Part shown: one piece after another, positions 1 through 64,000 of the stretch
How positions within the stretch are numbered: the stretch's first letter is position 1
Layout of the letters: the number at the start of each line of letters is the position of its first letter
NCBI GenBank assembly: GCA_019750255.1
Contig: JAIEOU010000005.1
Span: 14,078 to 78,077 of the forward strand
Length of the DNA: 64,000 nucleotides
Reading direction: 5' to 3'
Source of the DNA: Patescibacteria group bacterium
Lineage (GTDB): Bacteria; Patescibacteriota; Minisyncoccia; Phycocordibacterales; UBA918
Notes under the pieces: model-generated
The model's database searches: none
What the model saw: only the letters and a program-made list of their open reading frames with translations
Told to the model about the DNA's origin: nothing
Translations under genes and position numbers: made by a program

Positions 1-39
1 CCTTTTGAACCGGCCGTCAGTACGGGCCTGTAGGTTGCT

Positions 40-1872
40 ATGAATCCGCTGTCTCAATTACTTGAACGTGGTGTAATCACTGAGTCATCTGCGCGTCAGG
101 TTGAACAACATGTGGTGGATACTGGACACTCTTACGAGACCGCACTGCTTGAGACAGGTCTCGATGCTAGTGTCGTCCGTACCTTGTATGCCGAGTATTA
201 CCAGGTACCCGCTTTTGCCATCCCGGAAGCTTTTTCTATCTCACAAGAAATCCTGAATTACATCCCTGAGGAGTCAGCCTCTCACTATCGGGTCATTCCG
301 ATTCAGCTAGAAGGTGATGTTCTGACGGTTGGGGTCAATAATCCAGACGACATTGCGCTCCGTGAAGTGCTGAACTTCATTAGTACGAAACACAACATTC
401 CTTACAAAATGGTGTTCATGCTGGACCGTGATATTGCCACCACCTTAAGTTTTTATGAAAATCTCAAGGGCGATGTGAGTGATGCGCTCGGGAATATTGA
501 AAATGACCTGGATGCAGAGATTGCTGCTGGTGCCGAGGAGACCGTCCAGGAGACCAAGAAGGCTCTTGAACATATTGAAGAGGATGCGCCGGTCACCAAG
601 ATTGTGGCGACTATTTTACGCTATGCTGTCGATGGTGGAGCGTCGGATATTCATATAGAACCCCGAGACCAAAAAGTCCTTGTGCGGTTTCGAGTTGACG
701 GGTCGTTAGCGGCTTCGCTGGAGCTTCCAAAGGCTGTGCATATGGCAGTGGTAGCACGTGTGAAAATTTTGTCGTCGATGCGCCTTGATGAACGTCGTCG
801 CCCACAAGACGGTCGCTTCTCGGCGACATTTGATAATCGAAAGATTGATTTTCGTGTCTCGCTCTTGCCGACCAGCTTTGGCGAGAAGGTGGTAATGCGT
901 ATTCTTGATAATACCCGGGGGGTCGCAAAACTCGAGGATACCGGTATTTCCCCGCACTGGCTTACCACTATCAGAAAAATGATTGACGAACCATACGGTA
1001 TTATCCTTATTTCTGGTCCGACAGGTTCAGGAAAGTCGACGACGCTGTACGCTCTTTTGTCAGAGATGGATCGTTTGAGTAAAAACGTACTTTCCCTCGA
1101 AGATCCGGTGGAGTACAACATTGATGGTGTTTCCCAGTCGCAGGTGCGACCCGAGATTGGATATACCTTTGCCAATGGCTTGCGCGCTGCGCTCCGTCAA
1201 GACCCAGACATTATTATGGTAGGAGAAATCCGCGATAAGGAAACTGCGCAGCTGGCTATTCAGGCGGCTCTCACGGGTCACTTGGTGCTTTCGACGATTC
1301 ACACGAATAATGCCATTGGAGTTATTCCACGTTTGATTGATATGGGCGTTGATCCCTACCTTATAGCCCCGACGCTTAAGCTAGCGATTGCGCAGCGCCT
1401 CGCAAAGCGAGTCTATAACGATACTGGTCGAGAAGAGCCGGTATCTAAGAGTATGAAGATAGTGATGGATGAGAGCTTTAAAACACTCCCCACTAAATAT
1501 CATAACCGCATTCCCGAAGCCCGTACCGTCGTTCATCCCGAACCGTCGCCACAGAGCACAACGGGACTCAAGGGGCGTGTCGCGATCATGGAGGTTCTTG
1601 AGATTAATGATGATATTCAAGAACTTATTTTAAAAAACGCATCAGAAGGACAAATCTTCAACGTCGCTCGTTCACAAGGATTCATGACAATGAAAGAAGA
1701 CGCCATCATCAAGGCGCTTGAGCACGTTATTCCGTATCAAGAAATGAATGCATTTGGTTCAAAGGCCGGAAATGAATCGATTCTAGAAGACGTTGTGCTT
1801 GCTGTCGATAACCAACCTCCGCCAGAGGGCGCAGAGGCTATACTTACAAGTGATGAAGATCCTTCTGGTTGA
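40..1872 (+). CDS. pilB: Type IV pilus assembly ATPase PilB/GspE family
   Basis: 610-aa ORF with an N-terminal GSPII_E N-domain-like region. Walker A GPTGSGKSTT, Asp box, His box and the GspE signature are present. It heads a pil operon. Confidence 0.9.
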   Translation: MNPLSQLLERGVITESSARQVEQHVVDTGHSYETALLETGLDASVVRTLYAEYYQVPAFAIPEAFSISQEILNYIPEESASHYRVIPIQLEGDVLTVGVNNPDDIALREVLNFISTKHNIPYKMVFMLDRDIATTLSFYENLKGDVSDALGNIENDLDAEIAAGAEETVQETKKALEHIEEDAPVTKIVATILRYAVDGGASDIHIEPRDQKVLVRFRVDGSLAASLELPKAVHMAVVARVKILSSMRLDERRRPQDGRFSATFDNRKIDFRVSLLPTSFGEKVVMRILDNTRGVAKLEDTGISPHWLTTIRKMIDEPYGIILISGPTGSGKSTTLYALLSEMDRLSKNVLSLEDPVEYNIDGVSQSQVRPEIGYTFANGLRAALRQDPDIIMVGEIRDKETAQLAIQAALTGHLVLSTIHTNNAIGVIPRLIDMGVDPYLIAPTLKLAIAQRLAKRVYNDTGREEPVSKSMKIVMDESFKTLPTKYHNRIPEARTVVHPEPSPQSTTGLKGRVAIMEVLEINDDIQELILKNASEGQIFNVARSQGFMTMKEDAIIKALEHVIPYQEMNAFGSKAGNESILEDVVLAVDNQPPPEGAEAILTSDEDPSG

Positions 1873-2218
1873 TGACGATAATTTCTTGCGTGACATGTAT
1901 GCCACGAAGTTTTCTCAAACCGGCCACACCGTCGACGCTGTTGACAATGGGGCGGCTGCGCTCACGAAACTAAGTTCTACCCAAGACTATGATGTTGTCA
2001 TGCTCGACATGGTAATGCCAGGCATGAGCGGGCTCGAGCTTTTGGTAAAGATTCGCGAAGAATTCCCCAAACTTAAAGCTAAGCTGATTGTTCTCTCAAA
2101 CCAAGGCCAAGAAGAAGATATTCGGGAGGCTACGGCAGCTGGTGCGTGCGCGTATATCATTAAAGCTGAGTCGGTACCAAGTGAGGTGCTGTCTAAGGTG
2201 GAGGCTGTGTGTGGTTAA
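1853..2218 (+). CDS. Single-domain response regulator (CheY-like receiver, PilH/PilG-like)
   Basis: MKILLVDDD... carries the phospho-acceptor Asp and K-motif (LSNQG) and has no output domain. The likely start (ATG 1853) overlaps the pilB stop. The ORF-track start at 1793 is probably too early. Confidence 0.75.
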   Translation: MKILLVDDDNFLRDMYATKFSQTGHTVDAVDNGAAALTKLSSTQDYDVVMLDMVMPGMSGLELLVKIREEFPKLKAKLIVLSNQGQEEDIREATAAGACAYIIKAESVPSEVLSKVEAVCG

Positions 2219-2241
2219 TTTAACCGGTAATTTAATTTAGT

Positions 2242-3309
2242 ATGGCCGTCGACTACAAGCGAGAACTGAATACGCTCATTGACCTGGTTATCGAAGAGCG
2301 TGCCTCAGACCTGCATTTTTCCGTCGGTGCACATCCGATTATCCGCGTCTCAGGTTCTCTGATTCCCTTGTTAAAAAAACCCATCCTTACCGATGAGGAT
2401 ATGCTCGGCTTTGCTAAGGCGCTCATCAGAAAAGATATCTATGAACGCTATGAAGGACGTAAAGAGGTGGACTTTTCTTTTGAGAATACCGAATCCGTCC
2501 GCTTTCGTGGCAATGCGTACTACCAACGCGGACGTATGGCAATTGCCCTTCGCCTCATTCCGAATGTCATTCGTACTTTTGCGGATTTAAATCTGCCGCC
2601 AATTCTGGAAAGCTTTACTCAGCGGCCACAGGGTTTCTTTTTGTGTGTTGGGCCAGTAGGGCAGGGAAAGTCTACGACGCTTGCAGCCATGGTAAATCAC
2701 ATTAACCAAACTCGTTCGGAGCACATCGTTACCATTGAGGACCCTATCGAGTACGTGTACACCGAAGACAAGGCGCTCATTGATCAGCGTGAAGTGGGTA
2801 TCGATACTGAAAGCTTCCAGGTTGCGCTCAACGCTGCCTTTCGTGAAGACGTTGATGTGATTTTGGTAGGTGAGATGCGGAATATGGAAACTATTTCAAC
2901 CGCCGTAACTGCGGCTGAAACCGGCCATTTAGTGTATTCGACCCTTCACACAAATGACGCCGCACAGACCATTAATCGAATCATCGATACGTTTCCGGGT
3001 GACCAGCAAAGCCAAATCCGCACCCAGCTAGCAGGGTCTCTCATTGCTATCTTCTCGCAGCGACTCATTCCACACATTGCGGGTGGTCTTGTGCCAGCGT
3101 ATGAGCTGCTTATCAACAACAGTGCGGTAGCTAACCTAATTCGAGAAAATCGCGTTCATGAGATTAATTCCGTCATCGAGACTGGGCTTGAGCAGGGAAT
3201 GATTGACATGAATCGTTCTCTGTTACGTTTGGTACAGAACGGAGATATTACCGTAGAGAACGCATTTACCTACTCAACCAACCCTAAAGGTCTCGAACGC
3301 CTCATGTAA
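2242..3309 (+). CDS. pilT: Twitching motility ATPase PilT (pilus retraction)
   Basis: 355 aa. Walker A GPVGQGKSTT, the AIRNLIRE-like C-terminal motif (AVANLIRENRVHEI) and a PilT-typical N-terminus. Confidence 0.85.
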   Translation: MAVDYKRELNTLIDLVIEERASDLHFSVGAHPIIRVSGSLIPLLKKPILTDEDMLGFAKALIRKDIYERYEGRKEVDFSFENTESVRFRGNAYYQRGRMAIALRLIPNVIRTFADLNLPPILESFTQRPQGFFLCVGPVGQGKSTTLAAMVNHINQTRSEHIVTIEDPIEYVYTEDKALIDQREVGIDTESFQVALNAAFREDVDVILVGEMRNMETISTAVTAAETGHLVYSTLHTNDAAQTINRIIDTFPGDQQSQIRTQLAGSLIAIFSQRLIPHIAGGLVPAYELLINNSAVANLIRENRVHEINSVIETGLEQGMIDMNRSLLRLVQNGDITVENAFTYSTNPKGLERLM

Positions 3310-3312
3310 TAT

Positions 3313-4530
3313 ATGCTTTTCAAATACATAGCAATCGATAAGGGGAATGTACAAAGGGAAGGCACCGTTGAGGCGGCCAGTATTGATGCCGCTATTTCAG
3401 CTGTACAAAAGCGTGGCTACACAGTAACCTCGATTGATCCAATTGACGAAAAAGGTTCGATAACTGATTTGCTTAATTTTGATTTTGCAATATTTCACAG
3501 CGTGTCAAACAAAGACATTGTTATTTTGTCTCGACAAATTTCCACGTTGTTTCAAGCGCATGTTTCACCACTGCGTATTTTCCGTCTCCTGTCGGCCGAG
3601 GTAGGAAATGCACAGCTGCAAATTGTAATGAATAAGATTGTTGATGACTTGCAAGCGGGGAGTTCAATTTCTCGGGCTTTGGCGGCCCATCCAAAGGTAT
3701 TCTCTTCCTTCTATGTCAACATGGTGCGGGCGGGGGAGGAATCGGGATCGCTCGAGAAATCCTTTGCCTACCTAGCCGACTACCTGGACCGTTCGTATGA
3801 AATTGTTGCAAAAGCCAGAAACGCTCTAGTCTACCCAGCCTTCGTGGTCACTATCTTTTTTGGGGTGATGGGCCTGATGCTCACCCTAGTAATTCCAAAG
3901 ATTGCCAAAATTTTGACTGACTCTGGGCAGGAGCTGCCGATTTATACAAAGATTGTTATTGGTCTTTCCGAGTTCTTAATTGGCTATCTTCCGTTTATAT
4001 TTATCGGTGTGGCTGCGACTGGGGTGGGGATGTGGCGTTTCGCCCGAACTGATGTTGGGCGCCGGACCATAGACGAGCTGAAAATCTCGCTCCCTGTTTT
4101 CGGTAATCTCCAGCGTAAGTTGTTGCTCACCCGCATCTGTGACAACCTCTCGACGATGCTTTCAAGTGGCGTATCGATGGTGCAAGCGCTCGAGGTGACA
4201 GCTGATGTGGTAGATAATACGGTCTTTAAAGAAATTGTTCAGTCGGCTCTCTTTGAAGTGAAGGGAGGACGGTCGTTTGCTGATTCCATCGCTGAGTATC
4301 CAGAAATTCCAACGGTTCTGTCACAAATGGCGCGCGTGGGTGAAGAAACCGGAAGTCTGTCGGAAATCATGACCACACTCGCCAATTTCTACCGACGTGA
4401 AGTGAACCAAGCAGTGGACACCATGATTGGGCTCATTGAACCAGCTATGATTGTGATGTTGGGTCTCGGTGTGGGTGTGCTCTTGGCATCGGTTTTGATG
4501 CCGATTTATAACCTCACCGGCAACTTCTAA
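3313..4530 (+). CDS. pilC: Type IV pilus inner-membrane platform protein PilC/GspF
   Basis: 405 aa with a duplicated GspF domain architecture and three TM segments. Sits between pilT and pilA. Confidence 0.85.
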   Translation: MLFKYIAIDKGNVQREGTVEAASIDAAISAVQKRGYTVTSIDPIDEKGSITDLLNFDFAIFHSVSNKDIVILSRQISTLFQAHVSPLRIFRLLSAEVGNAQLQIVMNKIVDDLQAGSSISRALAAHPKVFSSFYVNMVRAGEESGSLEKSFAYLADYLDRSYEIVAKARNALVYPAFVVTIFFGVMGLMLTLVIPKIAKILTDSGQELPIYTKIVIGLSEFLIGYLPFIFIGVAATGVGMWRFARTDVGRRTIDELKISLPVFGNLQRKLLLTRICDNLSTMLSSGVSMVQALEVTADVVDNTVFKEIVQSALFEVKGGRSFADSIAEYPEIPTVLSQMARVGEETGSLSEIMTTLANFYRREVNQAVDTMIGLIEPAMIVMLGLGVGVLLASVLMPIYNLTGNF

Positions 4531-4979
4531 GGAGAAACAGGAAGCGGCGAAGCCGCGACCATGTTTTCCTTATGCAGACGCCTCGTTACTTTCGAGCCTC
4601 AAAGCGAGGAAAGTAACGGCGGCGACCTGCGAAAGGAGACTTTGGATTGCTTCGCTGCGGCTCGCAAAGACGAATGCTGAATACGACTGCTTCGTCTCTG
4701 CGAGTTTACGAAGCAGTCCAGGGTTCCATACCCTTCTTTCGATTACATCACTAAGGCTCGCAAAGACGAAATATAATTTAACCCAATCCTACTAAGTAAT
4801 AGGTGCAGGGGCTTACGGTTTATACGGGAGGTTGTCCCCAGGTCTAGTTTTGTAAGCCGAAGCTGGTCGTATAATTGAGGCTAGCTACGCTACAACGTAG
4901 ATCTGTCGTTTACTATTCAGGTACACAGCTGATATCTGAATATAAAAAGACTTTATTTCAAAACGATTAATTTTAATTC

Positions 4980-5477
4980 ATGATCAAAACCATGCGGACC
5001 CGCGGTTTCACCCTCATCGAACTTCTCGTTGTAATCGCTATTATCGGTATCTTGGCCGCAACGGTACTTGCCGCCCTTGGTAACGCGCGAAGTAGCGGAA
5101 ACGACGCTTCGACGCAGTCGCAAGTTAATTCTGCCAAGGCTCAAGCTGAAGTGTATGCTAATGGTAATACAACAGCTCCCGGAAGTTATGTAGGCCTCTG
5201 TACTGCTGCGAACCCCAACAGCTTGGGTACACTCCTAACGGGTATCGCTCGTACTGCGCCCGGTACCGATGCTGCTGTATTGACTGCCACTGTACAGACT
5301 GCTAACACAGACGGTACTGGGGGTTCGATTAATTGCAGGGATGCCGCAACTACTTGGGTCTTGTCTGCGCCTCTTGCTCGCTCTACGGGAGGTTTCTTCT
5401 GTGCGGACAGTACTGGCTTTAGTGGCGTAAGAACCACGCCACTACCAGCAGCCAATACTGCTTGTCCAGCTTCTTAA
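4980..5477 (+). CDS. pilA: Type IV major pilin (prepilin, class III signal)
   Basis: N-terminus MIKTMRTRGFTLIELLVVIAIIGILAA matches the prepilin cleavage/methylation motif (G|FTLIE). Followed by a rho-independent terminator. Confidence 0.9.
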   Translation: MIKTMRTRGFTLIELLVVIAIIGILAATVLAALGNARSSGNDASTQSQVNSAKAQAEVYANGNTTAPGSYVGLCTAANPNSLGTLLTGIARTAPGTDAAVLTATVQTANTDGTGGSINCRDAATTWVLSAPLARSTGGFFCADSTGFSGVRTTPLPAANTACPAS

Positions 5478-5497
5478 CAATCTTACTGGATAAAAAA

Positions 5498-5522
5498 ACA
5501 CCCGTTCACGGGTGTTTTTTTA
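5498..5522 (+). terminator. Rho-independent terminator after pilA copy 1
   Basis: acacccg-ttca-cgggtgt stem-loop followed by T7. Confidence 0.8.
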
Positions 5523-5604
5523 TTGAAAAACCTACTGGGGAAATCCTACATAAGCACAATGGACTGTGTCATGATTAGGATAAACAATAATTCAACATAC
5601 CATA

Positions 5605-6102
5605 ATGCTTAAACAAACTTATCAAAAGGGCTTCACCCTCATCGAACTTCTCGTTGTAATCGCTATTATCGGTATCTTGGCCGCAACGGTACTTGCCGCC
5701 CTTGGTAACGCGCGAAGTAGTGGAAACGACGCTTCGACGCAGTCGCAGATAAACTCTGCCAAGGCTCAAGCTGAAGTCTATGCGACGGGGAATAACAATT
5801 CTTATGATGGGGTTTGTACGATTGCAAGCGCCAATAGTCTGGGTCCATTGCTGACAGGAATTGTAAGGACAGCACCAGGAAACAACACTCCTGTTATTGA
5901 CGGAGCGGTACAGACAGCAAACACCGATGGTACAGGTGGGACTATTAATTGTAATGACGCGCCTACCGCCTGGGCAGTGTCAGCGCCGCTCAATCGATCC
6001 ACTGGCGGATTCTTCTGTGCGGACAGTAGCGGATTTAGTGGAGTTCGTGTGACGCCGTTACCGGCGAGCGGTGCTACGGGTAGAGTGTGTCCTTCATCAT
6101 AA
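5605..6102 (+). CDS. pilA: Type IV pilin, second tandem paralog
   Basis: Same prepilin N-terminus. The first ~150 nt are nearly identical at DNA level to copy 1 (4998-5150 vs 5623-5775), and the C-terminal globular part diverges. Confidence 0.9.
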   Translation: MLKQTYQKGFTLIELLVVIAIIGILAATVLAALGNARSSGNDASTQSQINSAKAQAEVYATGNNNSYDGVCTIASANSLGPLLTGIVRTAPGNNTPVIDGAVQTANTDGTGGTINCNDAPTAWAVSAPLNRSTGGFFCADSSGFSGVRVTPLPASGATGRVCPSS

Positions 6103-6131
6103 TCTGATTCCGTTAAAAACAGGACTACATC

Positions 6132-6156
6132 AAAGAGCGCCACGAGGCGCTTTTTG
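6132..6156 (+). terminator. Rho-independent terminator after pilA copy 2
   Basis: aaagagcgcc-acga-ggcgcttttt. Confidence 0.7.
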
Positions 6157-6249
6157 TAAACTCCAGATTATTTGTGCTAAGCCTATAAGTGTTAATGGCG
6201 CAGCAACAGAAGACTCCTATGGTTAACTTTTGGCCACGGGAAGGGATGG

Positions 6250-7125
6250 ATGGGCTATAATAGGAACGTGTTTAGTCTAGCTACGCTCGGTCTGTCGACC
6301 CTCGTTCTTTCCATTATTGCCTTTGGCTTTGGAGCTATCGTCGGTAGCTTTCTTAATGTGGTGATTTATCGGTTACATACTGGCCGCTCTCTGCAAGGTC
6401 GGTCCCATTGTCTCTCGTGCGCAACTCCGCTCCGAGTGTGGGAGCTCATACCACTTTTTTCATATCTCGGTCTGCGGGGTCGTTGTAGTCACTGCCGGTC
6501 ACGGTTTACTGCGCGCTACTTTGGGGTTGAGCTTTTGACGGCGCTATTGTTTGTGTTGACGATGCTTTATTTTGCGACTGATGTGGTACTGGTCGGTATA
6601 TTTCTCTTTGTGATGTCACTGCTTGTGGTCGTATTTGTCTATGATCTTCGACACATGATTATTCCTGACGAATATGTCGTGGCGCTTACGCTTGCGGCGC
6701 TCGGCCGAGAATTTTATAGTGCGGTCGTTGTGCTCGGAACATGGGTACCGTTTCTCTACAGTGCATTCGCCGCTTCGACTGGGGCACTATTTTTCTACGC
6801 CCTCTGGTTTATGTCTGGAGGAAAATGGATTGGCTTTGGTGATGTTAAGCTCGCTTGGCCACTGGGACTTCTCCTTGGCAGTGGGGGAGTGTTCTCAATG
6901 GTGGTGTTTTCGTTCTGGATAGGGGCGGGGATAAGTCTATTGCTTCTTGCGCTCATGAAGCTCTCTGCCCGCAGTGGGGGAAAACCGTTCTTACCTTTCG
7001 GTCTCGGAACGCTTACAATGAAGAGTGCTGTTCCGTTTGCTCCTTTCTTGATTGTTAGTTTTCTTACAGTTCTTTTTTTCCAAGTTGATGTGCTCGCCCT
7101 TTTATCCTATGACTTCTTCCTCTAG
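6250..7125 (+). CDS. pilD: Prepilin peptidase PilD (A24 family, with N-methyltransferase Zn-finger)
   Basis: 291 aa, polytopic. Two CxxC pairs (CLSCATPL...CSHCRSRF) sit in the first cytoplasmic loop, and Asp-containing motifs are present. Confidence 0.85.
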   Translation: MGYNRNVFSLATLGLSTLVLSIIAFGFGAIVGSFLNVVIYRLHTGRSLQGRSHCLSCATPLRVWELIPLFSYLGLRGRCSHCRSRFTARYFGVELLTALLFVLTMLYFATDVVLVGIFLFVMSLLVVVFVYDLRHMIIPDEYVVALTLAALGREFYSAVVVLGTWVPFLYSAFAASTGALFFYALWFMSGGKWIGFGDVKLAWPLGLLLGSGGVFSMVVFSFWIGAGISLLLLALMKLSARSGGKPFLPFGLGTLTMKSAVPFAPFLIVSFLTVLFFQVDVLALLSYDFFL

Positions 7126-7726
7126 CACGAAGCCATGCAGAGCGCGTCTGCGCGCAGGTTTTGGTCTCATAGAACTCCTTGTGAGCATCAGTATCATGGT
7201 ACTCGTTACCTCGATTGTGCTCGCGCGGCACTCCGCCTTTAGCGGTACCGTACTTCTGAAATCACAGGCATATGAAATAGCGTTACGGCTACGCGAAATA
7301 CAGCTCTCGGCGGTGAGTGTAGCGACTTCGACTGTCGGCATCCGCTCGCACTATGGTATGCGTTTTGGTACAGCGGCTTCAGAAAATAGCGTCTACCCGG
7401 TTTTTGCGACTCCTATCCCAGCGGTCAATGGCTTCTACACTAATAATGCTTATTCTCTTGTTGGGACTCCGGGGTTACTCGATCAGCGCTTTGTGATTAA
7501 AGGAATTGACCTGAACTGCAGTTCTGTGCAATCAGCTACGGGAGTTATTATTATGTTTAAGCGTCCAAACTATGACGCTGAATTCCGAAGTGGGACTGGC
7601 GGAGCGCCGGCCTGCGCGGCTGAGTCAGTGAGTATTAGGATTGGCCCACGTGGTTCCCTCGTTGGTGATACCGCCTCGGAACGACGTGTTGTTGTTTCGA
7701 GCTCAGGTCAAATCACTGTAGAGTAA
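7109..7726 (+). CDS. Minor pilin / pseudopilin (GspH/FimT-like)
   Basis: After trimming to ATG 7109 the N-terminus reads ...RAGFGLIELLVSISIMVLV, a prepilin signal. Overlaps the pilD end. Confidence 0.7.
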   Translation: MTSSSSTKPCRARLRAGFGLIELLVSISIMVLVTSIVLARHSAFSGTVLLKSQAYEIALRLREIQLSAVSVATSTVGIRSHYGMRFGTAASENSVYPVFATPIPAVNGFYTNNAYSLVGTPGLLDQRFVIKGIDLNCSSVQSATGVIIMFKRPNYDAEFRSGTGGAPACAAESVSIRIGPRGSLVGDTASERRVVVSSSGQITVE

Positions 7727-7730
7727 TTTT

Positions 7731-8402
7731 ATGATTCCAACAAAGCTTTCACAGCGACGCGGTTTCACTCTCATCGAGATGATTGTTTCGTTGGGAGTGT
7801 TTTCGGTGGTGGTGACCATTACGGCCGGGGCGCTTATTACCTTAATTGCAACAAACCAGCGCTTTCAGCGTGAGCAAAATACGACAACGAACTTGGCCTT
7901 TGCGCTTGACAGTATGACTCGTGAAATTCGCACCGGGTCAAATTTTTACTGTGCGACCGGCACGGGAACACCTTTTGATAATGGAGCCCATGAACATCTT
8001 TCTGGTGGAGTCATTGACGCAGGGGTTGGCTCATCGTTGCTACGGCGCGATTGTCCAGACGGAAGAAATGGAGAAAGTCTCCATGGGATATCTTTCTTTG
8101 AGGGGGGGAATAGCATCACGACGGACCCGGGGGTTAGGCGTATCCTCTATTATTTTGACCTGACGGCCGGTACTATCTATCGACGTGTCGGGGATGAAAG
8201 GCCAGAACAGATTATTTCAAATACCATTGAAATTGTTGATGCTGATATTTATGTTACCGACACCAACATTATGCTTGCCACACCTGCGGATACAAAACAG
8301 CCCACAGTAACCATTCATATCGAAGCTCGGGATCGTTCTGAGCCAAGTAGTGAGACGTACCTCATGCAAACGACTGTAACGCAGCGGTCACTTGATATAT
8401 GA
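7731..8402 (+). CDS. Minor pilin (PilW/PilV-like prepilin)
   Basis: RRGFTLIEMIVSLGVFSVVV prepilin N-terminus. Confidence 0.7.
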   Translation: MIPTKLSQRRGFTLIEMIVSLGVFSVVVTITAGALITLIATNQRFQREQNTTTNLAFALDSMTREIRTGSNFYCATGTGTPFDNGAHEHLSGGVIDAGVGSSLLRRDCPDGRNGESLHGISFFEGGNSITTDPGVRRILYYFDLTAGTIYRRVGDERPEQIISNTIEIVDADIYVTDTNIMLATPADTKQPTVTIHIEARDRSEPSSETYLMQTTVTQRSLDI

Positions 8403-8993
8403 AAAATCTACTACCCAGCTTATTACAGTTAACGAGACATAAAAATGGTTTTTCACTGGTGGAAACGCTGGTCGCAGTCTCCATCCTTCTCCTTGTTGTG
8501 GTTGGTCCCTTGACGATTACGTCGCGGACGGCGAAAAGTAGCACCTTTTCGAGTGAGCAATTGACTGCTCAATTACTCGCTCAAGAAGGACTGGAACTGG
8601 TGGAAAAAGCGCGTAATGACTACATTCTTGAGAATTTCACCAATGCAGCTAACGGTGGCTGGGATGCATTCACCTCAGGAAGTGGTGTTTTTTCACAGTG
8701 CTTTGACACCGATGGTTGTGGTATCGACATTGAAGATTCTGGTGACATTAACTTTCCATTAAAGGCATGTGATATCGCCGGGAGTCCAGATCCGTGCGCA
8801 CTCTACCAAGGAGCGGCAGGTGAGCGGGCGCGGTATTCGCACACTACCGGTGGTACCCTGACTCCGTTTACTCGCACTGTGCGCTTTTACTCGACCACAA
8901 ATCCTGATCAGATTCGCGTGGAATCAACCGTTACCTGGCGTACGGGTTCCCTGATTGCCAATCAACGGGTAGAGCTCGAGACGTATTTATTTA

Positions 8994-9010
<17 letters not shown>
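8399..9010 (+). CDS. Minor pilin (prepilin-type N-terminus)
   Basis: NGFSLVETLVAVSILLLVVVGP prepilin motif. Overlaps neighbours by 4 nt. Confidence 0.65.
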
Positions 9011-11673
<2,663 letters not shown>

Positions 11674-11691
11674 TTTTGCTATAGTTGCGCC

Positions 11692-11988
11692 ATGACAAAA
11701 GAGGAAATTGAGCACTTAGCCAGGCTATCACGGATTGCCCTGTCGCCAGCAGAAACGGTCAGTTTTCAGTCCGAAATCACATCGATACTCGATTATGTGA
11801 GTGTGGTTAATGCTATGGCTGCAGATGAAACACCCCATGCACCAACAGTTCCCGAACACATCAATATCTTCAGGGCTGACGAGGTAACCAATGAGCCAGG
11901 GAGCAATACCGAAGTCCTCCTCGCGGCAATGCCCGAGACACATGGTCGCTTTATGAAGGTGAAAAAAATCCTCAACCAAAATGACTAA
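11692..11988 (+). CDS. gatC: Asp/Glu-tRNA amidotransferase subunit C
   Basis: 98 aa with a typical GatC N-terminus (LARLSRIALSPAE). Immediately upstream of gatA. Confidence 0.85.
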   Translation: MTKEEIEHLARLSRIALSPAETVSFQSEITSILDYVSVVNAMAADETPHAPTVPEHINIFRADEVTNEPGSNTEVLLAAMPETHGRFMKVKKILNQND

Positions 11989-13420
11989 CCACAAACCCCT
12001 CCATAACACTGTTAGTGAATTACGCGCTGCGTACCTAGCAGGTGACACTACTCCAACCCAGGTGGTGGCTGAAGCTCTAGGGATAATAGAGCGGACAGAT
12101 AAGGACATACATGCCTTCCTAGATGTGTACAAAGAGCAGGCCACAGCCGCTGCAGCAGCGGCTACTGCGCGGTTTGCCGCAAAAGAAACTAATCTACCTC
12201 CACTGCTTGGGGTCCCCGTTGCAATCAAAAATAATATTCTTATTAAAGGTGAGCGCGCTACTGCCGGCTCCAAGATGCTCGAGCACTACCGGGCAAGTTA
12301 TGATGCTACTATCATCGAGCGTCTACGCGCGGCGGGTGCCATTTTTATCGGAGCTACCAACATGGACGAATTTGCGATGGGTGGATCAACGGAACATTCT
12401 GCCTACGGTCCCACTCGAAATCCTCTCGCTCCAACCCGTGTGCCGGGCGGGTCATCGGGCGGGTCGGCGGCAGCGGTTGCAATGGGAGCGGCTCCTGTAG
12501 CAATTGGTACTGATACTGGCGGATCCATCAGGCAGCCAGCTAGTTACTGTGGACTTGTTGGCTTCAAGCCGACGTACGGTGCAGTCTCTCGGTATGGCCT
12601 CGTGGCCATGGGTTCGTCACTCGACCAGGCTGGGCCTCTTACACATACTGTTGCTGACGCCAAACTGATTCATGAGGTTATGGTCGGGCGCGATAGTTAC
12701 GACGCGACCTCGCGTGACTATCCTGTCTCTAGCTATGTGAAAGGTACACCGCTCACTTTCGGGGTGCCTCGTTCATTTCTAAAGGACGGCGTTGATGCAG
12801 ATGTGTTGGCGCTATTTGATAAACATTGCGCGGCCATTACTGCTGCTGGTCACAAGGTTGTCGATATTGAACTGCCGCTCTTCGAACAAGGTCTTGCTGC
12901 GTACTACATTGTCATGCCAGCAGAGGTTTCGTCGAACCTAGCGCGCTACGACGGCATCCGTTACGGTTTATCAGTACCCGGCAATGATCTCCTTGCTGTC
13001 TATGAAAATTCTCGTGCGGAGGGATTGGGGGCCGAAGTAAAACGACGCATTTTGCTGGGTACTTACGTGCTGTCGTCCGGATACTACGATGCGTATTACA
13101 AAAAAGCTGAGCTTGTGCGCACAAAAATGCGAGCAGAATTAGCCCAGGTATTTTCTTCGGTTGACGTTATAGTAACTCCAACCGCTCCAACGCCAGCGTT
13201 TAGGTTGGGCGAACAGGCCGACCCTCTTTCAATGTATCGTCAGGATATTTTTACGGTCCCTGTCAATTTAACTGGAATCCCCGCCCTGACTTTTCCAATG
13301 GGGGAGGTCAATCGTGACGCCGATTGCCTGCCGGTTGGGGTACAATATAGTGCACCGCTCGGCCATGACACCCGTCTTCTTGAGATTGGTATCGCCCTTT
13401 ACGACGAGCGGAGTCTCTAA
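11981..13420 (+). CDS. gatA: Asp/Glu-tRNA amidotransferase subunit A (amidase signature)
   Basis: 479 aa with an amidase-signature [12 protein letters not shown] and a Ser-cisSer-Lys triad context. Confidence 0.95.
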
Positions 13421-13422
13421 CC

Positions 13423-14055
13423 ATGGACCCAATAACATTGACCGACCCGGCCATTACTGCTTCTTCAGGCGATGGTGTCGGGCTTATCGGATATGACATT
13501 CTCTCGCCACTACTCGCGTGGCTTTTTGGTTCTGGTCCTCTCAGCGGAGGGACCGCCGGAGTGTTTGGATTTTTAAGTGCTTTATGGTCCATTTATGCCG
13601 TACTTGCCTACATTTTTGCGGCCGCTTGTCTGTATTTGTATGTCTACGCCAGTGTACGTAAGGGGCAATTAGATGAGCTCCGCGATGAACTCTTAGCCCA
13701 TAGTGAGCAGTTGTATGATGAGCAATTCCGTACTGGTCCCAAAAATGACCGACTTGCCGACGTGATTACTCACATCGCTACCGACAATCCGAACGATTGG
13801 AAACTTGCCATCATTGAAGCCGACATTATTCTTGACGACAGTCTTAAGCGAGCTGGTTACAGCGGTGCTTCCTTAGGCGAACGTCTGCGCGCCATTTCAC
13901 CCGCGCAGTTACAAACGCTCGATGACGCCTGGCAAGCGCACAAAGTGCGCAATTTGGTAGCCCACGGTAATGATGACTTTGTCCTTACTCGTCGCTTGGC
14001 CGAAGATACCATTAAGCAATACCGCCGCGTGTTTGATGAATTGGGCGTGAGTTAA
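13423..14055 (+). CDS. Hypothetical membrane protein
   Basis: 210 aa with two TM helices at the N-terminus. No recognised domain. Confidence 0.5.
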   Translation: MDPITLTDPAITASSGDGVGLIGYDILSPLLAWLFGSGPLSGGTAGVFGFLSALWSIYAVLAYIFAAACLYLYVYASVRKGQLDELRDELLAHSEQLYDEQFRTGPKNDRLADVITHIATDNPNDWKLAIIEADIILDDSLKRAGYSGASLGERLRAISPAQLQTLDDAWQAHKVRNLVAHGNDDFVLTRRLAEDTIKQYRRVFDELGVS

Positions 14056-14119
14056 AAGCGCTTCCGCAACGCTGATAGTAAATAAACTTTTCCAGTATCT
14101 GGACAGTTGGTGTTTCTCA

Positions 14120-14127
14120 TGTATAAT
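14120..14127 (+). promoter_or_regulatory. Extended -10 (TGtTATAAT) upstream of tRNA-Met
   Basis: tgtataat lies 18 nt upstream of the tRNA 5' end. Confidence 0.4.
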
Positions 14128-14144
14128 TCTCGGGCTGTATATAT

Positions 14145-14214
14145 AGCGGGGTAGAGGAGCGGTACCTCGGGAGGCTCATAACCTCCAGACCCCGGTTCGA
14201 TTCCGGGCCCCGCA
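14145..14214 (+). tRNA. tRNA-Met (anticodon CAT), initiator-like
   Basis: Cloverleaf with anticodon loop cuCAUaa. Initiator hallmarks are A11:U24 and a 1:72 mismatch (A.A); only 2 of the 3 G-C pairs are in the anticodon stem. CCA is not encoded. Confidence 0.7.
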
Positions 14215-14223
14215 ACACGATAG

Positions 14224-14252
14224 AAAACCCCAGGCAAAAGCCTGGGGTTTTC
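14224..14252 (+). terminator. Rho-independent terminator
   Basis: aaaaccccagg-caaaag-cctggggtttt. Confidence 0.8.
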
Positions 14253-14320
14253 TAGTATTGCATGACTAAGATCCAGCTACATAAGCAGGTGAATTTGTTG
14301 TAAGACCGGTTGAGGTCGTT

Positions 14321-15028
14321 CTAATTCTGATTGGTGAGGTGGCGAGTCTGAGCTTCAATTACATCCTGAAGCGTTTTAGTTGCCAAGCCATCAAGGAGCC
14401 CTTGTGCTTGAAAAAATGAAATCTCCTCAGACAGATGTTCAAGTGAGGATGTCGAGGCCGCTGCAGTAATGTTGTTACTCAGCAGCAAGCTAGCTCTGTC
14501 GCGCAAATACTCCCAGGTTGGCATAAAGTCATCAGTGCTCATTCTTCCCTCCGCAACCTCATTTCGCAGCAGTGCTAGCGCTCCCATGACGTCATCTGGA
14601 TCAGTTAGTGCATCAAGGTCATTTGTGAGTATTGCAAGAGCTGGTTGCTCGGTTGAAGGAGCCGGATTTCTGGCTTCTTCAATGAAAGATTCTAGTTCGC
14701 TCAAGAACTCTTCGGTGGTCTCTGGGATTCGATAATCCTTTACTTCTGCCGCTATCGCCTGGTCTCTTTTATCTTTGACAACTAACGCAAAACTAACTAT
14801 GTGACCCCTGTCGGCTTCGGGTAACTCGCTCGCACCTGTATCGCGAAGATTACTGATTATTTGCGTGATATAAACAGCATTATCAACGAGGTCGCTGCGG
14901 TGTCCTTGTACCATATCGGGATGAACGCACTTTAATAAGGAAGTACATCTTTTTCTTTTCTCCACTTGTTCATTACGAGGCTGTATGGCTTCAGGCATAT
15001 GGAAACAGTGTACCAGTCTCATAACCAA
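14321..15028 (-). CDS. Hypothetical protein
   Basis: 235-aa ORF with no recognisable motif. Divergent from 15058. The true start may be an internal Met. Confidence 0.45.
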   Translation of the reverse strand: MVMRLVHCFHMPEAIQPRNEQVEKRKRCTSLLKCVHPDMVQGHRSDLVDNAVYITQIISNLRDTGASELPEADRGHIVSFALVVKDKRDQAIAAEVKDYRIPETTEEFLSELESFIEEARNPAPSTEQPALAILTNDLDALTDPDDVMGALALLRNEVAEGRMSTDDFMPTWEYLRDRASLLLSNNITAAASTSSLEHLSEEISFFQAQGLLDGLATKTLQDVIEAQTRHLTNQN

Positions 15029-15042
15029 GCGTCGAACCGTCT

Positions 15043-15051
15043 TGTTATAAT
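15043..15051 (+). promoter_or_regulatory. Extended -10 TGtTATAAT, 6 nt before ATG 15058 (leaderless)
   Basis: tgttataat immediately precedes the start codon. Confidence 0.45.
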
Positions 15052-15057
15052 GACCAT

Positions 15058-15735
15058 ATGCAATGCGTTATTTTAGCGGCCGGAAAAGGTACACGACTAC
15101 GTCCATTAACTGAACATACACCGAAGCCACTCGTGAAGGTGCTAGGAAAGCCTCTGCTCGACCATGTTGCTGAGGCGTTGCCGAGCGCTGTTGAAGAAAT
15201 TATCCTGGTGATTGGGTACTTGGGAGAGCAGATTCGCGAGCACTGTGGTGAGACATATTATGGTCGAAAGGTTACCTATGTTGAACAGGTTGAACAGAAA
15301 GGAACCGGACACGCACTATGGTTGTGCAAAGATTTAATCAAGGGCCGTTTTCTCTATATGTTTGCCGACGATATTCACGGTAAGTTGGATATCACTCGGG
15401 CATGTTCATTCACCCGTTCAATGCTCACGTTAACTACCGAAACCCCTGAACGGTTCGGTATCGTACTGCGTAATCCTGATGGAACTCTCGGTGAGTTTAT
15501 TGAAAAGCCCATCCATGCTCCGTCAAATCTCGCGTCCACCGGGGTCTTTGTCCTTGATCAGAAGATCTTTGAATTCAAACCTGAAATTGAAACAAACGGA
15601 GAGTTCTATCACACTAATGTTATTAAGGAGTATGCGAAGCACTACCCAATAGCGGTGGTTGAACAGTCGCTCTGGATACCGATTGGCTACCCAGAAGATA
15701 TAGAGAAGGCAGAGCATCTATTAGCGCATACATAG
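15058..15735 (+). CDS. Sugar-phosphate nucleotidyltransferase (NTP_transferase family, e.g. glucose-1-P thymidylyl/uridylyltransferase-like)
   Basis: N-terminus ILAAGKGTRLRPLTxxxPKPLV is the canonical nucleotidyltransferase G-rich loop. Confidence 0.75.
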   Translation: MQCVILAAGKGTRLRPLTEHTPKPLVKVLGKPLLDHVAEALPSAVEEIILVIGYLGEQIREHCGETYYGRKVTYVEQVEQKGTGHALWLCKDLIKGRFLYMFADDIHGKLDITRACSFTRSMLTLTTETPERFGIVLRNPDGTLGEFIEKPIHAPSNLASTGVFVLDQKIFEFKPEIETNGEFYHTNVIKEYAKHYPIAVVEQSLWIPIGYPEDIEKAEHLLAHT

Positions 15736-15765
15736 TAAAAGACCCCAGGAGGGGCCTTCTACATG

Positions 15766-15839
15766 CGCGAGCGAAGGGATTCGAACCCTCGACCTCTTCC
15801 GTGACAGGGAAGCGCTCTAACCAGCTGAGCTACGCCCGC
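15766..15839 (-). tRNA. tRNA-Asp (GTC)
   Basis: Reverse complement folds as GCGGGCG...anticodon loop cuGUCac...TTCGAATCC. 74 nt. Confidence 0.85.
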
Positions 15840-15909
15840 AAACTACTTGTATGTAGGTGGCACGAGTATATAAGGTTTACGTACAAAATTCAATAGCGGC
15901 CGTCCAGGG

Positions 15910-15983
15910 TGTCGATGGGAGGAATTGAACCTCCGACCTTAGCTTTATGAGTGCTACGCTCTAACCAACTGAGCTACATCGAC
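15910..15983 (-). tRNA. tRNA with CAT anticodon (elongator Met or lysidine Ile2)
   Basis: The reverse complement has anticodon loop cuCAUaa and acceptor GTCGATG/CATCGAC with a G1-C72 pair, so it is not an initiator. Confidence 0.75.
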
Positions 15984-16070
15984 AATTATGTAGGTCGTAG
16001 AGTACTACATAATTGAGCTGTTATCAACGGACCAAGAGGGAAGGAGTACCGGGCTGGTAGAATAATGTAT

Positions 16071-16706
16071 ATGCTTACCAAACATCACTATTACGTAATC
16101 GCTTTTTCAGCGCTCTATCTAATCCTTGGCGGTATCTTCTTCGCCCGTGATTTTAACCTCGAATTTATCATCTATGTCGGGGTAATTATCGCCATCTTTG
16201 CGGGTGTGTTTGCTTCGTTGCGACATACCCAATTCCCAGTGTGGATGTTGTGGCTCTTGTCGGTGTGGGGACTTATGCACGTCCTCGGTGGGGCGGTTGA
16301 TACCAGAGACGGAGTACTCTTCGCCTATCGTATCTACCCGTTTCTTGATAGTGGTGGAGATTTTTATATTCTCAAATATGATCAGGTTGTCCATGGCTAT
16401 TTATACGGCTTGGTCGCGCTCATGAGTTACCACCTCCTTCGGGTGCCCTTCGGTGTTTCCAAAAATACGGTACTGGTGGCATTGGCAGCAGCGCTCATTT
16501 CACTGGGCGTGAGCGGTCTGAACGAAATCATGGAGTTTCTGATTGCGGTTAATCTTGAGAATAATGGTGTGGGAGGGTACGAGAACGCTATGCTTGATCT
16601 CTGTTTTAATTGGGGTGGGGCAGTGTTGGCGGTTGTCATCTATGCATTCCTAGAGAACCGAAGTTGTGATTGTAAATCAGAGACGCTACTAGCTTTGCGG
16701 GAATAA
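16071..16706 (+). CDS. Hypothetical polytopic membrane protein
   Basis: About 6 TM helices. The ORF track starts at 16065, but a TGgTAGAAT -10 at 16055-16063 places the transcription start at about ATG 16071 (leaderless). Confidence 0.5.
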   Translation: MLTKHHYYVIAFSALYLILGGIFFARDFNLEFIIYVGVIIAIFAGVFASLRHTQFPVWMLWLLSVWGLMHVLGGAVDTRDGVLFAYRIYPFLDSGGDFYILKYDQVVHGYLYGLVALMSYHLLRVPFGVSKNTVLVALAAALISLGVSGLNEIMEFLIAVNLENNGVGGYENAMLDLCFNWGGAVLAVVIYAFLENRSCDCKSETLLALRE

Positions 16707-16753
16707 GGAGTCCATCAAGTTAACAAACGGAAGTCTACGATAAGTAGTCTTGT

Positions 16754-16829
16754 TGGAGCCGACCCGGGGATTCGAACCCCGGACCTACGATTTACGATAC
16801 CGTTGCTCTACCATCTGAGCTAGGTCGGC
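16754..16829 (-). tRNA. tRNA-Thr (CGT)
   Basis: The reverse complement is GCCGACC...anticodon loop auCGUaa...GGTTCGAATCC...GGTCGGC-T-CCA, with CCA encoded. Confidence 0.8.
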
Positions 16830-16940
16830 AATGGTAAAAATAATAGCACAAATAAAAAAGTAGATGTGACGGTGGTTTGAATCTATAAACTTTTGTTTTG
16901 TTAAATAGTAGACTAATATTACAATATAGTATCGCTCTGT

Positions 16941-17558
16941 ATGATAAATAAAAGTACCTTACAAAAGTTATATGGTGAAAAAAAGTATTCTTCTGTTCAG
17001 ATAGCTAAGGAGCGTGGCTGTTCACCGGGACAAGTTAATTACTGGCTGTCTAAGTATTGTATTAAGAAGCGATCAATTTCCGATGCGGTATATGAGAAAT
17101 CTAACCCTGGTGGGGATCCATTTAGTTTACTTAAGGTGCGCTCTAAAGAGGAGTGGTTTTTGTATGGTCTTGGTCTGGGGTTGTATTGGGGAGAAGGTAA
17201 TAAAGCTAATCGCCTAGCTGTTCGACTTGGTAACACTGACCCTGGTCTTGTCCGAACGTTTCTTCGTTTTCTCTCGACCATTTACCGTGTTGACACCAGT
17301 CGTCTACGATTTGGTTTACAAATTTTCTCAGATTTAGATCCGGTGGAAGCAAAAGCATTTTGGTCAAAGGAACTTGGTGTAAGTGCTACGCAATTCCAAA
17401 AAACAGCTACAGTCTCTCGAATCCGCCGCGGAACGTACACGCATAAGGCTGCACATGGTGTACTCACTGTTTATTTTTCAAATACTAAACTTCGTGCTAC
17501 TATCATGGCCGCAATTGAAAAATTGCAAAAGCAACAGAACAGTACACTGCCGATGTAG
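16941..17558 (+). CDS. HTH + LAGLIDADG-like (single-motif) putative homing endonuclease/maturase
   Basis: N-terminal HTH (SSVQIAKERGCSPGQVNYWLSKY). The motif GLGLYWGEGNK aligns to LAGLIDADGS (G-L-x-x-G-E-G-N). Its stop lies 10 nt inside the intron-containing tRNA-Thr. Paralog of 53323..53982. Confidence 0.5.
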   Translation: MINKSTLQKLYGEKKYSSVQIAKERGCSPGQVNYWLSKYCIKKRSISDAVYEKSNPGGDPFSLLKVRSKEEWFLYGLGLGLYWGEGNKANRLAVRLGNTDPGLVRTFLRFLSTIYRVDTSRLRFGLQIFSDLDPVEAKAFWSKELGVSATQFQKTATVSRIRRGTYTHKAAHGVLTVYFSNTKLRATIMAAIEKLQKQQNSTLPM

Positions 17559-17819
17559 CTCAGCTGGTAGAGCACTTCCATGGTGGGTCGCATGACCTTG
17601 CCCGTGCTTGCGGTAACGTGAGCAACGAATCCCGAATAACGGTTAATAGCCATGTGTTGGCCAAGACCGTGGCCTTCTTTGCAAGAAGGCCCGAACGACT
17701 GCCAAGGGAGCACCAATTAAATGGTGCAAGATACAGTCTAGCCCCTCGATATGCACATAAATAAACGAGGGTGTAAGCGAAGGAAGAGGTCTCCGGTTCG
17801 ATCCCGGACATCGGCTCCA
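17549..17819 (+). tRNA. tRNA-Thr (GGT) interrupted by a ~195-nt group I-like intron between positions 36 and 37
   Basis: 5' exon GCCGATG-TAGCTCAGCTGGTAGAGC-A-CTTCC-AUGGU (17549-17584). 3' exon AA-GGAAG-AGGTC-TCCGGTTCGATCCCGGA-CATCGGC-T-CCA (17780-17819). Acceptor, D, anticodon and T stems all pair. The rule that the 5' exon ends in U and the intron ends in G is met only for a 36/37 insertion. Confidence 0.7.
17585..17779 (+). mobile_element. Candidate group I intron (IC3-like, same anticodon-loop position as the Azoarcus tRNA-Ile and Agrobacterium tRNA-Arg introns)
   Basis: R/S-like elements form P7: cgaacGACUGccaa and aagauaCAGUCuag (compare S consensus AAGAUAUAGUCC). It ends in G (omegaG) directly before the 3' exon. 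No ORF lies inside. Confidence 0.55.
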
Positions 17820-17822
17820 CAT

Positions 17823-17846
17823 AAAACCCCGCAAGGGGTTTTATTT
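17823..17846 (+). terminator. Rho-independent terminator after tRNA-Thr
   Basis: aaaacccc-gcaa-ggggtttt. Confidence 0.8.
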
Positions 17847-17861
17847 ATCTCAAAAAGCGAG

Positions 17862-17890
17862 AAGGCCGCCCGGTTGGGCGGCCTTGCATT
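17862..17890. terminator. Second GC-rich hairpin (likely bidirectional terminator for the convergent genes)
   Basis: aaggccgccc-ggtt-gggcggcctt. Confidence 0.5.
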
Positions 17891-18376
17891 TTAATGATCC
17901 ATGAACCTTCGAGATCGAGCGAGGTTGAATAGTTTGCTGGCTGCCCGGCGAAGGATTGAGCACGTCAGCGAGTGGTCGTTGAGTATGCCGGCATCGAGCC
18001 ACCCTGCTTCTTCCGGTCCACGAGCCAGCGTGTGTTCTTCTGCTGGGGTAACGATGACGATAGGCAAATGTATGCGATAGGGAATGTCAGCTGCGATAAC
18101 ACTCGTGGTCCCCTCAAATGGCGATTGTTGCGGAATTACCCCCGCCGTACCAATGTCCTTTCCGGTGAAGCGAAGTGCGTGTGGCCCGACTTTTTCTACT
18201 ACTAGTCTTGTAACTGTATTCAAAAGAAAGTGAGGCGGTAGTTCCTGCTCAATGTGGACAACTCCCGCCATCAGTAGACGCCAATGATACCCCGGGCTAC
18301 GCACAGCCAATAATTTATAGTTTGGGTGGGGTGAGTCCGAGTTGATGCACATCGGCATGAAACGATGACTAATCAT
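17891..18376 (-). CDS. dCTP deaminase/dUTPase-superfamily protein (putative)
   Basis: 161 aa. ...TLARGPEEAGWLDAGILN resembles the Dcd/Dut G-x-x-D-x-G motif region. Weak assignment. Confidence 0.35.
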   Translation of the reverse strand: MISHRFMPMCINSDSPHPNYKLLAVRSPGYHWRLLMAGVVHIEQELPPHFLLNTVTRLVVEKVGPHALRFTGKDIGTAGVIPQQSPFEGTTSVIAADIPYRIHLPIVIVTPAEEHTLARGPEEAGWLDAGILNDHSLTCSILRRAASKLFNLARSRRFMDH

Positions 18377-18449
18377 TGTTCTTCCTCCACAAATCCTCTT
18401 CTACGCTACGCTTCTCTAATGTCTTTGTCAAAGCAGATCTGGGCTCTTT

Positions 18450-18458
18450 TTGGTATAC
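18450..18458 (+). promoter_or_regulatory. Extended -10 TGgTATACT, 10 nt before the prfB ATG
   Basis: tggtatact. Confidence 0.4.
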
Positions 18459-18468
18459 TGGGTGACTT

Positions 18469-19350
18469 ATGAAACCTGAAGAAAAGAGCGCCCGAATTGC
18501 CGAAATTGAAGCGGCCATGCTGGCGCCAACGTTTTGGAGCGACCCTCGGGTCGCGCAGTCACTCATCAAAGAGCTGCAAGATTTAAAGGATGTATCGGAT
18601 GGGAAGGGTAAATTTGATCGCAACGACGCCGTCTTTACGATTGTCGCGGGTGCTGGCGGTGATGACGCAGAAGACTTTGCACGTATGTTGGTTGAAATGT
18701 ATCAGCGGTATGCGCTCGGTCGGGGATGGCCAGTGACTATTCTTGATAGTAATGCTAATACCGAAAATGGCTACCGTAACATTACCTTTCAGGTGGGAGG
18801 AAAGGGAGCGTACGGTAGTTTACGGAGCGAGTCGGGCGTCCATCGACTCGTGCGCATCTCGCCATTTAACGCTAACGACAAACGACAGACTTCCTTTGTT
18901 CTCGTTGAGGTGTCACCCTATTTTGCTCAGGTAGAAGCGAGTGTCCTGGCTGACGATGATCTTGAGATTTCTTTTGCTCGGTCGGGCGGGGCTGGGGGGC
19001 AAAACGTTAATAAGCGGGAGACTGCCGTGCGCATCGTTCATACACCGACAAACATTTCTGTTAACGTTTCAACCGAACGATCACAGCAGCAGAACCGCGA
19101 GCGGGGGTTGGCACTCCTAGCTGGAAAGGTGTTCGCTTTTGAAGAGTTGCAACGAGCGCGTGAGCTTCAGGGACTGTCGGTAGAAAAGACAGTAAAGATT
19201 GAGTGGGGGAGTCAAATCCGTTCGTACGTCCTCCATCCCTACCAGCTGGTTAAGGATCACCGAACAAACTTAGAAATTCGGGATGTGGAGCGCGTACTGG
19301 GGGGCGATATCCAGGCGTTTATCGACGCTGCTAGCGAGGTGATTTTATAG
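18469..19350 (+). CDS. prfB: Peptide chain release factor 2
   Basis: SPF tripeptide (RISPFNAND) and GGQ ([10 protein letters not shown]). N-terminally short relative to E. coli RF2. No in-frame upstream segment or CUU-UGA frameshift site is present. Confidence 0.85.
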
Positions 19351-19352
19351 CG

Positions 19353-19361
19353 TGGTATACT
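19353..19361 (+). promoter_or_regulatory. Extended -10 TGgTATACT, 7 nt before the ftsE ATG (leaderless)
   Basis: tggtatact. Confidence 0.4.
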
Positions 19362-19368
19362 TTAGTGC

Positions 19369-20052
19369 ATGATTTATTTTGATAACGTTTCTAAGCTCTA
19401 TAGCGACGGTCGGTCGGCGGCGCTTCAAGAAGTTACGTTTCAAATTGCTCCTAAAGAATTTGTATCAATCGTCGGGCATTCGGGTGCCGGAAAGACTACG
19501 CTTCTTAAAATGATTATTGCCGAGGATAGACCGACGTCTGGTCAGGTATATTTTGAATCACTTGATGTTCACAAGATTCCGCGTTCGCGTCTACCACACT
19601 ATCGCCGTAAGATTGGTACGGTCTTTCAAGATTTTAAGCTCCTGCCTAATAAGACCGCATACGAAAATATCGCCTTTGCCATGGAGGCTAACGGTCGCAC
19701 TGACGAAGAGATTGCCGAAAATGTTCCCCAGGCCCTTGCCCTGGTAGATCTCGACGACAAAGCCTGGAATTTTCCTAGTGAACTGTCCGGTGGAGAAAAG
19801 CAACGGGTCGCGATTGCGCGGGCGATTGTTAATCAGCCTGACATCATTGTGGCGGACGAGCCAACAGGTAACCTCGACCCCATCGCTACCTACGAGGTAG
19901 TACAGATTCTTCGTAAAATTAATGACCTTGGCACCACGGTGATCATGACCACTCACAATAAGGGAGTGATTGACGAGCTTGGCCGGCGCGTTATTACTAT
20001 GGACGAAGGTCGCATTGTTCGTGACGATGAGACAGGTAAGTACGTGCTATAG
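19369..20052 (+). CDS. ftsE: Cell-division ABC ATPase FtsE
   Basis: Walker A GHSGAGKTT, signature LSGGEKQR and Walker B. Followed by ftsX. Confidence 0.85.
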   Translation: MIYFDNVSKLYSDGRSAALQEVTFQIAPKEFVSIVGHSGAGKTTLLKMIIAEDRPTSGQVYFESLDVHKIPRSRLPHYRRKIGTVFQDFKLLPNKTAYENIAFAMEANGRTDEEIAENVPQALALVDLDDKAWNFPSELSGGEKQRVAIARAIVNQPDIIVADEPTGNLDPIATYEVVQILRKINDLGTTVIMTTHNKGVIDELGRRVITMDEGRIVRDDETGKYVL

Positions 20053-20054
20053 TT

Positions 20055-20981
20055 TTGTCTATGTTCACTGGAATACGTCGCGTGGTGCGGGCAGGGTTTG
20101 TGGGGTTCTGGCGTAGTGCCTATGTAAGTTTGGCGTCAATTTTTGTCATGATGGTGGCGTTGTTTGTGATTGGGTCGACAATGCTTATCGAGCAACTACT
20201 GACTTCGTCGCTGTCGACACTTCAGTCGAAGGTAGATATTAACGTCTACTTTGAACCGTCAGCTCCACAGGAGGAAATCGATGCGGTACGCAAGGCAGTG
20301 GCAGCGCTACCAGATGTCGCGCACGTTACCTATCTTTCCCGAGAAGATGCACTCCAGCGGTATCGTGAACGCTACCAAAATAACGAGATTGCCATGCAGG
20401 CATTAAACGAACTTGGCGAAAACCCCTTGGGGGCTACCATCGCTATCCAGGCTCGAGAAACTTCACAGTACGAAAGTATTGCTCGCTTCCTCGAAGAGCA
20501 GCGTACTCAGACCGCAGCGCAAAATCCAATCATAGAAGACATTAACTACGCTCGCAATAAAGAATCAATCGATACGCTCACTTCAATTATTGCTGCCGTT
20601 GAGCGAGCGAGTTTTATCACAATGCTCGTGCTGCTAATTGCGGCTGTCCTTATTTCGTTTAATACAATTCGTCTCGCTATATACACGTCGCGAGAAGAAA
20701 TTGGCATCATGCGTCTTGTGGGAGCATCGAATACGTTCATTCGCGGTCCCTTTATGCTGCAGGGTGTTATGTATGGTGTGATTTCTGGTGTGCTTGCGCT
20801 CCTCATTCTTTACCCTGTGCTCGTGTGGCTTGGTCCACGCACAGAACTCTATTTTGAGTTCAATCTCTTTACCTACTTCGTCGGGAATTTCACCTACTTC
20901 TTCGTCACACTGGTCGGTATTGGTGTGGCTATCGGCCTCATTTCGTCGACGCTCGCGGTAGCTCGGTATTTGCGCGTGTAG
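20055..20981 (+). CDS. ftsX: Cell-division permease-like protein FtsX
   Basis: One TM, a large extracytoplasmic loop, then a 3-TM FtsX permease domain. Adjacent to ftsE. Confidence 0.8.
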   Translation: MSMFTGIRRVVRAGFVGFWRSAYVSLASIFVMMVALFVIGSTMLIEQLLTSSLSTLQSKVDINVYFEPSAPQEEIDAVRKAVAALPDVAHVTYLSREDALQRYRERYQNNEIAMQALNELGENPLGATIAIQARETSQYESIARFLEEQRTQTAAQNPIIEDINYARNKESIDTLTSIIAAVERASFITMLVLLIAAVLISFNTIRLAIYTSREEIGIMRLVGASNTFIRGPFMLQGVMYGVISGVLALLILYPVLVWLGPRTELYFEFNLFTYFVGNFTYFFVTLVGIGVAIGLISSTLAVARYLRV

Positions 20982-20991
20982 CTGAACGTAT

Positions 20992-22677
20992 ATGAAAAAA
21001 CTTTCCCGTACCGCAAAAAAGCCAACTGATACACCGATCACTCCTAAGACACCAAAGTACATTTTTGTCGTGGGTGGGGTCATGAGTGGGGTGGGGAAGG
21101 GAGTTGCTGCGTCATGTATTGCGGCAGTGCTCAAAGGTCGTGGACTTACCGTAACTGCGCTAAAAATCGACCCGTACATAAATGTAGACGCGGGTACGAT
21201 GAATCCGACCGAGCACGGCGAGGTGTTTGTCTTAAAGGATGGTCTGGAGACGGATCAAGATATGGGTAACTATGAGCGTTTTCTAAACACCGACCTCACG
21301 AGCCAAAACTATATGACCACCGGAAGTGTCTACCTTTCGGTTATTAAGAAAGAACGCAACCTTGAATACGGAGGCAAGAATGTTGAAGTGGTACCTGATA
21401 TCCCACTTGAAGTGATTCGTCGAATTAAAGAGGCGTCAAAATCGGCCAACGCCGACGTGGCGCTCATTGAAATTGGCGGTACGGTAGGGGAGTATCAAAA
21501 CATTCTTTTTCTAGAAGCAATACGCATGCTCAAGTCAGAACATCCTCAGGATGTGGTCACGGTGATGGTAAGTTATCTCCCGGTCCCTGGTTCAATCGGC
21601 GAGATGAAAACCAAACCCACGCAAACTGCAGTGCGCACTCTGAACAGCGCTGGGGTGTTTGCCGATATGATTATTGCGCGGAGTCCCGTCGGCGTTGATG
21701 ACAAGCGCAAGGAAAAAATTGCCACGTTTTGTAACGTCCGAAAAGAGAATGTAATCTCCGCTCCGGATGTAAGTAGTATCTACGATATTCCGCTCAATTT
21801 TGAAAAAGATAATCTATCATTCCGCCTCTGTGAACTCTTAAACGTACCGTGCTCTAAAACATCTGATTTGGCTGCATGGAAGCGCTTTGTTACTCGTACA
21901 AAAGACGCTAAGAGCGAGGTGACGATTGCGGTTGTCGGCAAGTATTTTTCCACGGGGGACTTCGTTCTCTCTGATGTGTATCTTTCCGTACTAGAAGCAA
22001 TTAAGTACTCAGCTTATCATCTCGATCTTAAGCCGAAGATTGTGTACCGCTCAAGCCTAGATTTTACTGACAAAAAAAAGTGTAAAGAGCTTGATGCGTA
22101 TGACGGGGTGCTCGTGCCGGGGGGATTTGGAAGTACGGGGATTGAAGGGAAGCTCAATGTAATTGAGTATGTTCGTAAGCGAGGAATTCCCTACTTCGGT
22201 ATCTGTTACGGCATGCAGCTTGCTGTGCTCGAGTACGCTAGAAATGTCGTCGGCCTAAAAAATGCGAGCACTGAAGAAATTGACGCTAGTGCAAATGATT
22301 TAGTTGTACACACCATGGCGGAGCAAAGGCTAAAAATAGCCTCTGCTGATATGGGGGGCACGATGCGTCTTGGTGAGTCTGAGGCTATACTCAAATCGGG
22401 CAGCGTGGCACGGCAAGCGTATAAAGCAGCAAAGGTTACCGAACGCCATCGTCATCGGTACGAGATCAATAATGCGTTCGTCGAGCGCCTTACCGATAAA
22501 GGTCTTGTATTTAGTGGCACCTCACCCGACGGTTTACTGATGGAAATCATTGAACTACCCCGGGGTATGCACCCGTTTTTCGTGGGTACACAGTTTCATC
22601 CGGAATTCTTGGCGCGCCCCCTCCGTCCCCATCCACTATTTACCGCTTTTGTGAAAGCCGCCTACGAGCAAAAATAG
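20992..22677 (+). CDS. pyrG: CTP synthase
   Basis: 561 aa. N-terminal synthetase domain (GGVMSGVGKGV) and C-terminal class I glutamine amidotransferase (GICYGMQ, HRHRYE). Confidence 0.95.
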   Translation: MKKLSRTAKKPTDTPITPKTPKYIFVVGGVMSGVGKGVAASCIAAVLKGRGLTVTALKIDPYINVDAGTMNPTEHGEVFVLKDGLETDQDMGNYERFLNTDLTSQNYMTTGSVYLSVIKKERNLEYGGKNVEVVPDIPLEVIRRIKEASKSANADVALIEIGGTVGEYQNILFLEAIRMLKSEHPQDVVTVMVSYLPVPGSIGEMKTKPTQTAVRTLNSAGVFADMIIARSPVGVDDKRKEKIATFCNVRKENVISAPDVSSIYDIPLNFEKDNLSFRLCELLNVPCSKTSDLAAWKRFVTRTKDAKSEVTIAVVGKYFSTGDFVLSDVYLSVLEAIKYSAYHLDLKPKIVYRSSLDFTDKKKCKELDAYDGVLVPGGFGSTGIEGKLNVIEYVRKRGIPYFGICYGMQLAVLEYARNVVGLKNASTEEIDASANDLVVHTMAEQRLKIASADMGGTMRLGESEAILKSGSVARQAYKAAKVTERHRHRYEINNAFVERLTDKGLVFSGTSPDGLLMEIIELPRGMHPFFVGTQFHPEFLARPLRPHPLFTAFVKAAYEQK

Positions 22678-22687
22678 CAGGACGCCT

Positions 22688-22987
22688 ATGATCAAAGAAC
22701 AGCAAGTGCTCGACGAGTGGTTTAAGGCAAAGGGCTGGCCTTACTGGTCTCCGCATGAGATATTGGCGCGACTCATGGAAGAAACGGGAGAATTTGCTCG
22801 TCTCGTTAATCACGAGTATGGTCCGAAGAAGAAAAAAGACGGTGAGGCAACACAAGATTTTGAAGATGAACTAGGGGATATTCTCTATACTCTGGCTTGT
22901 TTTGCGAACACTCACCACATTGACCTCGACAGCGCCCTCGCGCGCAGTCTTGAAAAGGTAGCTGGTCGGGACAAAGACCGCTTCTAA
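22688..22987 (+). CDS. MazG-like nucleotide pyrophosphohydrolase (small single-domain)
   Basis: EETGEFARLV...ELGDILYTLACFAN is the EExxE/ExxD MazG helical motif. Confidence 0.7.
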   Translation: MIKEQQVLDEWFKAKGWPYWSPHEILARLMEETGEFARLVNHEYGPKKKKDGEATQDFEDELGDILYTLACFANTHHIDLDSALARSLEKVAGRDKDRF

Positions 22988-23042
22988 GGCCGGCACTTTT
23001 ATGGTAGTCTTTCGGAGCGCAAATTGCGCACCGAAGCAGATT

Positions 23043-23060
23043 TGGGATATCGTCTAATGG
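23043..23060 (+). repeat. Orphan 18-nt copy of the tRNA-Gln 5' end (direct repeat with 23186-23203)
   Basis: tgggatatcgtctaatgg is identical to tRNA positions 1-18. Its inverted complement gcctttccattagacgg sits at 23150-23166 and forms a ~16-bp hairpin. Confidence 0.8.
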
Positions 23061-23185
23061 AAAGCAAAGCTTCCTTGAACGGCGCTCGCACAATGGATGT
23101 AAGTACTCTTCCATCCCCGTGCTCGCTTGTTCAAGTAGGACAGCGAACTGCCTTTCCATTAGACGGACGGCAGGGTGAAACGTAT

Positions 23186-23256
23186 TGGGATATCGTCTAA
23201 TGGTAGGACAGAGGCCTTTGAAGCCTTTAATTGGGGTTCGAATCCCTGTATCCCAG
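23186..23256 (+). tRNA. tRNA-Gln (TTG)
   Basis: U1-A72 acceptor (UGGGAUA/UAUCCCA), anticodon loop cuUUGaa, T-arm GGGGTTCGAATCCCTG and discriminator G. Resembles E. coli tRNA-Gln. Confidence 0.85.
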
Positions 23257-23262
23257 CTCATA

Positions 23263-23292
23263 GAAAAACAACCACTCTTGTGGTTGTTTTTC
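23263..23292 (+). terminator. Rho-independent terminator after tRNA-Gln (centre of a nested palindrome)
   Basis: aaaaacaaccac-tctt-gtggttgttttt. Confidence 0.8.
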
Positions 23293-23295
23293 GTT

Positions 23296-23321
23296 TATGA
23301 GCTGGGATACAGGGATTCGAA
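23296..23321 (-). repeat. Inverted 26-nt copy of the tRNA-Gln 3' half
   Basis: tatgagctgggatacagggattcgaa is the reverse complement of tRNA 23231-23259. Confidence 0.85.
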
Positions 23322-23433
23322 AAGCGCAGCAATGTGAGGAGCTTTTACTAAAGCGACGAACCAGCGAGCTGGGGTCGAGAGCACTTACTAGAATTGGAGC
23401 GTCAGCGAACAATTATAGTTAGTGACTCGTGAC

Positions 23434-23454
23434 CGAATCCCTGTATCCCAGCTC
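23434..23454 (+). repeat. Direct 21-nt partial copy of the tRNA-Gln 3' half, followed by a terminator-like hairpin
   Basis: cgaatccctgtatcccagctc, then aaaacacccg-tca-gggtgctttt (23458-23481). Confidence 0.8.
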
Positions 23455-23486
23455 GAGTAAAACACCCGTCAGGGTGCTTTTACGTA

Positions 23487-23537
23487 GTGCTGGGATACGT
23501 AAGGTCTGGGAGACCTTGCGTCAGGGATTCGAAACCC
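23487..23537 (-). repeat. Second inverted tRNA-Gln 3' fragment, split by a 23-nt palindromic insert
   Basis: gctgggatac + gtAAGGTCTgggAGACCTTgcgt + cagggattcgaa. Confidence 0.65.
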
Positions 23538-23710
23538 GATTGAGCATAATTTTGCGCGAAGTGAACTATATGTACGATTGCAATAGTCCCTATGGATTTT
23601 TAGAGCCCTTCAGCTCGTTGGATTGTAAAAAATATCGGTCTTAACTGGTGATACACTGATTACTCGAACAGGCACATGTTGATATTCTTTAAATCATACC
23701 GACTCCCACT

Positions 23711-25243
23711 TTGAAACTCATGAGACAAATATTATTTGGCTTTTTACTGCTCCTCGTTTTACCGCTTCCGTTTTTGGCCGATGCACACAGTAATGAAGAT
23801 TTAGAACCGGTCACAATTATAATGACCGAACGCGGCTATGATGTAAAAACTTTAGAAATTGAAGTCGGGCAAAGGGTCATATTTAAGAATGAAGGGTCTG
23901 AGGGCCTTTGGCCGGCATCAAACATTCATCCTACTCACGAAATATATTCAGAATTTGACCCGAAAAAACCTATTCTGCCTGGTCAGTCGTGGGAGTTCAC
24001 CTTCGATAAGGAAGGAGAGTGGAGATTTCACGATCACCTGCTTCCGACCATTGTCGGCACCATCAGAGTTGTGTCCTCAAATGATGTGAGTGTGGAGAGT
24101 AAAGAAGTTCACGGTGAGCGCTCTGGCGTCTTCAGTAAAGTAAAAACATTTTTTGTAAATTTGATTAACTCACTTTTTGCATCCAATCGGTCGACAAGTG
24201 AAGTCGCTGAAAACACTCTGAATCTGCCAACGGTAACAAGGGACACTAAGGAGATTTTTTCAAACGACGAACTCCTTAAGTCATATGTGCAAAGCTTTGG
24301 ACCTAAAGCGACTGTCGAGTATTTGCATGAGCTTTCAGCTGAGTTTGGCGACTGCCATCAAAGCGCCCACGCTGCTGGTCATTTTGCGTATGAACTTTAT
24401 GGTAGCGAAGCGTTTCAAGCTTGTAGCGCTCAGTGTCACTCAGGTTGCTACCATGGAGCAACCGAAGCCTATTTTGGTGAACATGGTACCAAGGACTTAG
24501 CAAAAAATTTGGGTATTATCTGTGGCTCAGTATCCAATCCATTTTTTAGCCATCAGTGCATTCATGGCGTAGGTCATGGTTTAACCGCCTGGACCAGTTA
24601 TGATGTGCCTGAAGCCCTTAGGGCCTGTGACTTGCTTCCAAGCGGGCATGAGTCTTGCTACACGGGTGTTTTTATGGAAAACGTAGTTGGTGGAATTGCT
24701 AAAGATGAAGCAAAAAACAGTGAGGAAACTGCCCATGTTACCCAATACCTAAGTCAAGACCCGCAGTTTCCCTGCACTGTGGTAGATGAGAAATATAAAG
24801 CTTCATGTTACATATTCCAAACGTCTCGAATGGTCCAGTTGTATGATGGGGATTTTTCTAAGGTAGCTAAAGCCTGTCTTGCTGCTCCCGAGCTGTATCG
24901 AGCACATTGTTTCCAGAGTATGGGGCGTGATGTTGGTGGAGTAAATCGGGGAAATCCGAGCAGAGCGATTGCTGAATGTAAACATGTACCAGATGGAAAC
25001 TTCCGTAGTGATTGTTTGGTGGGGGCGGTACAAGATTCATTCTGGGACTCGTCAGGACACGATGTGGCCATAAATTTTTGCAAACTTTTAGTCGATAGCA
25101 CTGAAAAACATCACTGCTATAAAACAATTATTGAACGAGCGCCGCAGGTAATTGAAGCTAAAACCGACCGCCACATATTCTGCAATAAAGTTGAAACTCC
25201 TTTTCAGCAGGACTGTGCTGCAGTCATTGATCTAAACATTTAA
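23711..25243 (+). CDS. Secreted protein: cupredoxin-like N-domain plus degenerate Cys-pair repeat region
   Basis: Signal peptide (LLLLVLPLPFLADA). The N-domain fits a plastocyanin-like pattern (V.G..V.F.N...H...H...PG.S.EFTF..GE..FHDHL.P.IVG.I.V) but lacks the Cys ligand. The C-terminal ~350 aa carry about 8 Cys-x(n)-Cys/His-Gly modules. Confidence 0.5.
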   Translation: MKLMRQILFGFLLLLVLPLPFLADAHSNEDLEPVTIIMTERGYDVKTLEIEVGQRVIFKNEGSEGLWPASNIHPTHEIYSEFDPKKPILPGQSWEFTFDKEGEWRFHDHLLPTIVGTIRVVSSNDVSVESKEVHGERSGVFSKVKTFFVNLINSLFASNRSTSEVAENTLNLPTVTRDTKEIFSNDELLKSYVQSFGPKATVEYLHELSAEFGDCHQSAHAAGHFAYELYGSEAFQACSAQCHSGCYHGATEAYFGEHGTKDLAKNLGIICGSVSNPFFSHQCIHGVGHGLTAWTSYDVPEALRACDLLPSGHESCYTGVFMENVVGGIAKDEAKNSEETAHVTQYLSQDPQFPCTVVDEKYKASCYIFQTSRMVQLYDGDFSKVAKACLAAPELYRAHCFQSMGRDVGGVNRGNPSRAIAECKHVPDGNFRSDCLVGAVQDSFWDSSGHDVAINFCKLLVDSTEKHHCYKTIIERAPQVIEAKTDRHIFCNKVETPFQQDCAAVIDLNI

Positions 25244-25729
25244 GTTACCTGATAACCCTTCAAATTTTAGATAATATTAATACTTTGAAACGTTTTTTGT
25301 GAGCACTTCTGAAGAGTAATAATACACAGTGTGAGAGGGACAATAGTTGTGCGCTGAATGACTGTACCTAGCTCAAGTGACCAGAACTCCGGTGTGGTGC
25401 AGGTCTCGGCCGTCTCTTCTCACTGGCCACAGAAAAAGATTGCGCTATCGATTGATTTCACTGGTAGAGACCGTAAAGCTCAAAAAGCTGACCGATTAAC
25501 ACGTGTGCGTAATGGAAGTAGAGGCTCAACGGCTGTAATAAAAAGAAACATCCACCCGCTATTACTATACGGTTCGGATTCATCACCTGCGTTTGTCTTT
25601 GGCGCAGGCGTACGGGAGCACTTTTCGGTAACATGGAAGACGCAAAGAGCATATTCTTTTGACTCTTTGTGTCCGACTTCTGCAGTTATGAATTTATTTA
25701 TGCTAATCCCTGCTTAGCAAGGACGCATA

Positions 25730-26266
25730 GTGTTGAGTATTACCCATAATATATTTCCACCTTTTATGAAAAACGAACTCCAGAATAGAGATGATCACAA
25801 TCAACCTCACTCGCGTCGTGACGAATTCGCTAACCCGTTATCTCTGATTGATAAATTTTTTGAAGCTTCATCGGAGCCGTTTTCTCTGATGCCGCCGAGC
25901 CTCTTGCGTAATCGGGGATTTGGCACTGTTTCATCAATATTTCCTAAAGTAGATGTTGAAGAGACTGATCAGGAAATCAGGGTTGTCGCCAATGTTCCAG
26001 GCATAGATGCGCAGAACATTATTGTGGAGGTGGGGGACGACTACCTGTCGCTATCCGGTACGATTGATAAGGAAACGAAAGATGAAAAGAAAGGTAAGGT
26101 CTACCGCTACGAGCGCGAAAACGGTGAGTTCAGGCGCGAGTTTGCTCTTCCAGCTCGAGTGAATAAGAACGAAATAGTGGCAAGGTCAAAAAACGGGGTA
26201 CTTACCATCACCTTACCGAAGTCGGAAGAGGAACAGAAGAAACGCGTCAAGATACAAGTGGAATAA
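25730..26266 (+). CDS. Hsp20/alpha-crystallin family small heat-shock protein
   Basis: Alpha-crystallin domain (VDVEETDQEIRVVANVPGIDAQNIIVEV...GVLTITLPK). The start may be Met-13 (25766). Confidence 0.85.
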   Translation: MLSITHNIFPPFMKNELQNRDDHNQPHSRRDEFANPLSLIDKFFEASSEPFSLMPPSLLRNRGFGTVSSIFPKVDVEETDQEIRVVANVPGIDAQNIIVEVGDDYLSLSGTIDKETKDEKKGKVYRYERENGEFRREFALPARVNKNEIVARSKNGVLTITLPKSEEEQKKRVKIQVE

Positions 26267-26475
26267 ATTTACGTATTACTGCGGGGCGGGTCATGTATAG
26301 ACGTTGGGTAAAGAAATAAAATATCTAAAAGTAGTTAATGATTTCTTGCGTGGTTCAGGGCGTTATTCGGTTTACGATGTTCAGAGAACCACACCACATG
26401 TATGGATGTGGCCATTACTTACGCGAATCGTTGGAAGCAGGCAGCGTGAACCAAGTGCTGATCTGAGAATGATTT

Positions 26476-26484
26476 TGGTATAAT
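26476..26484 (+). promoter_or_regulatory. Extended -10 TGgTATAAT, 8 nt before ATG 26493 (leaderless)
   Basis: tggtataat. Confidence 0.45.
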
Positions 26485-26492
26485 TACTGAGT

Positions 26493-26771
26493 ATGACAAC
26501 GCTTGCTGCAGGAGTAATTCATTCAGTGCCGGTTGATATGCGGCGCGCCTTGTTGCAGTCAGGTAAGGTGAGTACTGCTTGGAACAGCCTTACGCCGCTC
26601 GCACGAAACGAGTGGATTTGTTGGACAACCTCAGTTAAAAGATCAGAGACGAGAGCGGCGCACATCGAGCGGCTGGTGTACGACATCACTCACGGTAAGC
26701 GGCGACCATGTTGCTGGCCTGGGTGTTCGCATCGAAGCAAAGTTCAGGCATCGATTAAGTCTAGGAAGTAA
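26493..26771 (+). CDS. YdeI/OmpD-associated family protein (DUF1801-like C-terminal domain)
   Basis: ARNEWICWTTSVKRSETRAAHIERLVYDITHGKRRPCCWPGCSHR matches the family signature ...KRRPCCWxGCxHR. Confidence 0.65.
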   Translation: MTTLAAGVIHSVPVDMRRALLQSGKVSTAWNSLTPLARNEWICWTTSVKRSETRAAHIERLVYDITHGKRRPCCWPGCSHRSKVQASIKSRK

Positions 26772-26802
26772 AGTGGTATGGCTTGGCTCACGCCACACCG
26801 AT

Positions 26803-27312
26803 CTACTGCTTGCTGCGTTTGAAGCAGTCGAGACACTTGAGGTTGCTTGTGTTTCGTGGAGTGAACGGAAGGGAGGCAATTGATCCGCCACAGCTTGAGC
26901 AGACCCAACTGCCCTCGACCTTCGGCTTTTCTGTGCTCATGGGAGATTCTCCAAGACCAAGGTCGTCGCCGTGCGCCGGTTCGCTGGCGAGTGGGGCGTC
27001 AAAAGGGAAGTCGGGGGCCTCGGATGCGACTGTCATCATCGGTTCAGATGATTCTGTTGGCTTGGCGCCGTTTTTGCCTTTGGCGTAGCAGGTGCGGCAG
27101 GTGAGACCTGAATCGCTCCGGGGTGTAAAGGGTAATTCGGTAATGGTTCCTCCGCATTGACTGCACTTCCAGTTTCCTTGTGGCATATGTTGTAAATTAT
27201 TGTGGGCACAGTATACGCCATAACCCCAGAAGCAGTCAGGGTTTGGATGGTAATTCTGGGGTAGAAGCGAAGTCAACACAATAAAGCGGAGATGCAATGA
27301 TAGTCTCATCAT
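26803..27312 (-). CDS. Protein with two tandem CxxCG-x7-PFxPR-x6-CxxC zinc-ribbon motifs
   Basis: WKCSQCGGTITELPFTPRSDSGLTCRTCY and WVCSSCGGSIASLPFTPRNTSNLKCLDCF. Hydrophobic N-terminus. Confidence 0.55.
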   Translation of the reverse strand: MMRLSLHLRFIVLTSLLPQNYHPNPDCFWGYGVYCAHNNLQHMPQGNWKCSQCGGTITELPFTPRSDSGLTCRTCYAKGKNGAKPTESSEPMMTVASEAPDFPFDAPLASEPAHGDDLGLGESPMSTEKPKVEGSWVCSSCGGSIASLPFTPRNTSNLKCLDCFKRSKQ

Positions 27313-27529
27313 GTTCTTAAGCCCCTCACCGTTGCTTAAGGAGGATAGCTGCTGTAGCGGATTTTAATATATAAACTGCATAAAGAGCCTAATGCTGTGG
27401 GGGTTGCGAAGCATATGCATCGGGTACTAGTGATCAATGGTCCGATTTGACCGTCAGTAACCTTGCGCAAGGATGGCTGGTTTATGGATACTCCTTTATC
27501 CCCGGGTGTAATTCCGCAGGTTTGTTATA

Positions 27530-28504
27530 TTGGTGCACGTTATGTTACTTACCACAGTTTTGTTTTTTATTGGATTTGTTTTATTAATCAAGGGAGCTGA
27601 TTTATTGGTAGAAGGAGCTTCTTCGCTTGCTACTCGCCTTGGGGTTTCGGCGCTGGTGGTCGGTTTAACTATTGTGGCCTTTGGTACATCGGCCCCGGAA
27701 TTAATCGTTAATCTCCTCGCGAGCATTAATGGTAATACTGATATAGCGATTGGAAATATTCTTGGAAGCAATATTGTTAACATTCTGATTATTCTTGGTG
27801 TAACCGCGGTCATTTATCCACTCACTGTTGGCCGGGGTACTGTCTGGAAGGAAATCCCGTTCGCGTTACTCGCAGTGGTGGTGCTTGGCTTTGTTGCCAT
27901 GGATACCGTCATTGACGGCGCGGCTACTTCGACCATAACCCGTGGTGACGGGCTGGTGCTTATTGCGTTCTTTGTCATCTTTCTTTATTACATCTTTAGC
28001 CTTGCTAAAAGTGATGCCGGGAGCGCGTCAGAACCGGTACCCGTTAAGCACACCTATACTCGCTCGGCCGTGATGATTGGTGTTGGGTTGGCAGGGCTGG
28101 TGGTGGGTGGTAAGTGGATAGTGGATGGAGCGGTAACGTTTGCGACGGCTCTTGGGGTAAGTCAGGCGCTTATTGGTCTGACGGTGGTGGCTATCGGGAC
28201 GTCCTTACCTGAACTTGCGACCTCAGTAACGGCGGCGCTTAAGAGAAATATCGATATTGCGGTAGGAAATGTGATCGGTTCAAACATCTTTAATATATTT
28301 TGGATTTTGGGCATCTCCGCATTTATTACTCCCTTACCATTTTCACCAGCCCTGGCGGTCGATTTAGCAGTAACCCTGGGCGCCACACTCGTGCTCTTCA
28401 TGGCCCTATTTGTGGGAAAGCGACACACGCTTGAACGCTGGCAGGGTGTGCTGTTCATCATTACTTATGTCGTTTACGTGGTCTTTCTCATTGCTCGAGG
28501 ATAG
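27530..28504 (+). CDS. Ca2+/Na+ antiporter (CaCA family, YrbG-like)
   Basis: Two alpha-repeats, GNILGSNIVNILIILG and GNVIGSNIFNIFWILG, with 10 TM segments. Confidence 0.85.
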   Translation: MVHVMLLTTVLFFIGFVLLIKGADLLVEGASSLATRLGVSALVVGLTIVAFGTSAPELIVNLLASINGNTDIAIGNILGSNIVNILIILGVTAVIYPLTVGRGTVWKEIPFALLAVVVLGFVAMDTVIDGAATSTITRGDGLVLIAFFVIFLYYIFSLAKSDAGSASEPVPVKHTYTRSAVMIGVGLAGLVVGGKWIVDGAVTFATALGVSQALIGLTVVAIGTSLPELATSVTAALKRNIDIAVGNVIGSNIFNIFWILGISAFITPLPFSPALAVDLAVTLGATLVLFMALFVGKRHTLERWQGVLFIITYVVYVVFLIARG

Positions 28505-28586
28505 TGTCCGTGATGCGCGCCAGGATGGGAAATAATACGTCCATTAAAGGGTGTGTTGTGGCTTTATTGTCAAAGTTATATTTATA

Positions 28587-28595
28587 TGATATAAT
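28587..28595 (+). promoter_or_regulatory. Extended -10 TGaTATAAT, 8 nt before ATG 28604
   Basis: tgatataat. Confidence 0.4.
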
Positions 28596-28603
28596 CCGAA
28601 ACA

Positions 28604-29200
28604 ATGAAAAACTTTAAATCAGGCGGCTTCCGTAAGGAGCGCGGTGGAGACGGGATGTTTCCGCGAGGTGGGGGAGCAAAGCGACCGGGGGGAAGTTACA
28701 CAAAGCGTCCTGAACGGTCGTCCGGAGGAGATCGTGAGAACCGAGAAATGTTTACCGCTCAGTGCACAATGTGTGGCAAGTCCTGCGAAGTGCCTTTCCG
28801 TCCAAGTGGTGATCGGCCAGTGCTCTGTCGTGATTGCTATGTCCGTAAGGATGGTGATGCGCCGCGCGAGGATCGTCGTCCAGACGCGCGAGCTAATGAC
28901 GGAGCTCGTCCCCAGCGTCGCGATGAGCGTGCCCCAGCCGAGTATCCAACCGTTCGTGTTGATCGGGGTATGGAAGAGGTCAAGCAAAAACTTGCGACAC
29001 TTGAAGCTAAGCTCAACCGAATTCTAGATCTGATTAATCCACCACAGCCTCGAGCGATTGTTCCTGAAGAAGCGGCTCCAGCAAAGGTGGTAAAGGTGGC
29101 AAAGGTTGCAGCAGAAGTGGTAGAAGTAAAAAAAGTGCGTAAAGAAAAAGTCGAGAAAGTTGCTCCAAAGAAGAAAGTGACCAAAAAATCCACGAAGTAA
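28604..29200 (+). CDS. RGG-rich / zinc-ribbon / lysine-rich putative nucleic-acid-binding protein
   Basis: N-terminal RGG/Gly-Arg region. One CxxCG...PFRP...RPVLCRDCY zinc ribbon, the same motif as in 26803..27312. A coiled-coil follows, and the tail is KVVKVAKVAAEVVEVKKVRKEKVEKVAPKKKVTKK. Confidence 0.55.
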   Translation: MKNFKSGGFRKERGGDGMFPRGGGAKRPGGSYTKRPERSSGGDRENREMFTAQCTMCGKSCEVPFRPSGDRPVLCRDCYVRKDGDAPREDRRPDARANDGARPQRRDERAPAEYPTVRVDRGMEEVKQKLATLEAKLNRILDLINPPQPRAIVPEEAAPAKVVKVAKVAAEVVEVKKVRKEKVEKVAPKKKVTKKSTK

Positions 29201-29202
29201 TA

Positions 29203-29228
29203 AAGGCCCCTGCGGGGGCTTTTATCGT
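29203..29228 (+). terminator. Rho-independent terminator
   Basis: aaaggcccc-tgc-gggggcttttat. Confidence 0.75.
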
Positions 29229-29230
29229 GC

Positions 29231-31147
29231 TTGCCTGATTCAGTGTTACAATTAAAACGTATGCTGCAAGCGCTCTGGTCTCACCGCTCGTTCGTTGTTC
29301 TGACAGCAGCCATCATGCTCCTGGCGTTCTTTAGCGCGCGGTGGGTATTTCTATCTATGACACCTCCTCCGCCTAAGGAAAATGCAGAGTATAAAGACAG
29401 CACGCTGCCAGCATCAGTGCGTGCACTCGATCTCCTTTCCTACATGTCACTCGAAGAAAAGGTGGGGCAGATGGCTCTGGTTGAGAAGAACAGTGTGGCG
29501 TCATCAAACGACATTGTTGCCTATGGTTTGGGCGGATTGCTGAGTGGTTCGGGAGCAAGGCCCGTGGACAACTCATTTAGTGGGTGGCGCACGATGATCG
29601 ATGACTATATGGATACCGCCCGTAGCTCACGCCTTGGTATTCCATTACTGTATGGGGTTGATGCGGTCCACGGACATGCGCATGTGCCGGGGGCGACCAT
29701 TTTTCCGCATGCTATTGGTTTGGGGGCTGCGGCTGATCCGGCGCTTGTCGAGGCGATTGGCAGAGCAACTGCTCGTGAGCTTTCCGCTACGAGTATTAAC
29801 TGGAATTACGCACCTACACTCGACCTGCCTCGCGACATACGCTGGGGGCGTGTATATGAAAGTTTTTCTGATGATGCGGAGCTTGCTGGAATTCTGGGGG
29901 CGGCCTATGTGCGCGGGCTTCAGGGTGCTAACACTGCGGGCGAAGAAAAAGTGGTGCTGGCGACACTGAAGCACTACATCGGTCTGGGTTCCATGCAGTG
30001 GGATACCTCGAGCAATAAAAATTTTCGAATTGATCAAGGCCTTACCGTTGCGGATGATGCTGCCTTGCGCAGTGATTACCTGCCGGCTTTTGCGACCGGC
30101 GTTGCGGCCGGAGCGGGGAGCGTGATGGTGGGATTAAATACCTGGGGCAAAAAGAAACTGGCGGCCGAATCATATTTGATAACTGATGTGTTGAAGGGAG
30201 AGCTCGGCTTTAAAGGGTTTGTTGTGTCTGACTGGTACGGTGTGTATGAAATTCCTGGCCCCCGCTTTTTCGCGACGGCAGAAGCGGTTAATGCAGGGGT
30301 GGATATGGTTATGTTACCGTTTGACTATAAAGCCTTCACTCGCCATATGAAGATTGCCGTATGGCTGGGGCTCGTGTCACAAGCCAGAGTTGATGATGCT
30401 GTGGTGCGAATACTGGAAGCCAAGTTCGCCTTGGGTTTATTTGATGATAGGGAAGTGCCGGTGTCGTACGATGAGGTAGCGCACAGCAACCTCGCACGAA
30501 CCGCAGTGGCAGCGTCGCAGGTGTTACTTAAAAATGATAATTCGCTCCTGCCGCTTAGCTCAAACACTCGCCATATTAGGGTGGTTGGGAGCGCCGCCAA
30601 TAACGTAGGGATGCAAGCTGGCGCCTGGACAGTGGAGTGGCAGGGAGTTGATGGGAACTGGCTGCCAAACACTACTTCAATCCTGGCTGGGATAAAAGAA
30701 GCGGTGGCGCCGGGAGTTATTGTTGAATACGATGAGCGGGGCGAGTTTGCTCCGGGTAGTAAACGAGCACCCGTGGGGATTGCGGTTGTGGGTGAGCGGC
30801 CGTATGCAGAAGGGTGGGGTGACAAGGAATACCCCATGCTTGATGAGGCAGATCGCGAGGCAATCAAAAAACTCCAAGCGTCCACTGAACAGGTGGTGGT
30901 GGTGATTGTGTCGGGCCGGCCGCTTTTTATTTCGAATGAAATTGATTCGTGGGACGGGCTTGTAGCTGCCTGGTTGCCGGGCGGGGAAGGAGCAGGGGTC
31001 GCTGATGTGTTGTTCGGCAAGGTACCCTTTACGGGCACCCTACCACTGCCGTGGCCGCGCCACGCAGAACAACTACCACTGACGGCCGACGGCGTAACGG
31101 CTGACGGGACACCGATATTGTTCCCTCGTTTCTATTCGCTGCGTTAG
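29231..31147 (+). CDS. Glycoside hydrolase family 3 (beta-glucosidase/beta-hexosaminidase-like), membrane-anchored
   Basis: N-terminal TM. GH3 catalytic region with KHYIGLG and the nucleophile motif GFKGFVVSDW. GH3 C-terminal domain. Confidence 0.8.
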   Translation: MPDSVLQLKRMLQALWSHRSFVVLTAAIMLLAFFSARWVFLSMTPPPPKENAEYKDSTLPASVRALDLLSYMSLEEKVGQMALVEKNSVASSNDIVAYGLGGLLSGSGARPVDNSFSGWRTMIDDYMDTARSSRLGIPLLYGVDAVHGHAHVPGATIFPHAIGLGAAADPALVEAIGRATARELSATSINWNYAPTLDLPRDIRWGRVYESFSDDAELAGILGAAYVRGLQGANTAGEEKVVLATLKHYIGLGSMQWDTSSNKNFRIDQGLTVADDAALRSDYLPAFATGVAAGAGSVMVGLNTWGKKKLAAESYLITDVLKGELGFKGFVVSDWYGVYEIPGPRFFATAEAVNAGVDMVMLPFDYKAFTRHMKIAVWLGLVSQARVDDAVVRILEAKFALGLFDDREVPVSYDEVAHSNLARTAVAASQVLLKNDNSLLPLSSNTRHIRVVGSAANNVGMQAGAWTVEWQGVDGNWLPNTTSILAGIKEAVAPGVIVEYDERGEFAPGSKRAPVGIAVVGERPYAEGWGDKEYPMLDEADREAIKKLQASTEQVVVVIVSGRPLFISNEIDSWDGLVAAWLPGGEGAGVADVLFGKVPFTGTLPLPWPRHAEQLPLTADGVTADGTPILFPRFYSLR

Positions 31148-31199
31148 CGGGCGAAAGAAAGTGGCTTTCGTACCGTAGTAAGGGTGCTCAGCTGATTTA

Positions 31200-31739
31200 T
31201 TGTTAACATCTTTTATGTCAATTTCATATTACGACACTACCGTACCGGTTTTTATTAAAAATCTCGAGAACCTCAAAGCCTTTATGGCCAAAGGTGTGGC
31301 ACATGCGGCACAGAACAGTGTAGCCGAAACAGATTTTCTTGCCCTGCAACTTTCGCCTGATATGTTCCCACTCATCCGCCAGATTCAGATTTCAACTGAC
31401 AACGCGAAGGGGGCGGTAGCACGACTTACTGGTGCTACTCCACTGGCTCTCCCGGATACCGAAACTACCTGGGCTGAACTGTCAGCTAGAGTTGATACGG
31501 TGATCGAGCATCTACGTACGTTTACTCCCGGGCACTTTGAAAAGGCTGGTGAAGCCGAGGTGTCTCTGCCATATTTCCCGGGTAAGTACTTTACCGGCCA
31601 TGACTATCTCGTTGAGTATGTCCTCCCAAACTTCTTCTTCCATATCAATATGGCGTACGCCATTATTCGCAGTAGTGGGGTACCCCTCGGAAAGGGTGAT
31701 TACCTTGGGTCGCTTACCCTCCACGATGTTAAGGCTTAG
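31200..31739 (+). CDS. DUF1993 family protein
   Basis: LPNFFFHINMAYAIIRSSGVPLGKGDYLG matches the DUF1993 C-terminal signature. Confidence 0.6.
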   Translation: MLTSFMSISYYDTTVPVFIKNLENLKAFMAKGVAHAAQNSVAETDFLALQLSPDMFPLIRQIQISTDNAKGAVARLTGATPLALPDTETTWAELSARVDTVIEHLRTFTPGHFEKAGEAEVSLPYFPGKYFTGHDYLVEYVLPNFFFHINMAYAIIRSSGVPLGKGDYLGSLTLHDVKA

Positions 31740-31756
31740 CTAGCGCTGAACATACT

Positions 31757-32341
31757 ATGATAACTATTAAAATAATTAGTGGCTCTAGTCGTCCTCTGCG
31801 CTTTAACGATCAGCCGGTTCGGTTTGTTGAGCAGGTTGCGCGCGAGGCACTGATGAGTAAAGAGGTTACTGTTGAGGTGCTTGATCTAGCTTCCATAAAC
31901 CTCCCGTTTCTAGATGAGGCTAAGCCTCCGATGATGCAGGACTATGCACATGACCATACGAAGGTCTGGTCAAAGACCATTGCTGAGGCTGACGGCTTCA
32001 TTATGGTGACGCCCGAGTATAATCACTCCTATTCACCGGTACTGAAGAATGCTATCGATTATTTGTTTAAAGAGTGGAACCATAAGCCGGTGTCGTTTGT
32101 TAGTTACGGTTCTCTAGCGGGTGGGTCAAGGGCAGTCGAGCATTTGCGAGGTGTCGCCGGAGAGCTCAAAATGTATGACTTGCGGGAACAAGTGATGCTA
32201 CCCAACTATTGGGATCATATGACAGAAGAAGGAACGTATGATTTTACGGAACGTCACAAAGAGAGCGTGAAGGAACTCGTAGAACAGCTCACGTTTTGGG
32301 CAACGGAGATGAAGGCTGTCCGTGCCAAGATGGTCGTGTAA
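31757..32341 (+). CDS. NAD(P)H-dependent FMN reductase family oxidoreductase
   Basis: IISGSSRP...FIMVTPEYNHSYSPVLKNAIDYL is the flavodoxin-like FMN_red signature. Confidence 0.8.
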   Translation: MITIKIISGSSRPLRFNDQPVRFVEQVAREALMSKEVTVEVLDLASINLPFLDEAKPPMMQDYAHDHTKVWSKTIAEADGFIMVTPEYNHSYSPVLKNAIDYLFKEWNHKPVSFVSYGSLAGGSRAVEHLRGVAGELKMYDLREQVMLPNYWDHMTEEGTYDFTERHKESVKELVEQLTFWATEMKAVRAKMVV

Positions 32342-32350
32342 ATTGAATTA

Positions 32351-32389
32351 AAATCACTCCCTCTAATCTATTGAGGGAGTGATTTTTTT
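32351..32389 (+). terminator. Rho-independent terminator
   Basis: aaatcactccctc-taatctatt-gagggagtgattttttt. Confidence 0.8.
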
Positions 32390-32436
32390 GTGGTGATAAA
32401 GAGCATGGAAGGAAAAGGTGGGAGTATAATCTAACA

Positions 32437-33465
32437 ATGCAAGGAAAAAAATATGGGCTTGGTTTTTTGGTACTTCTCGCTGCTGCCATTACCATTGGAC
32501 TTCTGGTGTATGCGTATCAGGTTAAGACGGGCCAGAATTTTGACGAACAAGACGGGACGCAGCCAGTACCTATTACTTTGTCGGGTAAGCGTGAGTGCTT
32601 GCCTCGTAAAGATACGGGTGGTGCAGAGGCGAAAGAATGCACACTAGGATTTCGAACGGAAAGTGGGGAGTACTACATATTTGATACAGAAAGTGCGGCA
32701 GAGGTACCTGACTTTATGAAGGAAGAAGTATTTACGGCCATCGGGACCATTAAGCCGATAGAGCGGTTAAGTACAACCACGTGGAATGCCTTCGATGTGG
32801 TTGGCGTATTTTCGGTAAATGAAATTAAGATGGTCGCGGGTGCAAAACCAGAACCAGAACCAGAACCAGTTCCTGTCGCGCCTGCGCCACCCACACCGCT
32901 ACCACCAGTGCAGGGGTGCTTTGTGGGAGGGTGCTCGAGAGAGGTGTGCGGTAGTGAGCCGGAGGTGGTCACAAACTGCATGTACAAAGAAGAATACGCC
33001 TGTTACCAGACCGCCGTATGTGAGCGTCAAGCGAGTGGTGTGTGTGGATGGACCGAGACCCCCGGTTTGGTTTCGTGTCTCAGTGCTGTGGCTGATGGAG
33101 ATTCTGAAGTGCCGGCAGTCAATTCATCGCTCACTGTTAAGTCGTGGGAATGGATAACGGCAGAATACAGTGATGGACGTACTGTTGTGCCTAAGGAGTC
33201 GGGGCGATTCGTACTCAGCTTTGATGCTAAGGGAACTTGGTTTGCGCGCACCGATTGTAATGGGGTAGGGGGAGAGTACGTACTTGGTGCAAATGATCAG
33301 CTCACCTTTTCAGAGATGATGCGTAGCACGCTCATGTACTGTGGCGACTCGCAGGAAGTGGTATTTCAACAGCTGCTCCGGGATACTGTGGTCTATCACA
33401 TTACCGGCGCAGGTGAGTTGGTCCTTACCCTCAAGGCGGGTGGTGGAACTGTTCTCTTTCGCTAG
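32437..33465 (+). CDS. Membrane-anchored protein with Pro/Glu linker, Cys-rich segment and C-terminal META/HslJ-like domain
   Basis: N-terminal TM and a (PE)n linker encoded by a GAACCA microsatellite. The C-terminal ~110 aa fit the META pattern (W.W......G.......G.F.L.F.......R.DCN...G.Y.......L.F......T.M.C). Confidence 0.55.
   Translation: MQGKKYGLGFLVLLAAAITIGLLVYAYQVKTGQNFDEQDGTQPVPITLSGKRECLPRKDTGGAEAKECTLGFRTESGEYYIFDTESAAEVPDFMKEEVFTAIGTIKPIERLSTTTWNAFDVVGVFSVNEIKMVAGAKPEPEPEPVPVAPAPPTPLPPVQGCFVGGCSREVCGSEPEVVTNCMYKEEYACYQTAVCERQASGVCGWTETPGLVSCLSAVADGDSEVPAVNSSLTVKSWEWITAEYSDGRTVVPKESGRFVLSFDAKGTWFARTDCNGVGGEYVLGANDQLTFSEMMRSTLMYCGDSQEVVFQQLLRDTVVYHITGAGELVLTLKAGGGTVLFR
32838..32868 (+). 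repeat. (GAACCA)n microsatellite encoding PEPEPEP
   Basis: ccagaaccagaaccagaaccagaaccag inside the CDS. Confidence 0.8.
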
Positions 33466-33523
33466 ATGGACGCGCAACGTACGGTGAGGCAGCAAGGCGC
33501 ATTCATTGGGTTGCTTTTGCTTC

Positions 33524-33532
33524 TGCTACAAT
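33524..33532 (+). promoter_or_regulatory. Extended -10 TGcTACAAT, 7 nt before GTG 33540 (leaderless)
   Basis: tgctacaatagtag is the same 14-mer as at 52581. Confidence 0.4.
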
Positions 33533-33539
33533 AGTAGGT

Positions 33540-33998
33540 GTGAAAGAACGATTTCCTTTCGTCAGTGCGGTGTACCTCCTTCACATCAAAGATGGTCAGA
33601 TACTGCTCGCGAGGCGGTGTAACACTGGTTATAAAGATGGTGAGTACGGAGTGCCGGCTGGGCATCTGGACGGTAATGAGACAGCTCGTGCGGGTATGGT
33701 ACGAGAGCTTAAGGAGGAGATAGGAATTACCGCTTCCCCCGATGATCTTCAGGTCGTACATGTCCTCCAGCGTAAAGCGAGCAACGAGAGGATTGAGTTT
33801 TTCCTCACCCTCAGTCGTCATGAGGGCGAGATTAGAAACACCGAGCCAGATAAGTGTGATGACCTACGGTTCTTTCCATTAACAGCCCTCCCTGAAAACA
33901 CCATTGATTTTGTCAGGTTTGTTGTAGAACGCTATCAGGTCGGTGAGTTTTACTCAGAGTTCGGGTACTCGTCACAAGAGCATACTGACAGTGTATAG
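33540..33998 (+). CDS. Nudix hydrolase
   Basis: GTG start. Nudix box GHLDGNETARAGMVRELKEEIGI. Confidence 0.8.
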   Translation: MKERFPFVSAVYLLHIKDGQILLARRCNTGYKDGEYGVPAGHLDGNETARAGMVRELKEEIGITASPDDLQVVHVLQRKASNERIEFFLTLSRHEGEIRNTEPDKCDDLRFFPLTALPENTIDFVRFVVERYQVGEFYSEFGYSSQEHTDSV

Positions 33999-34457
33999 TT
34001 GTGTGTTATGTCTTTAACTTCAAAGTTTGTAGTTCGTAGTCGTGCGGTTGTTGTTCATGATGGTAAGTTGTTGGTCGTACGCCACGCACATAATCCCTCA
34101 TACGCAGCCCTTCCCGGGGGACATCTCGAGTTTGGTGAATCACCTGAAGAGTGTTTGATTCGCGAGATTATAGAGGAGCTCGGCGCAACGCCAGTGCTCG
34201 GTCGCTTGCTGTACGTAAACACTTTCACCATCACCGTCGACGGAGTTCCTACCCAACCGCTAGAGTTTTTCTTTGAGGTTACAAATTCCGTTGATTTCCT
34301 CGACATTACAGAAGAGGGACGTAGTCATGCCCACGAGCTTGCCGCTATCGAGTGGGTGGAGGCCGACTCAAGTGTTACCATTTTACCGACTCGCATTGCT
34401 GAAGATTTGAGAGCGGGGAAGCTCCTTGCTGAAGGTGTTCGTTTTAATAAAAATTAA
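33999..34457 (+). CDS. Nudix hydrolase (second, tandem)
   Basis: Nudix box GGHLEFGESPEECLIREIIEELG. Confidence 0.8.
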   Translation: MCVMSLTSKFVVRSRAVVVHDGKLLVVRHAHNPSYAALPGGHLEFGESPEECLIREIIEELGATPVLGRLLYVNTFTITVDGVPTQPLEFFFEVTNSVDFLDITEEGRSHAHELAAIEWVEADSSVTILPTRIAEDLRAGKLLAEGVRFNKN

Positions 34458-34462
34458 TTACT

Positions 34463-35179
34463 ATGGAGTTCCTTCCGGTAATGACGCGGGTATTGCTTCC
34501 GCCACAAGACGATTTACGTGCCGTGTTGAAAGAGTCACTCCCGCCTTTAAGGGAACGTGATATTGTCGTCATTTCTTCAAAGGTGGTGGCGATTCACGAG
34601 GGGCGCTGTGTTGCGAAATCTGGTTTTGACAAAAATGCGCTCATTAAACAGGAAGCTGAGTTGGTTATTCCGCGCGGGTACGCTAAGTGGCCGCTTGTCG
34701 TATCCCGGCACGCCTTTGTCAGCGGCGCTGGTATTGATGAAAGTAATGGTAATGGCTACCATATATTGCTACCCGAGGACGTTTTTAAGAGTGCGCAGTC
34801 TCTCCACGAACACCTGTGTGTTACATACGGAATTGCCGATCTGGGCATAATTATTACTGATAGTGCCTCGGCACCCTTTCGTTACGGCGCACAGGGGGTT
34901 GCGCTTTCATGGTGGGGAATGGAACCACTCCAAAACCACATTGGCCGAACAGATTTATTTGGTCGTGAGATTCGCTACGAACGTTCAAACGTGGTTGATG
35001 GTATCGCGGGGGGAGCAACAGTCGTCGGTGGTGAAGTGGATGAGGCAACGCCAATTGTTATCGTGCGCGGTGTCCCGCGGGTAACGTTCGTGGCGGGCGA
35101 TACTCGCGATCAATTACTGGCACCATTTAGTGAGGACCGGTTCCGAGTTTTGTATGAAGAGTGGCTCCCTAAGGATTAG
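34463..35179 (+). CDS. CofE-like (F420-0:gamma-glutamyl ligase family) protein
   Basis: N-terminal RERDIVVISSKVVAIHEGRCV resembles the CofE substrate-binding region. About 240 aa. Confidence 0.5.
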   Translation: MEFLPVMTRVLLPPQDDLRAVLKESLPPLRERDIVVISSKVVAIHEGRCVAKSGFDKNALIKQEAELVIPRGYAKWPLVVSRHAFVSGAGIDESNGNGYHILLPEDVFKSAQSLHEHLCVTYGIADLGIIITDSASAPFRYGAQGVALSWWGMEPLQNHIGRTDLFGREIRYERSNVVDGIAGGATVVGGEVDEATPIVIVRGVPRVTFVAGDTRDQLLAPFSEDRFRVLYEEWLPKD

Positions 35180-35241
35180 ATTGATTTTTCAGTCAGTTGT
35201 GACATAGTAGCTGTAGAAACATCCTGCTACCTGCACGGGCG

Positions 35242-35694
35242 GTGCTGAAAGGATATGCGATGTCCGCTGTTGATAAACTAAACAATAGTGAGAACGTTTA
35301 CGCTCAGCTGCTTGGGGCGCCAGAAAAAATTCTGCAGGCGCTCACGGCGTTGCATCAATTCTCAGCAACCTTAGCTCCTCCTCATCGCCTCACGAGTAAT
35401 GAATTCGCAGAGGAGGTTTCTCGTGCCGTCAATGTAGGTGCCCCTCGCAACAGTGGCCCGTTCATTGCGCTATTAAAGGCGCTCAAGAAAATGGGTCTAA
35501 TTGAAGAGGCGGTATTAGCACTTACGTATAAGTATCCCGCAAACAAGCGGTACATTCAGGTGAGTGCGCTTGGAATAAAAATGGTTGAGTGGGGACTTGA
35601 TTTTTCACGAAAAGAGAAAGCACTCACAAGCATCAAGGAGCTGGTCGGAAAAAATGTTCCGCTATACGCTCCGCCCCCGTCAGGAAGTTCCTGA
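35242..35694 (+). CDS. Hypothetical protein
   Basis: 150-aa ORF with no recognised motif. Confidence 0.4.
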   Translation: MLKGYAMSAVDKLNNSENVYAQLLGAPEKILQALTALHQFSATLAPPHRLTSNEFAEEVSRAVNVGAPRNSGPFIALLKALKKMGLIEEAVLALTYKYPANKRYIQVSALGIKMVEWGLDFSRKEKALTSIKELVGKNVPLYAPPPSGSS

Positions 35695-35738
35695 CGGGGT
35701 ATCTTTAATAAAAGACCTCGTACGGTGCCCTGTCAGAT

Positions 35739-37136
35739 TTGTGCTGTATAATGTCACCTATGCCTACCACATCATCCCTTGCAGCCAATTACCTTCAAGC
35801 CTTTAAAGAAGCCGATATTCGCGGCGTCTACCCAAAAGAGATTGACGAAGAAGTGGCGTATTTAATAGCGCGCGCCTTTGTTGAGGAATTTTCCTATAAG
35901 CAAGTAGTGGTCGGGCGTGACATGCGACTATCATCACCCCAGCTTAGGGACTCTTTTGTTCGAGGTGTCATTGATGCGGGCGCAAGGGTGGTTGATATCG
36001 GCCTCGTAACCACCCCTATGCTGTATTTTGCGTCAGCTACGATGAAGCTTCCGGGGGTAATGATCACCGCATCGCACAGCCCTAAGGACCAGAACGGACT
36101 CAAGCTCGTTTCGACTGGAGCGGTACCTCTGACCGAAAAGACCGGCTTGCGCGCGATCCGTAACCGACTTACAAAAGGAACGTTCTTGCCCGATGCTGCG
36201 CGACCGGGAACGGTGGTGGAAAAAGACATCATAGCTGCGTTTGCTCGGTATGTACTTAAGGGGAACAAAATTCCTAAAGGAGCGGCCCAGGTGCGGGTGG
36301 TGGTGGACTGCGGGAACGGCATGGGGACGCTCCTGTTGCCAATACTCAGGGATCTTGGTTTGGACGTGACGCCTCTCTTTGTCGAGCTTGATGGAGCCTT
36401 TCCGCATCGTGGTTCCAATCCAACCGTGCCAAAAAATCAAAAGGCGATAGCAGCTGCGCTCAAAGCGGGAGAGTTCGATTTTGGTATAGCGTTTGATGGG
36501 GATGCCGATCGGGTGGCTTTCTTTGATGAGCGTGGTCAGTTCATAAACTGTGGAGCAATTGGGGCTCTGATCGCAGAGACGCTTCTACCGAAGAATCCAA
36601 AGGCGGTGTTTGTGGGTACGGTACTCACCAGTCGCGCCTTTCGTGAGGCGGTAATTACCCACGGTGGGCGATACAAGGAAGCGAGAGTAGGGCACTCGTA
36701 TGTCAAAGAGGTGATGCATAAAAACGACGCAGTGTTCGGGTGTGAGCACTCGGGACATTTTTTCTTTAAAGATTTTTTCCATACTGATACGGTAGAGCTC
36801 ACTATCCGAAGCGTCCTACATGCATATCGTACGGCTGGGGTCGCGTTTTCTGCACTGGTCTCACCGTATACTCAGTATTATCAAACTGAAGATTTGATGG
36901 TGGCAGTGTCTGATGAGAAAACGGCGTTGGCGGGAATGGTGGCGCAGGCACAGAAAGAAGCGGGAGCGAGGATGGTACTGCGGGACGGACTGACGCTCAA
37001 TTATGGAGATGCTTGGGTGGTTATTAAGCCGAGTGTTACTGAGACAGCCCTCAATATCATAGCTGAAGGGACTAATAAAAAGCGAGTCATTACTCTGCGT
37101 GACGCGGCAGTTGCGCAAGCGCGTCTCCTCGCGTAA
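35739..37136 (+). CDS. Phosphohexomutase (phosphomannomutase/phosphoglucomutase/GlmM family)
   Basis: Active-site Ser loop TASHSPKDQNGLK and metal-binding GIAFDGDADR. Confidence 0.85.
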   Translation: MCCIMSPMPTTSSLAANYLQAFKEADIRGVYPKEIDEEVAYLIARAFVEEFSYKQVVVGRDMRLSSPQLRDSFVRGVIDAGARVVDIGLVTTPMLYFASATMKLPGVMITASHSPKDQNGLKLVSTGAVPLTEKTGLRAIRNRLTKGTFLPDAARPGTVVEKDIIAAFARYVLKGNKIPKGAAQVRVVVDCGNGMGTLLLPILRDLGLDVTPLFVELDGAFPHRGSNPTVPKNQKAIAAALKAGEFDFGIAFDGDADRVAFFDERGQFINCGAIGALIAETLLPKNPKAVFVGTVLTSRAFREAVITHGGRYKEARVGHSYVKEVMHKNDAVFGCEHSGHFFFKDFFHTDTVELTIRSVLHAYRTAGVAFSALVSPYTQYYQTEDLMVAVSDEKTALAGMVAQAQKEAGARMVLRDGLTLNYGDAWVVIKPSVTETALNIIAEGTNKKRVITLRDAAVAQARLLA

Positions 37137-37146
37137 GGTACCGTAC

Positions 37147-37977
37147 ATGGAGAAAAAATTCCGCCGTCCGGCCACTAAGGGGAGCGCATCTTTTACCGGT
37201 CAGCCTCTTCGCAAAAGTAAACCCAAAAGTGCACTTGAGTTTATTTTTGGCAAACACGCGGTTTTAGAAGCGGTAGAGCGGCGTCCCGATGTAGTGAGGG
37301 AGCTGTATGTGTCAGCTGATTTTACGGACGGTGCGTACCTGGAGCGTCTTCTTAAAACTGGTCTGTCACCTCGGCCACTTAATCCCAAAAATCCACCGCG
37401 CGGTATTTCTGCCAATGCCCCACACCAAGGGGTGGTGGCCGGAATCATGCCCGAGCGGCTCATGGTACCGTATGCGGATTTCATTACTACCTTCACTCCG
37501 GACGCACACACGGCACTCCTTCTTCTTGGGGAGGTACAAGATCCACATAATGTAGGGGCGGTGATTCGTAGTGCTGCTGCCTTTGGTTTTGCGGGCGTGC
37601 TTATTCCGCCACACAACCAAGCGCCAGTAACGGGAACTGTGGTTAAAGTATCTGCGGGGATGGCGTTTCGAATTCCGCTTGTGGCTATCGGTAACGTGAA
37701 CACCACTATGCGCGATTTAAAAGACCGCGGTTTCTGGATGTATGGTCTTGAGGGGGAAGGGAACGCTTCGACCACCACCGAGAAATTTACTCACCCCACC
37801 GTATTTCTCCTCGGAAACGAAGGAGAAGGTTTGCGCGAGAAAACCAAAGAGCTGTGTGACGGTCTGATTTCTATTCCGATTCACCCGAGGTGTGAATCTC
37901 TAAATGCGGCGGCGGCGGCGGCAATTGTTATGGCGACGTGGAGTGCCCAGCACCCCAAGGCCCTCTCGCGCAGATAG
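37147..37977 (+). CDS. TrmH/SpoU-family RNA 2'-O-methyltransferase (RlmB-like)
   Basis: SpoU motifs LLLGEVQDPHNVGAVIRSAAAFG, FLLGNEGEGL and ISIPIHP...SLNAAAAAAI. The start is taken at MEKKF. Confidence 0.8.
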   Translation: MEKKFRRPATKGSASFTGQPLRKSKPKSALEFIFGKHAVLEAVERRPDVVRELYVSADFTDGAYLERLLKTGLSPRPLNPKNPPRGISANAPHQGVVAGIMPERLMVPYADFITTFTPDAHTALLLLGEVQDPHNVGAVIRSAAAFGFAGVLIPPHNQAPVTGTVVKVSAGMAFRIPLVAIGNVNTTMRDLKDRGFWMYGLEGEGNASTTTEKFTHPTVFLLGNEGEGLREKTKELCDGLISIPIHPRCESLNAAAAAAIVMATWSAQHPKALSRR

Positions 37978-38059
37978 GGGGAATTGTAGTACAATAGCGC
38001 CACGATTTCGCCATGAGGCTCCTCATCGTGATACGTTTAGTAATGTAACTGTTTTGAAT

Positions 38060-38845
38060 ATGGATGATCAGCAACAGCAGCCTGCTGAAACAACTACAGC
38101 AGCGGCAGCACCAACAGTCGCTGCGTCAGGAGCGCGCACCAGTCGACAGGGCATGTGGTATGTCCTCGCCTTTGTTGTAGTCGCGCTCATTGGCCTTGGG
38201 CTGTGGTTTATGATGGAAAAGGATGGTCGGGTATCGACGGGAGTATTTAGCGGTATTACTGCATACATGAAGAGTGGTGAGGCGGCTGCAACGGTAAATG
38301 GTGCTGATATCTCAGTGCTCGATTTCGAATCAACTTTGCGCCAGCTTACCGCCAACACTGCCGAACAAGGAGTTGATGTGGCTGACCCAACAATTGTAGA
38401 GGAGCTTCGTACTCAAGCGATCGAATCTCTTGTTAATACTGAGGTACTGCGCCAAAAGGCCGAAGCGAGTAATGTTACCGTAAGCGATGAGGACATCCAG
38501 GCACGGTACAGCCAGATCGAAGCGGGTCTGGGCGGAGCAGAGGGTTTGGCGGCACGCATGGTTGAGCTAGGTGTTACGGATGAAATGCTAAGGCGCGATA
38601 TCAAGAATGATATTCTCATTCAGTCACATCTTGAAGCGTCTATCGATCGTTCGGCGGTTACTGTTAGTGATGAAGAAATCCAGTCACTCTATAATCAAGC
38701 GACGGCCGGTGGTGCCGACGTACCGCCACTTGCCGATGTGCGGGAACAAGTAGAGATGCAGATTCGTAGTGAGAAGGAGCAGTCTCTCGTAGCGCAATAT
38801 GTTGAAGAACTGCGTGCAGATGCTGCGATTGAAGTTAAGATTTAA
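38060..38845 (+). CDS. SurA N-terminal-domain chaperone-like protein (membrane-anchored, no PPIase domain)
   Basis: Start ATG 38060. TM WYVLAFVVVALIGLGLWFMM, then a SurA_N-like helical region. Confidence 0.55.
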   Translation: MDDQQQQPAETTTAAAAPTVAASGARTSRQGMWYVLAFVVVALIGLGLWFMMEKDGRVSTGVFSGITAYMKSGEAAATVNGADISVLDFESTLRQLTANTAEQGVDVADPTIVEELRTQAIESLVNTEVLRQKAEASNVTVSDEDIQARYSQIEAGLGGAEGLAARMVELGVTDEMLRRDIKNDILIQSHLEASIDRSAVTVSDEEIQSLYNQATAGGADVPPLADVREQVEMQIRSEKEQSLVAQYVEELRADAAIEVKI

Positions 38846-38865
38846 GTAGACGCGACACGTAAAGA

Positions 38866-38900
38866 AAACGCCTCTCCCCAAAAAGGGGGAGGCGTTTTCT
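38866..38900 (+). terminator. Rho-independent terminator
   Basis: aacgcctctcccc-aaaaa-ggggaggcgtttt. Confidence 0.8.
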
Positions 38901-38980
38901 TGTGGTTTTTCGCTAGTCGACTTCACAAACACCCCAGAGACTTTCGAGTGTTTAAACAGGGTATACTTATCTGGTATTGT

Positions 38981-40234
38981 ATGTCGCCTGATCTTTTACA
39001 GAAGTCTAAACAACTTACCCGAAGTGCCCGGGAACGCATGAGTCTTTTGCGCGCACTTACCTTGCCAGAGCAGAGTGTGGTGCTGCTCGCGCTCACCCCA
39101 CACGTGCAGCAAAGTATTCTCACCCAGCTAAAAAATCATGAGCTGGTCGATATTCTTGACCATATGGATGTGAGAAGTGCCGAGTCGCTTCTCTCCCGTA
39201 TTTCCAGTATTAAGCGTCGCGATCGCATTGTCGCAGCGCTTAAGGGGGCCGTTAAAGATAAAATTGAATACTTCCTTCGCTTTCATCCAAAAGCAACGGT
39301 GGCGCTGATTAACTTTAATTATTTACTTCTCCCCGCCTCGCTTACTATTGGAGCAACGGCCGACGCAATTGATGAGCACTACAATGACACCGGGAAATTT
39401 CCTGAAGTGTTAGTACACGAAGCGGGGGTGCTCGTAGGTGAGGTGCCTATGAGTAACCTTGTGCGTGAGCGTAATACTACCTTATTGCGTAAGCAAGTGG
39501 TGCCGGTAGCAACTGTTCCGTATCAGGCCGAAGTGGCTGATATTGTAAATGCCCTCGCTGGATCACAAAAGCGGAAGGTAGTGGTGCTCGACGTCGATGA
39601 TAGTGTCCTCGGTATTATTTATGCTGACGAAGCCTTGTCACTATTTGGGGATCGCCTGGATGAGTCGCTCTATGATGTTGCGGGTGTGGCTGATAATGAG
39701 CGACCGTTTGACGGAGCTCTCACTAAGTTTAAAAATCGGTACCGCTGGCTTATGCTGAATCTCCTCACCTGTTTTTTTGCTGGGGGAGTGATTTATCTGT
39801 TTGAAGATACGATTGATACGCTCGTGATTCTCGCTATGTATATACCCATTGTGGCGGGTATGGGTGGGAATGCGGCAGCGCAGACCTTCGCGGTCACATT
39901 GCGCGGCATAACGCTGGGCAGTATTTCTCTAAAAAACTGCTGGCCGGCCATTTGGCGAGAGGTGGGTGCGGGTATGCTAAACGGAGTTGTTATCGGTATT
40001 ATCGTGGCAGCTATTTCTGTCATTTGGAACGAGAGCTGGTTACTGGGCCTTGCCGTCGGACTCACAATGGTTGGGGCACACATGATAGCCGGGTTCTTCG
40101 GTGGGGTAGTGCCGCTTATTATGAAGCGTCTGGGGTACGACCCGGCCGCCACATCTAGTATTTTTATCACTACAGCGACTGACGTCGGTGGGCTTGTGTT
40201 GCTGCTTGGTCTGGGTACCCTCCTCTTGATGTAG
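38981..40234 (+). CDS. mgtE: Magnesium transporter MgtE
   Basis: MgtE_N domain, two CBS domains and a C-terminal 5-TM MgtE channel domain. The start is trimmed past the upstream terminator. Confidence 0.85.
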   Translation: MSPDLLQKSKQLTRSARERMSLLRALTLPEQSVVLLALTPHVQQSILTQLKNHELVDILDHMDVRSAESLLSRISSIKRRDRIVAALKGAVKDKIEYFLRFHPKATVALINFNYLLLPASLTIGATADAIDEHYNDTGKFPEVLVHEAGVLVGEVPMSNLVRERNTTLLRKQVVPVATVPYQAEVADIVNALAGSQKRKVVVLDVDDSVLGIIYADEALSLFGDRLDESLYDVAGVADNERPFDGALTKFKNRYRWLMLNLLTCFFAGGVIYLFEDTIDTLVILAMYIPIVAGMGGNAAAQTFAVTLRGITLGSISLKNCWPAIWREVGAGMLNGVVIGIIVAAISVIWNESWLLGLAVGLTMVGAHMIAGFFGGVVPLIMKRLGYDPAATSSIFITTATDVGGLVLLLGLGTLLLM

Positions 40235-40245
40235 AGAGGGTGCGC

Positions 40246-40605
40246 TTATTTTTTTGCGTGACTGCGGCAGCGGCCACTGATAGATACCTCAAGGTCGCTA
40301 ATGATAAAACCGGGTAGCGAAAACTCCTTCGCCAGTTCGGCGTCGTTCGTCGTAAAGTGGATAACCTTTCCACACTCCGTACATACCGCATGGTGATGGG
40401 GTTCGTGCTGCACTTCAAAAAACGCCTCATCTCCCGCTAGGTGAACCTTTTTAACCGCTGACTCTGCCACGAGGTAGTCAAGGGCGCGGTAGATGGTAAC
40501 GAGGTTGATGTGGGGGAGGGCGCTATGGAGGGCGCTCGCTGAAAGTGCCTCACGAGAGTGGGTGAGGTAATCGAGGATTTCTTTTCGATGGGTAGTAAGT
40601 CTCAT
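40246..40605 (-). CDS. zur: Fur-family metalloregulator (Zur-like by genomic context)
   Basis: The ORF is trimmed to Met MRLTTHRKEILDYL. It has a winged helix plus HEPHHHAVCTECG and CxxC metal sites. Adjacent to the ZIP/COG0523 locus. Confidence 0.7.
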   Translation of the reverse strand: MRLTTHRKEILDYLTHSREALSASALHSALPHINLVTIYRALDYLVAESAVKKVHLAGDEAFFEVQHEPHHHAVCTECGKVIHFTTNDAELAKEFSLPGFIISDLEVSISGRCRSHAKK

Positions 40606-40878
40606 GAGTGTTTCCTGGTGGTTGTAGCCCGTCGCTTCCGCTCGCAGCGCAGACACAGTGTTACTAAGGTGAGGCGCGCACCGAGATATATGGTCAAGTC
40701 TCCTAATAGAAGGCTTATGGTGCCACGTGTCATCAAGAGGCTGTAATGGGTGCTCGGTAGTCCACACACAGTGCGCATAGGTAGATGATACAAAAGATTT
40801 AGGGATTTTAATAGTTCTAGTACTTCGATATAAAAAAGTGGGTGCGCGTCCATAGAGGTTGGCGCGCACCCGACTCGT

Positions 40879-41835
40879 TCAGACGCTTTCTGCGATGAAT
40901 CGACCCCTCGGTTTTAGGAGGGCCTGAATGGCGGCCGATTCCTCGGAGATGCCGTAGGCGAAGGGCAGGCAGTCTTCTTGTAGCTTCCAGGTCTCAGCCA
41001 GGAGATGGGTGAGCAGACTAGCAGTCATTCCGGCAACGTTTGATCGGGCCGGAGAAAATGCCATGGTCGGTGTACTGCAGGCCTCCACGGACACGAGACT
41101 GCAGTTGCAGTCGCAGTTGTGGTTGAGGACCATCCCGGTACGTTGCTGGAACACCGACTGCACATGGAGCATGAACGTATAGACCAGGCCAGCAGCGTGG
41201 AGGCAGCTATCGACGATGGTGTAGTGGGCTGGCAGTTTCCCACCACCCGCTTCGCGAAGAATCGACTGCTCTTCGGTAGGGTTTTCGCGCAAAGCGATGT
41301 GTGCGAACGAATGCCAGACGATTGAGGGCACTCGATCCCCATAAAAATCTGCGAGTTCGTCGAGGGCTGCCAGGACTTGCCTTGAGAGGGGGTTCGTGGC
41401 GTTGGGGTAGCTCGCAGTATCGAACCGCACTGCAAAACTGTGCCCGATGACGGCCAGGGTCGCCTGGGCGTTCGCTGTCCGGCCACGCTGTGCAGCGTAG
41501 GCTGCATGGGCACGGGCCCGCTCCACAAGATCGGGGTAAAAACCCTTGGCTTCGAGTTCCTGCCACTCGGGCGGCAGGCTGGCTGCGGCGCGGTCCTCTT
41601 TCTGTAGGAAGATATAGACCGGCTTGATGGTCTCACTGCGTTTACGCAGGTCGCACTTGATGCACATTCGTTTTGGTCTCCGCAAAGAACGGTTGAAGAA
41701 CAACTGGCACGTTGCCAGCCCGCTGTGCACGATGATTATCATGAACGGTGGGCTGGGAACGTACTTACGCGCGTGCTTGTAGGCGAGCTGCTTCAAATTT
41801 TTGCACCCGAGCCAGTCCATTTCCTGTAGGTGCAT
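40879..41835 (-). CDS. Hypothetical Cys-cluster protein (in the putative zinc regulon operon)
   Basis: 318-aa ORF containing CIKCDLRK and HNCDCNC clusters. Overlaps the upstream ATPase by 71 nt, so the true start is probably an internal Met. Confidence 0.4.
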   Translation of the reverse strand: MHLQEMDWLGCKNLKQLAYKHARKYVPSPPFMIIIVHSGLATCQLFFNRSLRRPKRMCIKCDLRKRSETIKPVYIFLQKEDRAAASLPPEWQELEAKGFYPDLVERARAHAAYAAQRGRTANAQATLAVIGHSFAVRFDTASYPNATNPLSRQVLAALDELADFYGDRVPSIVWHSFAHIALRENPTEEQSILREAGGGKLPAHYTIVDSCLHAAGLVYTFMLHVQSVFQQRTGMVLNHNCDCNCSLVSVEACSTPTMAFSPARSNVAGMTASLLTHLLAETWKLQEDCLPFAYGISEESAAIQALLKPRGRFIAESV

Positions 41836-42601
41836 GTTTTCTGATATTTTCTAGCGCTATGGCCATGGCTTCCGTGGTGGCAGCGTTTAATTGTGTGCTA
41901 TCGGCATGGCGTATACCCTCGTCATTTGGAATGGTGCCAATAATAGGTAATGAAAGGGTCGGAAGAGTATCGGAGGCACTGTGCTTGTTGATAAGTGCAA
42001 AGATAGGAAGCTGAGTATGAAGAGCGATGCGTGCTACTTCATTCGCGACACGAATACTGTTTGGGTGATTCTCGATTACCGTAACAATAGCATCAACACC
42101 ATTAAAGAGGCCAAAATTCATCATGTCTACTCCAGCTACCCCGTCAACTATCAGTGATTCCTGTGCTGCTAGGTGTAGTAATGGTAAGTAGAACTTGAGT
42201 GGCGCACTATGACCATGGGCACATTTTCCAGAGAAAAGAATATCTTCGGCCCCGAGACCGACGACAATTAGGTCGGTAGTATTGTTGATGGCGATAGTGA
42301 TACTGCGGGTAAAATCATCTTTGGGGTTGAGGGTGAAGGCGGGTAAGGTGCGACCATCAAGTACAATGTCGCTCCAACGTGCAGAGGCAGACTGTCGGAC
42401 AGCGACAAGAAATTCCGGGTGTGAGCGGTGCAGAGTAGGAGTTTGTTCGGAAACGGCAGCTCCCAGATTATGGGCTAGGTCCATATTATGGTCGGCGTCA
42501 ATTAAGAGGACGCGCTCATTGTCTCTATGTAGTACGGAATAAGCGAGCCAAGCAAGGCTACTTTTACCACTACCACCCTTGCCGATAAACGCTATTTTCA
42601 T
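41765..42601 (-). CDS. P-loop ATPase of the MinD/ParA/CooC family
   Basis: N-terminal KIAFIGKGGSGKSS deviant Walker A. About 278 aa. Confidence 0.65.
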   Translation of the reverse strand: MKIAFIGKGGSGKSSLAWLAYSVLHRDNERVLLIDADHNMDLAHNLGAAVSEQTPTLHRSHPEFLVAVRQSASARWSDIVLDGRTLPAFTLNPKDDFTRSITIAINNTTDLIVVGLGAEDILFSGKCAHGHSAPLKFYLPLLHLAAQESLIVDGVAGVDMMNFGLFNGVDAIVTVIENHPNSIRVANEVARIALHTQLPIFALINKHSASDTLPTLSLPIIGTIPNDEGIRHADSTQLNAATTEAMAIALENIRKHAPTGNGLARVQKFEAARLQARA

Positions 42602-42604
42602 AAC

Positions 42605-42619
42605 TGCAAATGATTTGCA
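42605..42619. promoter_or_regulatory. Candidate Zur/Fur box 1 (15-bp palindrome TGCAAATGATTTGCA)
   Basis: Perfect 7-1-7 palindrome in the divergent intergenic region between the CooC-like gene and the ZIP transporter. Confidence 0.55.
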
Positions 42620-42642
42620 TTATAGCGGGAACTAAGATAAAA

Positions 42643-42657
42643 TGCAAATCATTTGCA
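42643..42657. promoter_or_regulatory. Candidate Zur/Fur box 2 (TGCAAATCATTTGCA)
   Basis: Second copy of the same palindrome, 17 nt upstream of the ZIP start. Confidence 0.55.
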
Positions 42658-42673
42658 AATTTAAATAATACCT

Positions 42674-43579
42674 ATGTTAATTGAGATCTTGATTGCGGCG
42701 TTTAGTATCATGCTCGCATCGCTTGTGGGTGTCCTTTTCCTCTCGAGTGTAGCCCAGCAGTTCCTTAATGAGCGCCTCTCATACCTGGTGGCCTTTTCGG
42801 CGGGTGTCTTCTTGGTAACCGCAGGGGCTCTCGCGCTTGAAGTTTTTCATATTTACGAGACGGCACTGTGGTGGGGTCTTGGACTTATTATCGGCGGCTA
42901 TGTCCTCGGTTGGGTACTACAGGTGCTTTTGCCTGAATCCCACCATCATCATGATCCAGCGTGTGGTCATGGTCACGGTAAAGGTGCCCGTAAGCTCATG
43001 GTTGGTGATGCCATTCATAATATTGGAGACGGTATTATTTTGGTCCCCGCCTTCCTCGCTTCTCCCGCTATCGGCATTGCGGTGACGATCTCAATTTTGA
43101 TTCACGAAGCCCTACAAGAAATATCTGAATTCTTCGTGTTGAAGCAAGCGGGCTATAGCACCAAGCGAGCTTTGGCAATAAATTTTGGTATTTCCAGCAC
43201 CATTTTAATTGGTGTTGGGCTTTCGTATTTTGCCCTCGCAACACTTAACCTCGAGGGCGTGTTACTTGCTCTTAGTGCCGGATTTTTCCTCCACGTTGTG
43301 GTCCACGATCTTCTTCCGAAGCGGTCACAGCATGAATCATTTGGCGACTTTCTGAAGCACATGGTGGTGGTCGCGTGCGGACTTGCCCTCATGGCCGCGG
43401 TCAACAATGTCCTGGGAGATTCGCACGTACATGGTGATTCACATGATCATGGTGAAGCGCACGACCCTGAGCATCACGGTGCGCACGAAGGCACTCCAGG
43501 GGGAGCTGTGGTCCCAAAGCCAGCTGAGGAACATCATCATGGTGAGGGGTCTGATCATCATCACGAAGCTCCGCACTAG
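42674..43579 (+). CDS. zupT: ZIP family zinc transporter (ZupT-like) with His-rich loops
   Basis: Eight TM segments. HHHHDPACGHGHG loop and a C-terminal His-rich tail (HVHGDSHDHGEAHDPEHHGAHEG...HHHGEGSDHHHEAPH). Confidence 0.8.
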   Translation: MLIEILIAAFSIMLASLVGVLFLSSVAQQFLNERLSYLVAFSAGVFLVTAGALALEVFHIYETALWWGLGLIIGGYVLGWVLQVLLPESHHHHDPACGHGHGKGARKLMVGDAIHNIGDGIILVPAFLASPAIGIAVTISILIHEALQEISEFFVLKQAGYSTKRALAINFGISSTILIGVGLSYFALATLNLEGVLLALSAGFFLHVVVHDLLPKRSQHESFGDFLKHMVVVACGLALMAAVNNVLGDSHVHGDSHDHGEAHDPEHHGAHEGTPGGAVVPKPAEEHHHGEGSDHHHEAPH

Positions 43580-43585
43580 ATTCAC

Positions 43586-44644
43586 ATGAGTAATCCAGCT
43601 CCAGTTCCAGTAACAGTTCTCTCGGGTTTTTTGGGTGCAGGGAAAACCACGCTCTTAAATGCCTTGTTAAAAAATCGTGATGGTCTACGCCTGGCGGTGA
43701 TTGTGAACGATATGAGTGAGGTAAATATTGATGCCGAGTTAGTGGCGCGCGGAGAAGCCGCGTTTGACCGAACAGAGGAACGCTTGGTTGAGATGAGTAA
43801 CGGATGCATTTGTTGTACCCTGCGCGAGGATTTGTTACTAGAGGTTAGGGCGCTTGCTGCCGAGGGGCGATTTGATGCCATTGTCATTGAATCAAGTGGT
43901 ATCTCAGAACCACTTCCGGTCGCTGAAACCTTTACCTTTACCGACGAAGCCGGGCAGACACTCAATGAGGTCGCGCGACTTGATACGATGGTGACGGTCG
44001 TAGACGTAGCGCAGTTTTTAGACCTCTACCGTAGTAATGCTACTTTGGCTGATCAGGGTCAGGGTACAAGCGACACCGACGAGCGGACTATCGTACATCT
44101 TCTTACCGACCAGATTGAATTTGCCGACACCATTGTACTTTCCAAAGCTGATTTGGTTGCAGAGGAGAGGCTGGTTGAGCTACGAGCATTTGTTACTCGA
44201 CTTAATCCGGGCGCCCGTATCTTGGTTTCGGCTCACGGAATTGTACCGATTAAAGAACTCATCAACACGGGTCGTTTTAATTTTGAGTCGGCAGCGAGTA
44301 ATCCTGGGTGGCTAAAGGAGCTGCGCGGAGAACACCAGCCCGAAACCGAAGAGTATGGTATTTCTAGCTTTGTGTACACAGCACACAAGCCCTTTGACCG
44401 AAGCCGGCTGACGTCCCTGCTCGAAGCAGGAGTGTTTGCGTCGGTATTGCGCTCAAAAGGGTTTGCTTGGTTTGCTGACCGGCCCAAAGTTGCACACGTG
44501 TGGTCACAAGCAGGCAATATAATTAATCTTGACCCGTACGGTAGTTGGACTAGCGAAACCCCCGAGCAGAAGATTGTCTTTATTGGGCAACGTCTTAAGC
44601 GAGAAGAAATTGAAAAGTCATTGTCGAGCGCGCTTGTTGGGTAG
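43586..44644 (+). CDS. COG0523 CobW/ZigA-like GTPase (putative zinc metallochaperone)
   Basis: P-loop GFLGAGKTT, GCICCT CxCC metal motif and a CobW C-terminal domain. Confidence 0.8.
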   Translation: MSNPAPVPVTVLSGFLGAGKTTLLNALLKNRDGLRLAVIVNDMSEVNIDAELVARGEAAFDRTEERLVEMSNGCICCTLREDLLLEVRALAAEGRFDAIVIESSGISEPLPVAETFTFTDEAGQTLNEVARLDTMVTVVDVAQFLDLYRSNATLADQGQGTSDTDERTIVHLLTDQIEFADTIVLSKADLVAEERLVELRAFVTRLNPGARILVSAHGIVPIKELINTGRFNFESAASNPGWLKELRGEHQPETEEYGISSFVYTAHKPFDRSRLTSLLEAGVFASVLRSKGFAWFADRPKVAHVWSQAGNIINLDPYGSWTSETPEQKIVFIGQRLKREEIEKSLSSALVG

Positions 44645-44799
44645 TACGCCAGGCTAACAATCTGATGGGTAGTGAATAAGTCATGATGATACGCGTCGTT
44701 GCTTGTAACCCTAGAGCGCAAAAAATAGCCCGGAACAACTAATGTCGTTATGCGAGGTATGGTGCCGAGGTGAGGTAAAATTAGACGCCACAGATACCT

Positions 44800-45405
44800 A
44801 TGATACAAATCATTCTTGTTGTTTTTATAATGCTAGGGGCAAGCGTCTGGTGGTTTGAGGGTGGACAGTCCCCGTTCGGGGGGAGTGTGGCCACCACGAC
44901 GAATCCGGTTGCGGTGGTCGAGTCCGTAGAAACACTCCTAGAAGATATCGCTACAAGGACGGCAGTACGCAGGGAGGATGTGCTGGGGGAATCTCTTGGG
45001 TTCGTTGATGGAGATCTGCCGGCTGCCCTAAACGAATTTCCGGTGCGTTACCCAATGCAGATTGGAACGACTGCTGTAGAGGCTTCCGTTGCAACGTCCT
45101 TACCTGATCGGGTGCGCGGACTTTCTGGTACTAAAAACTTGCCTGACTCCGTTGTTAAATTGTTTATCTTTGAAACCGACGAACCCCACGGTATCTGGAT
45201 GAAAGACATGAACTATCCAATTGATATCCTTTGGGTTGATGGGACAGGTACGATTGTACATATAGCACCAAATACGCTTCCTGACACCTACCCGGAGTCA
45301 TTCTCTTCACCCGTCCCGGCTCGGTATGTCATTGAGGCTGTTGCCGGTTTTGTCGCAAAGCACAACGTCGCTGTCGGCACTCGCGTAGAGTTACCTACCT
45401 TGTAG
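44800..45405 (+). CDS. DUF192 (COG1430) domain protein
   Basis: MKDMNYPIDILWVDGTGTIVHIAPNTLPDT...ARYVIEAVAGF is typical of DUF192. Confidence 0.6.
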   Translation: MIQIILVVFIMLGASVWWFEGGQSPFGGSVATTTNPVAVVESVETLLEDIATRTAVRREDVLGESLGFVDGDLPAALNEFPVRYPMQIGTTAVEASVATSLPDRVRGLSGTKNLPDSVVKLFIFETDEPHGIWMKDMNYPIDILWVDGTGTIVHIAPNTLPDTYPESFSSPVPARYVIEAVAGFVAKHNVAVGTRVELPTL

Positions 45406-45420
45406 CAGAAAGCTTTCCAT

Positions 45421-45428
45421 TGTATAAT
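45421..45428 (+). promoter_or_regulatory. Extended -10 TGtTATAAT for rnpB
   Basis: tgtataat lies about 8 nt upstream of the predicted RNA 5' end. Confidence 0.45.
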
Positions 45429-45436
45429 AGGCAAGT

Positions 45437-45726
45437 ATGATGATCGCCCTTTCTTCGTAAGAAGGTGGGGAGGAAAGTCCGAACACGTCCTGGGTGACCA
45501 GGAGTAGGGTAGCGGGTAACCCCCGTCCGCCGCGAGGCGCGAGGTGCGAACAGAGACGCCCAAAGTGAAAATGATGGGCTTCCTTCGTAAGAAGGAAGAG
45601 TCGTCACGGTAACGTGTCGGGTGAAACGGCAAAATCCTTACCTACGTGCAAGGCCGTGCTATCGGTAACGGCGGCAACGCCCGAACTGATAGAGAGCCGC
45701 TTGAGGGTGATGGTAACATCATTCCT
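45437..45726 (+). ncRNA. rnpB: RNase P RNA (bacterial type A, reduced ~290 nt)
   Basis: Universal P4 motif GGAGGAAAGTCCG. AGGGTAgCGGGTAACCCC, ACAGAGA, GGGTGAAACGG, and AGAGCCGCTTGA (the P4 3' strand) are also present. The 5' ATGATG pairs with the 3' CATCAT as P1. Confidence 0.8.
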
Positions 45727-45780
45727 AGGTATATGATCATCCTGTACGCATGTGCAGACAGAATTCGGCTTATATACATG

Positions 45781-45815
45781 AAACGCTGCGCCACTTAAGG
45801 CGCGGCGTTTCTTTT
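45781..45815 (+). terminator. Rho-independent terminator after rnpB
   Basis: aaacgctgcgcc-acttaa-ggcgcggcgtttctttt. Confidence 0.75.
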
Positions 45816-45865
45816 GTGATAAAATAGTATCCGTACTTTATCAAGTAGCGTGGCGTGATTTATAT

Positions 45866-48412
45866 ATGATGAATATGACCTTTTCTCCCAAGTTTCGCTC
45901 GGGCAAAGACACTATAGAGCAGTGGTTACTATCAATTGCGCAGTATGTGCTCATTGTTACCGTCGTCGTCACCCCGTTCTTGTTCTTACCGCAGGCACAG
46001 TTATCGCTCGGTTTTACCAAAGGCTTTGTTGTTTTGGTGGGTGGACTGGTGGCGGTCATTGTTTTCAGTCTCTTCATGCTGCGAATTGGGGTGGTGCGTA
46101 TGGTCGCTCCTGTCGTGCTCATTCCATTGTGGACTTTCGTTTTGCTCGCCTTCGCGTCAGCGTTGCTGTCGGGTGACCGGCTTGATGCGCTTGTGGGCGA
46201 CACAGTGCAAATTCATACCGCTACGTTTATTGCGCTGATGGCGCTTGTTGTGTCGGCTACTGCGCTCATTTTGGAAGGGAAGGGCGTCATAATTCGTTTT
46301 TTTATGGCGTTCAGTATCATTAGCTTTGTCGTGCAACTTTGGCACGTGCTGAGACTATTTATTGGTCCGGAATTTTTATCATTTGGCATTTTTACCGCCA
46401 ACACTGTTTCACCACTAGGTAGCTTTAACGATGTTGCCCTTTTCTCAGGGTTAATAATTATGGTTTCAGTGGTCGCTCTTCAACAGCTCCCGCTGCGTGG
46501 CGTGGCGTTTTGGTTTGTTACCGGACTGGTTGTTTTGTCGCTCATCATGCTTATGGTGGTTAACTTCTTCCTGGTCTGGTTGGTGGTTGGGTTTTTCGGG
46601 CTAGTGGTATTTCTCTATACTCTGACTCGTGATCGACTGCTCTTGAAAGAACAAGTGGAAGGCGGCGTGCCGCCTAGTCCCACCGTTTCGCGCCAGGTGC
46701 TCGTTATTGTTGGGATGATCTGTGCTATTTCAGCAGTGTTTGTTGTAGCGGGAAATTTTGTGGGAGCAGCAATCAGTACAGCATTTAATGTCCAGTACAT
46801 TGAGGTACGACCATCCTTTGCAACTACACTTGATATCATTGGTGCCACGTATAGTAATGATAATGCAATACTTGGTATCGGACCTAATCGTTTTGAAGAC
46901 GCGTGGCGTCAGTACAAGAACCCGGTCATTAATGAAACTCTTTTCTGGAACACCACCTTCGTAGCAGGAAGCGGATACGTGCCAACACTGTTTGCAACGA
47001 TGGGCATTGCCGGCGGCCTGGCCTTTCTGGTATTTTTGGGCAGTTTTTTGTTTGTGGGATATCGTATGCTTGTCGCCTCTGTCCAGGGTGAATCATTCTG
47101 GTACTTTGTGGGAACGGCAGCCTTTACTGCAGCGGTGTACGTCTGGGGTATGGCTCTACTCTATGTTCCTGGAACGGCAGTCTTGCTCCTGGGGGCGTTC
47201 TTTACCGGACTTACGCTGGTGGCGTATGCCCAGCTCATGCCGCAGTCGCTGCGCGTGATGAACTTTACACAAAACCGTCCGCGTGCCTTTGTTCTCATAG
47301 GACTCGTGATGGTTGTTATCATTGCAGCAATCGCTTCATTGTTTGTCATGAGTAAACAATTCGTAGCTCATGTGGTGTATGCGCAAGCAGTGGTGGAGGC
47401 GGCAAACACCGCCGACGCGTCGATGGCTGCGGCCAATGCAGACGTAGCGCTCGATCGTGCCTACACATTGTTCCCGAGCGATCGCTATATATCGGAGCGC
47501 GTACAATTACGCCTTGGGGTAATTGGGGAGCTGCTTAATCTTCAGTCTCCATCAGAAAATGATATCGCTCGATTTAACACGGCGGCCGCTGAAGCGTTGC
47601 GGCTTTCAGTAATGGCAGTAACGGCTGACACTTCTAACCCTGCTAATCATGCGTTGCTTGGCAGCATCTATGGCATTCTGTCTGTAGCTGGTGCGACCAC
47701 AACGAAGGATAGTGCCACAGCGAGCTTCGAGAAAGCTCGTGCCCTCGATCCGCAAAATCCAGAATATGGTCTTATCGAGGCTCAGATTGCGACCAGAAGT
47801 GGTGATTTGGCTGCTGCCCGAACATCTCTTGCTCAGTCATTAACCGTAAAGCCTAATTATATCGACGCCCTCTTCTTGCTTTCACAGATTGAAGTAACAG
47901 AAGGTAATGCTGAAGGGGCGCTTGCAGCTACCCGTTCAATTGTAGCTATTGAACCACAGAATCCTGTGCGGTACTTCCAGCTCGGCTCACTACTTGTAGC
48001 TAATCGTGATCTTGTTGCTGCTCGGCAAGCTTTTGAGACAGCCATTGCGCTGGATCCGAACTTTGCTAACGCTCGGTACCTTCTCGCGCTCGTACATCTT
48101 GAAGAGGGTCGCCGCGATGAAGCGCTCGTACAGTTGCGGGTTGTGCAGTCAACTAATAGTGATAATGCTGATCTGGCGACCCTCATTACTCAGTTAGATT
48201 CGGGAGGTGCGGTTCCTCCGCCTCTCGGTCTGTCGACGCCGGTCGATGAACCATCGGTCGAAGTTGATGGTGAAGGTGTAACTACTACAGACACTGCGCC
48301 AGAAACAAATCTTATTGTGCCGGTCAATCGAGGCGGCGAAGAGACTGGTGACGCAGAGGCGGAAGCTGCGTCCGTACCGGTGGGTGACGCAACCAGCGCT
48401 CCTGCCGAGTAG
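45866..48412 (+). CDS. Large polytopic membrane protein (O-antigen ligase/Wzy-like) with C-terminal TPR repeats
   Basis: About 12 TM helices over the first ~500 aa, then an extracytoplasmic region with at least 5 TPR-like repeats (ALDPQNPEYG...AIALDPNFANARYLLALVHLEEG). Confidence 0.5.
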   Translation: MMNMTFSPKFRSGKDTIEQWLLSIAQYVLIVTVVVTPFLFLPQAQLSLGFTKGFVVLVGGLVAVIVFSLFMLRIGVVRMVAPVVLIPLWTFVLLAFASALLSGDRLDALVGDTVQIHTATFIALMALVVSATALILEGKGVIIRFFMAFSIISFVVQLWHVLRLFIGPEFLSFGIFTANTVSPLGSFNDVALFSGLIIMVSVVALQQLPLRGVAFWFVTGLVVLSLIMLMVVNFFLVWLVVGFFGLVVFLYTLTRDRLLLKEQVEGGVPPSPTVSRQVLVIVGMICAISAVFVVAGNFVGAAISTAFNVQYIEVRPSFATTLDIIGATYSNDNAILGIGPNRFEDAWRQYKNPVINETLFWNTTFVAGSGYVPTLFATMGIAGGLAFLVFLGSFLFVGYRMLVASVQGESFWYFVGTAAFTAAVYVWGMALLYVPGTAVLLLGAFFTGLTLVAYAQLMPQSLRVMNFTQNRPRAFVLIGLVMVVIIAAIASLFVMSKQFVAHVVYAQAVVEAANTADASMAAANADVALDRAYTLFPSDRYISERVQLRLGVIGELLNLQSPSENDIARFNTAAAEALRLSVMAVTADTSNPANHALLGSIYGILSVAGATTTKDSATASFEKARALDPQNPEYGLIEAQIATRSGDLAAARTSLAQSLTVKPNYIDALFLLSQIEVTEGNAEGALAATRSIVAIEPQNPVRYFQLGSLLVANRDLVAARQAFETAIALDPNFANARYLLALVHLEEGRRDEALVQLRVVQSTNSDNADLATLITQLDSGGAVPPPLGLSTPVDEPSVEVDGEGVTTTDTAPETNLIVPVNRGGEETGDAEAEAASVPVGDATSAPAE

Positions 48413-48415
48413 AAC

Positions 48416-50101
48416 ATGGTCCGGCGCGCGCTGTCACTTATGTATAGCGAGATACGCGGCCTTCACCAGGCTGCGTATCTTTTAGCGCTGTTTGCGCTCG
48501 GTTCGCAAATCCTAGCAATTGTTCGAGATCGCACGCTCACACACACCTTTGGTGCAGGAGAGGAACTGGATCTCTACTATGCCGCCTTTCGTATACCGGA
48601 TCTCCTGTACGTGTTATTCGTATCAGTGCTTTCCGTATATGTCCTCTTACCGTTTGTTGATCGGGCAAGGACGAGCGGCGGTAACGCTGCGGGGGCACGA
48701 GTGCTCGGCCAGTTTTTCTCGCTGTTCCTGTATGTCTATGTTGTTGTGGCGGGGGCTTTATTCCTTCTTGCTCCACTCTTCATTCCCTGGTTGTTTCCGG
48801 GATTGACCGAAGAGGCGGATACGCTGACGCTTCTTACGCGCATACTGCTCGTGCAGCCGTTTCTTCTTGGACTATCAACTTTGTTTGGAGTGATTACGCA
48901 GGCTGAGCGGCGGTTTGTGCTCTATGCTATCAGTCCTCTGCTTTACAACCTCGGCATTATTTTTGGAGTGATGGTGTTGTATCCTTATTTTGAATTATCA
49001 GGTCTCGTCTGGGGTGTGGTGTTGGGAGCTGCGGGACATATGCTGGTGCAGTGGCCGCTCGTGCGCAAAAGTGAGCTGTGGTTTCGTTTCATTCCCCGTA
49101 TCGAGTGGCCGCTCGTTCGGGAGGTGTTGTTCGTTGCGGTACCGCGCGCGCTCACCCTGTCAGTCCATCAGCTTATTCTCATTATCCTCGTTGGAGTTGC
49201 CACCACCATGACAGCTGGGTCGGTTGCTGTCTTTCAACTTGCATTTAATCTGCAGTCCGTGCCGCTCGCGATTATTGGTATGAGCTATTCGGTTGCTGCC
49301 TTCCCGATGCTGGCTGAATCTTTTGCTAAGAATGACCGGGTCACGTTTAATGCTCACGTTGTCAGTGCGCTCCGGCATATTATATTTTGGTCGCTACCAA
49401 TTGTGGGTCTCATTATTGTCCTGCGTGCACAGCTTGTCCGTACACTTTTTGGCAGCGGTTCGTTTGATTGGAGTGATACGCGGCTCACTGCGGCGGTACT
49501 TGCCTTATTTGTGTTGTCGCTCCTTGGGCAATCAATTCTTCTCCTCATTGTACGAGCGTTTTATGCTGCGAGTAAGATGTTTGTTCCATTGTGTGTGGCA
49601 GCGGTGGGGGTGGTAGTAACACTTGGTTCGGCTCTGTGGCTTCACAGCGCCTACGCAACCTCTGAAGGGTTTCGTACCAGGCTCGAAACCCTGCTGCGCC
49701 TATCGGACGTCCCTGGAACCGAAGTTTTAACCTTGTCGCTCGCGTTTACACTGGGAGTATGGGCCGAAACTATAATCCTTTTAATCCTTTTTATTCGCGG
49801 ATTTGAGGTGCAGCTTGGAGCATTGTGGCGCCAGACGTTACAGGCAGTCTGTGCGGCTCTCGCGGGCGCGCTCGCTGCGTACGTTACGCTCAACTTTATT
49901 GTTGATGGCGTTAATCAGGAAACGTTCATCGGCATCTTTTTGCAAGGTGCAGTAGCTGGCACAGTTGGCCTCATAGCGGTCATTCTTGCTTATATAGCAG
50001 TAGGATCACGTGAGCTTAATGAGCTCTACCGTTCGTTTAAAACCAAGCTCTTCAAGTCTGATGTTATTGCGCCTCAGGTGGATACTATCGACGCTCTCTA
50101 G
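48416..50101 (+). CDS. murJ: Lipid II flippase MurJ/MviN
   Basis: 561 aa, 14 TM. MurJ N-terminal signature RDRTLTHTFGAGEELDLYYAAFRIPDLLY. Confidence 0.85.
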   Translation: MVRRALSLMYSEIRGLHQAAYLLALFALGSQILAIVRDRTLTHTFGAGEELDLYYAAFRIPDLLYVLFVSVLSVYVLLPFVDRARTSGGNAAGARVLGQFFSLFLYVYVVVAGALFLLAPLFIPWLFPGLTEEADTLTLLTRILLVQPFLLGLSTLFGVITQAERRFVLYAISPLLYNLGIIFGVMVLYPYFELSGLVWGVVLGAAGHMLVQWPLVRKSELWFRFIPRIEWPLVREVLFVAVPRALTLSVHQLILIILVGVATTMTAGSVAVFQLAFNLQSVPLAIIGMSYSVAAFPMLAESFAKNDRVTFNAHVVSALRHIIFWSLPIVGLIIVLRAQLVRTLFGSGSFDWSDTRLTAAVLALFVLSLLGQSILLLIVRAFYAASKMFVPLCVAAVGVVVTLGSALWLHSAYATSEGFRTRLETLLRLSDVPGTEVLTLSLAFTLGVWAETIILLILFIRGFEVQLGALWRQTLQAVCAALAGALAAYVTLNFIVDGVNQETFIGIFLQGAVAGTVGLIAVILAYIAVGSRELNELYRSFKTKLFKSDVIAPQVDTIDAL

Positions 50102-50333
50102 TTCCTCATCAAAACATGACATGATGTTATTGTCAGCTTGCTGCTTCCAGCCTATCTTGCGGTCTGTCATTTTCTTTGATTGTGCTTCGGTTATTGCGAC
50201 TTCTTTCCATAATATTGACCCAGAACATCAGTAGTGCTGGTTTTTGGATAATGAGGCGCTACAAGTAGTTCCTTAACTCACCTGACTAGTCTTTTGGCCT
50301 AAATAAGGTAGAGTATGCTCACTAATACCTCAC

Positions 50334-52133
50334 ATGAACACCACTATTCGCAATTTTAGTATTATCGCTCACATCGACCATGGAAAGTCGACCTTGGCTG
50401 ATCGTATGCTCGAAATCACCAAGACCGTCGAGGCCCGCAAAATGAAGGATCAGGTCCTTGACTCGATGGAGCTCGAGCGAGAGCGGGGTATCACTATCAA
50501 AATGCAGCCGGTGCGTATGCGTTACGATTATAAGGGGCAACCGTTTGAATTAAATCTCATCGATACTCCCGGACATATCGATTTTTCCTACGAGGTCTCT
50601 CGTGCGCTAAAAGCAGTTGAAGGAGTGTTGCTGCTTGTTGACTCTACTCAAGGCATTCAGGCGCAGACGCTTACTACCCTGCAAATGGCCAAAGACCAGG
50701 GTCTCACTATCATTCCGGTGCTGACTAAAATCGACGTGCCGCACTCGCGTGTTGCGGATGTGAGTGACGAGGTGGTGACGCTCCTTGGCTGTGCGCCGGC
50801 AGATATCATGTGTGTGTCTGGCAAGACGGGAGAGGGGGTTAGGGAGCTCCTGGAGGCGCTCTGCGAGCGTATCCCACCACCGCGTCCCAGCGAAACCACG
50901 ACAGGTTTCCGAGGACTAATTTTTGATTTTCAATACAGTAACCATCGTGGAGTGATTGTGTATTTCCGTGTCTTTGACGGTGAGGTAAAGAAGGGTGATG
51001 TGTTACGGTTTATCGCTAGTGGCAAGAGCTTTACGGCGCTTGAGGTAGGGATTGTTACCCCTGAACAGCAGCCCGTGTCGTCACTCCTCGCTGGCGAAAT
51101 TGGCTACATCGTGACTGGGATAAAAGAGCCTGGAGTGGCGTCGGTAGGTGACACCCTTACGCAAGACAAAACTCCACTTCCGGCACTCCCTGATTATGCC
51201 CAAGCGCGACCGGTAGTGTGGGCGTCGGTGTTTCCCGATAACCAAGATGACTTTACTATGCTTCGCCAGGCTCTCGATCGTCTTAAACTCTCCGACTCAT
51301 CGTTGTCGTATGAAGAAGAGTCTTCTGGAGTACTTGGTCGTGGTTTCCGTTGTGGCTTTCTCGGCATGCTCCATCTTGAAATTGTCACCGAGCGTTTGCG
51401 TCGGGAATTTGATATTGAAATCATCATTACGGCGCCATCGATTGCCTACGAAGTCACCTACCTGGACGATGGGCGAATTGAGCATATATATGCCGCTTCG
51501 CGTTTCCCTGATCATGGTGACAAGGTTTCGGTACGTGAACCTTGGATTCTGGGCCAAATCTTTCTCCCCCCTCTGTATATGGGTGGTATTCTCACCCTGT
51601 TGTATGAGCATGAAGGAAGTGTGATCGATACTGAAGTGTTTCGGGATGGGCGCAATCTCCTAACGCTCGAGATGCCTCTGCGCGAACTCATGCGAAACTT
51701 TTTTGACAAACTAAAAAACGTCTCAAGTGGCTACGCTTCGCTTTCCTACGAAATTGCTGAGATGCGTCCGGCTGATGTGGTGCGACTTGATATTTTGGTT
51801 TCAGAAGAACTTATCCCGGCATTTTCACGAGTGGTTGGGGCGCGCAAGGCTGAATTTGATGCGAGGGCAATGGTTGAAAAACTTCACGACACCATGCCGC
51901 GACAACAATTTGTGCTTAAGATTCAAGCGATGGTGCGAGGTAAGGTCATTGCATCGCGTTCACTCTCGGCTTTGCGTAAAGATGTAACGGGGTACCTCTA
52001 TGGTGGCGACATTACTCGAAAAATGAAGCTCCTGCAAAAGCAGAAGGAAGGGAAGAAGAAAGCCCTCGAACGGGGTAAGGGTAATGTGCACATTCCTCAA
52101 GAAGTATTCATGAAAATGGTTAAATCAGACTAA
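50334..52133 (+). CDS. lepA: Elongation factor 4 (LepA)
   Basis: G1 AHIDHGKST and G3 DTPGH. LepA-specific C-terminal domain. Confidence 0.95.
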   Translation: MNTTIRNFSIIAHIDHGKSTLADRMLEITKTVEARKMKDQVLDSMELERERGITIKMQPVRMRYDYKGQPFELNLIDTPGHIDFSYEVSRALKAVEGVLLLVDSTQGIQAQTLTTLQMAKDQGLTIIPVLTKIDVPHSRVADVSDEVVTLLGCAPADIMCVSGKTGEGVRELLEALCERIPPPRPSETTTGFRGLIFDFQYSNHRGVIVYFRVFDGEVKKGDVLRFIASGKSFTALEVGIVTPEQQPVSSLLAGEIGYIVTGIKEPGVASVGDTLTQDKTPLPALPDYAQARPVVWASVFPDNQDDFTMLRQALDRLKLSDSSLSYEEESSGVLGRGFRCGFLGMLHLEIVTERLRREFDIEIIITAPSIAYEVTYLDDGRIEHIYAASRFPDHGDKVSVREPWILGQIFLPPLYMGGILTLLYEHEGSVIDTEVFRDGRNLLTLEMPLRELMRNFFDKLKNVSSGYASLSYEIAEMRPADVVRLDILVSEELIPAFSRVVGARKAEFDARAMVEKLHDTMPRQQFVLKIQAMVRGKVIASRSLSALRKDVTGYLYGGDITRKMKLLQKQKEGKKKALERGKGNVHIPQEVFMKMVKSD

Positions 52134-52211
52134 ATGTCTGATTTAAGACCTTACCAGATACTTTTGAGTTTACGAAAAAGTAGCGACAAGGTGTACTGGC
52201 ACCTGTAAGGT

Positions 52212-52318
52212 GAAGAGTGACTAGATGTCACTCTGCCAGACTCATTGAGAATTTTGCGAGTGGGCGAGCAAAAGTCCAATGAGTGGACAGGCCGCTGTAA
52301 GCGGAAGGGTGACTAAAA
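52212..52318. repeat. Dispersed ~100-nt intergenic hairpin repeat, family B, copy 1
   Basis: atgtcactctgcCAGACTCATTGag...CCAATGAGTggacag..ctgtaagcgg. A second copy is at 54821-54925 with conserved arms and a variable centre. Confidence 0.6.
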
Positions 52319-52580
52319 ATTGTGTATAATAAGGGGTGTAACGACTTTGTTTTTCATATATAGAATGTTCTCCTAGCAGAGAAAATCCTATGCTTCGCTT
52401 GGCACTATCCTGAAATAACGGAGAGTGAAGCTCCGTGGTCTTCGGAGCTATACTCCGCTTGAGTAGGCCAAAAGCATGCTGAGAATAATCACAATAGCAA
52501 TTGCACCCCAAATCCATTTAATGGCCGTTTTTGTGTTTTTGTGAAAAAGGAAACTCATATCAGCAAGCTATTTTTGTAAG

Positions 52581-52589
52581 TGCTACAAT
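52581..52589 (+). promoter_or_regulatory. Extended -10 TGcTACAAT, 8 nt before ATG 52598 (leaderless)
   Basis: tgctacaatagtag. Confidence 0.4.
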
Positions 52590-52597
52590 AGTAGCAC

Positions 52598-52918
52598 ATG
52601 CTAAGTTTTAACCAAAAACGGCAATTACGGCGAGTTGCCACTTCGCCGATTATGCAAGGGGTACTCCTCCTTGTGTGTATCTTTATGGCCCACAGTGCCT
52701 ATGGCCGCTACGCGATTGCCCGAGATATGGCAGAGCGTCGTATTGCTGCTGAGCGAGAAGTGGCAGAGCTGGAGGGCCGTCGGGCCGCGCTTAAAGAACA
52801 AGTGCAGTACATCACGAGCGAGCGGGGAATTGAGGCTGAGATGCGCCGGCAATTTGATATCGCTCGTGAGGGCGAACGGGTCGTTATTATTTTGGACGAG
52901 CCTGTGGCTGCAGAGTGA
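52598..52918 (+). CDS. Septum formation initiator family protein (FtsB/DivIC-like)
   Basis: N-terminal TM, a coiled coil, and a C-terminal ERGIEAEMRRQFDIAREGERVVII motif. Confidence 0.65.
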   Translation: MLSFNQKRQLRRVATSPIMQGVLLLVCIFMAHSAYGRYAIARDMAERRIAAEREVAELEGRRAALKEQVQYITSERGIEAEMRRQFDIAREGERVVIILDEPVAAE

Positions 52919-52985
52919 AAGAAGCTACCGTAAGGCTGCGTATATTTGGTATACTAGAAAGACTTAGCCATAAATCAATCTGATC

Positions 52986-53225
52986 ATGTCAAAGACCGTA
53001 ACTATTTACAGTACCCCCGTTTGTCACTTCTGTCACAAGGCGAAAGAGTTTTTTAAAGAGAACAACATCGCCTACACGGAGCATGATGTGGCGTCTGATG
53101 CCGACAAGCGCACCGAGATGATTGATATGACTGGCCAAATGGGCGTGCCAGTGATTCAGGTCGATGAGGATGTAATCATTGGGTACGACGAAGATAAGTT
53201 GAAGGAGTTGCTCGAGATTAAGTAA
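52986..53225 (+). CDS. Glutaredoxin-like protein (NrdH/Grx family)
   Basis: 79 aa with a thioredoxin fold and CHFC active site. Confidence 0.8.
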   Translation: MSKTVTIYSTPVCHFCHKAKEFFKENNIAYTEHDVASDADKRTEMIDMTGQMGVPVIQVDEDVIIGYDEDKLKELLEIK

Positions 53226-53242
53226 ACAGTTCTGTAAAAGCC

Positions 53243-53269
53243 AAAAAGCCACCCTAGAGAGGTGGCTTT
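53243..53269 (+). terminator. Rho-independent terminator
   Basis: aagccacc-ctagaga-ggtggctttt. Confidence 0.75.
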
Positions 53270-53322
53270 TGTGTTGACAACTGTATCTATAAATAATCTA
53301 TAGATAGTATTATGGTTCATAC

Positions 53323-53982
53323 ATGGCAAGTCGCCTTACAAGTGAAGCCGTAGAAGAGATTATAAACTTAAGAAAAACTGGTCATAGTTTGCCAGAGATA
53401 CGGCGAATTACAGGTCGTTCAAACGGTACCGTTTATAATTTGATCTCAAAAACTAATGTTCTGCCAGAATTCGCGTCACTTTTAAAATCAAAGCAAGGTG
53501 GTAGTAAAGAAAGGGCACGAATAGCATGGGAAAGTGCACGCTCTCATGCAAGCAGTATCATTCCCGAAATTTTTTCGCAACAGAGTATTCTTTTAGTGCT
53601 TGCGGCACTATACTGGGGTGAGGGGACGAAGCATGAGCTCAACATAATAAATGGTGACCCTTGTCTGCTACGCACAACCGTTATTGGACTTCGTGCGCTA
53701 GGCGTTCATGATGATGAATTCCGCGTTACGGTTAGGTTGTTTGGAAAGATGCCCGAAGTAGATGCTATAAACTACTGGTCTACAGCTGTTGATGTTCCAA
53801 AACACCAGTTCATAGGTATTGAACGATTGCCGGGTAACGAAAGTAAAAAGCTCCCTCGTGGAATGTGTCGTATCCGAGTTGCAAAAGGAGCAAAGTATTT
53901 CAAACTTATTATGAGTATGATAGATTTGATCAAATCTCAAAATTGCCCTGGTAGTTCAATGGATAGAACTTCGCACTCCTAA
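53323..53982 (+). CDS. HTH + LAGLIDADG-like putative homing endonuclease (paralog of 16941..17558)
   Basis: HTH SLPEIRRITGRSNGTVYNLISKT and motif LAALYWGEGTK. Its last 38 nt overlap tRNA-Arg, and its stop codon lies in the tRNA anticodon loop. Confidence 0.5.
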   Translation: MASRLTSEAVEEIINLRKTGHSLPEIRRITGRSNGTVYNLISKTNVLPEFASLLKSKQGGSKERARIAWESARSHASSIIPEIFSQQSILLVLAALYWGEGTKHELNIINGDPCLLRTTVIGLRALGVHDDEFRVTVRLFGKMPEVDAINYWSTAVDVPKHQFIGIERLPGNESKKLPRGMCRIRVAKGAKYFKLIMSMIDLIKSQNCPGSSMDRTSHS

Positions 53983-54016
53983 CGCGAGAATTCAGGTTCG
54001 ACTCCTGACTAGGGCA
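53945..54016 (+). tRNA. tRNA-Arg (CCT)
   Basis: Acceptor GCCCTGG/CTAGGGC, anticodon loop cuCCUaa and T-arm TCAGGTTCGACTCCTGA. No intron. Confidence 0.75.
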
Positions 54017-54037
54017 CAGAGCTGGTATACTAAAGTT

Positions 54038-54331
54038 ATGAAAGACATCCCCGATGTGGTGACAAACGAGCAGCTAAAAACCTTGCTCGAGGAAAATAAG
54101 CGTCTTCTGTCGGAGAATAACGAAATGCTTCACAAGCTCCGTCGGGGAGCACTATGGGCGACCGTCTTTAGGGTGGTCTGGTTTGCCTTTATTGTAGGGC
54201 TTCCCATTGCTTTGTACTACATGATATTAGAACCTAACCTGGCGACGCTCGAGCGTGCCTGGGGAGTGATTGAATCAAGCGTGCAAGACGTATCTGGGTG
54301 GCAGCGTTTCTTTGATCAAGCGGGTTCGTAA
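54038..54331 (+). CDS. Hypothetical small single-pass membrane protein
   Basis: 97 aa. N-terminal coiled-coil-like region, then one TM helix. Confidence 0.45.
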   Translation: MKDIPDVVTNEQLKTLLEENKRLLSENNEMLHKLRRGALWATVFRVVWFAFIVGLPIALYYMILEPNLATLERAWGVIESSVQDVSGWQRFFDQAGS

Positions 54332-54476
54332 CCGCAGGAGAGGAGTGGTTGAAAATACTGTCAAAATAGGTACAATACTCCATACCGAAGTAGAGGTGCC
54401 TGCGTGGGTAAGAGGAAACTTACCCAAGCTGCATTCAAACAGAATGTATGCCTAGCATCCATTTCGGTTCTCATTT

Positions 54477-54549
54477 GCTTGGGTAGCTCAGTTGGTAGAG
54501 CATTTCCCTGAAGAGGAAGGGGTCGCCGGTTCGAGCCCGGCCCCAAGCA
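54477..54549 (+). tRNA. tRNA-Phe (GAA)
   Basis: GCTTGGG-TA-GCTCAGTTGGTAGAGC...anticodon loop cuGAAga...GCCGGTTCGAGCCCGGC-CCCAAGC-A. Confidence 0.85.
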
Positions 54550-54552
54550 CAA

Positions 54553-54594
54553 GAAAAGCGCCTTCGGGCGCTTTTTGCGTGCTTGGGGCCGGGC
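54553..54594. repeat. Terminator hairpin plus inverted 16-nt copy of the tRNA-Phe 3' end (nested palindrome)
   Basis: aaaagcgcc-ttcg-ggcgctttt, then gtgcttggggccgggc, which is the reverse complement of gcccggccccaagcac. Confidence 0.8.
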
Positions 54595-54671
54595 GTGAAG
54601 GGGGTCGGGGAAACAGTTGTTTCCCCGTGGAGGAAGGCAGTGAGCGACGTTAGGAGCGAGCGTTGGAAAAC

Positions 54672-54697
54672 CGTGGGTTTCCAAAGTGCCTGGGCCC
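54672..54697 (+). repeat. 26-nt direct repeat, copy 1 (cgtgggtttccaaagtgccYRggccc)
   Basis: A second copy at 55088-55113 differs at 2 positions. Confidence 0.7.
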
Positions 54698-54820
54698 TAA
54701 GCTATATTACAAACTAATGCACCTTTCGTCCGGGCTCGAACGCCGGAGCGTTGTCACGAGCGTGCTTCCTAGCGCGAGTGATCACGAGGCGCGTCCAGCG
54801 GTCGTAATGACCGTAGCGTG

Positions 54821-54925
54821 AGAAGTGAATAAATGTCACTTCGCAAGACTCATTGAGGCACTATATGAGCGGTAGCGAAATATAGAACCCAATGAGTGGA
54901 CAGCTTCTGTAAGAAGTTAGAAAAA
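54821..54925. repeat. Family B dispersed hairpin repeat, copy 2
   Basis: See 52212..52318. Confidence 0.6.
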
Positions 54926-54931
54926 GCGGGA

Positions 54932-54943
54932 CGAGCCCGGCCC
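54932..54943 (+). repeat. Direct partial copy of the tRNA-Phe T-arm/acceptor (cgagcccggccc)
   Basis: 12-nt identity to tRNA 54532-54543. Confidence 0.55.
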
Positions 54944-54961
54944 TAATATGTAACCAAGCCC

Positions 54962-55042
54962 TGGATTGCTTCGTTGCGACTCGCAAAGACGAGGACCTCG
55001 CCGAGTGGAGGTCGAGCGAGTGAGATAGATTGTGAGCGAAGC
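54962..55042. repeat. Family A dispersed hairpin repeat, copy 2 (ggattgcttcg..ctcgcaaagacga...cgaagc)
   Basis: Shares about a 30-nt core with 4643-4718, plus a half-copy at 4753-4776. Both fold as long imperfect hairpins. Confidence 0.6.
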
Positions 55043-55067
55043 TAAACAAAGTATGCACAAGAGTGAC

Positions 55068-55081
55068 CGAGCCCGGCCCAA
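55068..55081 (+). repeat. Second direct partial copy of the tRNA-Phe 3' end (cgagcccggcccaa)
   Basis: 14-nt identity to tRNA 54532-54545. Confidence 0.55.
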
Positions 55082-55198
55082 CATTCTCGTGGGTTTCCAA
55101 AGTGCCCAGGCCCGAAGCAAATGTATCCTACTAACTTCGAATAAAAAAATATGATATCCGCAAAAAGAAACCGCTCCTTTAGGAGCGGTTGTCTCGTA

Positions 55199-55711
55199 TT
55201 ACTTCTGTACCGCGTTTGTCCGAACTCTAAGCTGCGTACTCCTTTGCTTATCGAGCTTTGGTAGGCGAATCTCAAGCATGCCATGCTTTTCCTGTGCTTC
55301 TGCCTCGTCAATTACAATTTCTTCGGGAAGAAGAATCGACCTCGAGAAGCTGCCCCAGAATAGCTCCCGGTTCTGGTAGTTGTCTTCATGTGTTTCTTGG
55401 AACTCTTCGCGCACGCCACGAATAGTAACCATATCCCGGGTGATTGAAATATCTAAATCTGTTGGACTAACACCGGCCACCAGGGCGCGAATGACGATAG
55501 TGTCGTTTGTTTGGTACATGTCGACGGGAAGTTCGCCCTCTTGTGGGCTACGGGCTGCGCCGGGTTCGCTTTGCCAATTGTCGTCTTCGTCTTGGGTCTC
55601 ATCCTCGGCACTATCGTCGTCACCAAAATGGCGATTATCATCCAGGATGCGGTCGTAATCTTCGCCAGGTGTGGCGCCGGTGAGTCGTTCTAAGAATGAC
55701 GGTTTTTTCAT
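55199..55711 (-). CDS. Hsp20/alpha-crystallin family small heat-shock protein (second copy)
   Basis: Alpha-crystallin domain (DMYQTNDTIVIRALVAGV...MLEIRLPK). Overlaps the prsW stop, so the two are likely co-transcribed. Confidence 0.85.
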   Translation of the reverse strand: MKKPSFLERLTGATPGEDYDRILDDNRHFGDDDSAEDETQDEDDNWQSEPGAARSPQEGELPVDMYQTNDTIVIRALVAGVSPTDLDISITRDMVTIRGVREEFQETHEDNYQNRELFWGSFSRSILLPEEIVIDEAEAQEKHGMLEIRLPKLDKQRSTQLRVRTNAVQK

Positions 55712-56436
55712 AGTGATGATGGCGCGGGGTTAGTGTCTGATGACTCAAGCAATTTTACTTTTTCAAAGAGAAGAAACAGCATGATGATGCCCATCCAGAC
55801 GAACAGAAATACTCCGAGAATCGTCTCTCCGCTTGCGTCTAGTATAAAAAAGTTAAAGAGCGCATGCAATACGATGGCAATGAATAACCCAACGGTGGCA
55901 TAGACGAGTCTCATGAAGGGTCGTTTATAAAAACCGAGCGCTAGAGCCATACCAACGGTTCCGGAGGCAAGGACGTGAAGTAGGGTGGCGCCAAGGAAAC
56001 GGAAGGTGCCCGCGAGCGCAGAGTCGAGATAGGCTCCTTCGCCCAATGGTCTAAAGATAAAGAGTGCGTTCTCTAGGGCAGCAAACCCAAGCGCAATCAC
56101 AATCATATAAATGACCATATCAATCGGCTCATCGACTTCACGGCGCCACAAGATCACGATGAGCGCGACGGCGTACTTGAGCACCTCTTCAATAATTACC
56201 CACAAGGTCATCAAATTATCACTAGGCGGATAGCACATGCCGGCCTGCATTATGTCGCAGGCAAATTTCTGCAGCGGTAGAGCCAGGGGTACTACCATCA
56301 TGCCCGCGATAAAGGTAATGGCGATAAGGAGGTATGGTTCAGGACGGGTACGGTCCTCTCGCAGCCAAAACCACAACCAAAATAGGGCGGGAATAAGACC
56401 GCCGAGAAAGGCTATGGCAAAGACGGTTGACGTCAT
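55708..56436 (-). CDS. PrsW-family intramembrane metalloprotease
   Basis: Six to seven TM helices. Motifs EEVLKYAV (EExxK), GFAALENALF (FxxxEN) and HxxxxG. Confidence 0.6.
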   Translation of the reverse strand: MTSTVFAIAFLGGLIPALFWLWFWLREDRTRPEPYLLIAITFIAGMMVVPLALPLQKFACDIMQAGMCYPPSDNLMTLWVIIEEVLKYAVALIVILWRREVDEPIDMVIYMIVIALGFAALENALFIFRPLGEGAYLDSALAGTFRFLGATLLHVLASGTVGMALALGFYKRPFMRLVYATVGLFIAIVLHALFNFFILDASGETILGVFLFVWMGIIMLFLLFEKVKLLESSDTNPAPSSL

Positions 56437-56560
56437 GGGTGTAGGTATTGTAACAAGCGCGGCGGCCCTGTAGGGCCGCCGCGCTTGTGTTCTGGGGACG
56501 TGGCTATGATGTAGAGTAGCTCGCCACCGCTACTTTTTTAGTATTGAGACAGAACTCGAT

Positions 56561-56940
56561 TCCTTAGTAAGTCGCTGCCACTGGTTTTTTCGCTCCGAAG
56601 CTTAAAACCAGTGAAGCGATTACATAAAGAAAACATAGTCGGTACTTCGTACCTTCTTGTTTCTCCTTAGTAAGTCGCTGCCACTCGTTATCTCGCTTTG
56701 AATCTCGAAACGAGTGAAGTGATTTCACCACAAGGGTACTTCATTTTTATAGTCGCTAGGCTCCTTAAAAATTGGTCGCATAAGGAAAGTATAGTCGGCC
56801 TGTGGCCTCCTTACTTCTCCTTATTATTTCTGCACAGCAGCTCGCCGCCGCTACTTTCCTCGCTTTGATGCTCGAAAGTAGCGAGGCGCCTGCATAATCA
56901 AAATATAGTCGTAGCTGCGCTACTCCTTATTTCTGCACAG
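56561..56940. repeat. Tandem array of ~100-nt degenerate structured repeats, overlapping the valS 3' end
   Basis: Units begin at 56561, 56664, 56763, 56808, 56818 and 56924, each with tcctta. Every full unit has a 9-10-bp hairpin of different sequence but maintained pairing, then gtgaagYgatt, atagtcg and a mini-hairpin. Confidence 0.7.
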
Positions 56941-59182
56941 GCCACTTCGCAACCATAAGGATTTCACGATCTTTGAGGTTTTTTGGTAGTTCTTGCCAAA
57001 TCGTTTCAGTAACAAACGGCATGAACGGGTGTAGTAATTTTAGGGAGGTGACTAGACATTCAGCTAATACGGCTTGTCTCGATTGTTTTGCTGCCCTGTC
57101 GTTACCGCTAAGAATGGTTTTAGACTCCTCTAAAATCTGATCGGCTAATTCGTGCCAGACGTAATGGTACGCTTTTTCAGCAGCGAGGTGCAAAGAGAAT
57201 TTTTCAATATCGGTTGTTATTTCATTGACCGTGCTCTTCAGTTGACTAAGTATTTCTGTGTCACGTTCAGTTAGCGGTATCGATTCCTGTGGCGTGTAGC
57301 CTTCAATGGAGGTCAAAGTAAAGCGTGTGATGTTCCAGAGCTTGTTGGCAAAGTGTTTGTAGCCTTTAGTCTTTTGCTCAGAGAGAGGGAGATCGTTTCC
57401 GGGAGCGACACCAATGATAAGCGAAAGGCGCACGGCATCTGCACCGTACTTGGCAATCATGTCGAGCGGGTCGATGATGTTACCTAGACTCTTGCTCATC
57501 TTGCGATTCTGCTCATCTCGAACCAGTCCGTGAAGGTACACGTTCTTGAACGGCACTTGTCCTAGGTGGAATGTGGACATAAGGACCATTCGAGCCACCC
57601 AGAAGAAGAGAATGTCATACCCGGTTTCAAGAACACTCGTCGGGTGGTAGGTGGCAAGATCTTTCGTTTTTTCTGGCCAGCCTAATGTTGAAAAGGTCCA
57701 CAAACCAGAAGAGAACCAGGTATCGAGTGTGTCGTTATCTTGTTCCCAGCCATCGCCCTCAGGTGCCGTGGTGTCGCAAAAGACTTCACCGTTTCTGTAC
57801 CAGACTGGTATTCGGTGTCCGTACCAAATCTGCCGTGAAATACACCAGTCTCGTAGGTTTTCAATCCAGTGGTAATAGATACGCTTGAATCGCTCGGGGA
57901 AAATATCGGTTCCACCGTGCTCTACCGCAGCGACCATAAGTTCCTTTAAGGTTACCGAGCTGCCACTTGCGACGCCAGGGATTTCTGAGTGTGGAAGAAT
58001 AAACTTTTTATTGACGTCTATGAACCACTGCTCTTTAATTTGCGGTTCGATAGTACCGCCACCGCGACTATTGGTGGCGACATTGTGTACATATTTTTCG
58101 TCGATTTTATCCACTAAGCCCTTTGACTGTAACTTTTCGATAATAGCAGCACGAGCTTTTTTGATGTGGGTGCCAGCAAACTCTCCGGCAATAGGGAGCA
58201 ATAATCCACGCTCATCGATTACTTGTTGTGTATCGAGTTTGTGTCGTTCAGCAATTTCAAAGTCGGTTGCATCATGCCACGGAGTAATCGTCATTACGCC
58301 CGTACCAAACTCCATGTCGATACTTTCGTCCTTGATTACCGTTGCGGTAATCGGACCGTTAATCCACTCGACCTCTAGCGTTTGTCTGTGGACGTAATCT
58401 TTGTAGCGCTGGTCTTCTGGGTGCATGACCACGTACTTATCGCCAAACTTTGTTTCGGGGCGGGAGGTACCAATGACAAATGGTCCGTACTTGAGGTAGT
58501 AAAACTGATCAGTTTGCTCAACGTGTTCAATTTCGTCGTCAGACACCGTGGTCTGCATCTTTGGGTCCCAGTTTACAATGCGGGCCCCGCGGTAAATGAG
58601 ACCAGCTTCATACATGTTCTTAAACGCCGTCATAACTGCCTTGTATCGCGGTTCATCGAGCGTAAAGGCATACCGTGACCAATCAAGGGAAGATCCCATG
58701 CGTTTGGTTTGGTTGATGATGGTGTCTTTACTCGCTTCAGCAAAGGCGTACACGCGCTTCAAGAACTCTTCCCGTCCAAGGTCGTGCCGGGTTTTTCCCA
58801 CTGCCTTATAAATTTCACTTTCCACTTTTGATTGTGTAGCAATGGCTGCAGAATCAGTACCTGGTATCCATAAGGTACGCTTTCCGAGCATTCGGGAATA
58901 ACGAACAAGGATGTCTTCAACAGCGAGCATAGCGGCGTGTCCCATATGAAGAGTGCCTGTAACATTTGGAGGCGGAAGGACAATCGAAAAGGTATCTGCG
59001 TCTGGTGCCGCAACGCCATGTTCTATGCAGATATCCGGATTAAAAAAACCGCTCTTTTCCCAGTGCGTATAGATACGGTCTTCGTGATCTTTAGGTTCAA
59101 ACGGTTTAAGAAAAACTTCGGGAATGTTTGGGGCGGAGGGCTTTGTTGAATCGCTCATAAATACGGTTAATTTAAAGCGCAT
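56927..59182 (-). CDS. valS: Valyl-tRNA synthetase
   Basis: HIGH (PNVTGTLHMGHA) and KMSKS motifs, plus editing and anticodon-binding domains. At 751 aa it is shorter than typical ValS, consistent with a reduced C-terminal coiled coil. Confidence 0.95.
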   Translation of the reverse strand: MRFKLTVFMSDSTKPSAPNIPEVFLKPFEPKDHEDRIYTHWEKSGFFNPDICIEHGVAAPDADTFSIVLPPPNVTGTLHMGHAAMLAVEDILVRYSRMLGKRTLWIPGTDSAAIATQSKVESEIYKAVGKTRHDLGREEFLKRVYAFAEASKDTIINQTKRMGSSLDWSRYAFTLDEPRYKAVMTAFKNMYEAGLIYRGARIVNWDPKMQTTVSDDEIEHVEQTDQFYYLKYGPFVIGTSRPETKFGDKYVVMHPEDQRYKDYVHRQTLEVEWINGPITATVIKDESIDMEFGTGVMTITPWHDATDFEIAERHKLDTQQVIDERGLLLPIAGEFAGTHIKKARAAIIEKLQSKGLVDKIDEKYVHNVATNSRGGGTIEPQIKEQWFIDVNKKFILPHSEIPGVASGSSVTLKELMVAAVEHGGTDIFPERFKRIYYHWIENLRDWCISRQIWYGHRIPVWYRNGEVFCDTTAPEGDGWEQDNDTLDTWFSSGLWTFSTLGWPEKTKDLATYHPTSVLETGYDILFFWVARMVLMSTFHLGQVPFKNVYLHGLVRDEQNRKMSKSLGNIIDPLDMIAKYGADAVRLSLIIGVAPGNDLPLSEQKTKGYKHFANKLWNITRFTLTSIEGYTPQESIPLTERDTEILSQLKSTVNEITTDIEKFSLHLAAEKAYHYVWHELADQILEESKTILSGNDRAAKQSRQAVLAECLVTSLKLLHPFMPFVTETIWQELPKNLKDREILMVAKWPVQK

Positions 59183-59235
59183 CGTAGCATAAAACAGGCT
59201 ACGCTTGAAGTGTCTAATGAAATTTTATTTTGGTC

Positions 59236-60396
59236 TTACGAAAGAGATTTGTTCCCCTGTGCCCGAAGCTCCCGGGCACCGATCGGAGTGAGCGATGACG
59301 AAAGGTGGGCATGGGCCGCGAGCGCAATCATTACGCTATTATCAGTCGAAAGAGCGATACTCGGTAGGTGGACCTGAAGGTGGGGAAAGGCCAGGGTGGT
59401 GCCAAGAGCGCTAATGCTTTCCCGTAGACGCGCATTAGCAGCGACGCCACCACCAAGAATGACGCTGGCTGCTCCATGCGTCTCTACTGCCTTGGTTAAT
59501 TTAGCAATAAGAACGTGAACGGCTGCATCCTCAAAATCGCGCGCCAGCGCTCTGACCTCGTCGTCAGTGAGGGACTTTTCAGCAATACCGTAGCGGACGG
59601 CGGTCTTGAGTCCAGAAAAAGAGAAGTCCAGGTCCCCTGAATGCAGCATTGGCCGGGGGAGGGAAATATACTCCGGTAGGGAAGCTTTGCGCGCTTCGTC
59701 CGCTCTACGGCTGATTTCTGGTCCTCCGGGATACGGAAGTCCGAGCAGTCGCGCTACTTTATCAAAGGCTTCGCCAACGGCGTCATCGCGCGTCTGTCCG
59801 ATAAGTTCATAGCGGCCCCATTCCTTCATGAGTACTAGTTCGGTGTGGCCACCTGAGACGAGGAGGGCAACGGATGGGAAGGAGAGGTTTGCTAAGCTGC
59901 TTCCGTCAAAGACGGAGGCGAGGATGTGCCCTTCCATATGATTGACGGGGATTACTGGAACATTCCACAGGTGAGCTAGCGCTTTGGCAAAGTTTATGCC
60001 AACCCAGAGGGCGGGCTCAAGCCCGGGTCCATTCGTAACACCGATAGCGTCGATGGGCGGAACGCCATGCTCCTCGTGAAAGGTGAGAAGTTGGTGACAG
60101 AGACCTGGTTCACGGGTGAGTAGGTCTTCTAGCAGAGATTCATCCCGGGTACCGTGCGGATGGGCACCGGTTAACCCGGCTTCCTTAATCGCTTTCTCCA
60201 GCATCGGAACGACCGTCGCTATATGTTCGCGTTTTGCAATAAGCGGAAAGACGCCGCCGTACTCACGATGTATATCAATCTGTGAAAACAGCGCGTTACC
60301 AAGCACCTTATATCTAGCATGAGGAAAATCGCCCGCTGCTTCGACTATACTGATAGCGGTTTCGTCGCAACTGGTTTCGATAGAAAGGAGAAGCAT
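59236..60396 (-). CDS. tsaD: tRNA N6-adenosine threonylcarbamoyltransferase TsaD (Kae1/Gcp)
   Basis: N-terminus LLSIETSCDETAISIV, two His metal ligands (HMEGH) and an ASKHA fold. Confidence 0.9.
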   Translation of the reverse strand: MLLLSIETSCDETAISIVEAAGDFPHARYKVLGNALFSQIDIHREYGGVFPLIAKREHIATVVPMLEKAIKEAGLTGAHPHGTRDESLLEDLLTREPGLCHQLLTFHEEHGVPPIDAIGVTNGPGLEPALWVGINFAKALAHLWNVPVIPVNHMEGHILASVFDGSSLANLSFPSVALLVSGGHTELVLMKEWGRYELIGQTRDDAVGEAFDKVARLLGLPYPGGPEISRRADEARKASLPEYISLPRPMLHSGDLDFSFSGLKTAVRYGIAEKSLTDDEVRALARDFEDAAVHVLIAKLTKAVETHGAASVILGGGVAANARLRESISALGTTLAFPHLQVHLPSIALSTDNSVMIALAAHAHLSSSLTPIGARELRAQGNKSLS

Positions 60397-60417
60397 GGGT
60401 GCTACTCTAGCGTGCTC

Positions 60418-61263
60418 TTAGAGGAAGGTAAAGGGGAGGTCGTTAAACGTGGCGACGCGGATACTGGCCGCATGTTTGTGTCCACCTGCGTTATATTTTT
60501 CGGCGATTGCTCCGACGTCTATATCACCTTCGCTCCGCAACGAAAGGTGAACCGCACCGCCATAATGATAGTAGACAATACCAAGGGGGATTCTTCCTTC
60601 GGCTGCATTGAGCTTTGCGAGGTGGTGACCGACAATTGACCGGTGTGGTCGAGCTATATTAACGGCGTACACTTCATGGCCTTCAAAAAGCACACGTTCA
60701 CGATAGGTAAGAAGTTCAAGAACGAGGGCGTCAGAAACTTTTGCAGCGGTGGTGCCGGTGGTGACACATTGTCTAAATTCCTGATCGTCTTCTAGTAGTG
60801 TCGCGAGCTGGTCCCAGCGTTCAAAGGATACAGGCTCGAGTGCGACGGCGGCGTTTATTTCGCGGTTATATGGCAGTACAAATTTCCATAAGTCGTGGTC
60901 TTCGACGTAGGTGAGTAATCGGGGAACTGGAGTGTTGGGATGGAAATAACGCCAGGCAAGGACCGCTCCAGAGTGGTCTAGGTCGAAAACGTTTTCAGAA
61001 AAAGCAGTGACGGCTGACTGCGCAGTTGCGTGATGGTCAATGACGACCATTGATTTGTTTACCGAACGTAGCCTGGTAAGTGTCGGAAGGTCAAAGCTGT
61101 AATCGACGACGTAAAGTTCCTTTTCAGTAATTCCGTCCGGCAGGGGTGCTTGTGTCTTCTGTGGTATATAGGTGGCAGTGTCACCAAATTTTTTCCAGGC
61201 TGCAAAGGCAGCACCGAAACCATCTTTACATTGGTCGTGGTAGATAATGACGATGTCTTTCAT
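60418..61263 (-). CDS. DHH/DHHA1 family phosphoesterase (NrnA-like nanoRNase/pAp phosphatase)
   Basis: N-terminal DHH-like HDQCKDGFGAA and C-terminal DHHA1 GGGHKHAAS. Confidence 0.7.
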   Translation of the reverse strand: MKDIVIIYHDQCKDGFGAAFAAWKKFGDTATYIPQKTQAPLPDGITEKELYVVDYSFDLPTLTRLRSVNKSMVVIDHHATAQSAVTAFSENVFDLDHSGAVLAWRYFHPNTPVPRLLTYVEDHDLWKFVLPYNREINAAVALEPVSFERWDQLATLLEDDQEFRQCVTTGTTAAKVSDALVLELLTYRERVLFEGHEVYAVNIARPHRSIVGHHLAKLNAAEGRIPLGIVYYHYGGAVHLSLRSEGDIDVGAIAEKYNAGGHKHAASIRVATFNDLPFTFL

Positions 61264-61478
61264 TAGTACAGGGTAGCGCGTAAGTGAGTGGAGTCAAGGA
61301 AGGGTGCGGGACTCGACCCGCAATCGCGGATTTTGTTGCGTCTTTAAGAGTAATTATTTACGGACTCGGTCACGAATCACTAAGTATATTTGTTCGTCTG
61401 CGACTCCAAATCTACTAAGTGTTCTTGACCACGGCTCACTGGTTCGTCGCCCAAGGGAAGGGGCGACTCACATCGCTG

Positions 61479-61504
61479 CGCCTTTCGAGTCCTGTGTCGC
61501 GCAC
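61479..61504 (+). repeat. Inverted, degenerate copy of the tRNA-Val 3' end
   Basis: The reverse complement gtgcgcgacacaggactcgaaaggcg matches 61553-61578 at 22 of 26 positions. A nested hairpin (gggtcatgc-aca-gcatgaccc) separates the two copies. Confidence 0.7.
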
Positions 61505-61553
61505 ATAAAGCAAAGAAGGGTCATGCTGTGCATGACCCGACTTATTGCTTTAG

Positions 61554-61626
61554 TGCGCGATACAGGACTCGAACCTGTGACCTCCACAATGTCAATGTGA
61601 TGCTCTACCAGCTGAGCTAACCGCGC
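61554..61626 (-). tRNA. tRNA-Val (GAC)
   Basis: The reverse complement is GCGCGGT-TA-GCTCAGCTGGTAGAGC...anticodon loop uuGACau...GGTTCGAGTCC...ATCGCGC-A. Confidence 0.85.
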
Positions 61627-61820
61627 AAATGTGTCCACGATGGTAGCATAATAAATAAGGCACGTAAAACCAGAGTAAGCGGTCAGGACTGGGTTTGTCG
61701 GGGTCCGAAAAAAGTCACCTTAACATCGAAACCTCGATGGATTATGAGAGGTGTGGCTAAGAATTGATATTTTTTATTCACCAGTACTGGCACAAGAACA
61801 GCTCGTTTCACTCTTTGTCT

Positions 61821-61829
61821 TGATATAAT
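61821..61829 (+). promoter_or_regulatory. Extended -10 TGaTATAAT, 11 nt before ATG 61841
   Basis: tgatataat. Confidence 0.4.
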
Positions 61830-61840
61830 AGAAATGCATT

Positions 61841-62632
61841 ATGATTCGTTTACCGCATCCGTTTCTTCGAGGAATGATCGCTGGTATTTTTGTTATCGCA
61901 TCAGGCCTCGCTTCGGTTAGTACATTTAATTTTGCCCGTACCGGCGAGGCGTGGCAGCAGTGGCAAGCAGGAAGACTGAGTGCGTCTAGTTTCTATTTTC
62001 AGCGCGGCAATTATTACTTTGGTGGTACAGAATATGACGTTGATAAGGCGCTTGCCAGCTTTGAAAAGGCGCTCAGGTACGATAATGTTCATAATGACCC
62101 GATTAGATATCAGATCGGCAGGGTTTATTTTATTAAAGGCGATTTAACGAAAGCGCTCAGCGAGTTTGATGCGCAGCTCGCGGAGGATCCGGACTATGTG
62201 AAGGCATATTATATGCGCGGTCTCACCTACGGCTACCGGCATCAGTTTAAACAAGCTGAAGAGGATTTTTTACGGTATATAGAAGTCGTGCCAGAGAGTT
62301 GGGCAGCGCATAATGATCTTGTCTGGGTGTACTTTCGCTCAGGTCAGTATGAGAAAGCAGAAAAATACGCTCGGGCGGGATTACAATTTGCTCCGGGTAA
62401 CGCCTGGCTCTCTAACGCGCTTGGAGCAATTTTAATTAATCAGAAGCGCTACGCTGAAGCTAAAGAGCCTTTAGAGGTTGCCTTGGCCGGGTTTACTGGT
62501 ATGGGAGCGGAAGGATGGGGAGTTGCCTATCCGGGTAATGACCCGGCGATATACCAGCAGGGCTATGAAGCATCTGTTAAATCGGCAGAGGACAATTTGC
62601 GAGTAGTGCGGGAGAATGTAGAAGTCGAGTAA
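61841..62632 (+). CDS. Membrane-anchored TPR-repeat protein
   Basis: N-terminal TM, then about 5 TPR-like repeats. Confidence 0.6.
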   Translation: MIRLPHPFLRGMIAGIFVIASGLASVSTFNFARTGEAWQQWQAGRLSASSFYFQRGNYYFGGTEYDVDKALASFEKALRYDNVHNDPIRYQIGRVYFIKGDLTKALSEFDAQLAEDPDYVKAYYMRGLTYGYRHQFKQAEEDFLRYIEVVPESWAAHNDLVWVYFRSGQYEKAEKYARAGLQFAPGNAWLSNALGAILINQKRYAEAKEPLEVALAGFTGMGAEGWGVAYPGNDPAIYQQGYEASVKSAEDNLRVVRENVEVE

Positions 62633-62881
62633 TTTCAAGATCACGTCCGCATAGTTCTGGTTGTTGATATATAAAGGTGTATAAGCATTATTTATACGTT
62701 CGCGACTTGCTATATAATAAATCAGTGGCTTTCTTCTCTATAAAATCAGGGGTATGTGCAAGAGTGATTGCATTGCGTAATCAGGAGGCACTGTTTTTGG
62801 GCGGTGTTATAAGCGTCCTTGTTCTTTTTTTGTTTATAGTTTTTTTTATACAGTAGTACAGTCGGACCCGGTCCCAACAGC

Positions 62882-64000
62882 TTGCATACGGCTGAGCTTG
62901 AATATGCGACCTACTCCCTCGCTACCGGTGAGTCGGGTGGTTCAGTCATTCCTGCTTCGTGCGATTCAAATCCAAGGGAGGCACACAGAGCGGGGGACTT
63001 AGATGGTTGTCTTAATTGGATACCTTATTGCACCGGTGCAGAAGGAGGGGCGAATGATTGGCAGTGGTGGGAATATACCGATTCTGATCCTTTTGTGGGA
63101 CGTCAGACAAGATTTTTAAGGGCGGGTGACGGCTCTTGTGTGCCCCCGACTGTTGTAAACTGGACCACGTACTGCACTGGTGGCGCTGATGTTAATGGTA
63201 ATAATTGGCAGTGGTGGCAATACTCTGATCAGCAACCTCCTCAGTATAGATTTTTGAGGCCAGGGGATGGGTCGTGTGCCCCCGGTCCGCGGGGTGACGT
63301 GCCATGGATTAACGCTTCATGTTACAACGCGCAAAATAACATGTACTTTGATTGGGGTCCCGTTGTGGCTGATCGGTACGGCTTAAGCTTTTCGGGCTTA
63401 TCAGCTGGTGAGTGTGCGGCGATGGGTTGGACATATGAAACGGTAGGAAATTCTTGCTACCACCTTAACTGGCCGACTGCGTGGACCGCGGTTTCTTTGG
63501 GAGCAGGAGGGTCATATAATCTTGGCAACATGACCGGACGTACGGTAAGTCTATCAGTTATTGCTGGATTACCCTGGGGTAACTGGACTGGAAGGTGGTT
63601 AACCTGCCGTCCGCCGACAGTTGCTCCTACTGGCCTCGCGCGTACCTGTGGGGCTGGGGGAACTAGCGCCACCATTACCTGGAATCAAGTACCGGGGGCG
63701 GTCCGTTATCTACCCCGCCTGCAAGGAATGACTCCCGCTCAGTGTGCAGCTAATGGGCTGACTTTATGGACTGATAACGTTACGTGCTACCACAATAACT
63801 GGACGTCTACATCCCTGACGGTAGCAATAACTCCTGATACCTGGCACAGCTTTTGGGTGCACGCCGGTGATTCGGTGGGTGATGCTAGTGTGGGACTGGG
63901 CTTCTCGTGCCCGTCGACGGCACCACCCATACCACCACCTACAGCGGTTACTGGGTCATGCAGTGCTGATGGTCGAACAGGTACGTTTTCGTGGACCGCT
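62882..64000 (+). CDS. Secreted Cys/Trp-rich repeat protein, 3'-partial (runs off the window)
   Basis: An open frame with codon starts at positions 2 mod 3 runs from the stop at 62837-62839 to the window end. Repeated modules C..G(A)DGSC.P and C..CY..NNWT are present. There is no in-frame ATG, so a TTG at 62882 or a join to an upstream short ORF across a poly-T tract is possible. Confidence 0.5.
   Translation, partial: MHTAELEYATYSLATGESGGSVIPASCDSNPREAHRAGDLDGCLNWIPYCTGAEGGANDWQWWEYTDSDPFVGRQTRFLRAGDGSCVPPTVVNWTTYCTGGADVNGNNWQWWQYSDQQPPQYRFLRPGDGSCAPGPRGDVPWINASCYNAQNNMYFDWGPVVADRYGLSFSGLSAGECAAMGWTYETVGNSCYHLNWPTAWTAVSLGAGGSYNLGNMTGRTVSLSVIAGLPWGNWTGRWLTCRPPTVAPTGLARTCGAGGTSATITWNQVPGAVRYLPRLQGMTPAQCAANGLTLWTDNVTCYHNNWTSTSLTVAITPDTWHSFWVHAGDSVGDASVGLGFSCPSTAPPIPPPTAVTGSCSADGRTGTFSWTA

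Follow-up and report, generated by a model that had tools for sequence, protein, structure and literature searches.

The locus considered here raises the question of what separates the two halves of a tRNA-Thr(GGU) gene in a stretch of 64,000 nucleotides from a Patescibacteria group bacterium (the window, meaning the whole stretch of DNA that was analysed), how the insert would be removed, and to which known introns it is related. The parts of the locus are as follows.

16941..17558, forward strand: ORF205, which encodes a conserved HTH + LAGLIDADG-like protein and has its stop codon within tRNA nucleotides 1-10
17549..17584, forward strand: 5' exon, nucleotides 1-36 of tRNA-Thr(GGU), with the anticodon G34 G35 U36 last (ARAGORN on the spliced sequence)
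17585..17779, forward strand: group I intron of 195 nt, from G1 to omega-G195 (CM R1 and the covariation-supported structure)
17780..17819, forward strand: 3' exon, tRNA nucleotides 37-73 and the encoded CCA at 17817-17819 (sequence and ARAGORN)
17823..17842, forward strand: hairpin AAAACCCC-GCAA-GGGGUUUU with a U-rich tail, 3 nt past the CCA (read directly from the sequence)

When 17549-17584 (36 nt) and 17780-17819 (40 nt) are joined, ARAGORN folds the product into a 76-nt tRNA-Thr(GGU) cloverleaf, the CCA being encoded, so that the split cloverleaf described by a first-pass annotation of this DNA is exact in its coordinates, with 195 nt removed. The two sides of the anticodon stem, which the intron separates, covary and are 99.8% paired in a 100-sequence CM alignment. 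The 195-nt insert begins right after U36 and has G as its last nucleotide. It contains GACUG at 17697-17701 and AAGAUA-CAGUC at 17728-17738, and it folds better than all of 200 shuffled versions (z = -4.5). Just past the 3' exon, the hairpin at 17823-17842 is, judged by its sequence, likely to be the terminator of an ORF205-tRNA unit. A terminator scan lists only the next hairpin, a bidirectional one at 17862-17885.

The cloverleaf by itself fixes no unique boundary, and in intron mode ARAGORN removes 195 nt at 34/35, which yields an Arg(GCG) anticodon, while the tRNA gene at this locus is missed by default ARAGORN and by the Rfam tRNA models. The reading as Thr(GGU), interrupted at 36/37, is adopted because the nearby tRNA-Thr(CGU) has the same acceptor stem (GCCGAUG), U73 and U20, because the arrangement ...UGGU/intron...G/AA is common to all 121 homologs among the matches listed, because the intron-less allele in the relative L006 shows the predicted loop AUGGUAA, and because U(-1) and omega-G arise together at 36/37 only. 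Because the body of the tRNA is Thr-like, all 5' halves finish with ...UGGU and all introns close with a G that precedes AA, the Arg(GCG) call at 34/35 was rejected, as were the calls of His, Pro, Leu, Phe, Gln and Ala made for relatives. The neighbouring tRNA-Thr(CGU), which the first-pass annotation had placed 800 nt upstream, is indeed an intact gene (16754-16829), but its upstream distance is 720 nt and it is encoded on the opposite strand.

Introns of this kind had been described as rare in small-genome bacteria, which overstates the case, as the class is widespread in Patescibacteria (at least 120 stretches in the homolog scan) and has already been published. Among the matches listed, 121 homologous introns (118 unique; 171-266 nt) were recovered, mostly from genomes labelled Patescibacteria; again among these matches, the insertion site in tRNA-Thr(GGU) is identical in 121/121, the 5' half ends in ...UGGU throughout, and the U before the intron and the G at its end, both pointed out earlier for the window, recur as U(-1) in 121/121 and omega-G in 121/121. 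The CM R1 matches 17585-17779 with 178 bits (E=5e-55), its sole match within the window, and at the equivalent genomic position L006 carries an intron-less allele, with the predicted ligated loop and with no R1 match.

The Rfam model RF00028, by which the group I assignment was to have been checked, gives no match at the window locus, either at the gathering threshold or at E<=10. This check is invalid for tRNA-Thr introns, because RF00028 is reported to miss exactly these (Nakagawa et al., 2026, mSystems; PMC13011429). In two relatives RF00028 gives sub-threshold matches on the correct strand (24.7 and 15.4 bits; gathering = 50 bits), and in these alignments its consensus helices and its AGACUA and AAGAUAUAGUC blocks align one-to-one with P1-P9. 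Since the relatives align consistently below the threshold and the literature documents this blind spot, the miss is not counted as a refutation; it is a property of the model and not a defining feature of the ribozyme. For genome annotation this means that standard pipelines drop the isoacceptor (default ARAGORN, Rfam tRNA, RF00028) or mislabel it as tRNA-Arg(GCG), and such dropped or mislabelled calls distort estimates of the tRNA complement and completeness of Patescibacteria genomes.

Very probably, 17585-17779 is a group I intron, compact and divergent in sequence, that interrupts the tRNA-Thr(GGU) gene between U36 and A37, and the assignment made by the first-pass annotation is borne out by family-wide covariation and by the sub-threshold RF00028 alignment of a relative, which maps helix for helix. 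The elements of the proposed fold are listed below.

17582..17602, forward strand: P1 hairpin, in which exon G34 G35 U36 and intron nucleotides 1-3 (17582-17587) pair with the guide 17597-17602 (CUUGCC)
17604..17626, forward strand: P2 hairpin with GNRA loop GUAA (17613-17616), both-side changes in 9/9 pairs
17631..17633, forward strand: P3 5' strand CCC, which pairs with GGG 17706-17708 (pseudoknot with P7)
17639..17670, forward strand: P4 (17639-17644 / 17665-17670) enclosing P5 (17649-17652 / 17658-17661), with A-rich J4/5 and J5/4
17671..17691, forward strand: P6 hairpin GGCCUUCUU / AAGAAGGCC, compensatory change in 3/4 basal pairs
17695..17701, forward strand: P7 5' strand, made up of A17695, bulged C17696 and GACUG 17697-17701, which pairs with 17734-17739
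17706..17708, forward strand: P3 3' strand GGG (100-sequence CM alignment)
17710..17727, forward strand: P8 hairpin GCACCA / UGGUGC, covariation in 5/5 modelled pairs
17728..17739, forward strand: J8/7 AAGAUA (17728-17733) and P7 3' strand CAGUCU (17734-17739), near-identical to the RF00028 consensus AAGAUAUAGUC
17741..17742, forward strand: P9.0 5' strand G157 C158, which pairs with G193 C194 (17777-17778) before omega-G
17743..17771, forward strand: P9 hairpin CCCUCG / CGAGGG with an AU-rich loop, covariation in 5/5 pairs
17777..17779, forward strand: 3' tail G193 C194 omega-G195, complementary also to C5 G6 C7 of L1 (17589-17591)

In the 100-sequence CM alignment (P1-P9 and P9.0), 95.8% of cells are paired, as opposed to 77.1% in shuffled and 33-46% in slid alignments, with compensatory changes at 36/55 pairs and a covariation score of 0.517 vs 0.159. 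A plain MAFFT alignment of 38 sequences gives a similar picture (95.9% paired vs 80.1% shuffled and about 40% slid; 34 compensatory pairs), an unbiased covariation scan of all columns recovers the same helices together with P9.0, and an independent RNAalifold prediction contains the anticodon stem, P1 with its U.G, P2, and P4 through P9. No covariation support comes from P3, P4, P7 or the exon side of P1, as all of these are invariant.

At the 5' splice site the wobble U36.G16 (17584.17600) is flanked by G35-C17 and G34-C18, with L1 at 17588-17596; the U.G and the two exon G-C pairs are found in 100/100 sequences, and the upper three pairs of P1 covary (GU/AU/GC/UA). An alternative register of upper P1 (G1.U14 ... 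C5-G10) fits the window only and was rejected, as the family supports 1-15, 2-14 and 3-13. The GNRA loop of P2 is kept in alignment A1. The P3 and P7 pairings are present in 100% of sequences, both being invariant and partly fixed by the search pattern, which itself set the 3' strand of P3 and part of P7 in the homologs; in P3 there are C-to-U changes only, with G.U kept, and the helix is the same as P3 in the RF00028 alignment of L122. P4 is likewise invariant and 100% paired, while P5 covaries in 4/4 pairs, with 6 pair types at its outer pair. The segment GCCAUG (17649-17654), considered as an internal guide for exon CAUGGU, was dropped because it forms the covarying 5' strand of P5. In P6 a compensatory example is the change from GG..CC to CC..GG in L011 and L116. 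The R- and S-like strands that had been proposed to form P7 are found as described (GACUG/CAGUC), with the 5' strand aligned to the AGACUA block of RF00028, and this helix, itself invariant, is the candidate guanosine-binding helix. P9.0 pairs in 96/99 sequences, as opposed to 55.9 +/- 3.4 after shuffling, with pair types GC/AU/GU/UA and CG/UA/UG. A P10 with 3/3 pairs is possible in the window (U15-A37, U14-A38, C13-G39), but across the family the classical P10 is unsupported, with 64.8% of cells pairing, no better than slid registers. With about 120 natural variants, a group I ribozyme of 171-200 nt and a well-resolved covariation map, the family offers a minimal model system for RNA biology.

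A different account would make the insert a dead mobile element that is not spliced, leaving a tRNA pseudogene, or an intron that is cut out by a protein endonuclease in the manner of archaeal bulge-helix-bulge introns. Both versions would fit the missing RF00028 match at the window locus and the failure of default tRNA finders to see the gene. A decaying pseudogene, however, would not keep conserved exons, U(-1), omega-G and a ribozyme fold, whereas intact exons, a covarying anticodon stem, U(-1), omega-G and a covarying fold are all kept in 118 unique sequences. As for an endonuclease, the insertion lies at 36/37, whereas protein-spliced introns use 37/38; bulge-helix-bulge geometry is absent at the junctions, and introns of that type are unreported in bacteria (Nakagawa et al., 2026). 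We therefore regard this account as highly improbable in either version.

What is observed for the group I intron is its split exons, its uniform site and its covarying helices; catalysis, any autonomy of splicing and the order of events are inferred by analogy with standard group I chemistry. Exon G34 G35 U36 would pair with the internal guide G16 C17 C18, placing a U.G wobble at the cleavage site, and P1 would be lengthened by intron nucleotides 1-3. In the P3-P9 core, P4 to P6 would be stacked and P3 and P7 would form a pseudoknot, the 5' strand of P7 being bulged; J8/7 (AAGAUA) would also be part of this core. P7 would bind an external guanosine, which would attack after U36; the two nucleotides before omega-G would then pair with J7/9 as P9.0 and bring omega-G195 into the same pocket, and the free 3'-OH of U36 would attack after G195, joining the exons to give the anticodon loop AUGGUAA. 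The anticodon stem of the tRNA additionally ties the exons to each other. Splicing must occur for a working tRNA for ACC/ACU codons to be made.

The last three nucleotides of the tail, omega-G included, covary not just with J7/9 (P9.0) but also with the P1 loop. Complementarity between L1 and the tail is seen in 64/73 long-L1 sequences, as opposed to 40.8 +/- 2.3 after shuffling, and 95.1% of cells are paired vs 83.9% shuffled and 7-40% slid. This has led us to consider a gated intron, where the P1 loop (C5 G6 C7) would first hold the tail G193 C194 omega-G195, which would switch to P9.0 before step two, thereby ordering the steps or making the output of tRNA-Thr conditional. Such gating would account for one tail dinucleotide having two covarying partners (L1 and J7/9) that cannot coexist, and for an L1-tail pairing that spans five pair classes (CGC/GCG, CGU/ACG, CAU/AUG, CAC/GUG and CUC/GAG). 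The pairing is just 3 bp, however, its shuffle statistics are inflated by sequence relatedness, and in the 26/99 members with an L1 of less than 7 nt complementarity is found in 1/26, so that L1-tail pairing is dispensable. We consider gating a possible but tentative addition to the group I reading. The family in any case offers a testable example of a 3' terminus that covaries with two partners, each of which excludes the other.

A P1 with 3 exon pairs and a P3 with 3 pairs mean that unaided folding and catalysis may be weak, and it could be argued that the insert, while a group I intron, is no autonomous ribozyme in the cell, and that its stripped core needs a protein helper, for which ORF205 could serve as maturase. 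Fungal mitochondria are known to have LAGLIDADG proteins that act as maturases of group I introns, and the core is indeed minimal (P3 of 3 bp, P1 with 3 exon pairs, P10 unsupported). ORF205 lies outside the intron, which is too small for any ORF, and its stop codon falls within the 5' end of the tRNA; when loci were sampled protein-first, tRNA-Thr(GGU) starts at the ORF end in 9/9 distinct loci, with the intron in 8/9, and about 40% of loci among the matches listed have an ORF205-like ORF that stops precisely where the tRNA begins. The LAGLIDADG helix motif of ORF205 is LGLGLYWGEGN, which includes a conserved acidic residue, with G76, G80, G84, E85 and G86 invariant among 30 homologs, and its divergence tracks that of RF2 (54% vs 64% identity), as expected for a retained host function. 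Against a helper role, an adjacent ORF205 is missing at about 55-60% of intron loci, intron length and architecture are alike with or without it, L006 retains the ORF beside an intron-less gene, no assignment to LAGLIDADG comes from Foldseek, Pfam or NCBIfam, and related Patescibacteria tRNA introns self-splice in vitro (Nakagawa et al., 2026). Dependence on such a helper thus appears unlikely, and ORF205 is possibly linked to the intron in function.

Two known arrangements resemble that of ORF205. In collaborative homing a free-standing homing endonuclease lies beside an intron, as with F-CphI and the cyanophage psbA intron, and WhiA-type proteins are domesticated LAGLIDADG + HTH proteins. 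ORF205 differs from both in being inherited roughly like RF2 and not patchily, and in having no Pfam or NCBIfam LAGLIDADG match; a nuclease or maturase role is putative. The anticodon-arm DNA of the intron-less gene is palindromic (CTTCCATGGTAAGGAAG). In a joint reading, which we hold to be speculative and of fairly low probability, the Patescibacteria tRNA-Thr introns (down to 171 nt) would make up the smallest lineage of natural group I ribozymes, most members of which would have a switch in place of a weak P10, where the tail including omega-G sits on the P1 loop and then on P9.0 for ligation. The HTH + LAGLIDADG-like protein, extronic, inherited vertically, encoded just upstream and probably transcribed together with the tRNA, would help in splicing or would once have mobilised the intron, and the palindrome would be a suitable target for a homodimeric LAGLIDADG enzyme. 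That many Patescibacteria-labelled lineages have the intron fixed at one site of one tRNA, that an allele without it exists and that a conserved LAGLIDADG-like ORF is a common neighbour are together relevant to the persistence of introns in extremely reduced genomes.

The intron class is already published, and the window locus is another member of it. In three complete Patescibacteria genomes, 'divergent group I introns' at 36/37 of tRNA-Thr(GGU) have been described (Nakagawa et al., 2026, Table 1, Fig. 6c), in a study that credits the class to Castelle et al. (2018, Nat Rev Microbiol), and the three cases were found with the gpI_bact_tRNA model of tFind (Williams, 2020, bioRxiv 10.1101/2020.01.27.920355). 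The same study reports that ARAGORN miscalls Arg(GCG) 34/35 in 2/3 of these genomes and that bacterial tRNA introns overall measure 184-894 nt, and it tested splicing for Asn and Asp 35/36 introns only and for no tRNA-Thr intron (Nakagawa et al., 2026). The window intron is like those Thr introns in phylum, tRNA, site, size class and tool failures, and nothing essential differs; in contrast to the three cases there, given without a covariation-based structure, at least 120 stretches are covered here. The 171-nt members, the tail that covaries with L1 and P9.0, and the frequent upstream HTH + LAGLIDADG-like ORF are not mentioned in Nakagawa et al. (2026) or Williams (2020).

The first-pass annotation had pointed to the insertion point of the IC3 introns of Azoarcus and alpha-proteobacteria, and while the site is indeed common, the site alone does not make the window intron IC3. 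With the introns of Azoarcus tRNA-Ile(CAU) and Agrobacterium tRNA-Arg(CCU) (Reinhold-Hurek and Shub, 1992; classes Ile2.5Ug and Arg.5Ug in Williams, 2020) it shares a position after nt 36, a U.G wobble and an omega-G, as well as small size, very short exon-guide pairing, a GNRA-capped P2 and no peripheral P5abc-type domain. Unlike them, it is unrecognised by RF00028, its L9 is large and AU-rich instead of GNRA, and its P3 is just 3 bp. Subgroup IC3 is marked by GNRA loops in L2 and L9 that dock into P8 and P5, and of the two, L2 is GNRA here and L9 is not. For comparison, the Azoarcus intron is about 205 nt long, with an exon-guide pairing of 3 bp. Subgroup IA is marked by extra P7.1/P7.2 helices between P7 and P3. 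These are absent here, where the P7 5' and P3 3' strands are just 4 nt apart, the spacer being CCAA in the window and ACAA in most of its relatives. In published work, none of the Patescibacteria tRNA introns falls into IC, and by sequence phylogeny the Thr introns group with the IA clade, on a long branch (Nakagawa et al., 2026).

Other tRNA introns of the phylum are the tRNA-Asn/Asp 35/36 introns, which belong to subgroup IA and self-splice in vitro (Nakagawa et al., 2026), and the tRNA-Tyr(GUA) introns found in related loci (L071, L022, L015 and L078). They are like the Thr introns in phylum, in being hosted by anticodon loops and in size (about 185-200 nt), but they occupy other sites in other tRNAs, and their P7 and J8/7 are nearer to canonical (GUAGAGACUAGAU / AAGAUAUAGUCC). 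Unlike the Thr introns, the Asn/Asp introns are detectable by RF00028, and some Asn introns hold internal HNH endonuclease genes. The tRNA-Tyr introns have the P4 block GAUAACGGU...ACCGUGG in common with the Thr introns and give weak matches to the Thr-intron model (25-43 bits). One intron of the Thr family (L052) sits on a contig labelled 'Niastella populi'.

The tRNA halves that the first-pass annotation had placed at 17549-17584 and 17780-17819 join into a 76-nt tRNA-Thr(GGU) whose cloverleaf is perfect and whose CCA is encoded (ARAGORN, spliced sequence); the split locus is reported neither by default ARAGORN nor by the Rfam tRNA model. The 195-nt insert between them (17585-17779) folds more stably than all 200 of its dinucleotide shuffles (z = -4.5). 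In intron mode, ARAGORN places the 195-nt excision at 34/35 and reads the gene as tRNA-Arg(GCG), so the intron boundary is not fixed by the cloverleaf alone. This Arg(GCG) reading is ruled out by four lines of evidence. The acceptor stem GCCGAUG, U73 and U20 resemble those of the neighbouring tRNA-Thr(CGU) (16754-16829, minus strand); the exon ends (...UGGU, then ...G at the intron end, then AA) are common to all homologs; and no boundary other than 36/37 leaves a U ahead of the 5' splice site as well as a G as the last intron nucleotide. The fourth is a relative's locus, L006, where an uninterrupted tRNA-Thr(GGU) (3601-3675, loop AUGGUAA) lies at the same genomic position, directly 3' of a homolog of the upstream ORF205, and is a natural empty-site allele. 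The same evidence settles the gene as Thr(GGU) with its intron between U36 and A37, the 5' exon ending in U and the insert in G, as had been proposed.

The Rfam group I model RF00028, the check suggested for this claim, finds no match to the window locus, also with the cutoff relaxed to E<=10. In two relatives it gives sub-threshold matches (24.7 and 15.4 bits), both correct in strand and extent, and in the better alignment consensus P1, P2, P3, P4/P5, P6, P8 and P9 correspond one-to-one with the helices modelled here, with the conserved blocks AGACUA and AAGAUAUAGUC also in register. Together with the U(-1).G pair, omega-G and P9.0, this alignment makes group I membership of the insert well supported. 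Helices P7.1 and P7.2 are absent from the structure; L2 is a GNRA loop and L9 is not.

Nakagawa et al. (2026; PMC13011429) have described introns at 36/37 of tRNA-Thr(GGU) in three complete Patescibacteria genomes, where RF00028 was likewise blind to them, ARAGORN called two of the three as Arg(GCG) 34/35, and identification came from the tFind bacterial tRNA-intron model (Williams, 2020; bioRxiv 10.1101/2020.01.27.920355). Because tRNA, site, RF00028 miss and ARAGORN miscall all agree, the window locus is a further member of this published class and not a new kind of element. That study placed the tRNA-Thr introns with the IA clade on a long branch, and the name "divergent group I introns" is used there, with Castelle et al. 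(2018) as cited in it. Its splicing tests concerned the Asn and Asp 35/36 introns only; for the tRNA-Thr intron, we infer catalysis. Bacterial tRNA introns were given a size range of 184-894, whereas the tRNA-Thr family here reaches down to 171 nt. This minimum, the scale of at least 120 stretches, the two-partner 3' tail and the frequent upstream ORF205 are not described in Nakagawa et al. (2026) or Williams (2020).

The family was collected by scanning one genome per GTDB species with a two-block core pattern, ACGACTRNCAAGGG ... AGATAYAGTC, which matched at least 120 stretches; labels among the 80 matches listed are mostly Patescibacteria lineages, including Saccharibacteria, Parcubacteria-type groups and Peregrinibacteria. 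Of the intron copies fetched, 121 are complete (118 unique, 171-266 nt); in all 121 the host is a tRNA-Thr gene, the intron follows ...UGGU and its final nucleotide is G. Other ARAGORN isotype calls at homologous loci are the same boundary artefact as Arg(GCG) 34/35. In one relative (L011), a second, tandem intron-containing tRNA-Thr(GGU) (5471-5510, plus strand) directly follows the first and is truncated at the contig end. The Patescibacteria-type intron is also present in records that carry labels of other phyla:

L052: NZ_LWBP01000002.1, "Niastella populi" isolate, 300-kb contig
L014: "Pedobacter" MAG, with an ORF205 homolog
L044, L064, L066, L083: "Gammaproteobacteria" MAGs

Since the L014 contig also encodes an ORF205 homolog, it is probably mis-binned. 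The L052 copy, with TraD-like and serine-recombinase genes nearby at 40% GC, may reflect epibiont contamination, mis-assembly or horizontal transfer.

In a model-free, all-against-all covariation scan of a MAFFT alignment, the anticodon stem, upper P1, P2, P5, P6, P8, P9 and a two-base-pair P9.0 emerged. When the group I model was written onto the 38-sequence MAFFT alignment and pairs were counted, 95.9% of cells were paired (80.1% shuffled, ~40% in slid registers), with both-side changes at 34 pairs; RNAalifold independently predicted the anticodon stem, P1 with its U.G wobble, P2 and P4-P9 from the same alignment. R1, a covariance model built from it, has a single match in the window (17575-17786, 178 bits) and none at the intron-less L006. 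In a 100-sequence model-based alignment, 95.8% of cells are paired (77.1% shuffled, 33-46% slid), compensatory change occurs at 36 of 55 pairs, and the covariation score is 0.517 vs 0.159. Covariation is seen in P2, P5, P6, P8, P9, P9.0 and the portion of P1 that lies in the intron. P3 (3 bp), P4, P7 and the three P1 exon pairs are present in every sequence and invariant, so covariation lends them no support, and P7 and one P3 strand were preset by the search pattern. The observation is confirmed, and its interpretation as a compact, divergent group I intron interrupting tRNA-Thr(GGU) is supported.

The intron's 3' tail has two partners:

17741-17742 with 17777-17778: P9.0, competing with the P1-loop/tail pairing
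17589-17591: P1 loop C5 G6 C7, complementary to the omega-G-containing tail 17777-17779

For P9.0, covariation links J7/9 with the dinucleotide that precedes omega-G (96/99 paired, 55.9 +/- 3.4 in shuffles). The last three intron nucleotides, omega-G included, covary with P1-loop nucleotides 5-7: of the 73 sequences whose P1 loop has at least 7 nt, 64 pair (40.8 +/- 2.3 in shuffles) in five pair classes, and the tool count is 95.1% (83.9% shuffled, 7-40% slid). These pairings are mutually exclusive, and it is plausible that the P1 loop would retain the 3' end until completion of the first splicing step. The P1-loop/tail pairing is dispensable, because 26 family members have short loops. The window sequence could form a classical P10; its family-wide pairing is unsupported.

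ORF205 (16941-17558), a conserved HTH and LAGLIDADG-like protein, has the identical sequence to a hypothetical protein from a MAG of the Patescibacteria group. In the protein-side sample, tRNA-Thr(GGU) begins at the stop of the ORF205 homolog in 9/9 distinct loci and carries the intron in eight; loci of homologs are arranged alike, their tRNA-Thr(GGU) inserts measuring 181-258 nt. In the intron-side sample, ORF205 is found at 40-45 of 109 loci, and introns with and without it do not differ in appearance. Its divergence tracks that of RF2. The protein may act as a maturase or may once have served in homing. Compared with relatives' loci L127 and L130, the block tRNA-Thr(CGU)(-), ORF205(+), split tRNA-Thr(GGU)(+) (16754-17819) is retained as a unit; in some relatives its orientation is reversed with respect to the flanking DUF2238 gene and, for L127, to prfB as well. 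Two hairpins follow it:

17823-17842: AAAACCCC-GCAA-GGGGUUUU with a U-rich tail, 3 nt past the tRNA CCA
17862-17885: 10-bp GC-rich hairpin lying between the tRNA and the convergent ORF 17891-18376(-), with a terminator-like score on each strand

In related genomes, another group I intron of ~185-200 nt, of more canonical type, interrupts a tRNA-Tyr(GUA) gene close by:

L071 7201-7409(-), L022 7667-7868(-), L015 2897-3111(+)
L078 948-1166(-), L034 4705-4946(+), L089 1-216(+)

Two of these genes are miscalled Ser by ARAGORN. The tRNA-Tyr introns share the P4 block with the tRNA-Thr intron and match R1 weakly (16-43 bits). The window also encodes, at 45432-45784 (+), a bacterial class A RNase P RNA (132 bits) in which a number of helices are shorter than in the model or absent.

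What the first reader, a model, noticed from the sequence alone, without database searches (positions are those of the whole stretch)
16941..17558. Paralogous HTH + LAGLIDADG-like ORFs, each overlapping the 5' end of a tRNA gene
ORF 16941-17558 and ORF 53323-53982 share an architecture: an N-terminal HTH, then a single G-L-x-x-G-E-G-(N/T)-K motif that aligns with LAGLIDADG (LYWGEGNK and LYWGEGTK). The first ORF's stop codon lies inside the acceptor stem of the intron-containing tRNA-Thr. The second ORF reads 38 nt into tRNA-Arg(CCU), with its stop in the anticodon loop. Free-standing homing-endonuclease-like genes physically fused to tRNA 5' ends suggest a tRNA-gene-targeting mobile unit. They may also be the displaced maturase/HEG partner of the adjacent intron.
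Basis: partly seen in the sequence, partly recalled or inferred. Interest (0 to 1): 0.7.

Follow-up and report, generated by a model that had tools for sequence, protein, structure and literature searches.

The report
Endonuclease-like genes docked onto tRNA genes
Two related genes in this ultra-small (Patescibacteria) bacterium belong to a large, undescribed family of homing-endonuclease-like genes that always sit directly in front of one particular tRNA gene, come and go between close relatives, and so look like selfish DNA specialised on tRNA genes.

Summary
ORF1 (16941-17558) and ORF2 (53323-53982) are full-length paralogues (hhalign 99.3%). ORF1 ends in a TAG formed by nt 8-10 of an intron-split tRNA-Thr(GGU). 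ORF2 runs 38 nt into tRNA-Arg(CCU).

The linkage is not chance. Every one of 80 ORF1 relatives lies directly before tRNA-Thr(GGU), and 78 of 80 ORF2 relatives lie before tRNA-Arg(CCU). Further paralogues precede tRNA-Arg(UCU), tRNA-Met/Ile(CAU) and tRNA-Tyr. Distant relatives sit inside tRNA arrays of 85-497 kb viral contigs.

In close relatives with the same gene order, ORF1 is intact, reduced to 25-39 terminal codons, or absent. These states are interleaved on a release-factor tree.

The tRNA-Thr intron, a known divergent group I type, occurs in 49 of 81 ORF1 loci. ORF1-bearing genomes without it mostly lack the CCATGGTAAGG insertion site.

Best reading (about 0.6): free-standing homing endonuclease genes that target tRNA genes, with ORF1 possibly mobilising the intron in trans. 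Cleavage is untested.

The parts
16941..17558 (+). ORF1, 205 aa. HTH plus LAGLIDADG-like protein of the tRNA-Thr(GGU)-linked subfamily (F1).
16947..17093 (+). ORF1 N-terminal helix-turn-helix module (residues about 3-51).
17145..17543 (+). ORF1 LAGLIDADG-like domain (residues 69-201).
17178..17204 (+). Motif G-L-Y-W-G-E-G-N-K (residues 80-88). E85 is the last residue of the motif helix. W83, G84, E85 and G86 are invariant in 81 of 81 loci and K88 in 79 of 81.
17549..17584 (+). tRNA-Thr(GGU) exon 1, ending in the anticodon GGT. Nt 8-10 (17556-17558) form ORF1's TAG stop codon.
17585..17779 (+). 195-nt ORF-less divergent group I intron inserted at tRNA position 36/37.
   Evidence: 49-sequence alignment: U.G pair at the 5' splice site in 49 of 49, terminal G in 49 of 49, and 27 of 44 predicted pairs with compensatory changes. 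This intron class is described in PMC13011429. Rfam does not detect it.
17780..17819 (+). tRNA-Thr(GGU) exon 2 with encoded CCA.
17823..17885 (+). Two terminator-like hairpins that close the ORF1-tRNA unit: AAAACCCC-GCAA-GGGGTTTT at 17823-17842 and a two-way hairpin at 17862-17885.
   Evidence: The first hairpin is read directly from the sequence and appears in the alignment. The second is listed.
16754..16829 (-). Divergent tRNA-Thr(CGU) 111 nt upstream of ORF1. Its 5' half forms a 30-nt inverted repeat with the 5' half of tRNA-Thr(GGU), so ORF1 lies between two conserved tRNA genes.
   Evidence: The same tRNA neighbours are found in relatives.
53323..53982 (+). ORF2, 219 aa. HTH plus LAGLIDADG-like protein of the tRNA-Arg(CCU)-linked subfamily (F2).
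53329..53451 (+). ORF2 N-terminal helix-turn-helix module (residues about 3-43).
53578..53943 (+). ORF2 LAGLIDADG-like domain (residues 86-207), containing the motif LYWGEGTK at 53608-53631.
53945..54017 (+). Intronless tRNA-Arg(CCU). ORF2 overlaps its first 38 nt, and the TAA stop is tRNA nt 36-38.

Best explanation
ORF1 and ORF2 are members of a large, so far undescribed superfamily of free-standing, single-motif LAGLIDADG-like homing endonuclease genes. Each carries an N-terminal nuclease-associated HTH. Each subfamily resides immediately 5' of one specific tRNA gene.

Proposed mechanism (inferred, not shown):

1. The protein dimerises through the GLYWGEG helix.
2. It recognises the DNA of the cognate tRNA gene in genomes that lack the element and makes a double-strand break there.
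3. Recombinational repair from an element-bearing genome copies the endonuclease gene together with the adjacent tRNA sequence.
4. Conserved tRNA genes on one or both sides supply the homology for repair.

For ORF1, the most likely target is the palindromic anticodon arm of tRNA-Thr(GGU), NNNCC-ATGGTAA-GGNNN. Its centre is the 36/37 site where the ORF-less group I intron sits. The carrier genome would then be protected either by the intron or by compensatory changes in the anticodon stem. The endonuclease would also mobilise the intron in trans (collaborative homing).

ORF2 would do the same at tRNA-Arg(CCU) without an intron. How its own tRNA gene is protected is unknown.

The ORF probably has no stop codon of its own because it abuts the tRNA gene, so it ends at the first in-frame stop inside the tRNA. 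If the two are co-transcribed, RNase P cleavage would remove that stop codon. That could keep protein levels low (inference).
For: Shown by tool results:

1. **Fold and motif.** Two independent AlphaFold2 models were made (pLDDT 82.7 and 91.5).
   - The invariant Glu ends the motif helix, as the catalytic Asp/Glu does in LAGLIDADG enzymes.
   - W, G, E, G, K, N and D are conserved in 81 of 81 or nearly all loci, whether or not the intron is present.
2. **HTH module.** The ORF1 HTH matches PHROG families annotated as HNH homing endonucleases (E=6e-6).
3. **Site specificity.**
   - 80 of 80 F1 loci precede tRNA-Thr(GGU).
   - 78 of 80 F2 loci precede tRNA-Arg(CCU), down to 31% identity.
   - Extra paralogues precede tRNA-Arg(UCU), tRNA-Met/Ile(CAU) and tRNA-Tyr(GUA).
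   - All three reading frames are used to run into the tRNA.
   - The remaining neighbourhood varies.
4. **Patchy presence and decay at one site.** Relatives were compared that have 76-87% identical RF2 and the same order tRNA-Met, Asp, Thr(CGU), Thr(GGU), prfB, ftsE, ftsX, pyrG.
   - ORF1 is intact in the window, L002 and L043.
   - It is reduced to its last ~39 codons in L177 and ~25 codons in L182.
   - It is absent in L175/176, L179/180, L184 and L186/187.
   - These states are interleaved on the RF2 tree.
   - Other subfamilies are sporadic: 1 of 23 tRNA-Tyr, 2 of 17 tRNA-Met(CAU) and 1 of 3 tRNA-Arg(UCU) genes carry a paralogue.
5. **Scars and competitors at the site.**
   - L175 has a pseudo-tRNA copy.
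   - L177 has repeated acceptor mini-helices.
   - In L182 an HNH-like ORF replaces most of ORF1, and L098 has an HNH gene beside tRNA-Thr.
6. **Viral relatives.** 17 distant relatives (22-32% identity, all with LYWGEGxK) lie inside tRNA arrays of 85-497 kb viral contigs. Three abut or overlap tRNA-Val.
7. **Dimer unit.** Tandem two-unit fusions exist. This mirrors how monomeric two-domain LAGLIDADG enzymes arose from homodimers.
8. **Intron link.**
   - 49 of 81 F1 loci carry the intron, against 3 of 95 complete Patescibacteria genomes (PMC13011429).
   - In the window's clade the intron occurs only with ORF1 or its remnant.
   - Only 3 of the 32 intron-less ORF1 loci keep CCATGGTAAGG, whereas 5 of 5 ORF-less relatives keep it (Fisher p=1.3e-4, not corrected for phylogeny).

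Precedents from papers:

- SegB is a free-standing homing endonuclease in the T4 tRNA gene cluster (PMC2330249).
- Collaborative or trans homing is described in PMC3984707 and PMC2790892.
Against: - No cleavage, dimerisation or gene conversion has been demonstrated.
- Sequence profiles do not place the proteins in any LAGLIDADG family. LAGLIDADG_3 is sub-threshold in 4 of 69 members. The A1 profile finds nothing among PDB sequences. hhalign against I-DmoI is not significant.
- Inheritance looks largely vertical within clades. Flanking genes are shared. ORF1 and RF2 distances correlate (Spearman 0.52), and no pair suggests recent long-range transfer.
- The strong conservation of the motif over deep divergences would also fit a host function.
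- Three ORF1 loci (L014, L038, L062) combine an intact ORF with an uninterrupted CCATGGTAAGG.
- The site statistic is confounded by phylogeny and by the intron's own need for these exon bases in P1/P10.
- In Saccharimonadia-like loci the acceptor stem stays lineage-specific while the anticodon stem tracks the intron. The intron therefore often moves without ORF1.
- The F2 family has no intron and no identified self-protection.
Confidence: 0.6

Rival explanations
1. Domesticated, non-cleaving nucleic-acid-binding factor, analogous to WhiA. The HTH plus LAGLIDADG-like protein would bind its own locus or its own transcript and act in cis on the adjacent tRNA. Possible roles are transcription control, processing or folding of the precursor, or autoregulation. 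That would explain why the gene must stay fused to the tRNA gene.
For: - The family is strongly conserved (about 45-60% identity) across many Patescibacteria lineages, with invariant residues kept whether or not the intron is present.
- Synteny is partly conserved, and ORF1 and RF2 distances correlate.
- The ORF-to-tRNA spacing is extremely tight in about 160 loci, which suggests co-transcription.
Against: - The gene is dispensable. It is absent or reduced to a stump in close relatives that keep the same tRNA and neighbours.
- Most tRNA-Tyr, tRNA-Met(CAU) and tRNA-Arg(UCU) genes lack a paralogue.
- WhiA has lost the catalytic acidic residues (from established knowledge, not tested here). Here the Glu at the helix end is invariant.
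- The architecture differs from WhiA: one domain with an N-terminal HTH, against two domains with a C-terminal HTH.
- Relatives sit in viral tRNA arrays, on either strand relative to the tRNAs. That is hard to reconcile with a cis-acting tRNA factor.
Confidence: 0.22
2. Intron maturase. ORF1 would be a splicing cofactor, like LAGLIDADG maturases, that has been displaced from the divergent group I intron in tRNA-Thr(GGU).
For: - ORF1 and the intron co-occur more often than expected: 49 of 81 ORF1 loci against 3 of 95 complete genomes.
- The intron is highly divergent and has a P1 of only 3 exon pairs plus 2 intron pairs. It could plausibly need help to fold.
Against: - 32 of 81 ORF1 loci have no intron, yet keep every invariant residue.
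- All 78 F2 loci and the Arg(UCU), Met/Ile(CAU) and Tyr paralogues precede intronless tRNAs.
- L177 keeps the intron with only a 39-codon ORF1 stump.
- Group I introns of Patescibacteria tRNA-Asn and tRNA-Asp, which are not the tRNA-Thr class, self-splice in vitro (PMC13011429).
Confidence: 0.05
3. Host-beneficial nuclease used in genome conflict. The enzyme would cut foreign (phage or competitor) copies of a tRNA gene, or foreign tRNA arrays. The resident copy would be protected by the intron or by sequence differences. The gene would be kept by selection rather than by drive.
For: - Relatives sit in tRNA arrays of large viral contigs.
- Motif conservation is strong.
- ORF-bearing genomes avoid the uninterrupted site.
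- SegB-type endonucleases shape the inheritance and amplification of phage tRNA regions (PMC2330249; PMC13096335, abstract).
Against: - There is no direct evidence.
- No match was found in PADLOC-type contexts (PADLOC was not scanned).
- The gene is lost repeatedly in close relatives, as expected for a dispensable element.
Confidence: 0.1

Closest known systems
Single-motif (homodimeric) LAGLIDADG homing endonucleases such as I-CreI, I-CeuI and I-MsoI, and the two-domain I-DmoI
   Same: - The helix packing motif ends in an acidic residue followed by Gly.
- Tandem fused versions exist.
   Different: - No Pfam LAGLIDADG profile reaches threshold.
- There is an N-terminal HTH.
- The topology differs: a helix lies between the first two strands, and a helix plus strand is inserted before the last strand.
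- The gene is free-standing rather than encoded in an intron or intein.
- The motif is W-G-E-G-x-K, with invariant Trp and Lys.
Phage T4 SegB, a free-standing GIY-YIG homing endonuclease in the tRNA gene cluster (PMC2330249)
   Same: - A free-standing endonuclease gene embedded among tRNA genes. SegB cleaves within the tRNA gene region of a related phage and drives preferred inheritance of that region.
- The viral relatives found here sit in tRNA arrays in the same way.
   Different: - A different nuclease family.
- SegB is in a phage only. The family here is mainly in cellular Patescibacteria genomes.
- Each subfamily here is locked to the 5' edge of one specific tRNA, often overlapping it.
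[quoted passage not shown] Examples are the cyanophage psbA system and T4 mobE/I-TevIII (PMC3984707, PMC2790892).
   Same: - An ORF-less self-splicing intron lies next to a free-standing endonuclease gene.
- The intron would interrupt the presumed target site.
- ORF1 and the intron are co-distributed.
   Different: - The known cases are in phage protein-coding genes. This would be in a bacterial tRNA gene.
- The target site has not been mapped.
- Many ORF1 loci lack the intron, and the intron seems able to move without ORF1.
Intron-encoded endonucleases that target tRNA anticodon regions. Examples are the tRNA-fMet intron endonuclease of Synechocystis (Bonocora and Shub 2001, listed in PMC3984707) and the LAGLIDADG genes (PF03161) in cyanobacterial tRNA-Arg(CCU) introns at 36/37 (PMC13011429).
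   Same: Homing endonucleases specialised on tRNA genes. They include the same tRNA identity (Arg CCU) and the same insertion position (36/37).
   Different: Those genes lie inside the intron. Here the gene lies outside, 5' of the tRNA. The tRNA-Arg(CCU) genes next to F2 have no intron.
WhiA (DUF199), a LAGLIDADG-derived transcription factor with an HTH
   Different: - WhiA has two LAGLIDADG domains and a C-terminal HTH, and it lacks the catalytic acidic residues.
- Here there is one domain, an N-terminal HTH and an invariant Glu.
- This gene is dispensable and patchy.

Membership tests
LAGLIDADG homing endonucleases | A conserved motif helix rich in small residues that ends in a catalytic Asp/Glu followed by Gly | tested here: met
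   G80-L-Y-W-G-E85-G86 is the C-terminal end of helix 69-85 in ORF1. Y97-W-G-E100-G is the end of helix 86-100 in ORF2. The Glu is invariant in both families.
LAGLIDADG homing endonucleases | Alpha-beta-beta-alpha-beta-beta-alpha core fold | tested here: inconclusive
LAGLIDADG homing endonucleases | A match to a curated sequence profile (Pfam LAGLIDADG_1, _2, _3 or Hom_end) | tested here: not met
   The two window proteins have no hit at E<=10. LAGLIDADG_3 is sub-threshold in 3 of 35 and 1 of 34 family members. The family profile finds nothing among PDB sequences.
LAGLIDADG homing endonucleases | Site-specific double-strand cleavage leaving 4-nt 3' overhangs, dependent on a divalent metal | not testable with these tools
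   This needs purified protein and substrates carrying the tRNA-Thr(GGU) or tRNA-Arg(CCU) gene.
LAGLIDADG homing endonucleases | The functional unit has two LAGLIDADG domains, as a homodimer or a tandem fusion | tested here: inconclusive
   Tandem two-unit proteins of 396-576 aa exist in the superfamily. No dimer model could be computed.
Free-standing homing endonuclease genes | Not embedded in an intron or intein, and located at a fixed genomic site next to a conserved target gene | tested here: met
   The ORFs lie outside the intron. Each subfamily lies directly 5' of one tRNA gene in 80 of 80 and 78 of 80 loci.
Free-standing homing endonuclease genes | Presence/absence polymorphism among close relatives, with degenerate copies (invasion, decay and loss cycle) | tested here: met
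   Intact, remnant and absent states are interleaved in one RF2 clade. This was tested for F1 only, not for F2.
Free-standing homing endonuclease genes | Cleaves the element-free allele and is copied into it by gene conversion | not testable with these tools
   Only indirect signs are available: pseudo-tRNA copies and repeats at the site.
Collaborative (trans) homing pair | An ORF-less self-splicing intron adjacent to a free-standing endonuclease gene | tested here: met
   The window intron (17585-17779) has no ORF and group I features. ORF1 ends 27 nt upstream of the intron's 5' end. This holds for ORF1 only.
Collaborative (trans) homing pair | The endonuclease target coincides with the intron insertion site | not testable with these tools
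   Indirect evidence only: 29 of 32 intron-less ORF1 loci lack CCATGGTAAGG, while 5 of 5 ORF-less relatives keep it. This is confounded by phylogeny and by the intron's exon requirements.
WhiA-type transcription factors | Two degenerate LAGLIDADG domains plus a C-terminal HTH, with the catalytic acidic residues lost | tested here: not met
   There is one domain, the HTH is N-terminal and the Glu is invariant.
Group I intron (for 17585-17779) | A U.G pair at the 5' splice site in P1, a terminal G, and conserved core helices with covariation | tested here: met
   U.G in 49 of 49, terminal G in 49 of 49, an invariant GACUG/CAGUC helix, and 27 of 44 pairs with compensatory changes. The class is reported as divergent group I in PMC13011429.
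Group I intron (for 17585-17779) | A match to Rfam RF00028 | tested here: not met
   No hit even at E<=10. The same failure is reported for this intron class in PMC13011429.

The most novel reading that the evidence does not exclude
A previously unrecognised superfamily of tRNA-gene-specific homing endonucleases has radiated over at least seven tRNA identities in Patescibacteria and in large viral contigs. The superfamily has thousands of 50%-identity clusters. The identities are Thr GGU, Arg CCU, Arg UCU, Met/Ile CAU, Tyr GUA, Val UAC/GAC and Gly GCC.

Each lineage docks on the 5' edge of its target tRNA gene and borrows the tRNA's own bases as its stop codon. It would recognise a palindromic tRNA arm.

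[quoted passage not shown] That would be the first case of collaborative homing in a cellular genome, and an explanation for how endonuclease-free tRNA introns spread in Patescibacteria.
Probability: 0.35. Interest if true: 0.8.

Novelty: new variant of a known kind. Interest (0 to 1): 0.66.

Why it matters
- **An open question becomes testable.** tRNA group I introns in Patescibacteria were recently reported to be common yet mostly without homing endonuclease genes, which left their spread unexplained (PMC13011429). An endonuclease-like gene parked just outside the tRNA gene gives a concrete candidate driver for the tRNA-Thr(GGU) intron.
- **Annotation.** The finding gives a working annotation to a family of thousands of 'hypothetical proteins' with no Pfam or NCBIfam assignment.
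- **tRNA genes as niches for selfish DNA.** tRNA genes and tRNA arrays in very small bacterial genomes and in large phage-like contigs appear to be organised niches for selfish endonucleases. This bears on tRNA gene turnover and on assembly and annotation errors, such as ORFs called through tRNAs and missed split tRNAs.
- **Possible tools.** If the proteins are active, they would be compact nucleases with long, predictable targets (specific tRNA genes). They would come as many natural specificity variants on one scaffold, which is of interest for meganuclease engineering.

Tried and rejected
- **Curated protein libraries.** Pfam, NCBIfam and PDB-sequence searches on both window proteins gave only weak HTH hits.
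- **Other sequence and fold comparisons.** The family profile against PDB sequences found nothing. Foldseek against PDB gave only weak OmpA-like matches. hhalign against I-DmoI aligned the expected motif but was not significant.
- **Rfam on the intron.** Neither the gathering threshold nor E<=10 detected it.
- **Essential housekeeping gene.** I first read the family's high conservation this way. I rejected it after relatives with the same synteny were found to lack ORF1 or to carry stumps.
- **Maturase.** Rejected as the general function, because most paralogues precede intronless tRNAs.
- **Element integrated with a target-site duplication.** No tRNA-derived direct repeat flanks ORF1 or ORF2 in the window.
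- **Recent mobility of an identical protein.** One F2 protein seen on 24 contigs had the same upstream context in the places shown where upstream sequence was available, so there is no sign of recent jumping.
- **Promoter scan.** The number of promoter-like sites around ORF1 did not exceed chance. Co-transcription versus a separate tRNA promoter is therefore unresolved.
- **GenBank phage records.** These contain no relative.
- **Distance comparison of ORF1 and RF2.** The result was ambiguous on horizontal transfer.
Full report
**1. What is in the window**

ORF1 (16941-17558, 205 aa) and ORF2 (53323-53982, 219 aa) are open reading frames on the + strand.

ARAGORN and Rfam place tRNA-Arg(CCU) at 53945-54017. 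ORF2 therefore reads 38 nt into it and stops at TAA, which is tRNA nt 36-38.

The tRNA after ORF1 is missed by both tools. It can be read directly from the sequence:
- exon 1, 17549-17584: GCCGATG TA GCTC AGCTGGTA GAGC A CTTCC AT GGT
- a 195-nt intron, 17585-17779
- exon 2, 17780-17815: AA GGAAG AGGTC TCCGG TTCGATC CCGGA CATCGGC, followed by T and CCA.

ORF1's TAG (17556-17558) is U8-A9-G10 of this tRNA. It lies just past the acceptor stem, not inside it, and the overlap is 10 nt.

The two proteins are true paralogues over their full length:
- BLASTP gives E=4e-9 on the core.
- hhalign of the two family alignments gives 99.3% probability and E=4e-20 over 183 columns.
- hmmsearch over all six frames finds no third copy in the window.

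**2. What the proteins look like**

*Sequence searches.* Curated libraries give almost nothing:
- Pfam gives only sub-threshold HTH hits, and NCBIfam gives nothing useful.
- PDB sequences give nothing, either with single proteins or with the family profile.
- When every family member is scanned separately, LAGLIDADG_3 appears below threshold in 3 of 35 and 1 of 34 members.
- PHROGs matches ORF1's N-terminal 50 residues to two families annotated as HNH homing endonucleases (E=6e-6 and 1.7e-4). The HTH is therefore of a kind shared with phage homing endonucleases.

*Structure models.*
- AlphaFold2 on the two family alignments gave confident models: pLDDT 82.7 with pTM 0.66, and pLDDT 91.5 with pTM 0.73.
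- Both models show an N-terminal helical HTH followed by a domain that begins with a long helix. That helix ends exactly at the invariant Glu of GLYWGEG (E85 in ORF1, E100 in ORF2).
  - ORF1: TliVMA intein endonuclease 7.6, WhiA 7.0, I-Tsp061I 6.7, I-DmoI 6.5, PI-PfuI 6.2, I-CeuI 5.7.
  - ORF2: WhiA 7.5, I-Tsp061I 6.6, I-CeuI 6.6, I-DmoI 6.2, I-CvuI 6.2, I-Vdi141I 6.2, I-MsoI 5.5, I-CreI 5.1.

I therefore call the domain LAGLIDADG-like with roughly 75-80% confidence. I do not file the proteins as members of any curated LAGLIDADG family.

*Conserved residues.* The residues conserved across both families are W, G, E, G, x, K, then N-x-D-P, a Trp, and several Gly and Lys. This pattern is what an active site plus a helix-packing interface would look like.

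**3. The linkage to tRNA genes is the rule, not an accident**

*F1.* A scan of one genome per species found 175 confirmed relatives of ORF1. The best 80 come from many Patescibacteria lineages, including records labelled Saccharibacteria, Paceibacteria, Kaiserbacteria, Peribacteria and Doudnabacteria. In 80 of 80 the ORF is followed at once by tRNA-Thr(GGU). It either overlaps the tRNA by 10, 21, 38 or about 48 nt, or leaves a gap that is usually under 50 nt.

All three reading frames are used. The C-terminal tails of the homologues are translations of the tRNA:
- ..LPM* and ..PS* end at TAG, nt 8-10.
- ..AQG* ends at the D-arm TAG.
- ..SSAGRA..* ends at U36-A37-A38.
- ..ANVAQSVERIHGKSQ reads on into the intron.

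*F2.* A metagenome scan with the ORF2 family found at least 513 relatives. Of the best 80 (31-50% identity), 78 are followed by intronless tRNA-Arg(CCU) at -51 to +95. The protein tails show the same read-through in several frames.

*Further paralogues.* The fetched loci also hold paralogues in front of tRNA-Arg(UCU) (L158), tRNA-Met/Ile(CAU) (L011, L043) and tRNA-Tyr(GUA) (L060).

*Viral relatives.* Seventeen distant relatives (22-32% identity, all with LYWGEG[NTS]K) lie in 85-497 kb IMG/VR viral contigs. Nearly all sit within arrays of 4-16 tRNA genes. Three abut or overlap tRNA-Val, and one precedes an intron-bearing tRNA.

*Size of the superfamily.* A profile search of 1.84 billion cluster representatives finds 6879 hits at E<=1e-3 and 3414 at E<=1e-10. 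Most are 200-230 aa. Some of the strong hits are long proteins that match only through repeated HTH segments. A few hits are 400-576 aa tandem fusions of two units.

**4. The gene is dispensable and decays at a fixed site**

The high conservation first suggested a housekeeping gene, so I used the neighbouring release factor 2 gene (18469-19347) as an anchor. I then fetched the contexts of its closest homologues.

Relatives with 76-87% identical RF2 keep the window's gene order: tRNA-Met, tRNA-Asp, tRNA-Thr(CGU), tRNA-Thr(GGU), prfB, ftsE, ftsX, pyrG. They differ in the ORF1 slot:

| State of ORF1 | Loci | tRNA-Thr(GGU) |
|---|---|---|
| Intact | window, L002, L043 | intron present |
| Last ~39 codons left (..IYFSNTKLHATIMAAIEKLREGCSIMPM*) | L177/178 | intron present |
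| Last ~25 codons left | L182 | intronless |
| Absent | L175/176, L179/180, L184, L186/187 | intronless |

Further details from these loci:
- In L177 the stump is followed by tandem repeats of an acceptor-stem mini-helix. There is a scaffold gap here, so the repeat count is uncertain.
- In L182 the rest of ORF1 is replaced by a minus-strand ORF with a weak HNH match, and the stump reads into the intronless tRNA.
- L175 carries a degenerate extra copy of the tRNA.

On an RF2 neighbour-joining tree the intact, remnant and absent states are interleaved. For example, L184 (absent) is sister to L043 (intact), and L175 (absent) is sister to L177 (remnant).

Other subfamilies are sporadic: 1 of 23 tRNA-Tyr, 2 of 17 tRNA-Met(CAU) and 1 of 3 tRNA-Arg(UCU) genes carry a paralogue. 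One F2 locus (L098) has an ORF-less tRNA-Thr(GGU) next to an HNH endonuclease gene.

A site-specific gene that is intact, decaying or absent among close relatives is the classical footprint of a homing endonuclease gene. It argues against an essential host function.

**5. Relation to the intron**

*The intron itself.*
- It belongs to one homologous family in 49 loci, with mean identity 67%.
- An RNAalifold consensus shows an invariant U.G pair at the 5' splice site and a terminal G in all 49.
- It also shows an invariant GACUG/CAGUC helix, and 27 of 44 pairs have compensatory changes.
- The class has been published as the 'divergent group I introns' of Patescibacteria tRNA-Thr(GGU) at 36/37.
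- The published account says RF00028 misses it and ARAGORN mislabels it as Arg(GCG) 34/35 (PMC13011429). I saw the same behaviour.
[quoted passage not shown] It does not mention an upstream ORF.

*Association with ORF1.*
- The intron is present in 49 of 81 ORF1 loci, against 3 of 95 complete genomes in that paper.
- In the window's clade it occurs only with ORF1 or its stump.
- Intron-bearing tRNAs nearly always have the exon sequence CC-ATGGT|AA-GG (45 of 49 exactly).
- ORF-less relatives keep the uninterrupted CCATGGTAAGG (5 of 5).
- Of the 32 ORF1-bearing loci without an intron, only 3 keep it. The others have compensatory changes in the anticodon stem (Fisher p=1.3e-4).

This is the pattern expected if ORF1's product cuts that palindromic anticodon arm, so that a carrier must hold either the intron or a resistant stem.

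*Caveats.*
- The statistic is not corrected for phylogeny.
- The intron itself needs those exon bases for P1/P10.
- In Saccharimonadia-like loci the acceptor stem stays lineage-specific while the anticodon stem tracks the intron. The intron can therefore move, or be lost, without ORF1.
- The invariant residues of ORF1 are kept equally in intron-plus and intron-minus loci, and F2 never has an intron. A maturase role cannot be the general function.

**6. Evidence that tempers the mobile-element reading**

- Flanking genes are shared within clades. Glutaredoxin lies upstream and a 97-aa membrane protein lies downstream of F2 in about a quarter of loci, as in the window. prfB lies downstream of F1 in 19 loci.
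- One F2 protein found on 24 contigs shows one upstream context in the places shown where upstream sequence was available.
- ORF1 and RF2 distances correlate (Spearman 0.52). No pair suggests recent long-range transfer.
- ORF1 is already 34-46% divergent between hosts whose RF2 differs by only 13-20%, and it plateaus near 47%. This could mean exchange among related lineages. It could also mean fast saturation of unconstrained sites.

The picture fits long residence, with drive and loss within populations or clades, better than frequent jumps between distant lineages.

**7. Mechanism proposed**

What is shown:
- the architecture and the fold resemblance
- the invariant motif
- the site specificity
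- dispensability and decay
- the co-distribution with the intron
- the relatives in viral tRNA arrays.

What is inferred:
- The protein dimerises through the Gly-rich helix. Tandem fusions support a two-domain functional unit.
- It cleaves the cognate tRNA gene in element-free genomes.
- It is copied in by repair, with conserved tRNA genes as homology arms. In the window ORF1 lies between the divergent tRNA-Thr(CGU) and tRNA-Thr(GGU), whose 5' halves form a 30-nt inverted repeat.
- The ORF ends inside the tRNA because the element abuts the gene.
- If ORF and tRNA are co-transcribed, RNase P processing would remove the stop codon and limit expression. Terminator-like hairpins follow the tRNA. 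The promoter scan is uninformative.

**8. Comparison with known systems and novelty**

The closest functional analogues are:
- T4 SegB, a free-standing endonuclease in a tRNA cluster (PMC2330249)
- collaborative or trans homing pairs (PMC3984707, PMC2790892)
- intron-encoded endonucleases aimed at tRNA anticodon regions, including LAGLIDADG genes in cyanobacterial tRNA-Arg(CCU) introns at 36/37 (PMC13011429).

The closest structural relatives are I-DmoI, I-CreI-type enzymes and WhiA.

This case differs in several ways:
- the divergent motif and topology, with no curated profile hit
- the N-terminal HTH
- residence mainly in cellular, genome-reduced bacteria
- the radiation into tRNA-specific subfamilies docked on the tRNA 5' edge.

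Literature searches found no description of the family.

I rate it a new variant of a known kind. It is interesting mainly because it offers a testable driver for endonuclease-less tRNA introns, and because it annotates a very large family of hypothetical proteins.

Noticed in passing
window 16804-16833 and 17545-17574: A 30-nt inverted repeat (87% complementary) formed by the 5' halves of the divergent tRNA-Thr(CGU) and tRNA-Thr(GGU) genes that bracket ORF1. In 14 of the 80 F1 loci a divergent tRNA-Thr(UGU or CGU) likewise lies just upstream.
   Followed up: partly
window 16932-16953 and 17839-17860: A 22-nt imperfect inverted repeat (82%) that brackets the whole ORF1 plus tRNA-Thr unit. It is AT-rich and may be chance.
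   Followed up: no
L098 3655-4071 (-); L182 1596-2365 (-): Free-standing HNH-type endonuclease ORFs next to tRNA-Thr genes in Patescibacteria contigs. The L098 ORF passes the Pfam HNH cut-off. In L182 an ORF with a weak HNH_3 match occupies the place of the missing 5' part of ORF1. A second nuclease family seems to use the same niche.
   Followed up: partly
L177 about 2960-3211: Tandem repeats of a unit made of an acceptor-stem mini-helix (GCCGATGTAAGAGAAATCTTTCATCGGC) plus a 46-nt spacer. They lie between the ORF1 stump and the intron-bearing tRNA-Thr(GGU). A run of N (scaffold gap) interrupts them, so the copy number is unknown.
   Followed up: partly
L175 about 1545-1615: A degenerate extra copy of tRNA-Thr(GGU) (GTCGATGGGGCTCAGTTGGCAGCGCACGTTCATAGATAAGGACGAG...). 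It lies between tRNA-Thr(CGU) and two unrelated small ORFs, at the place where ORF1 sits in the window.
   Followed up: no
L158 445-1131; L011 808-1488; L043 1384-2064; L060 3782-4444: Further paralogues of the superfamily directly upstream of tRNA-Arg(UCU), tRNA-Met/Ile(CAU) (twice) and tRNA-Tyr(GUA). L060 carries two family members in tandem, each before its own tRNA.
   Followed up: partly
L188-L204 (IMG/VR contigs of 85-497 kb): Distant relatives with the LYWGEGxK motif, nearly all sitting inside dense tRNA arrays of 4-16 tRNAs per 6.5 kb. They occur on either strand relative to the tRNAs. L190 is followed by an intron-containing tRNA. GenBank phage records contain no relative.
   Followed up: partly
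proteins P0427, P0442, P0447, P0491: Proteins of 396-576 aa that are tandem fusions of two HTH plus LAGLIDADG-like units. Several are rich in Ala and Arg, suggesting high-GC hosts outside Patescibacteria. The tail of P0447 (..GGGFEPP..) looks like the translation of a tRNA T-arm.
   Followed up: no
ORF1 residues about 139-153 (window about 17355-17400): Pfam DUF3606 (PF12244) matches this short stretch in 22 of 35 F1 members (best E=3.7e-8). The meaning of the match is unknown.
   Followed up: no
window 17891-18376 (-): A 161-aa ORF on the minus strand between the tRNA-Thr terminators and prfB. It has no Pfam match, and I did not establish whether it is a real gene.
   Followed up: partly
window 45432-45784 (+): Bacterial RNase P RNA class A (132 bits). 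It is relevant only because RNase P would cut the ORF-tRNA transcripts inside the ORFs' last codons.
   Followed up: no
L034 (record labelled Phycisphaerae) and L079 (record labelled Pedobacter): Two short contigs (1.4-1.7 kb) carrying the ORF1 family plus an intron-bearing tRNA-Thr(GGU). They are binned in non-Patescibacteria genomes and are probably binning errors.
   Followed up: no

Follow-up and report, generated by a model that had tools for sequence, protein, structure and literature searches.

Organisation of the tRNA-Gln locus

The window, by which is meant the whole 64,000-nucleotide stretch of Patescibacteria DNA analysed here, carries an intact tRNA-Gln gene surrounded by copies of its own parts (Table 1). 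The region is made up of three small structured modules: a module on the 5' side of the gene; an intact element behind it, referred to as type A (23299-23454); and a decayed element of a second kind, type B (23487 to about 23600). The repeats that an earlier note had listed around the gene are all found in the sequence, and exact matches 19-21 nt long, all within 800 nt, go far beyond what chance would give.

Table 1. Features at the tRNA-Gln locus and at two further loci (window positions)
Feature	Position	Strand	Remarks
5' module, left arm	23042-23060	+	Direct copy of tRNA-Gln positions 1-18 plus one preceding base
5' module, interior	23061-23151	+	Nested hairpins
5' module, right arm	23152-23165	+	Complement of tRNA-Gln positions 9-18 plus AAAG
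tRNA-Gln(ttg), intact	23186-23257 (ARAGORN); 23186-23256 (Rfam RF00005, 62.8 bits)	+	
Trailer and terminator hairpin 1	23258-23298	+	Stem 23263-23275 / 23280-23292
Type A anti-arm	23299-23321	+	Perfect complement of 23237-23259
Type A interior	23322-23433	+	Three-way junction: helix P2 with variable hairpin, and long arm P3-P4-P5; GTGAC at end
Type A direct arm	23434-23454	+	tRNA-Gln from T-loop C56 to 3' end, plus CTC
Second trailer and terminator hairpin	23455-23486	+	Hairpin 23463-23476, then T run (terminator scan)
Type B element, 5' end	23487-23533	+	Acceptor complement 23489-23498, hairpin H 23499-23521, T-arm complement 23522-23533
Type B interior, degenerate	23534-23600 (end approximate)	+	ACCCGATTGAGC...; without right arm
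Nested mosaic behind tRNA-Phe (54477-54550)	54551-55090	+	
Second type A element	61360-61494	-	58 nt downstream of tRNA-Val(gac), 61553-61626, minus strand

The 5' module (23042-23165 overall) opens with the copy of the tRNA-Gln 5' end that had been noted before, exact over 19 nt (23042-23060 = 23185-23203), and its interior holds GTAGGACAG, a copy of tRNA-Gln positions 18-26. The inverted complement ascribed to the far end of this insert is also present, if slightly shorter than had been thought: the arms form a perfect 14-nt inverted repeat (23051-23064 with 23152-23165). Homologues of the module lie upstream of tRNA-Gln at two other loci (L006 and L039); the arm pairing is retained in all three homologues, and compensatory changes occur in 9 of the 39 predicted pairs in this comparison of three sequences only.

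Behind the gene, the first terminator hairpin is the centre of a long palindrome formed by the 3' half of tRNA-Gln and its inverted copy, with 39-nt arms matching at 87% across 23263-23292. The inverted copy of the 3' half reported earlier is the type A anti-arm, which complements the T-loop, the 3' strands of the T-stem and acceptor, and CTC of the trailer. After the interior comes the direct 21-nt copy with a terminator-like hairpin of its own, likewise borne out: it is exact (23434-23454 = 23239-23259) and pairs with 23299-23319 as a 100% inverted repeat of 21 nt, and the second trailer and terminator have been duplicated along with the tRNA-Gln 3' end. Both terminators have their counterpart at a related locus, L016, where a tRNA-Gln of identical sequence is followed by a terminator only and which is thus an empty site: its terminator, AAAGCACCCATTCGGGTGCTTTTTC, is homologous to hairpin 1 and to the one behind the direct copy at 23434-23481, whose trailer and hairpin (23455-23486) it resembles. 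The second inverted copy consists of GCTGGGATAC (23489-23498) and CAGGGATTCGAA (23522-23533), split by 23 nt as had been claimed, but the intervening hairpin H is a 7-bp stem with a 3-nt loop and not a perfect 23-nt palindrome. Of the degenerate stretch beyond it, the 5' end can be aligned with type B elements, whilst the 3' half has diverged. The same order of acceptor complement, hairpin H and T-arm complement is common to type B modules at L100, L116, L009 and L139, and the stem of hairpin H shows compensatory changes relative to L100.

Similar elements stand behind three of the eight tRNA genes in the window, the other five having none behind them. The element downstream of tRNA-Val is 83.5% identical to 23353-23436 by BLAST and is matched by the type A covariance model (R1) at 99.4 bits; its anti-arm copies tRNA-Val, and its direct arm has decayed after CGAGTCC. 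Behind tRNA-Phe, the mosaic combines inverted copies (54579-54594, 54730-54740) with the direct arm CGAGCCCGGCCC at both 54932 and 55068; it also includes a type B module recognised by homology and a weak type A match (R1, 54975-55075, 20.6 bits). Type B modules also occur away from tRNA genes, at 52138-52325. The claim that the window lacks an integrase or transposase gene stands insofar as no such Pfam family was found in 30 mid-size open reading frames of the window, but two homing-endonuclease-like genes, one of them similar only weakly, adjoin other tRNA genes.

A conserved fold with arms matching the neighbouring gene

Type A is a fold of about 115 nt around a three-way junction, whose closing helix consists of an inverted and a direct copy of the local tRNA and begins at T-loop position C56. 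Along the DNA, the complete tRNA with its terminator hairpin is followed by an inverted copy of the tRNA 3' part that continues the terminator palindrome, by a conserved interior of about 100 nt ending in GTGAC, and by a direct copy that starts exactly at C56 and sometimes extends through trailer and terminator. Model R1 matches the tRNA-Gln copy at 23311-23442 with 111.3 bits (E 6e-26). Across 122 type A copies the predicted pairs are formed in 95.0% of cells against 76.5% in shuffles, whilst slid controls are 34-44% paired; compensatory changes are found on both sides in all 36 pairs; and the covariation score of 0.470, against 0.151, was reached by none of 500 shuffles. The pairing is also strand-biased, with 144 G-U/U-G pairs against 55 A-C/C-A pairs, and at tRNA-Gln the folding energy is -81.6 kcal/mol on the plus strand (z -11.1) and -68.2 on the minus strand. 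No credible gene is encoded in the type A element, the overlapping open reading frames being short (about 50-70 aa) and crossing the tRNA, terminators and repeats. Rfam 15 covariance models gave only the tRNA at their gathering thresholds and, over 22980-23720 at E values up to 10, the tRNA and chance matches only; an Rfam scan of L127 gave no match.

The earlier note had read the tRNA fragments as scars, an interpretation at odds, by the refuting outcome that the note itself had named, with what related genomes show: they keep the arrangement as a folded unit, as in L010/L011 (79% identity over 276 nt with the same arrangement) and in the covariation of 36/36 pairs. Nor would a carried att site predict one interior behind many tRNAs with arms matching each of them. 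The proposal of site-specific insertion and excision at tRNA-Gln thus survives in part, since the region does record insertions into tRNA-Gln, L016 being an empty site, but the fragments are the paired arms of structured modules and not att scars.

Distribution across metagenomes and target genes

Type A is a widespread Patescibacteria family situated behind tRNA and tmRNA genes and apparently undescribed; full-text searches of the literature yielded no description of the element, the nearest paper dealing with group I introns of the tRNA anticodon loop. Matches to a strict 23-nt right-end pattern lie on at least 120 metagenome contigs. The same pattern had no match among 2.9 million viral contigs, BLAST of the element against phage and plasmid collections gave nothing, and two earlier pattern scans of viral sequences gave only chance matches inside coding regions. 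A tRNA or tmRNA gene lies on the same strand within 450 nt upstream in 76 of the 122 copies (median gap 70 nt) and on the opposite strand in only 5, whilst 22 have no upstream tRNA despite sufficient sequence; some of the copies that lack one are preceded by a conserved fragment, roughly 60 nt long. Represented among the targets are 15 amino-acid specificities and 26 anticodons, plus tmRNA, with the element in the same orientation.

The arms go with the target and not with the interior. Of 12 bases compared, an arm shares on average 9.1 with its own tRNA (12/12 in 27 of 66) and 4.7 in mismatched pairings, and type A arms track four different tRNA-Gln acceptor stems. Copies with different arms nevertheless have interiors that are 92-97% identical: that of L074 at tRNA-Ser is 96.9% identical to that of L030, whose arm resembles the tmRNA 3' end, and that of L032 at tRNA-Gln is 94.9% identical to that of L086, whose arm resembles the tRNA-Glu 3' end. 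Since near-identical interiors bear the arms of different tRNAs, the arms would seem to come from the target at each site and not to be carried, and were probably made anew whenever a site was occupied.

The target is regenerated, and its 3' fragment recurs, displaced, as a direct repeat, at tRNA-Gln and in 66 loci. This repeat measures 12 nt at the tRNA-Phe locus, 21 nt at tRNA-Gln and at least 43 nt at L140, where trailer and terminator are covered in full. The terminator palindrome continues into the inverted copy in most loci. Presence is patchy among syntenic relatives, and nested or tandem copies occur at L019, L134, L127, L139 and the tRNA-Phe locus of the window. The acceptor part of the arm has often been lost whilst the interior is kept (tRNA-Val and tRNA-Phe of the window, L073, L099), and at L140 and L129 the direct arm is perfect and the inverted arm decayed. 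The interior at tRNA-Gln has been conserved even between genomes with no more than 81% identity in CTP synthase.

Comparison with known systems

Islands and prophages that tyrosine integrases insert into tRNA and tmRNA genes share with type A the 3' target, the junction in the T-loop, the regeneration of the gene and the displaced 3' direct repeat. They differ in that the type A unit, at about 195 bp, has neither integrase nor credible gene, includes an extra inverted copy of the target, and has a direct repeat ranging from 12 to more than 43 nt; its arms vary between near-identical elements, so that there is no carried attP, and no constant carried core was found, interiors of 92-97% identity bearing different tRNA arms. 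Miniature transposable elements (MITEs), REP/REPIN and BIME mosaics, Correia elements and Rickettsia palindromic elements are similarly small, non-coding, multi-copy, hairpin-forming, modular and nested, and likewise lie between genes near terminators. Such repeats, however, have constant terminal repeats of their own and make short fixed target duplications, whereas the paired ends of type A match the neighbouring tRNA, its direct repeat varies (12, 21 and at least 43 nt), and its core forms a three-way junction that covaries in a strand-specific way. No Y1 transposase with the same end hairpins was found, as would mark a miniature element of the IS200/IS605 kind: a link through the Y1 gene near tRNA-Gln in L009 was rejected, the Y1 genes in L009 and L073 being flanked by their own, unrelated repeats (GGGGACAGGCAC).

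Type A also resembles recombination sites that are folded single strands, such as attP(+) of phage CTX and attC of integrons, in which two inverted copies form a stem that imitates the double-stranded target. Integration there likewise leaves a target copy, an inverted copy, a loop of about 100 nt and a further target copy, with strand specificity. Type A differs in that its target is the tRNA T-loop and its stem sequence changes with the target; the target-imitating stem is present in silico, no recombinase was identified, and we know of no link to a Xer or integron integrase. Tandem inversion duplications, which arise when the template is switched at short palindromes, resemble type A in their direct-inverted-direct order and in having junctions at hairpin centres (here the terminator loop and T-loop C56), but are sporadic, unstable and devoid of a conserved insert, whilst type A always has a structured interior at the second junction. 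Group I introns of Patescibacteria tRNAs occur in the same phylum and the same kind of target gene, are structured and RNA-like, and leave the tRNA functional; they interrupt the anticodon loop at position 35/36 and self-splice, whereas type A, about 115 nt long, leaves the tRNA uninterrupted, and the Intron_gpI model has no match at the tRNA-Gln locus even at E up to 10.

Further candidates were rejected. An omega-RNA-like 'scaffold plus guide' of the TnpB type fails by reasoning, since the intact tRNA of a filled site would be a target too, and no such gene lies nearby. Snap-back at the terminator as the whole story leaves out what the arms enclose: a conserved interior and, frequently, an additional conserved hairpin. 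Island cargo was considered for L043, but the restriction-modification island there adjoins a truncated remnant and no tRNA lies within 8.5 kb. The inverted copies are not primer-binding sites complementary to mature tRNA: they contain the genomic trailer and not CCA, which also indicates that the anti-arm derives from the tRNA gene or its precursor and not from the mature tRNA.

Interpretation

We give a probability of roughly one half to the reading that the mosaic is the work of small mobile elements, non-coding and non-autonomous, which fold as single strands and insert at tRNA and tmRNA genes. The direct-inverted-direct layout turns at hairpins that occur there naturally, one at the terminator loop and one at the palindromic TCGA within the T-loop; judged by this geometry, it could have arisen by snap-back or template-switch synthesis or, alternatively, from a single-stranded circle that integrated in folded form, its stem imitating the target. 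The tRNA would be left intact on either route, and insertion would therefore be harmless. Recombination between the direct repeats could excise the element cleanly, and the empty sites would be explained in this way. The folded form may be RNA or single-stranded DNA, and the interior may be conserved because a putative trans-acting factor has to recognise its fold. Mobility is suggested by distribution alone, and no enzyme, autonomous relative or excised form of type A was found. It is worth noting that retention of the tRNA-Gln interior at 81% CTP synthase identity fits long-term selection at least as well as recent insertion, and that a perfect direct arm beside a decayed inverted one (L140, L129) is unexpected if the two were made together and points to later gene conversion or else to selection acting on the direct copy. 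The 22 copies without an upstream tRNA and the type B modules away from tRNA genes also speak against this reading.

A rival reading is one of host non-coding RNA genes that stand behind many tRNAs, are transcribed in the tRNA sense and yield an RNA which tRNA maturation enzymes would process or regulate, with the closing helix imitating the neighbour's acceptor and T-stem stack, or the anti-arm pairing with the tRNA precursor. Several points favour such an RNA: the single-strand fold is under strong purifying selection, with G-U pairs in excess on the tRNA-sense strand; its internal loops are purine-rich (GA/GAA), as is usual at RNA-protein sites; a terminator is often found behind the direct arm; the arms follow four different tRNA-Gln acceptor stems; and relatives with CTP synthases about 80% identical have kept the element at tRNA-Gln. 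It is nonetheless unlikely: near-identical interiors with different arms, nested or tandem copies and empty orthologous sites are unexpected under vertical inheritance; tRNA mimicry cannot be essential, because the acceptor arm is often lost whilst the interior is kept; and there is no Rfam family, no promoter was seen, and the element is missing behind five of the eight tRNA genes in the window.

An origin of the fragments as att-site scars, left at the tRNA-Gln T-loop when integrase-bearing islands or prophages repeatedly integrated and then excised or suffered internal deletion, is improbable and has largely been refuted already. The T-loop is reportedly a known integrase sublocation (ascribed to work by Williams in 2002), and one truncated type A right end was observed beside a restriction-modification island (L043/L047/L104). 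The regenerated tRNA with a displaced 3' fragment as direct repeat is moreover the classical island signature, as the Islander paper states (PMC4383910). Against this, neither the window nor the surroundings of any copy examined yielded an integrase, and phage, plasmid and viral collections yielded no copy; the 195-bp unit is constant in size at more than 100 loci; an inverted copy and a covarying fold are foreign to att sites; and it is the arms that change with the target, and not the interior. Replication errors by themselves, that is template switching at the terminator and T-arm hairpins giving tandem inversion duplications without any element or function, would account for the direct-inverted-direct layout, for junctions at two natural hairpin centres and for an inverted copy that continues the terminator palindrome in most loci, a geometry like that of the tandem inversion duplications reportedly described in Salmonella by Kugelberg and colleagues in 2010. 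Template switching may still describe how the arms form, but as a complete account it is very improbable, leaving unexplained a conserved interior of about 100 nt, 36 covarying pairs and the same junction in more than 100 loci. Collapsed or chimeric repeats might be suspected where short-read contigs of close relatives (L002, L003, L006, L008) often stop in or near the region. Such an artefact can be discounted almost entirely, because an independent assembly (Logan DRR851322, locus L001) is identical to the window at 525 of 525 bases over 22988-23512, its 6 differences over the 2095 bases covered (21418-23512) all lying outside that interval; the same architecture is also common to many unrelated contigs.

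Returning to mobile elements, a bolder version, possible though on balance doubtful, is that type A represents a new gene-less class: a core of about 100 nt would move between tRNA and tmRNA genes as a folded strand and rebuild both arms from the target, the T-arm and terminator hairpins serving as switch points, the tRNA remaining intact and the closing stem coming to imitate the new host gene. Arms rebuilt at each move would allow harmless insertion into essential genes by a mechanism outside known transposases, integrases and introns; were the folded form RNA, it would mimic a tRNA acceptor and T-stem and could enter tRNA processing. Patescibacteria genomes are tiny, with little spare DNA, and yet three of eight tRNA genes in the window are occupied, by a family that appears to be missing from Rfam, from the papers searched and from three collections of viral, phage and plasmid sequences. 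The elements account for tRNA 'fragments' that confuse tRNA annotation, as well as for contig breaks beside tRNA genes in assemblies of these organisms, and the fold with its 36 covarying pairs is directly usable for mapping the family, which is common in groundwater and similar metagenomes.

Structured elements at the tRNA-Gln locus

The partial copies and inverted repeats that an earlier note had described around tRNA-Gln were all found in the sequence. An assembly artefact, the alternative raised at the time, was ruled out by an independent assembly from a different sequencing run: positions 22988-23512 agree at 525/525 bases, and the six substitutions that separate its contig from the window over 2095 shared bases all lie outside this interval. 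The reading of the repeats as scars of site-specific insertion and excision holds only in part. The region consists of several small structured elements, and the principal one (type A) belongs to a widespread family with target-derived arms. The second inverted copy, said to be split by a palindrome, is indeed present, and the 23 nt inserted in it are a hairpin; an inverted copy split in this way is how a second module type regularly begins, here in decayed form (type B, 23487 to about 23600). The inverted copies contain a complement to CTC, the genomic trailer, but none to CCA, so that their template was the gene or a precursor rather than the mature tRNA.

Features of the tRNA-linked mosaics in the window
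Feature	Position	Strand	Remarks
tRNA-Gln(ttg)	23186-23257		
5'-end copy of tRNA-Gln	23042-23060		19 nt, exact
Perfect inverted repeat	23051-23064 / 23152-23165		14 nt
Terminator-centred palindrome			39-nt arms; contains 23299-23321, perfect 23-nt complement of tRNA-Gln 3' half
Type A element behind tRNA-Gln	23299-23454		covariance-model match 23311-23442, 111 bits
Direct copy of tRNA-Gln	23434-23454		21 nt, exact; own terminator follows
Second inverted copy	23489-23533		interrupted by 23-nt hairpin
tRNA-Phe	54477-54550		
Nested non-coding mosaic behind tRNA-Phe	54551-55090		about 540 nt
Type A element behind tRNA-Val(gac)	61360-61494	minus	just downstream of tRNA; covariance-model match, 99 bits

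Architecture and fold of the type A family

Type A loci share a common order: a complete tRNA or tmRNA, its trailer and terminator hairpin, a complement of the acceptor 3' strand that extends the terminator palindrome, a complement of the T-stem (3' strand) and T-loop, some 100 nt of interior ending in GTGAC, and a copy of the local gene from T-loop position C56. An extra conserved hairpin often lies between the acceptor and T-arm complements. A pattern scan with the right end, which is conserved as TATANTTAGTGAYTYGTGACCGA, gave matches in at least 120 metagenome contigs and in none of the viral collection; BLAST of the element against phage and plasmid collections returned no match, nor did the Rfam 15 families match it. 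The family is widespread and apparently undescribed: no description was found in the open-access full-text literature, although an earlier one may exist elsewhere.

From 33 copies, RNAalifold predicts a three-way junction. Its closing helix, P1, pairs the anti-arm (the inverted copy of the local tRNA 3' part) with the direct arm (the copy from C56), P2 carries a variable hairpin, and P3-P4-P5 form a long arm in which mismatches are conserved and the internal loops are rich in purines. A covariance model built on this fold recovered 122 copies at E < 1e-6 from 100 sequences (99 loci and the window). In the alignment of these copies, which was fitted to the model and so favours structure, standard pairs fill 95.0% of cells (76.5% in shuffles), both sides change in 36/36 pairs, and the covariation score of 0.470 (control, 0.151) was reached by 0/500 shuffles; an independent MAFFT alignment gave compensatory changes in 19/36 pairs. 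When partner columns of the 122 copies were slid as a control, 34-44% of cells paired. G-U outnumbers A-C by 144 to 55 across type A pairs and the plus strand folds better than the minus strand by 13 kcal/mol, and both results point to folding of the tRNA-sense strand, whether as RNA or as single-stranded DNA. P5 contains GNA-loop mini-hairpins such as GCGAAGC, which are stable in both.

Association with tRNA genes and origin of the arms

A tRNA or tmRNA lies on the same strand within 450 nt upstream of 76/122 copies (median gap 70 nt) and a tRNA on the opposite strand in only 5/122, the upstream sequence being too short to judge in 23/122. These neighbours span 15 amino-acid specificities and 26 anticodons, plus tmRNA (L123). 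Within the window, self-comparison aligns 23353-23436 with 61450-61366 (minus strand) at 83.5% identity. The tRNA-Val locus there repeats the order seen at tRNA-Gln: the tRNA and its terminator hairpin are followed by a 3'-end copy in inverted orientation and then by the conserved stretch. The inverted copy is tRNA-Val sequence (GTGCGCGACACAGGACTCGAA), not tRNA-Gln. Farther downstream, at 61300-61335, an orphan T-arm-like fragment, GCGGGTCGAGTCCCGCACCC, matches 0/8 of the tRNAs called in the window.

The arms derive from each target. Over the 12 bases past the shared CGA, their agreement with the local gene averages 9.1/12 and is perfect in 27/66 cases, against 4.7/12 for tRNAs of other loci. 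Copies that differ in the source gene of both arms share 92-97% identity over the whole interior, variable hairpin included: 96.9% between L074, behind tRNA-Ser, and L030, with an arm like the tmRNA 3' end, and 94.9% between L032, behind tRNA-Gln, and L086, with an arm like the tRNA-Glu 3' end (no upstream gene was called in L030 or L086).

Several copies depart from this layout. In L121, L127 and L091 the tRNA gives way to a conserved fragment, about 60 nt long (...CATCCCCCAACC.CTCAAACACAGTTCGAAC.TCCTCTACGACGGCGCCCA), directly after a protein gene, and L024 and L029 are arranged similarly; the fragment matched no Rfam family and drew no ARAGORN call, which is awkward for a tRNA-linked account. 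L046 carries tandem type A-like copies (3435-3559 and 3652-3776), 100% identical, behind tRNA-Leu(cag), with a right junction unlike the usual GTGAC-CGA. In L043, L047 and L104 a truncated type A right end, whose decayed arm resembles tRNA-Ser, adjoins a block of methyltransferase, endonuclease-like and ATPase genes, with no tRNA within 8.5 kb upstream.

Mobile element or host RNA gene

The window belongs to a Patescibacteria genome, its CTP synthase being 100% identical to an NCBI protein under the name 'Patescibacteria group bacterium'. Syntenic loci were retrieved by homology to two neighbouring genes, those for CTP synthase and MazG. L010/L011, whose CTP synthase is 81% identical, have the same element behind tRNA-Gln at 79% identity over 276 nt; in L009, L014 and L019 related elements follow tRNA-Gln genes with differing acceptor stems, and the inverted and direct copies each match their own genome's tRNA. 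L016 is an empty site, in which a tRNA-Gln identical to that of the window is followed by a terminator alone and then a gene. That terminator resembles both of those in the window, so the duplicated unit starts in the T-loop and includes the terminator, as is supported by L140, where the direct repeat, of at least 43 nt, takes in all of the trailer and the terminator.

Near-identical interiors between arms of different genes suggest that the element has moved between tRNA species many times, its arms being remade for each target, a combination predicted neither by an attachment site carried along with the element nor by a vertically inherited RNA gene. It is worth noting that the interior is kept at orthologous tRNA-Gln sites across deep divergence, which fits a host RNA gene under selection at least as well, and that the perfect direct arm and decayed inverted arm of L140 and L129 are awkward for a mobile element. 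Anatomy, fold, strand bias, link to tRNA and tmRNA genes, target-derived arms, empty site and nesting are observed; mobility, with a probability of about 0.5, and the way in which the arms form are inferred from them.

A regenerated gene with a displaced fragment is the signature of integrase-borne islands at tRNA genes, as stated in PMC4383910. Such islands at T-loops share this outcome with type A, which differs in having neither an integrase nor a constant attP. Unlike MITEs and REPINs, type A has target-derived paired ends and a direct repeat of variable length; unlike a group I intron (PMC13011429), it leaves the tRNA uninterrupted and does not match the group I model. One locus with a type A element, L136, also holds a group I intron (8095-8322; Rfam RF00028, 67 bits), consistent with the reported frequency of such introns in the phylum.

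The mechanism outlined here is far less probable than mobility itself. The copies run direct-inverted-direct, turning firstly at the terminator loop and secondly at C56, where the T-loop has a palindromic TCGA. Snap-back or template-switch synthesis at the two hairpins would give such a geometry, as in tandem inversion duplications. Alternatively, the same copy order is expected if a single-stranded circle, composed of the 3' tRNA part, terminator, anti-arm and interior, and the gene were to exchange one strand at the step from position 55 to 56, in the way that phage CTX does at dif. Either route would leave the tRNA intact, which would account for an essential single-copy gene as target, and deletion between direct repeats could regain the empty site.

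Related modules and neighbouring genes

On the 5' side of tRNA-Gln the order is mirrored: tRNA positions 1-18 are copied first, about 90 nt of structured interior follow, and the complement of positions 9-18 comes last. Homologous modules precede tRNA-Gln in L006 and L039, and some compensatory changes are seen among these three sequences, the only ones available. Upstream partial copies, varying in length and modules, accompany 13 tRNAs in the fetched loci. Direct copies of the tRNA 5' part, of 12 to about 45 nt, occur in L023, L074, L078/L100, L092, L093/L128, L110, L115 and L085, the last with a tandem repeat of the upstream unit that includes a promoter-like region (103-321).

Type B reads acceptor complement, hairpin H, CGT, T-arm complement and ACCCGATTGAG, and is also found in L100, L116, L009 and L139; in the window copy beside tRNA-Gln the 3' half has diverged and the right arm is absent. 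Two tandem type B modules with an H-type hairpin between them lie at 52138-52325, directly after a gene and with no adjoining tRNA, so that at least type B is a general interspersed repeat. Nested in the tRNA-Phe mosaic are copies of that tRNA's T-arm, two of them inverted and two direct, among related modules that include one of type B and a weak match to type A (54975-55075).

An ORF of 219 aa (53323-53982) runs 38 nt into tRNA-Arg(cct) (53945-54017). Among the 120 listed of its 373 homologues, neither LAGLIDADG nor another informative Pfam family appeared, and the few with a source name are named as Patescibacteria. Homologues lie directly upstream of tRNA-Arg, tRNA-Gln and tRNA-Met (L063, L008, L010/L011, L136), and an ORF beside tRNA-Thr (16941-17555) is a weak second member. 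Y1 (IS200/IS605-type) transposase genes in L009 (9053-9721) and L073 (145-813) lie within inverted GGGGACAGGCAC-type repeats, flanked in the manner of REP-associated transposases; with flanking repeats of their own, they were rejected as partners of the tRNA-linked elements. The window also encodes a type IV pilus cluster (2242-9638; secretion ATPase, platform protein, prepilin peptidase and pilins). Type IV pili serve DNA uptake in some bacteria, and the cluster may be relevant to the spread of small elements.
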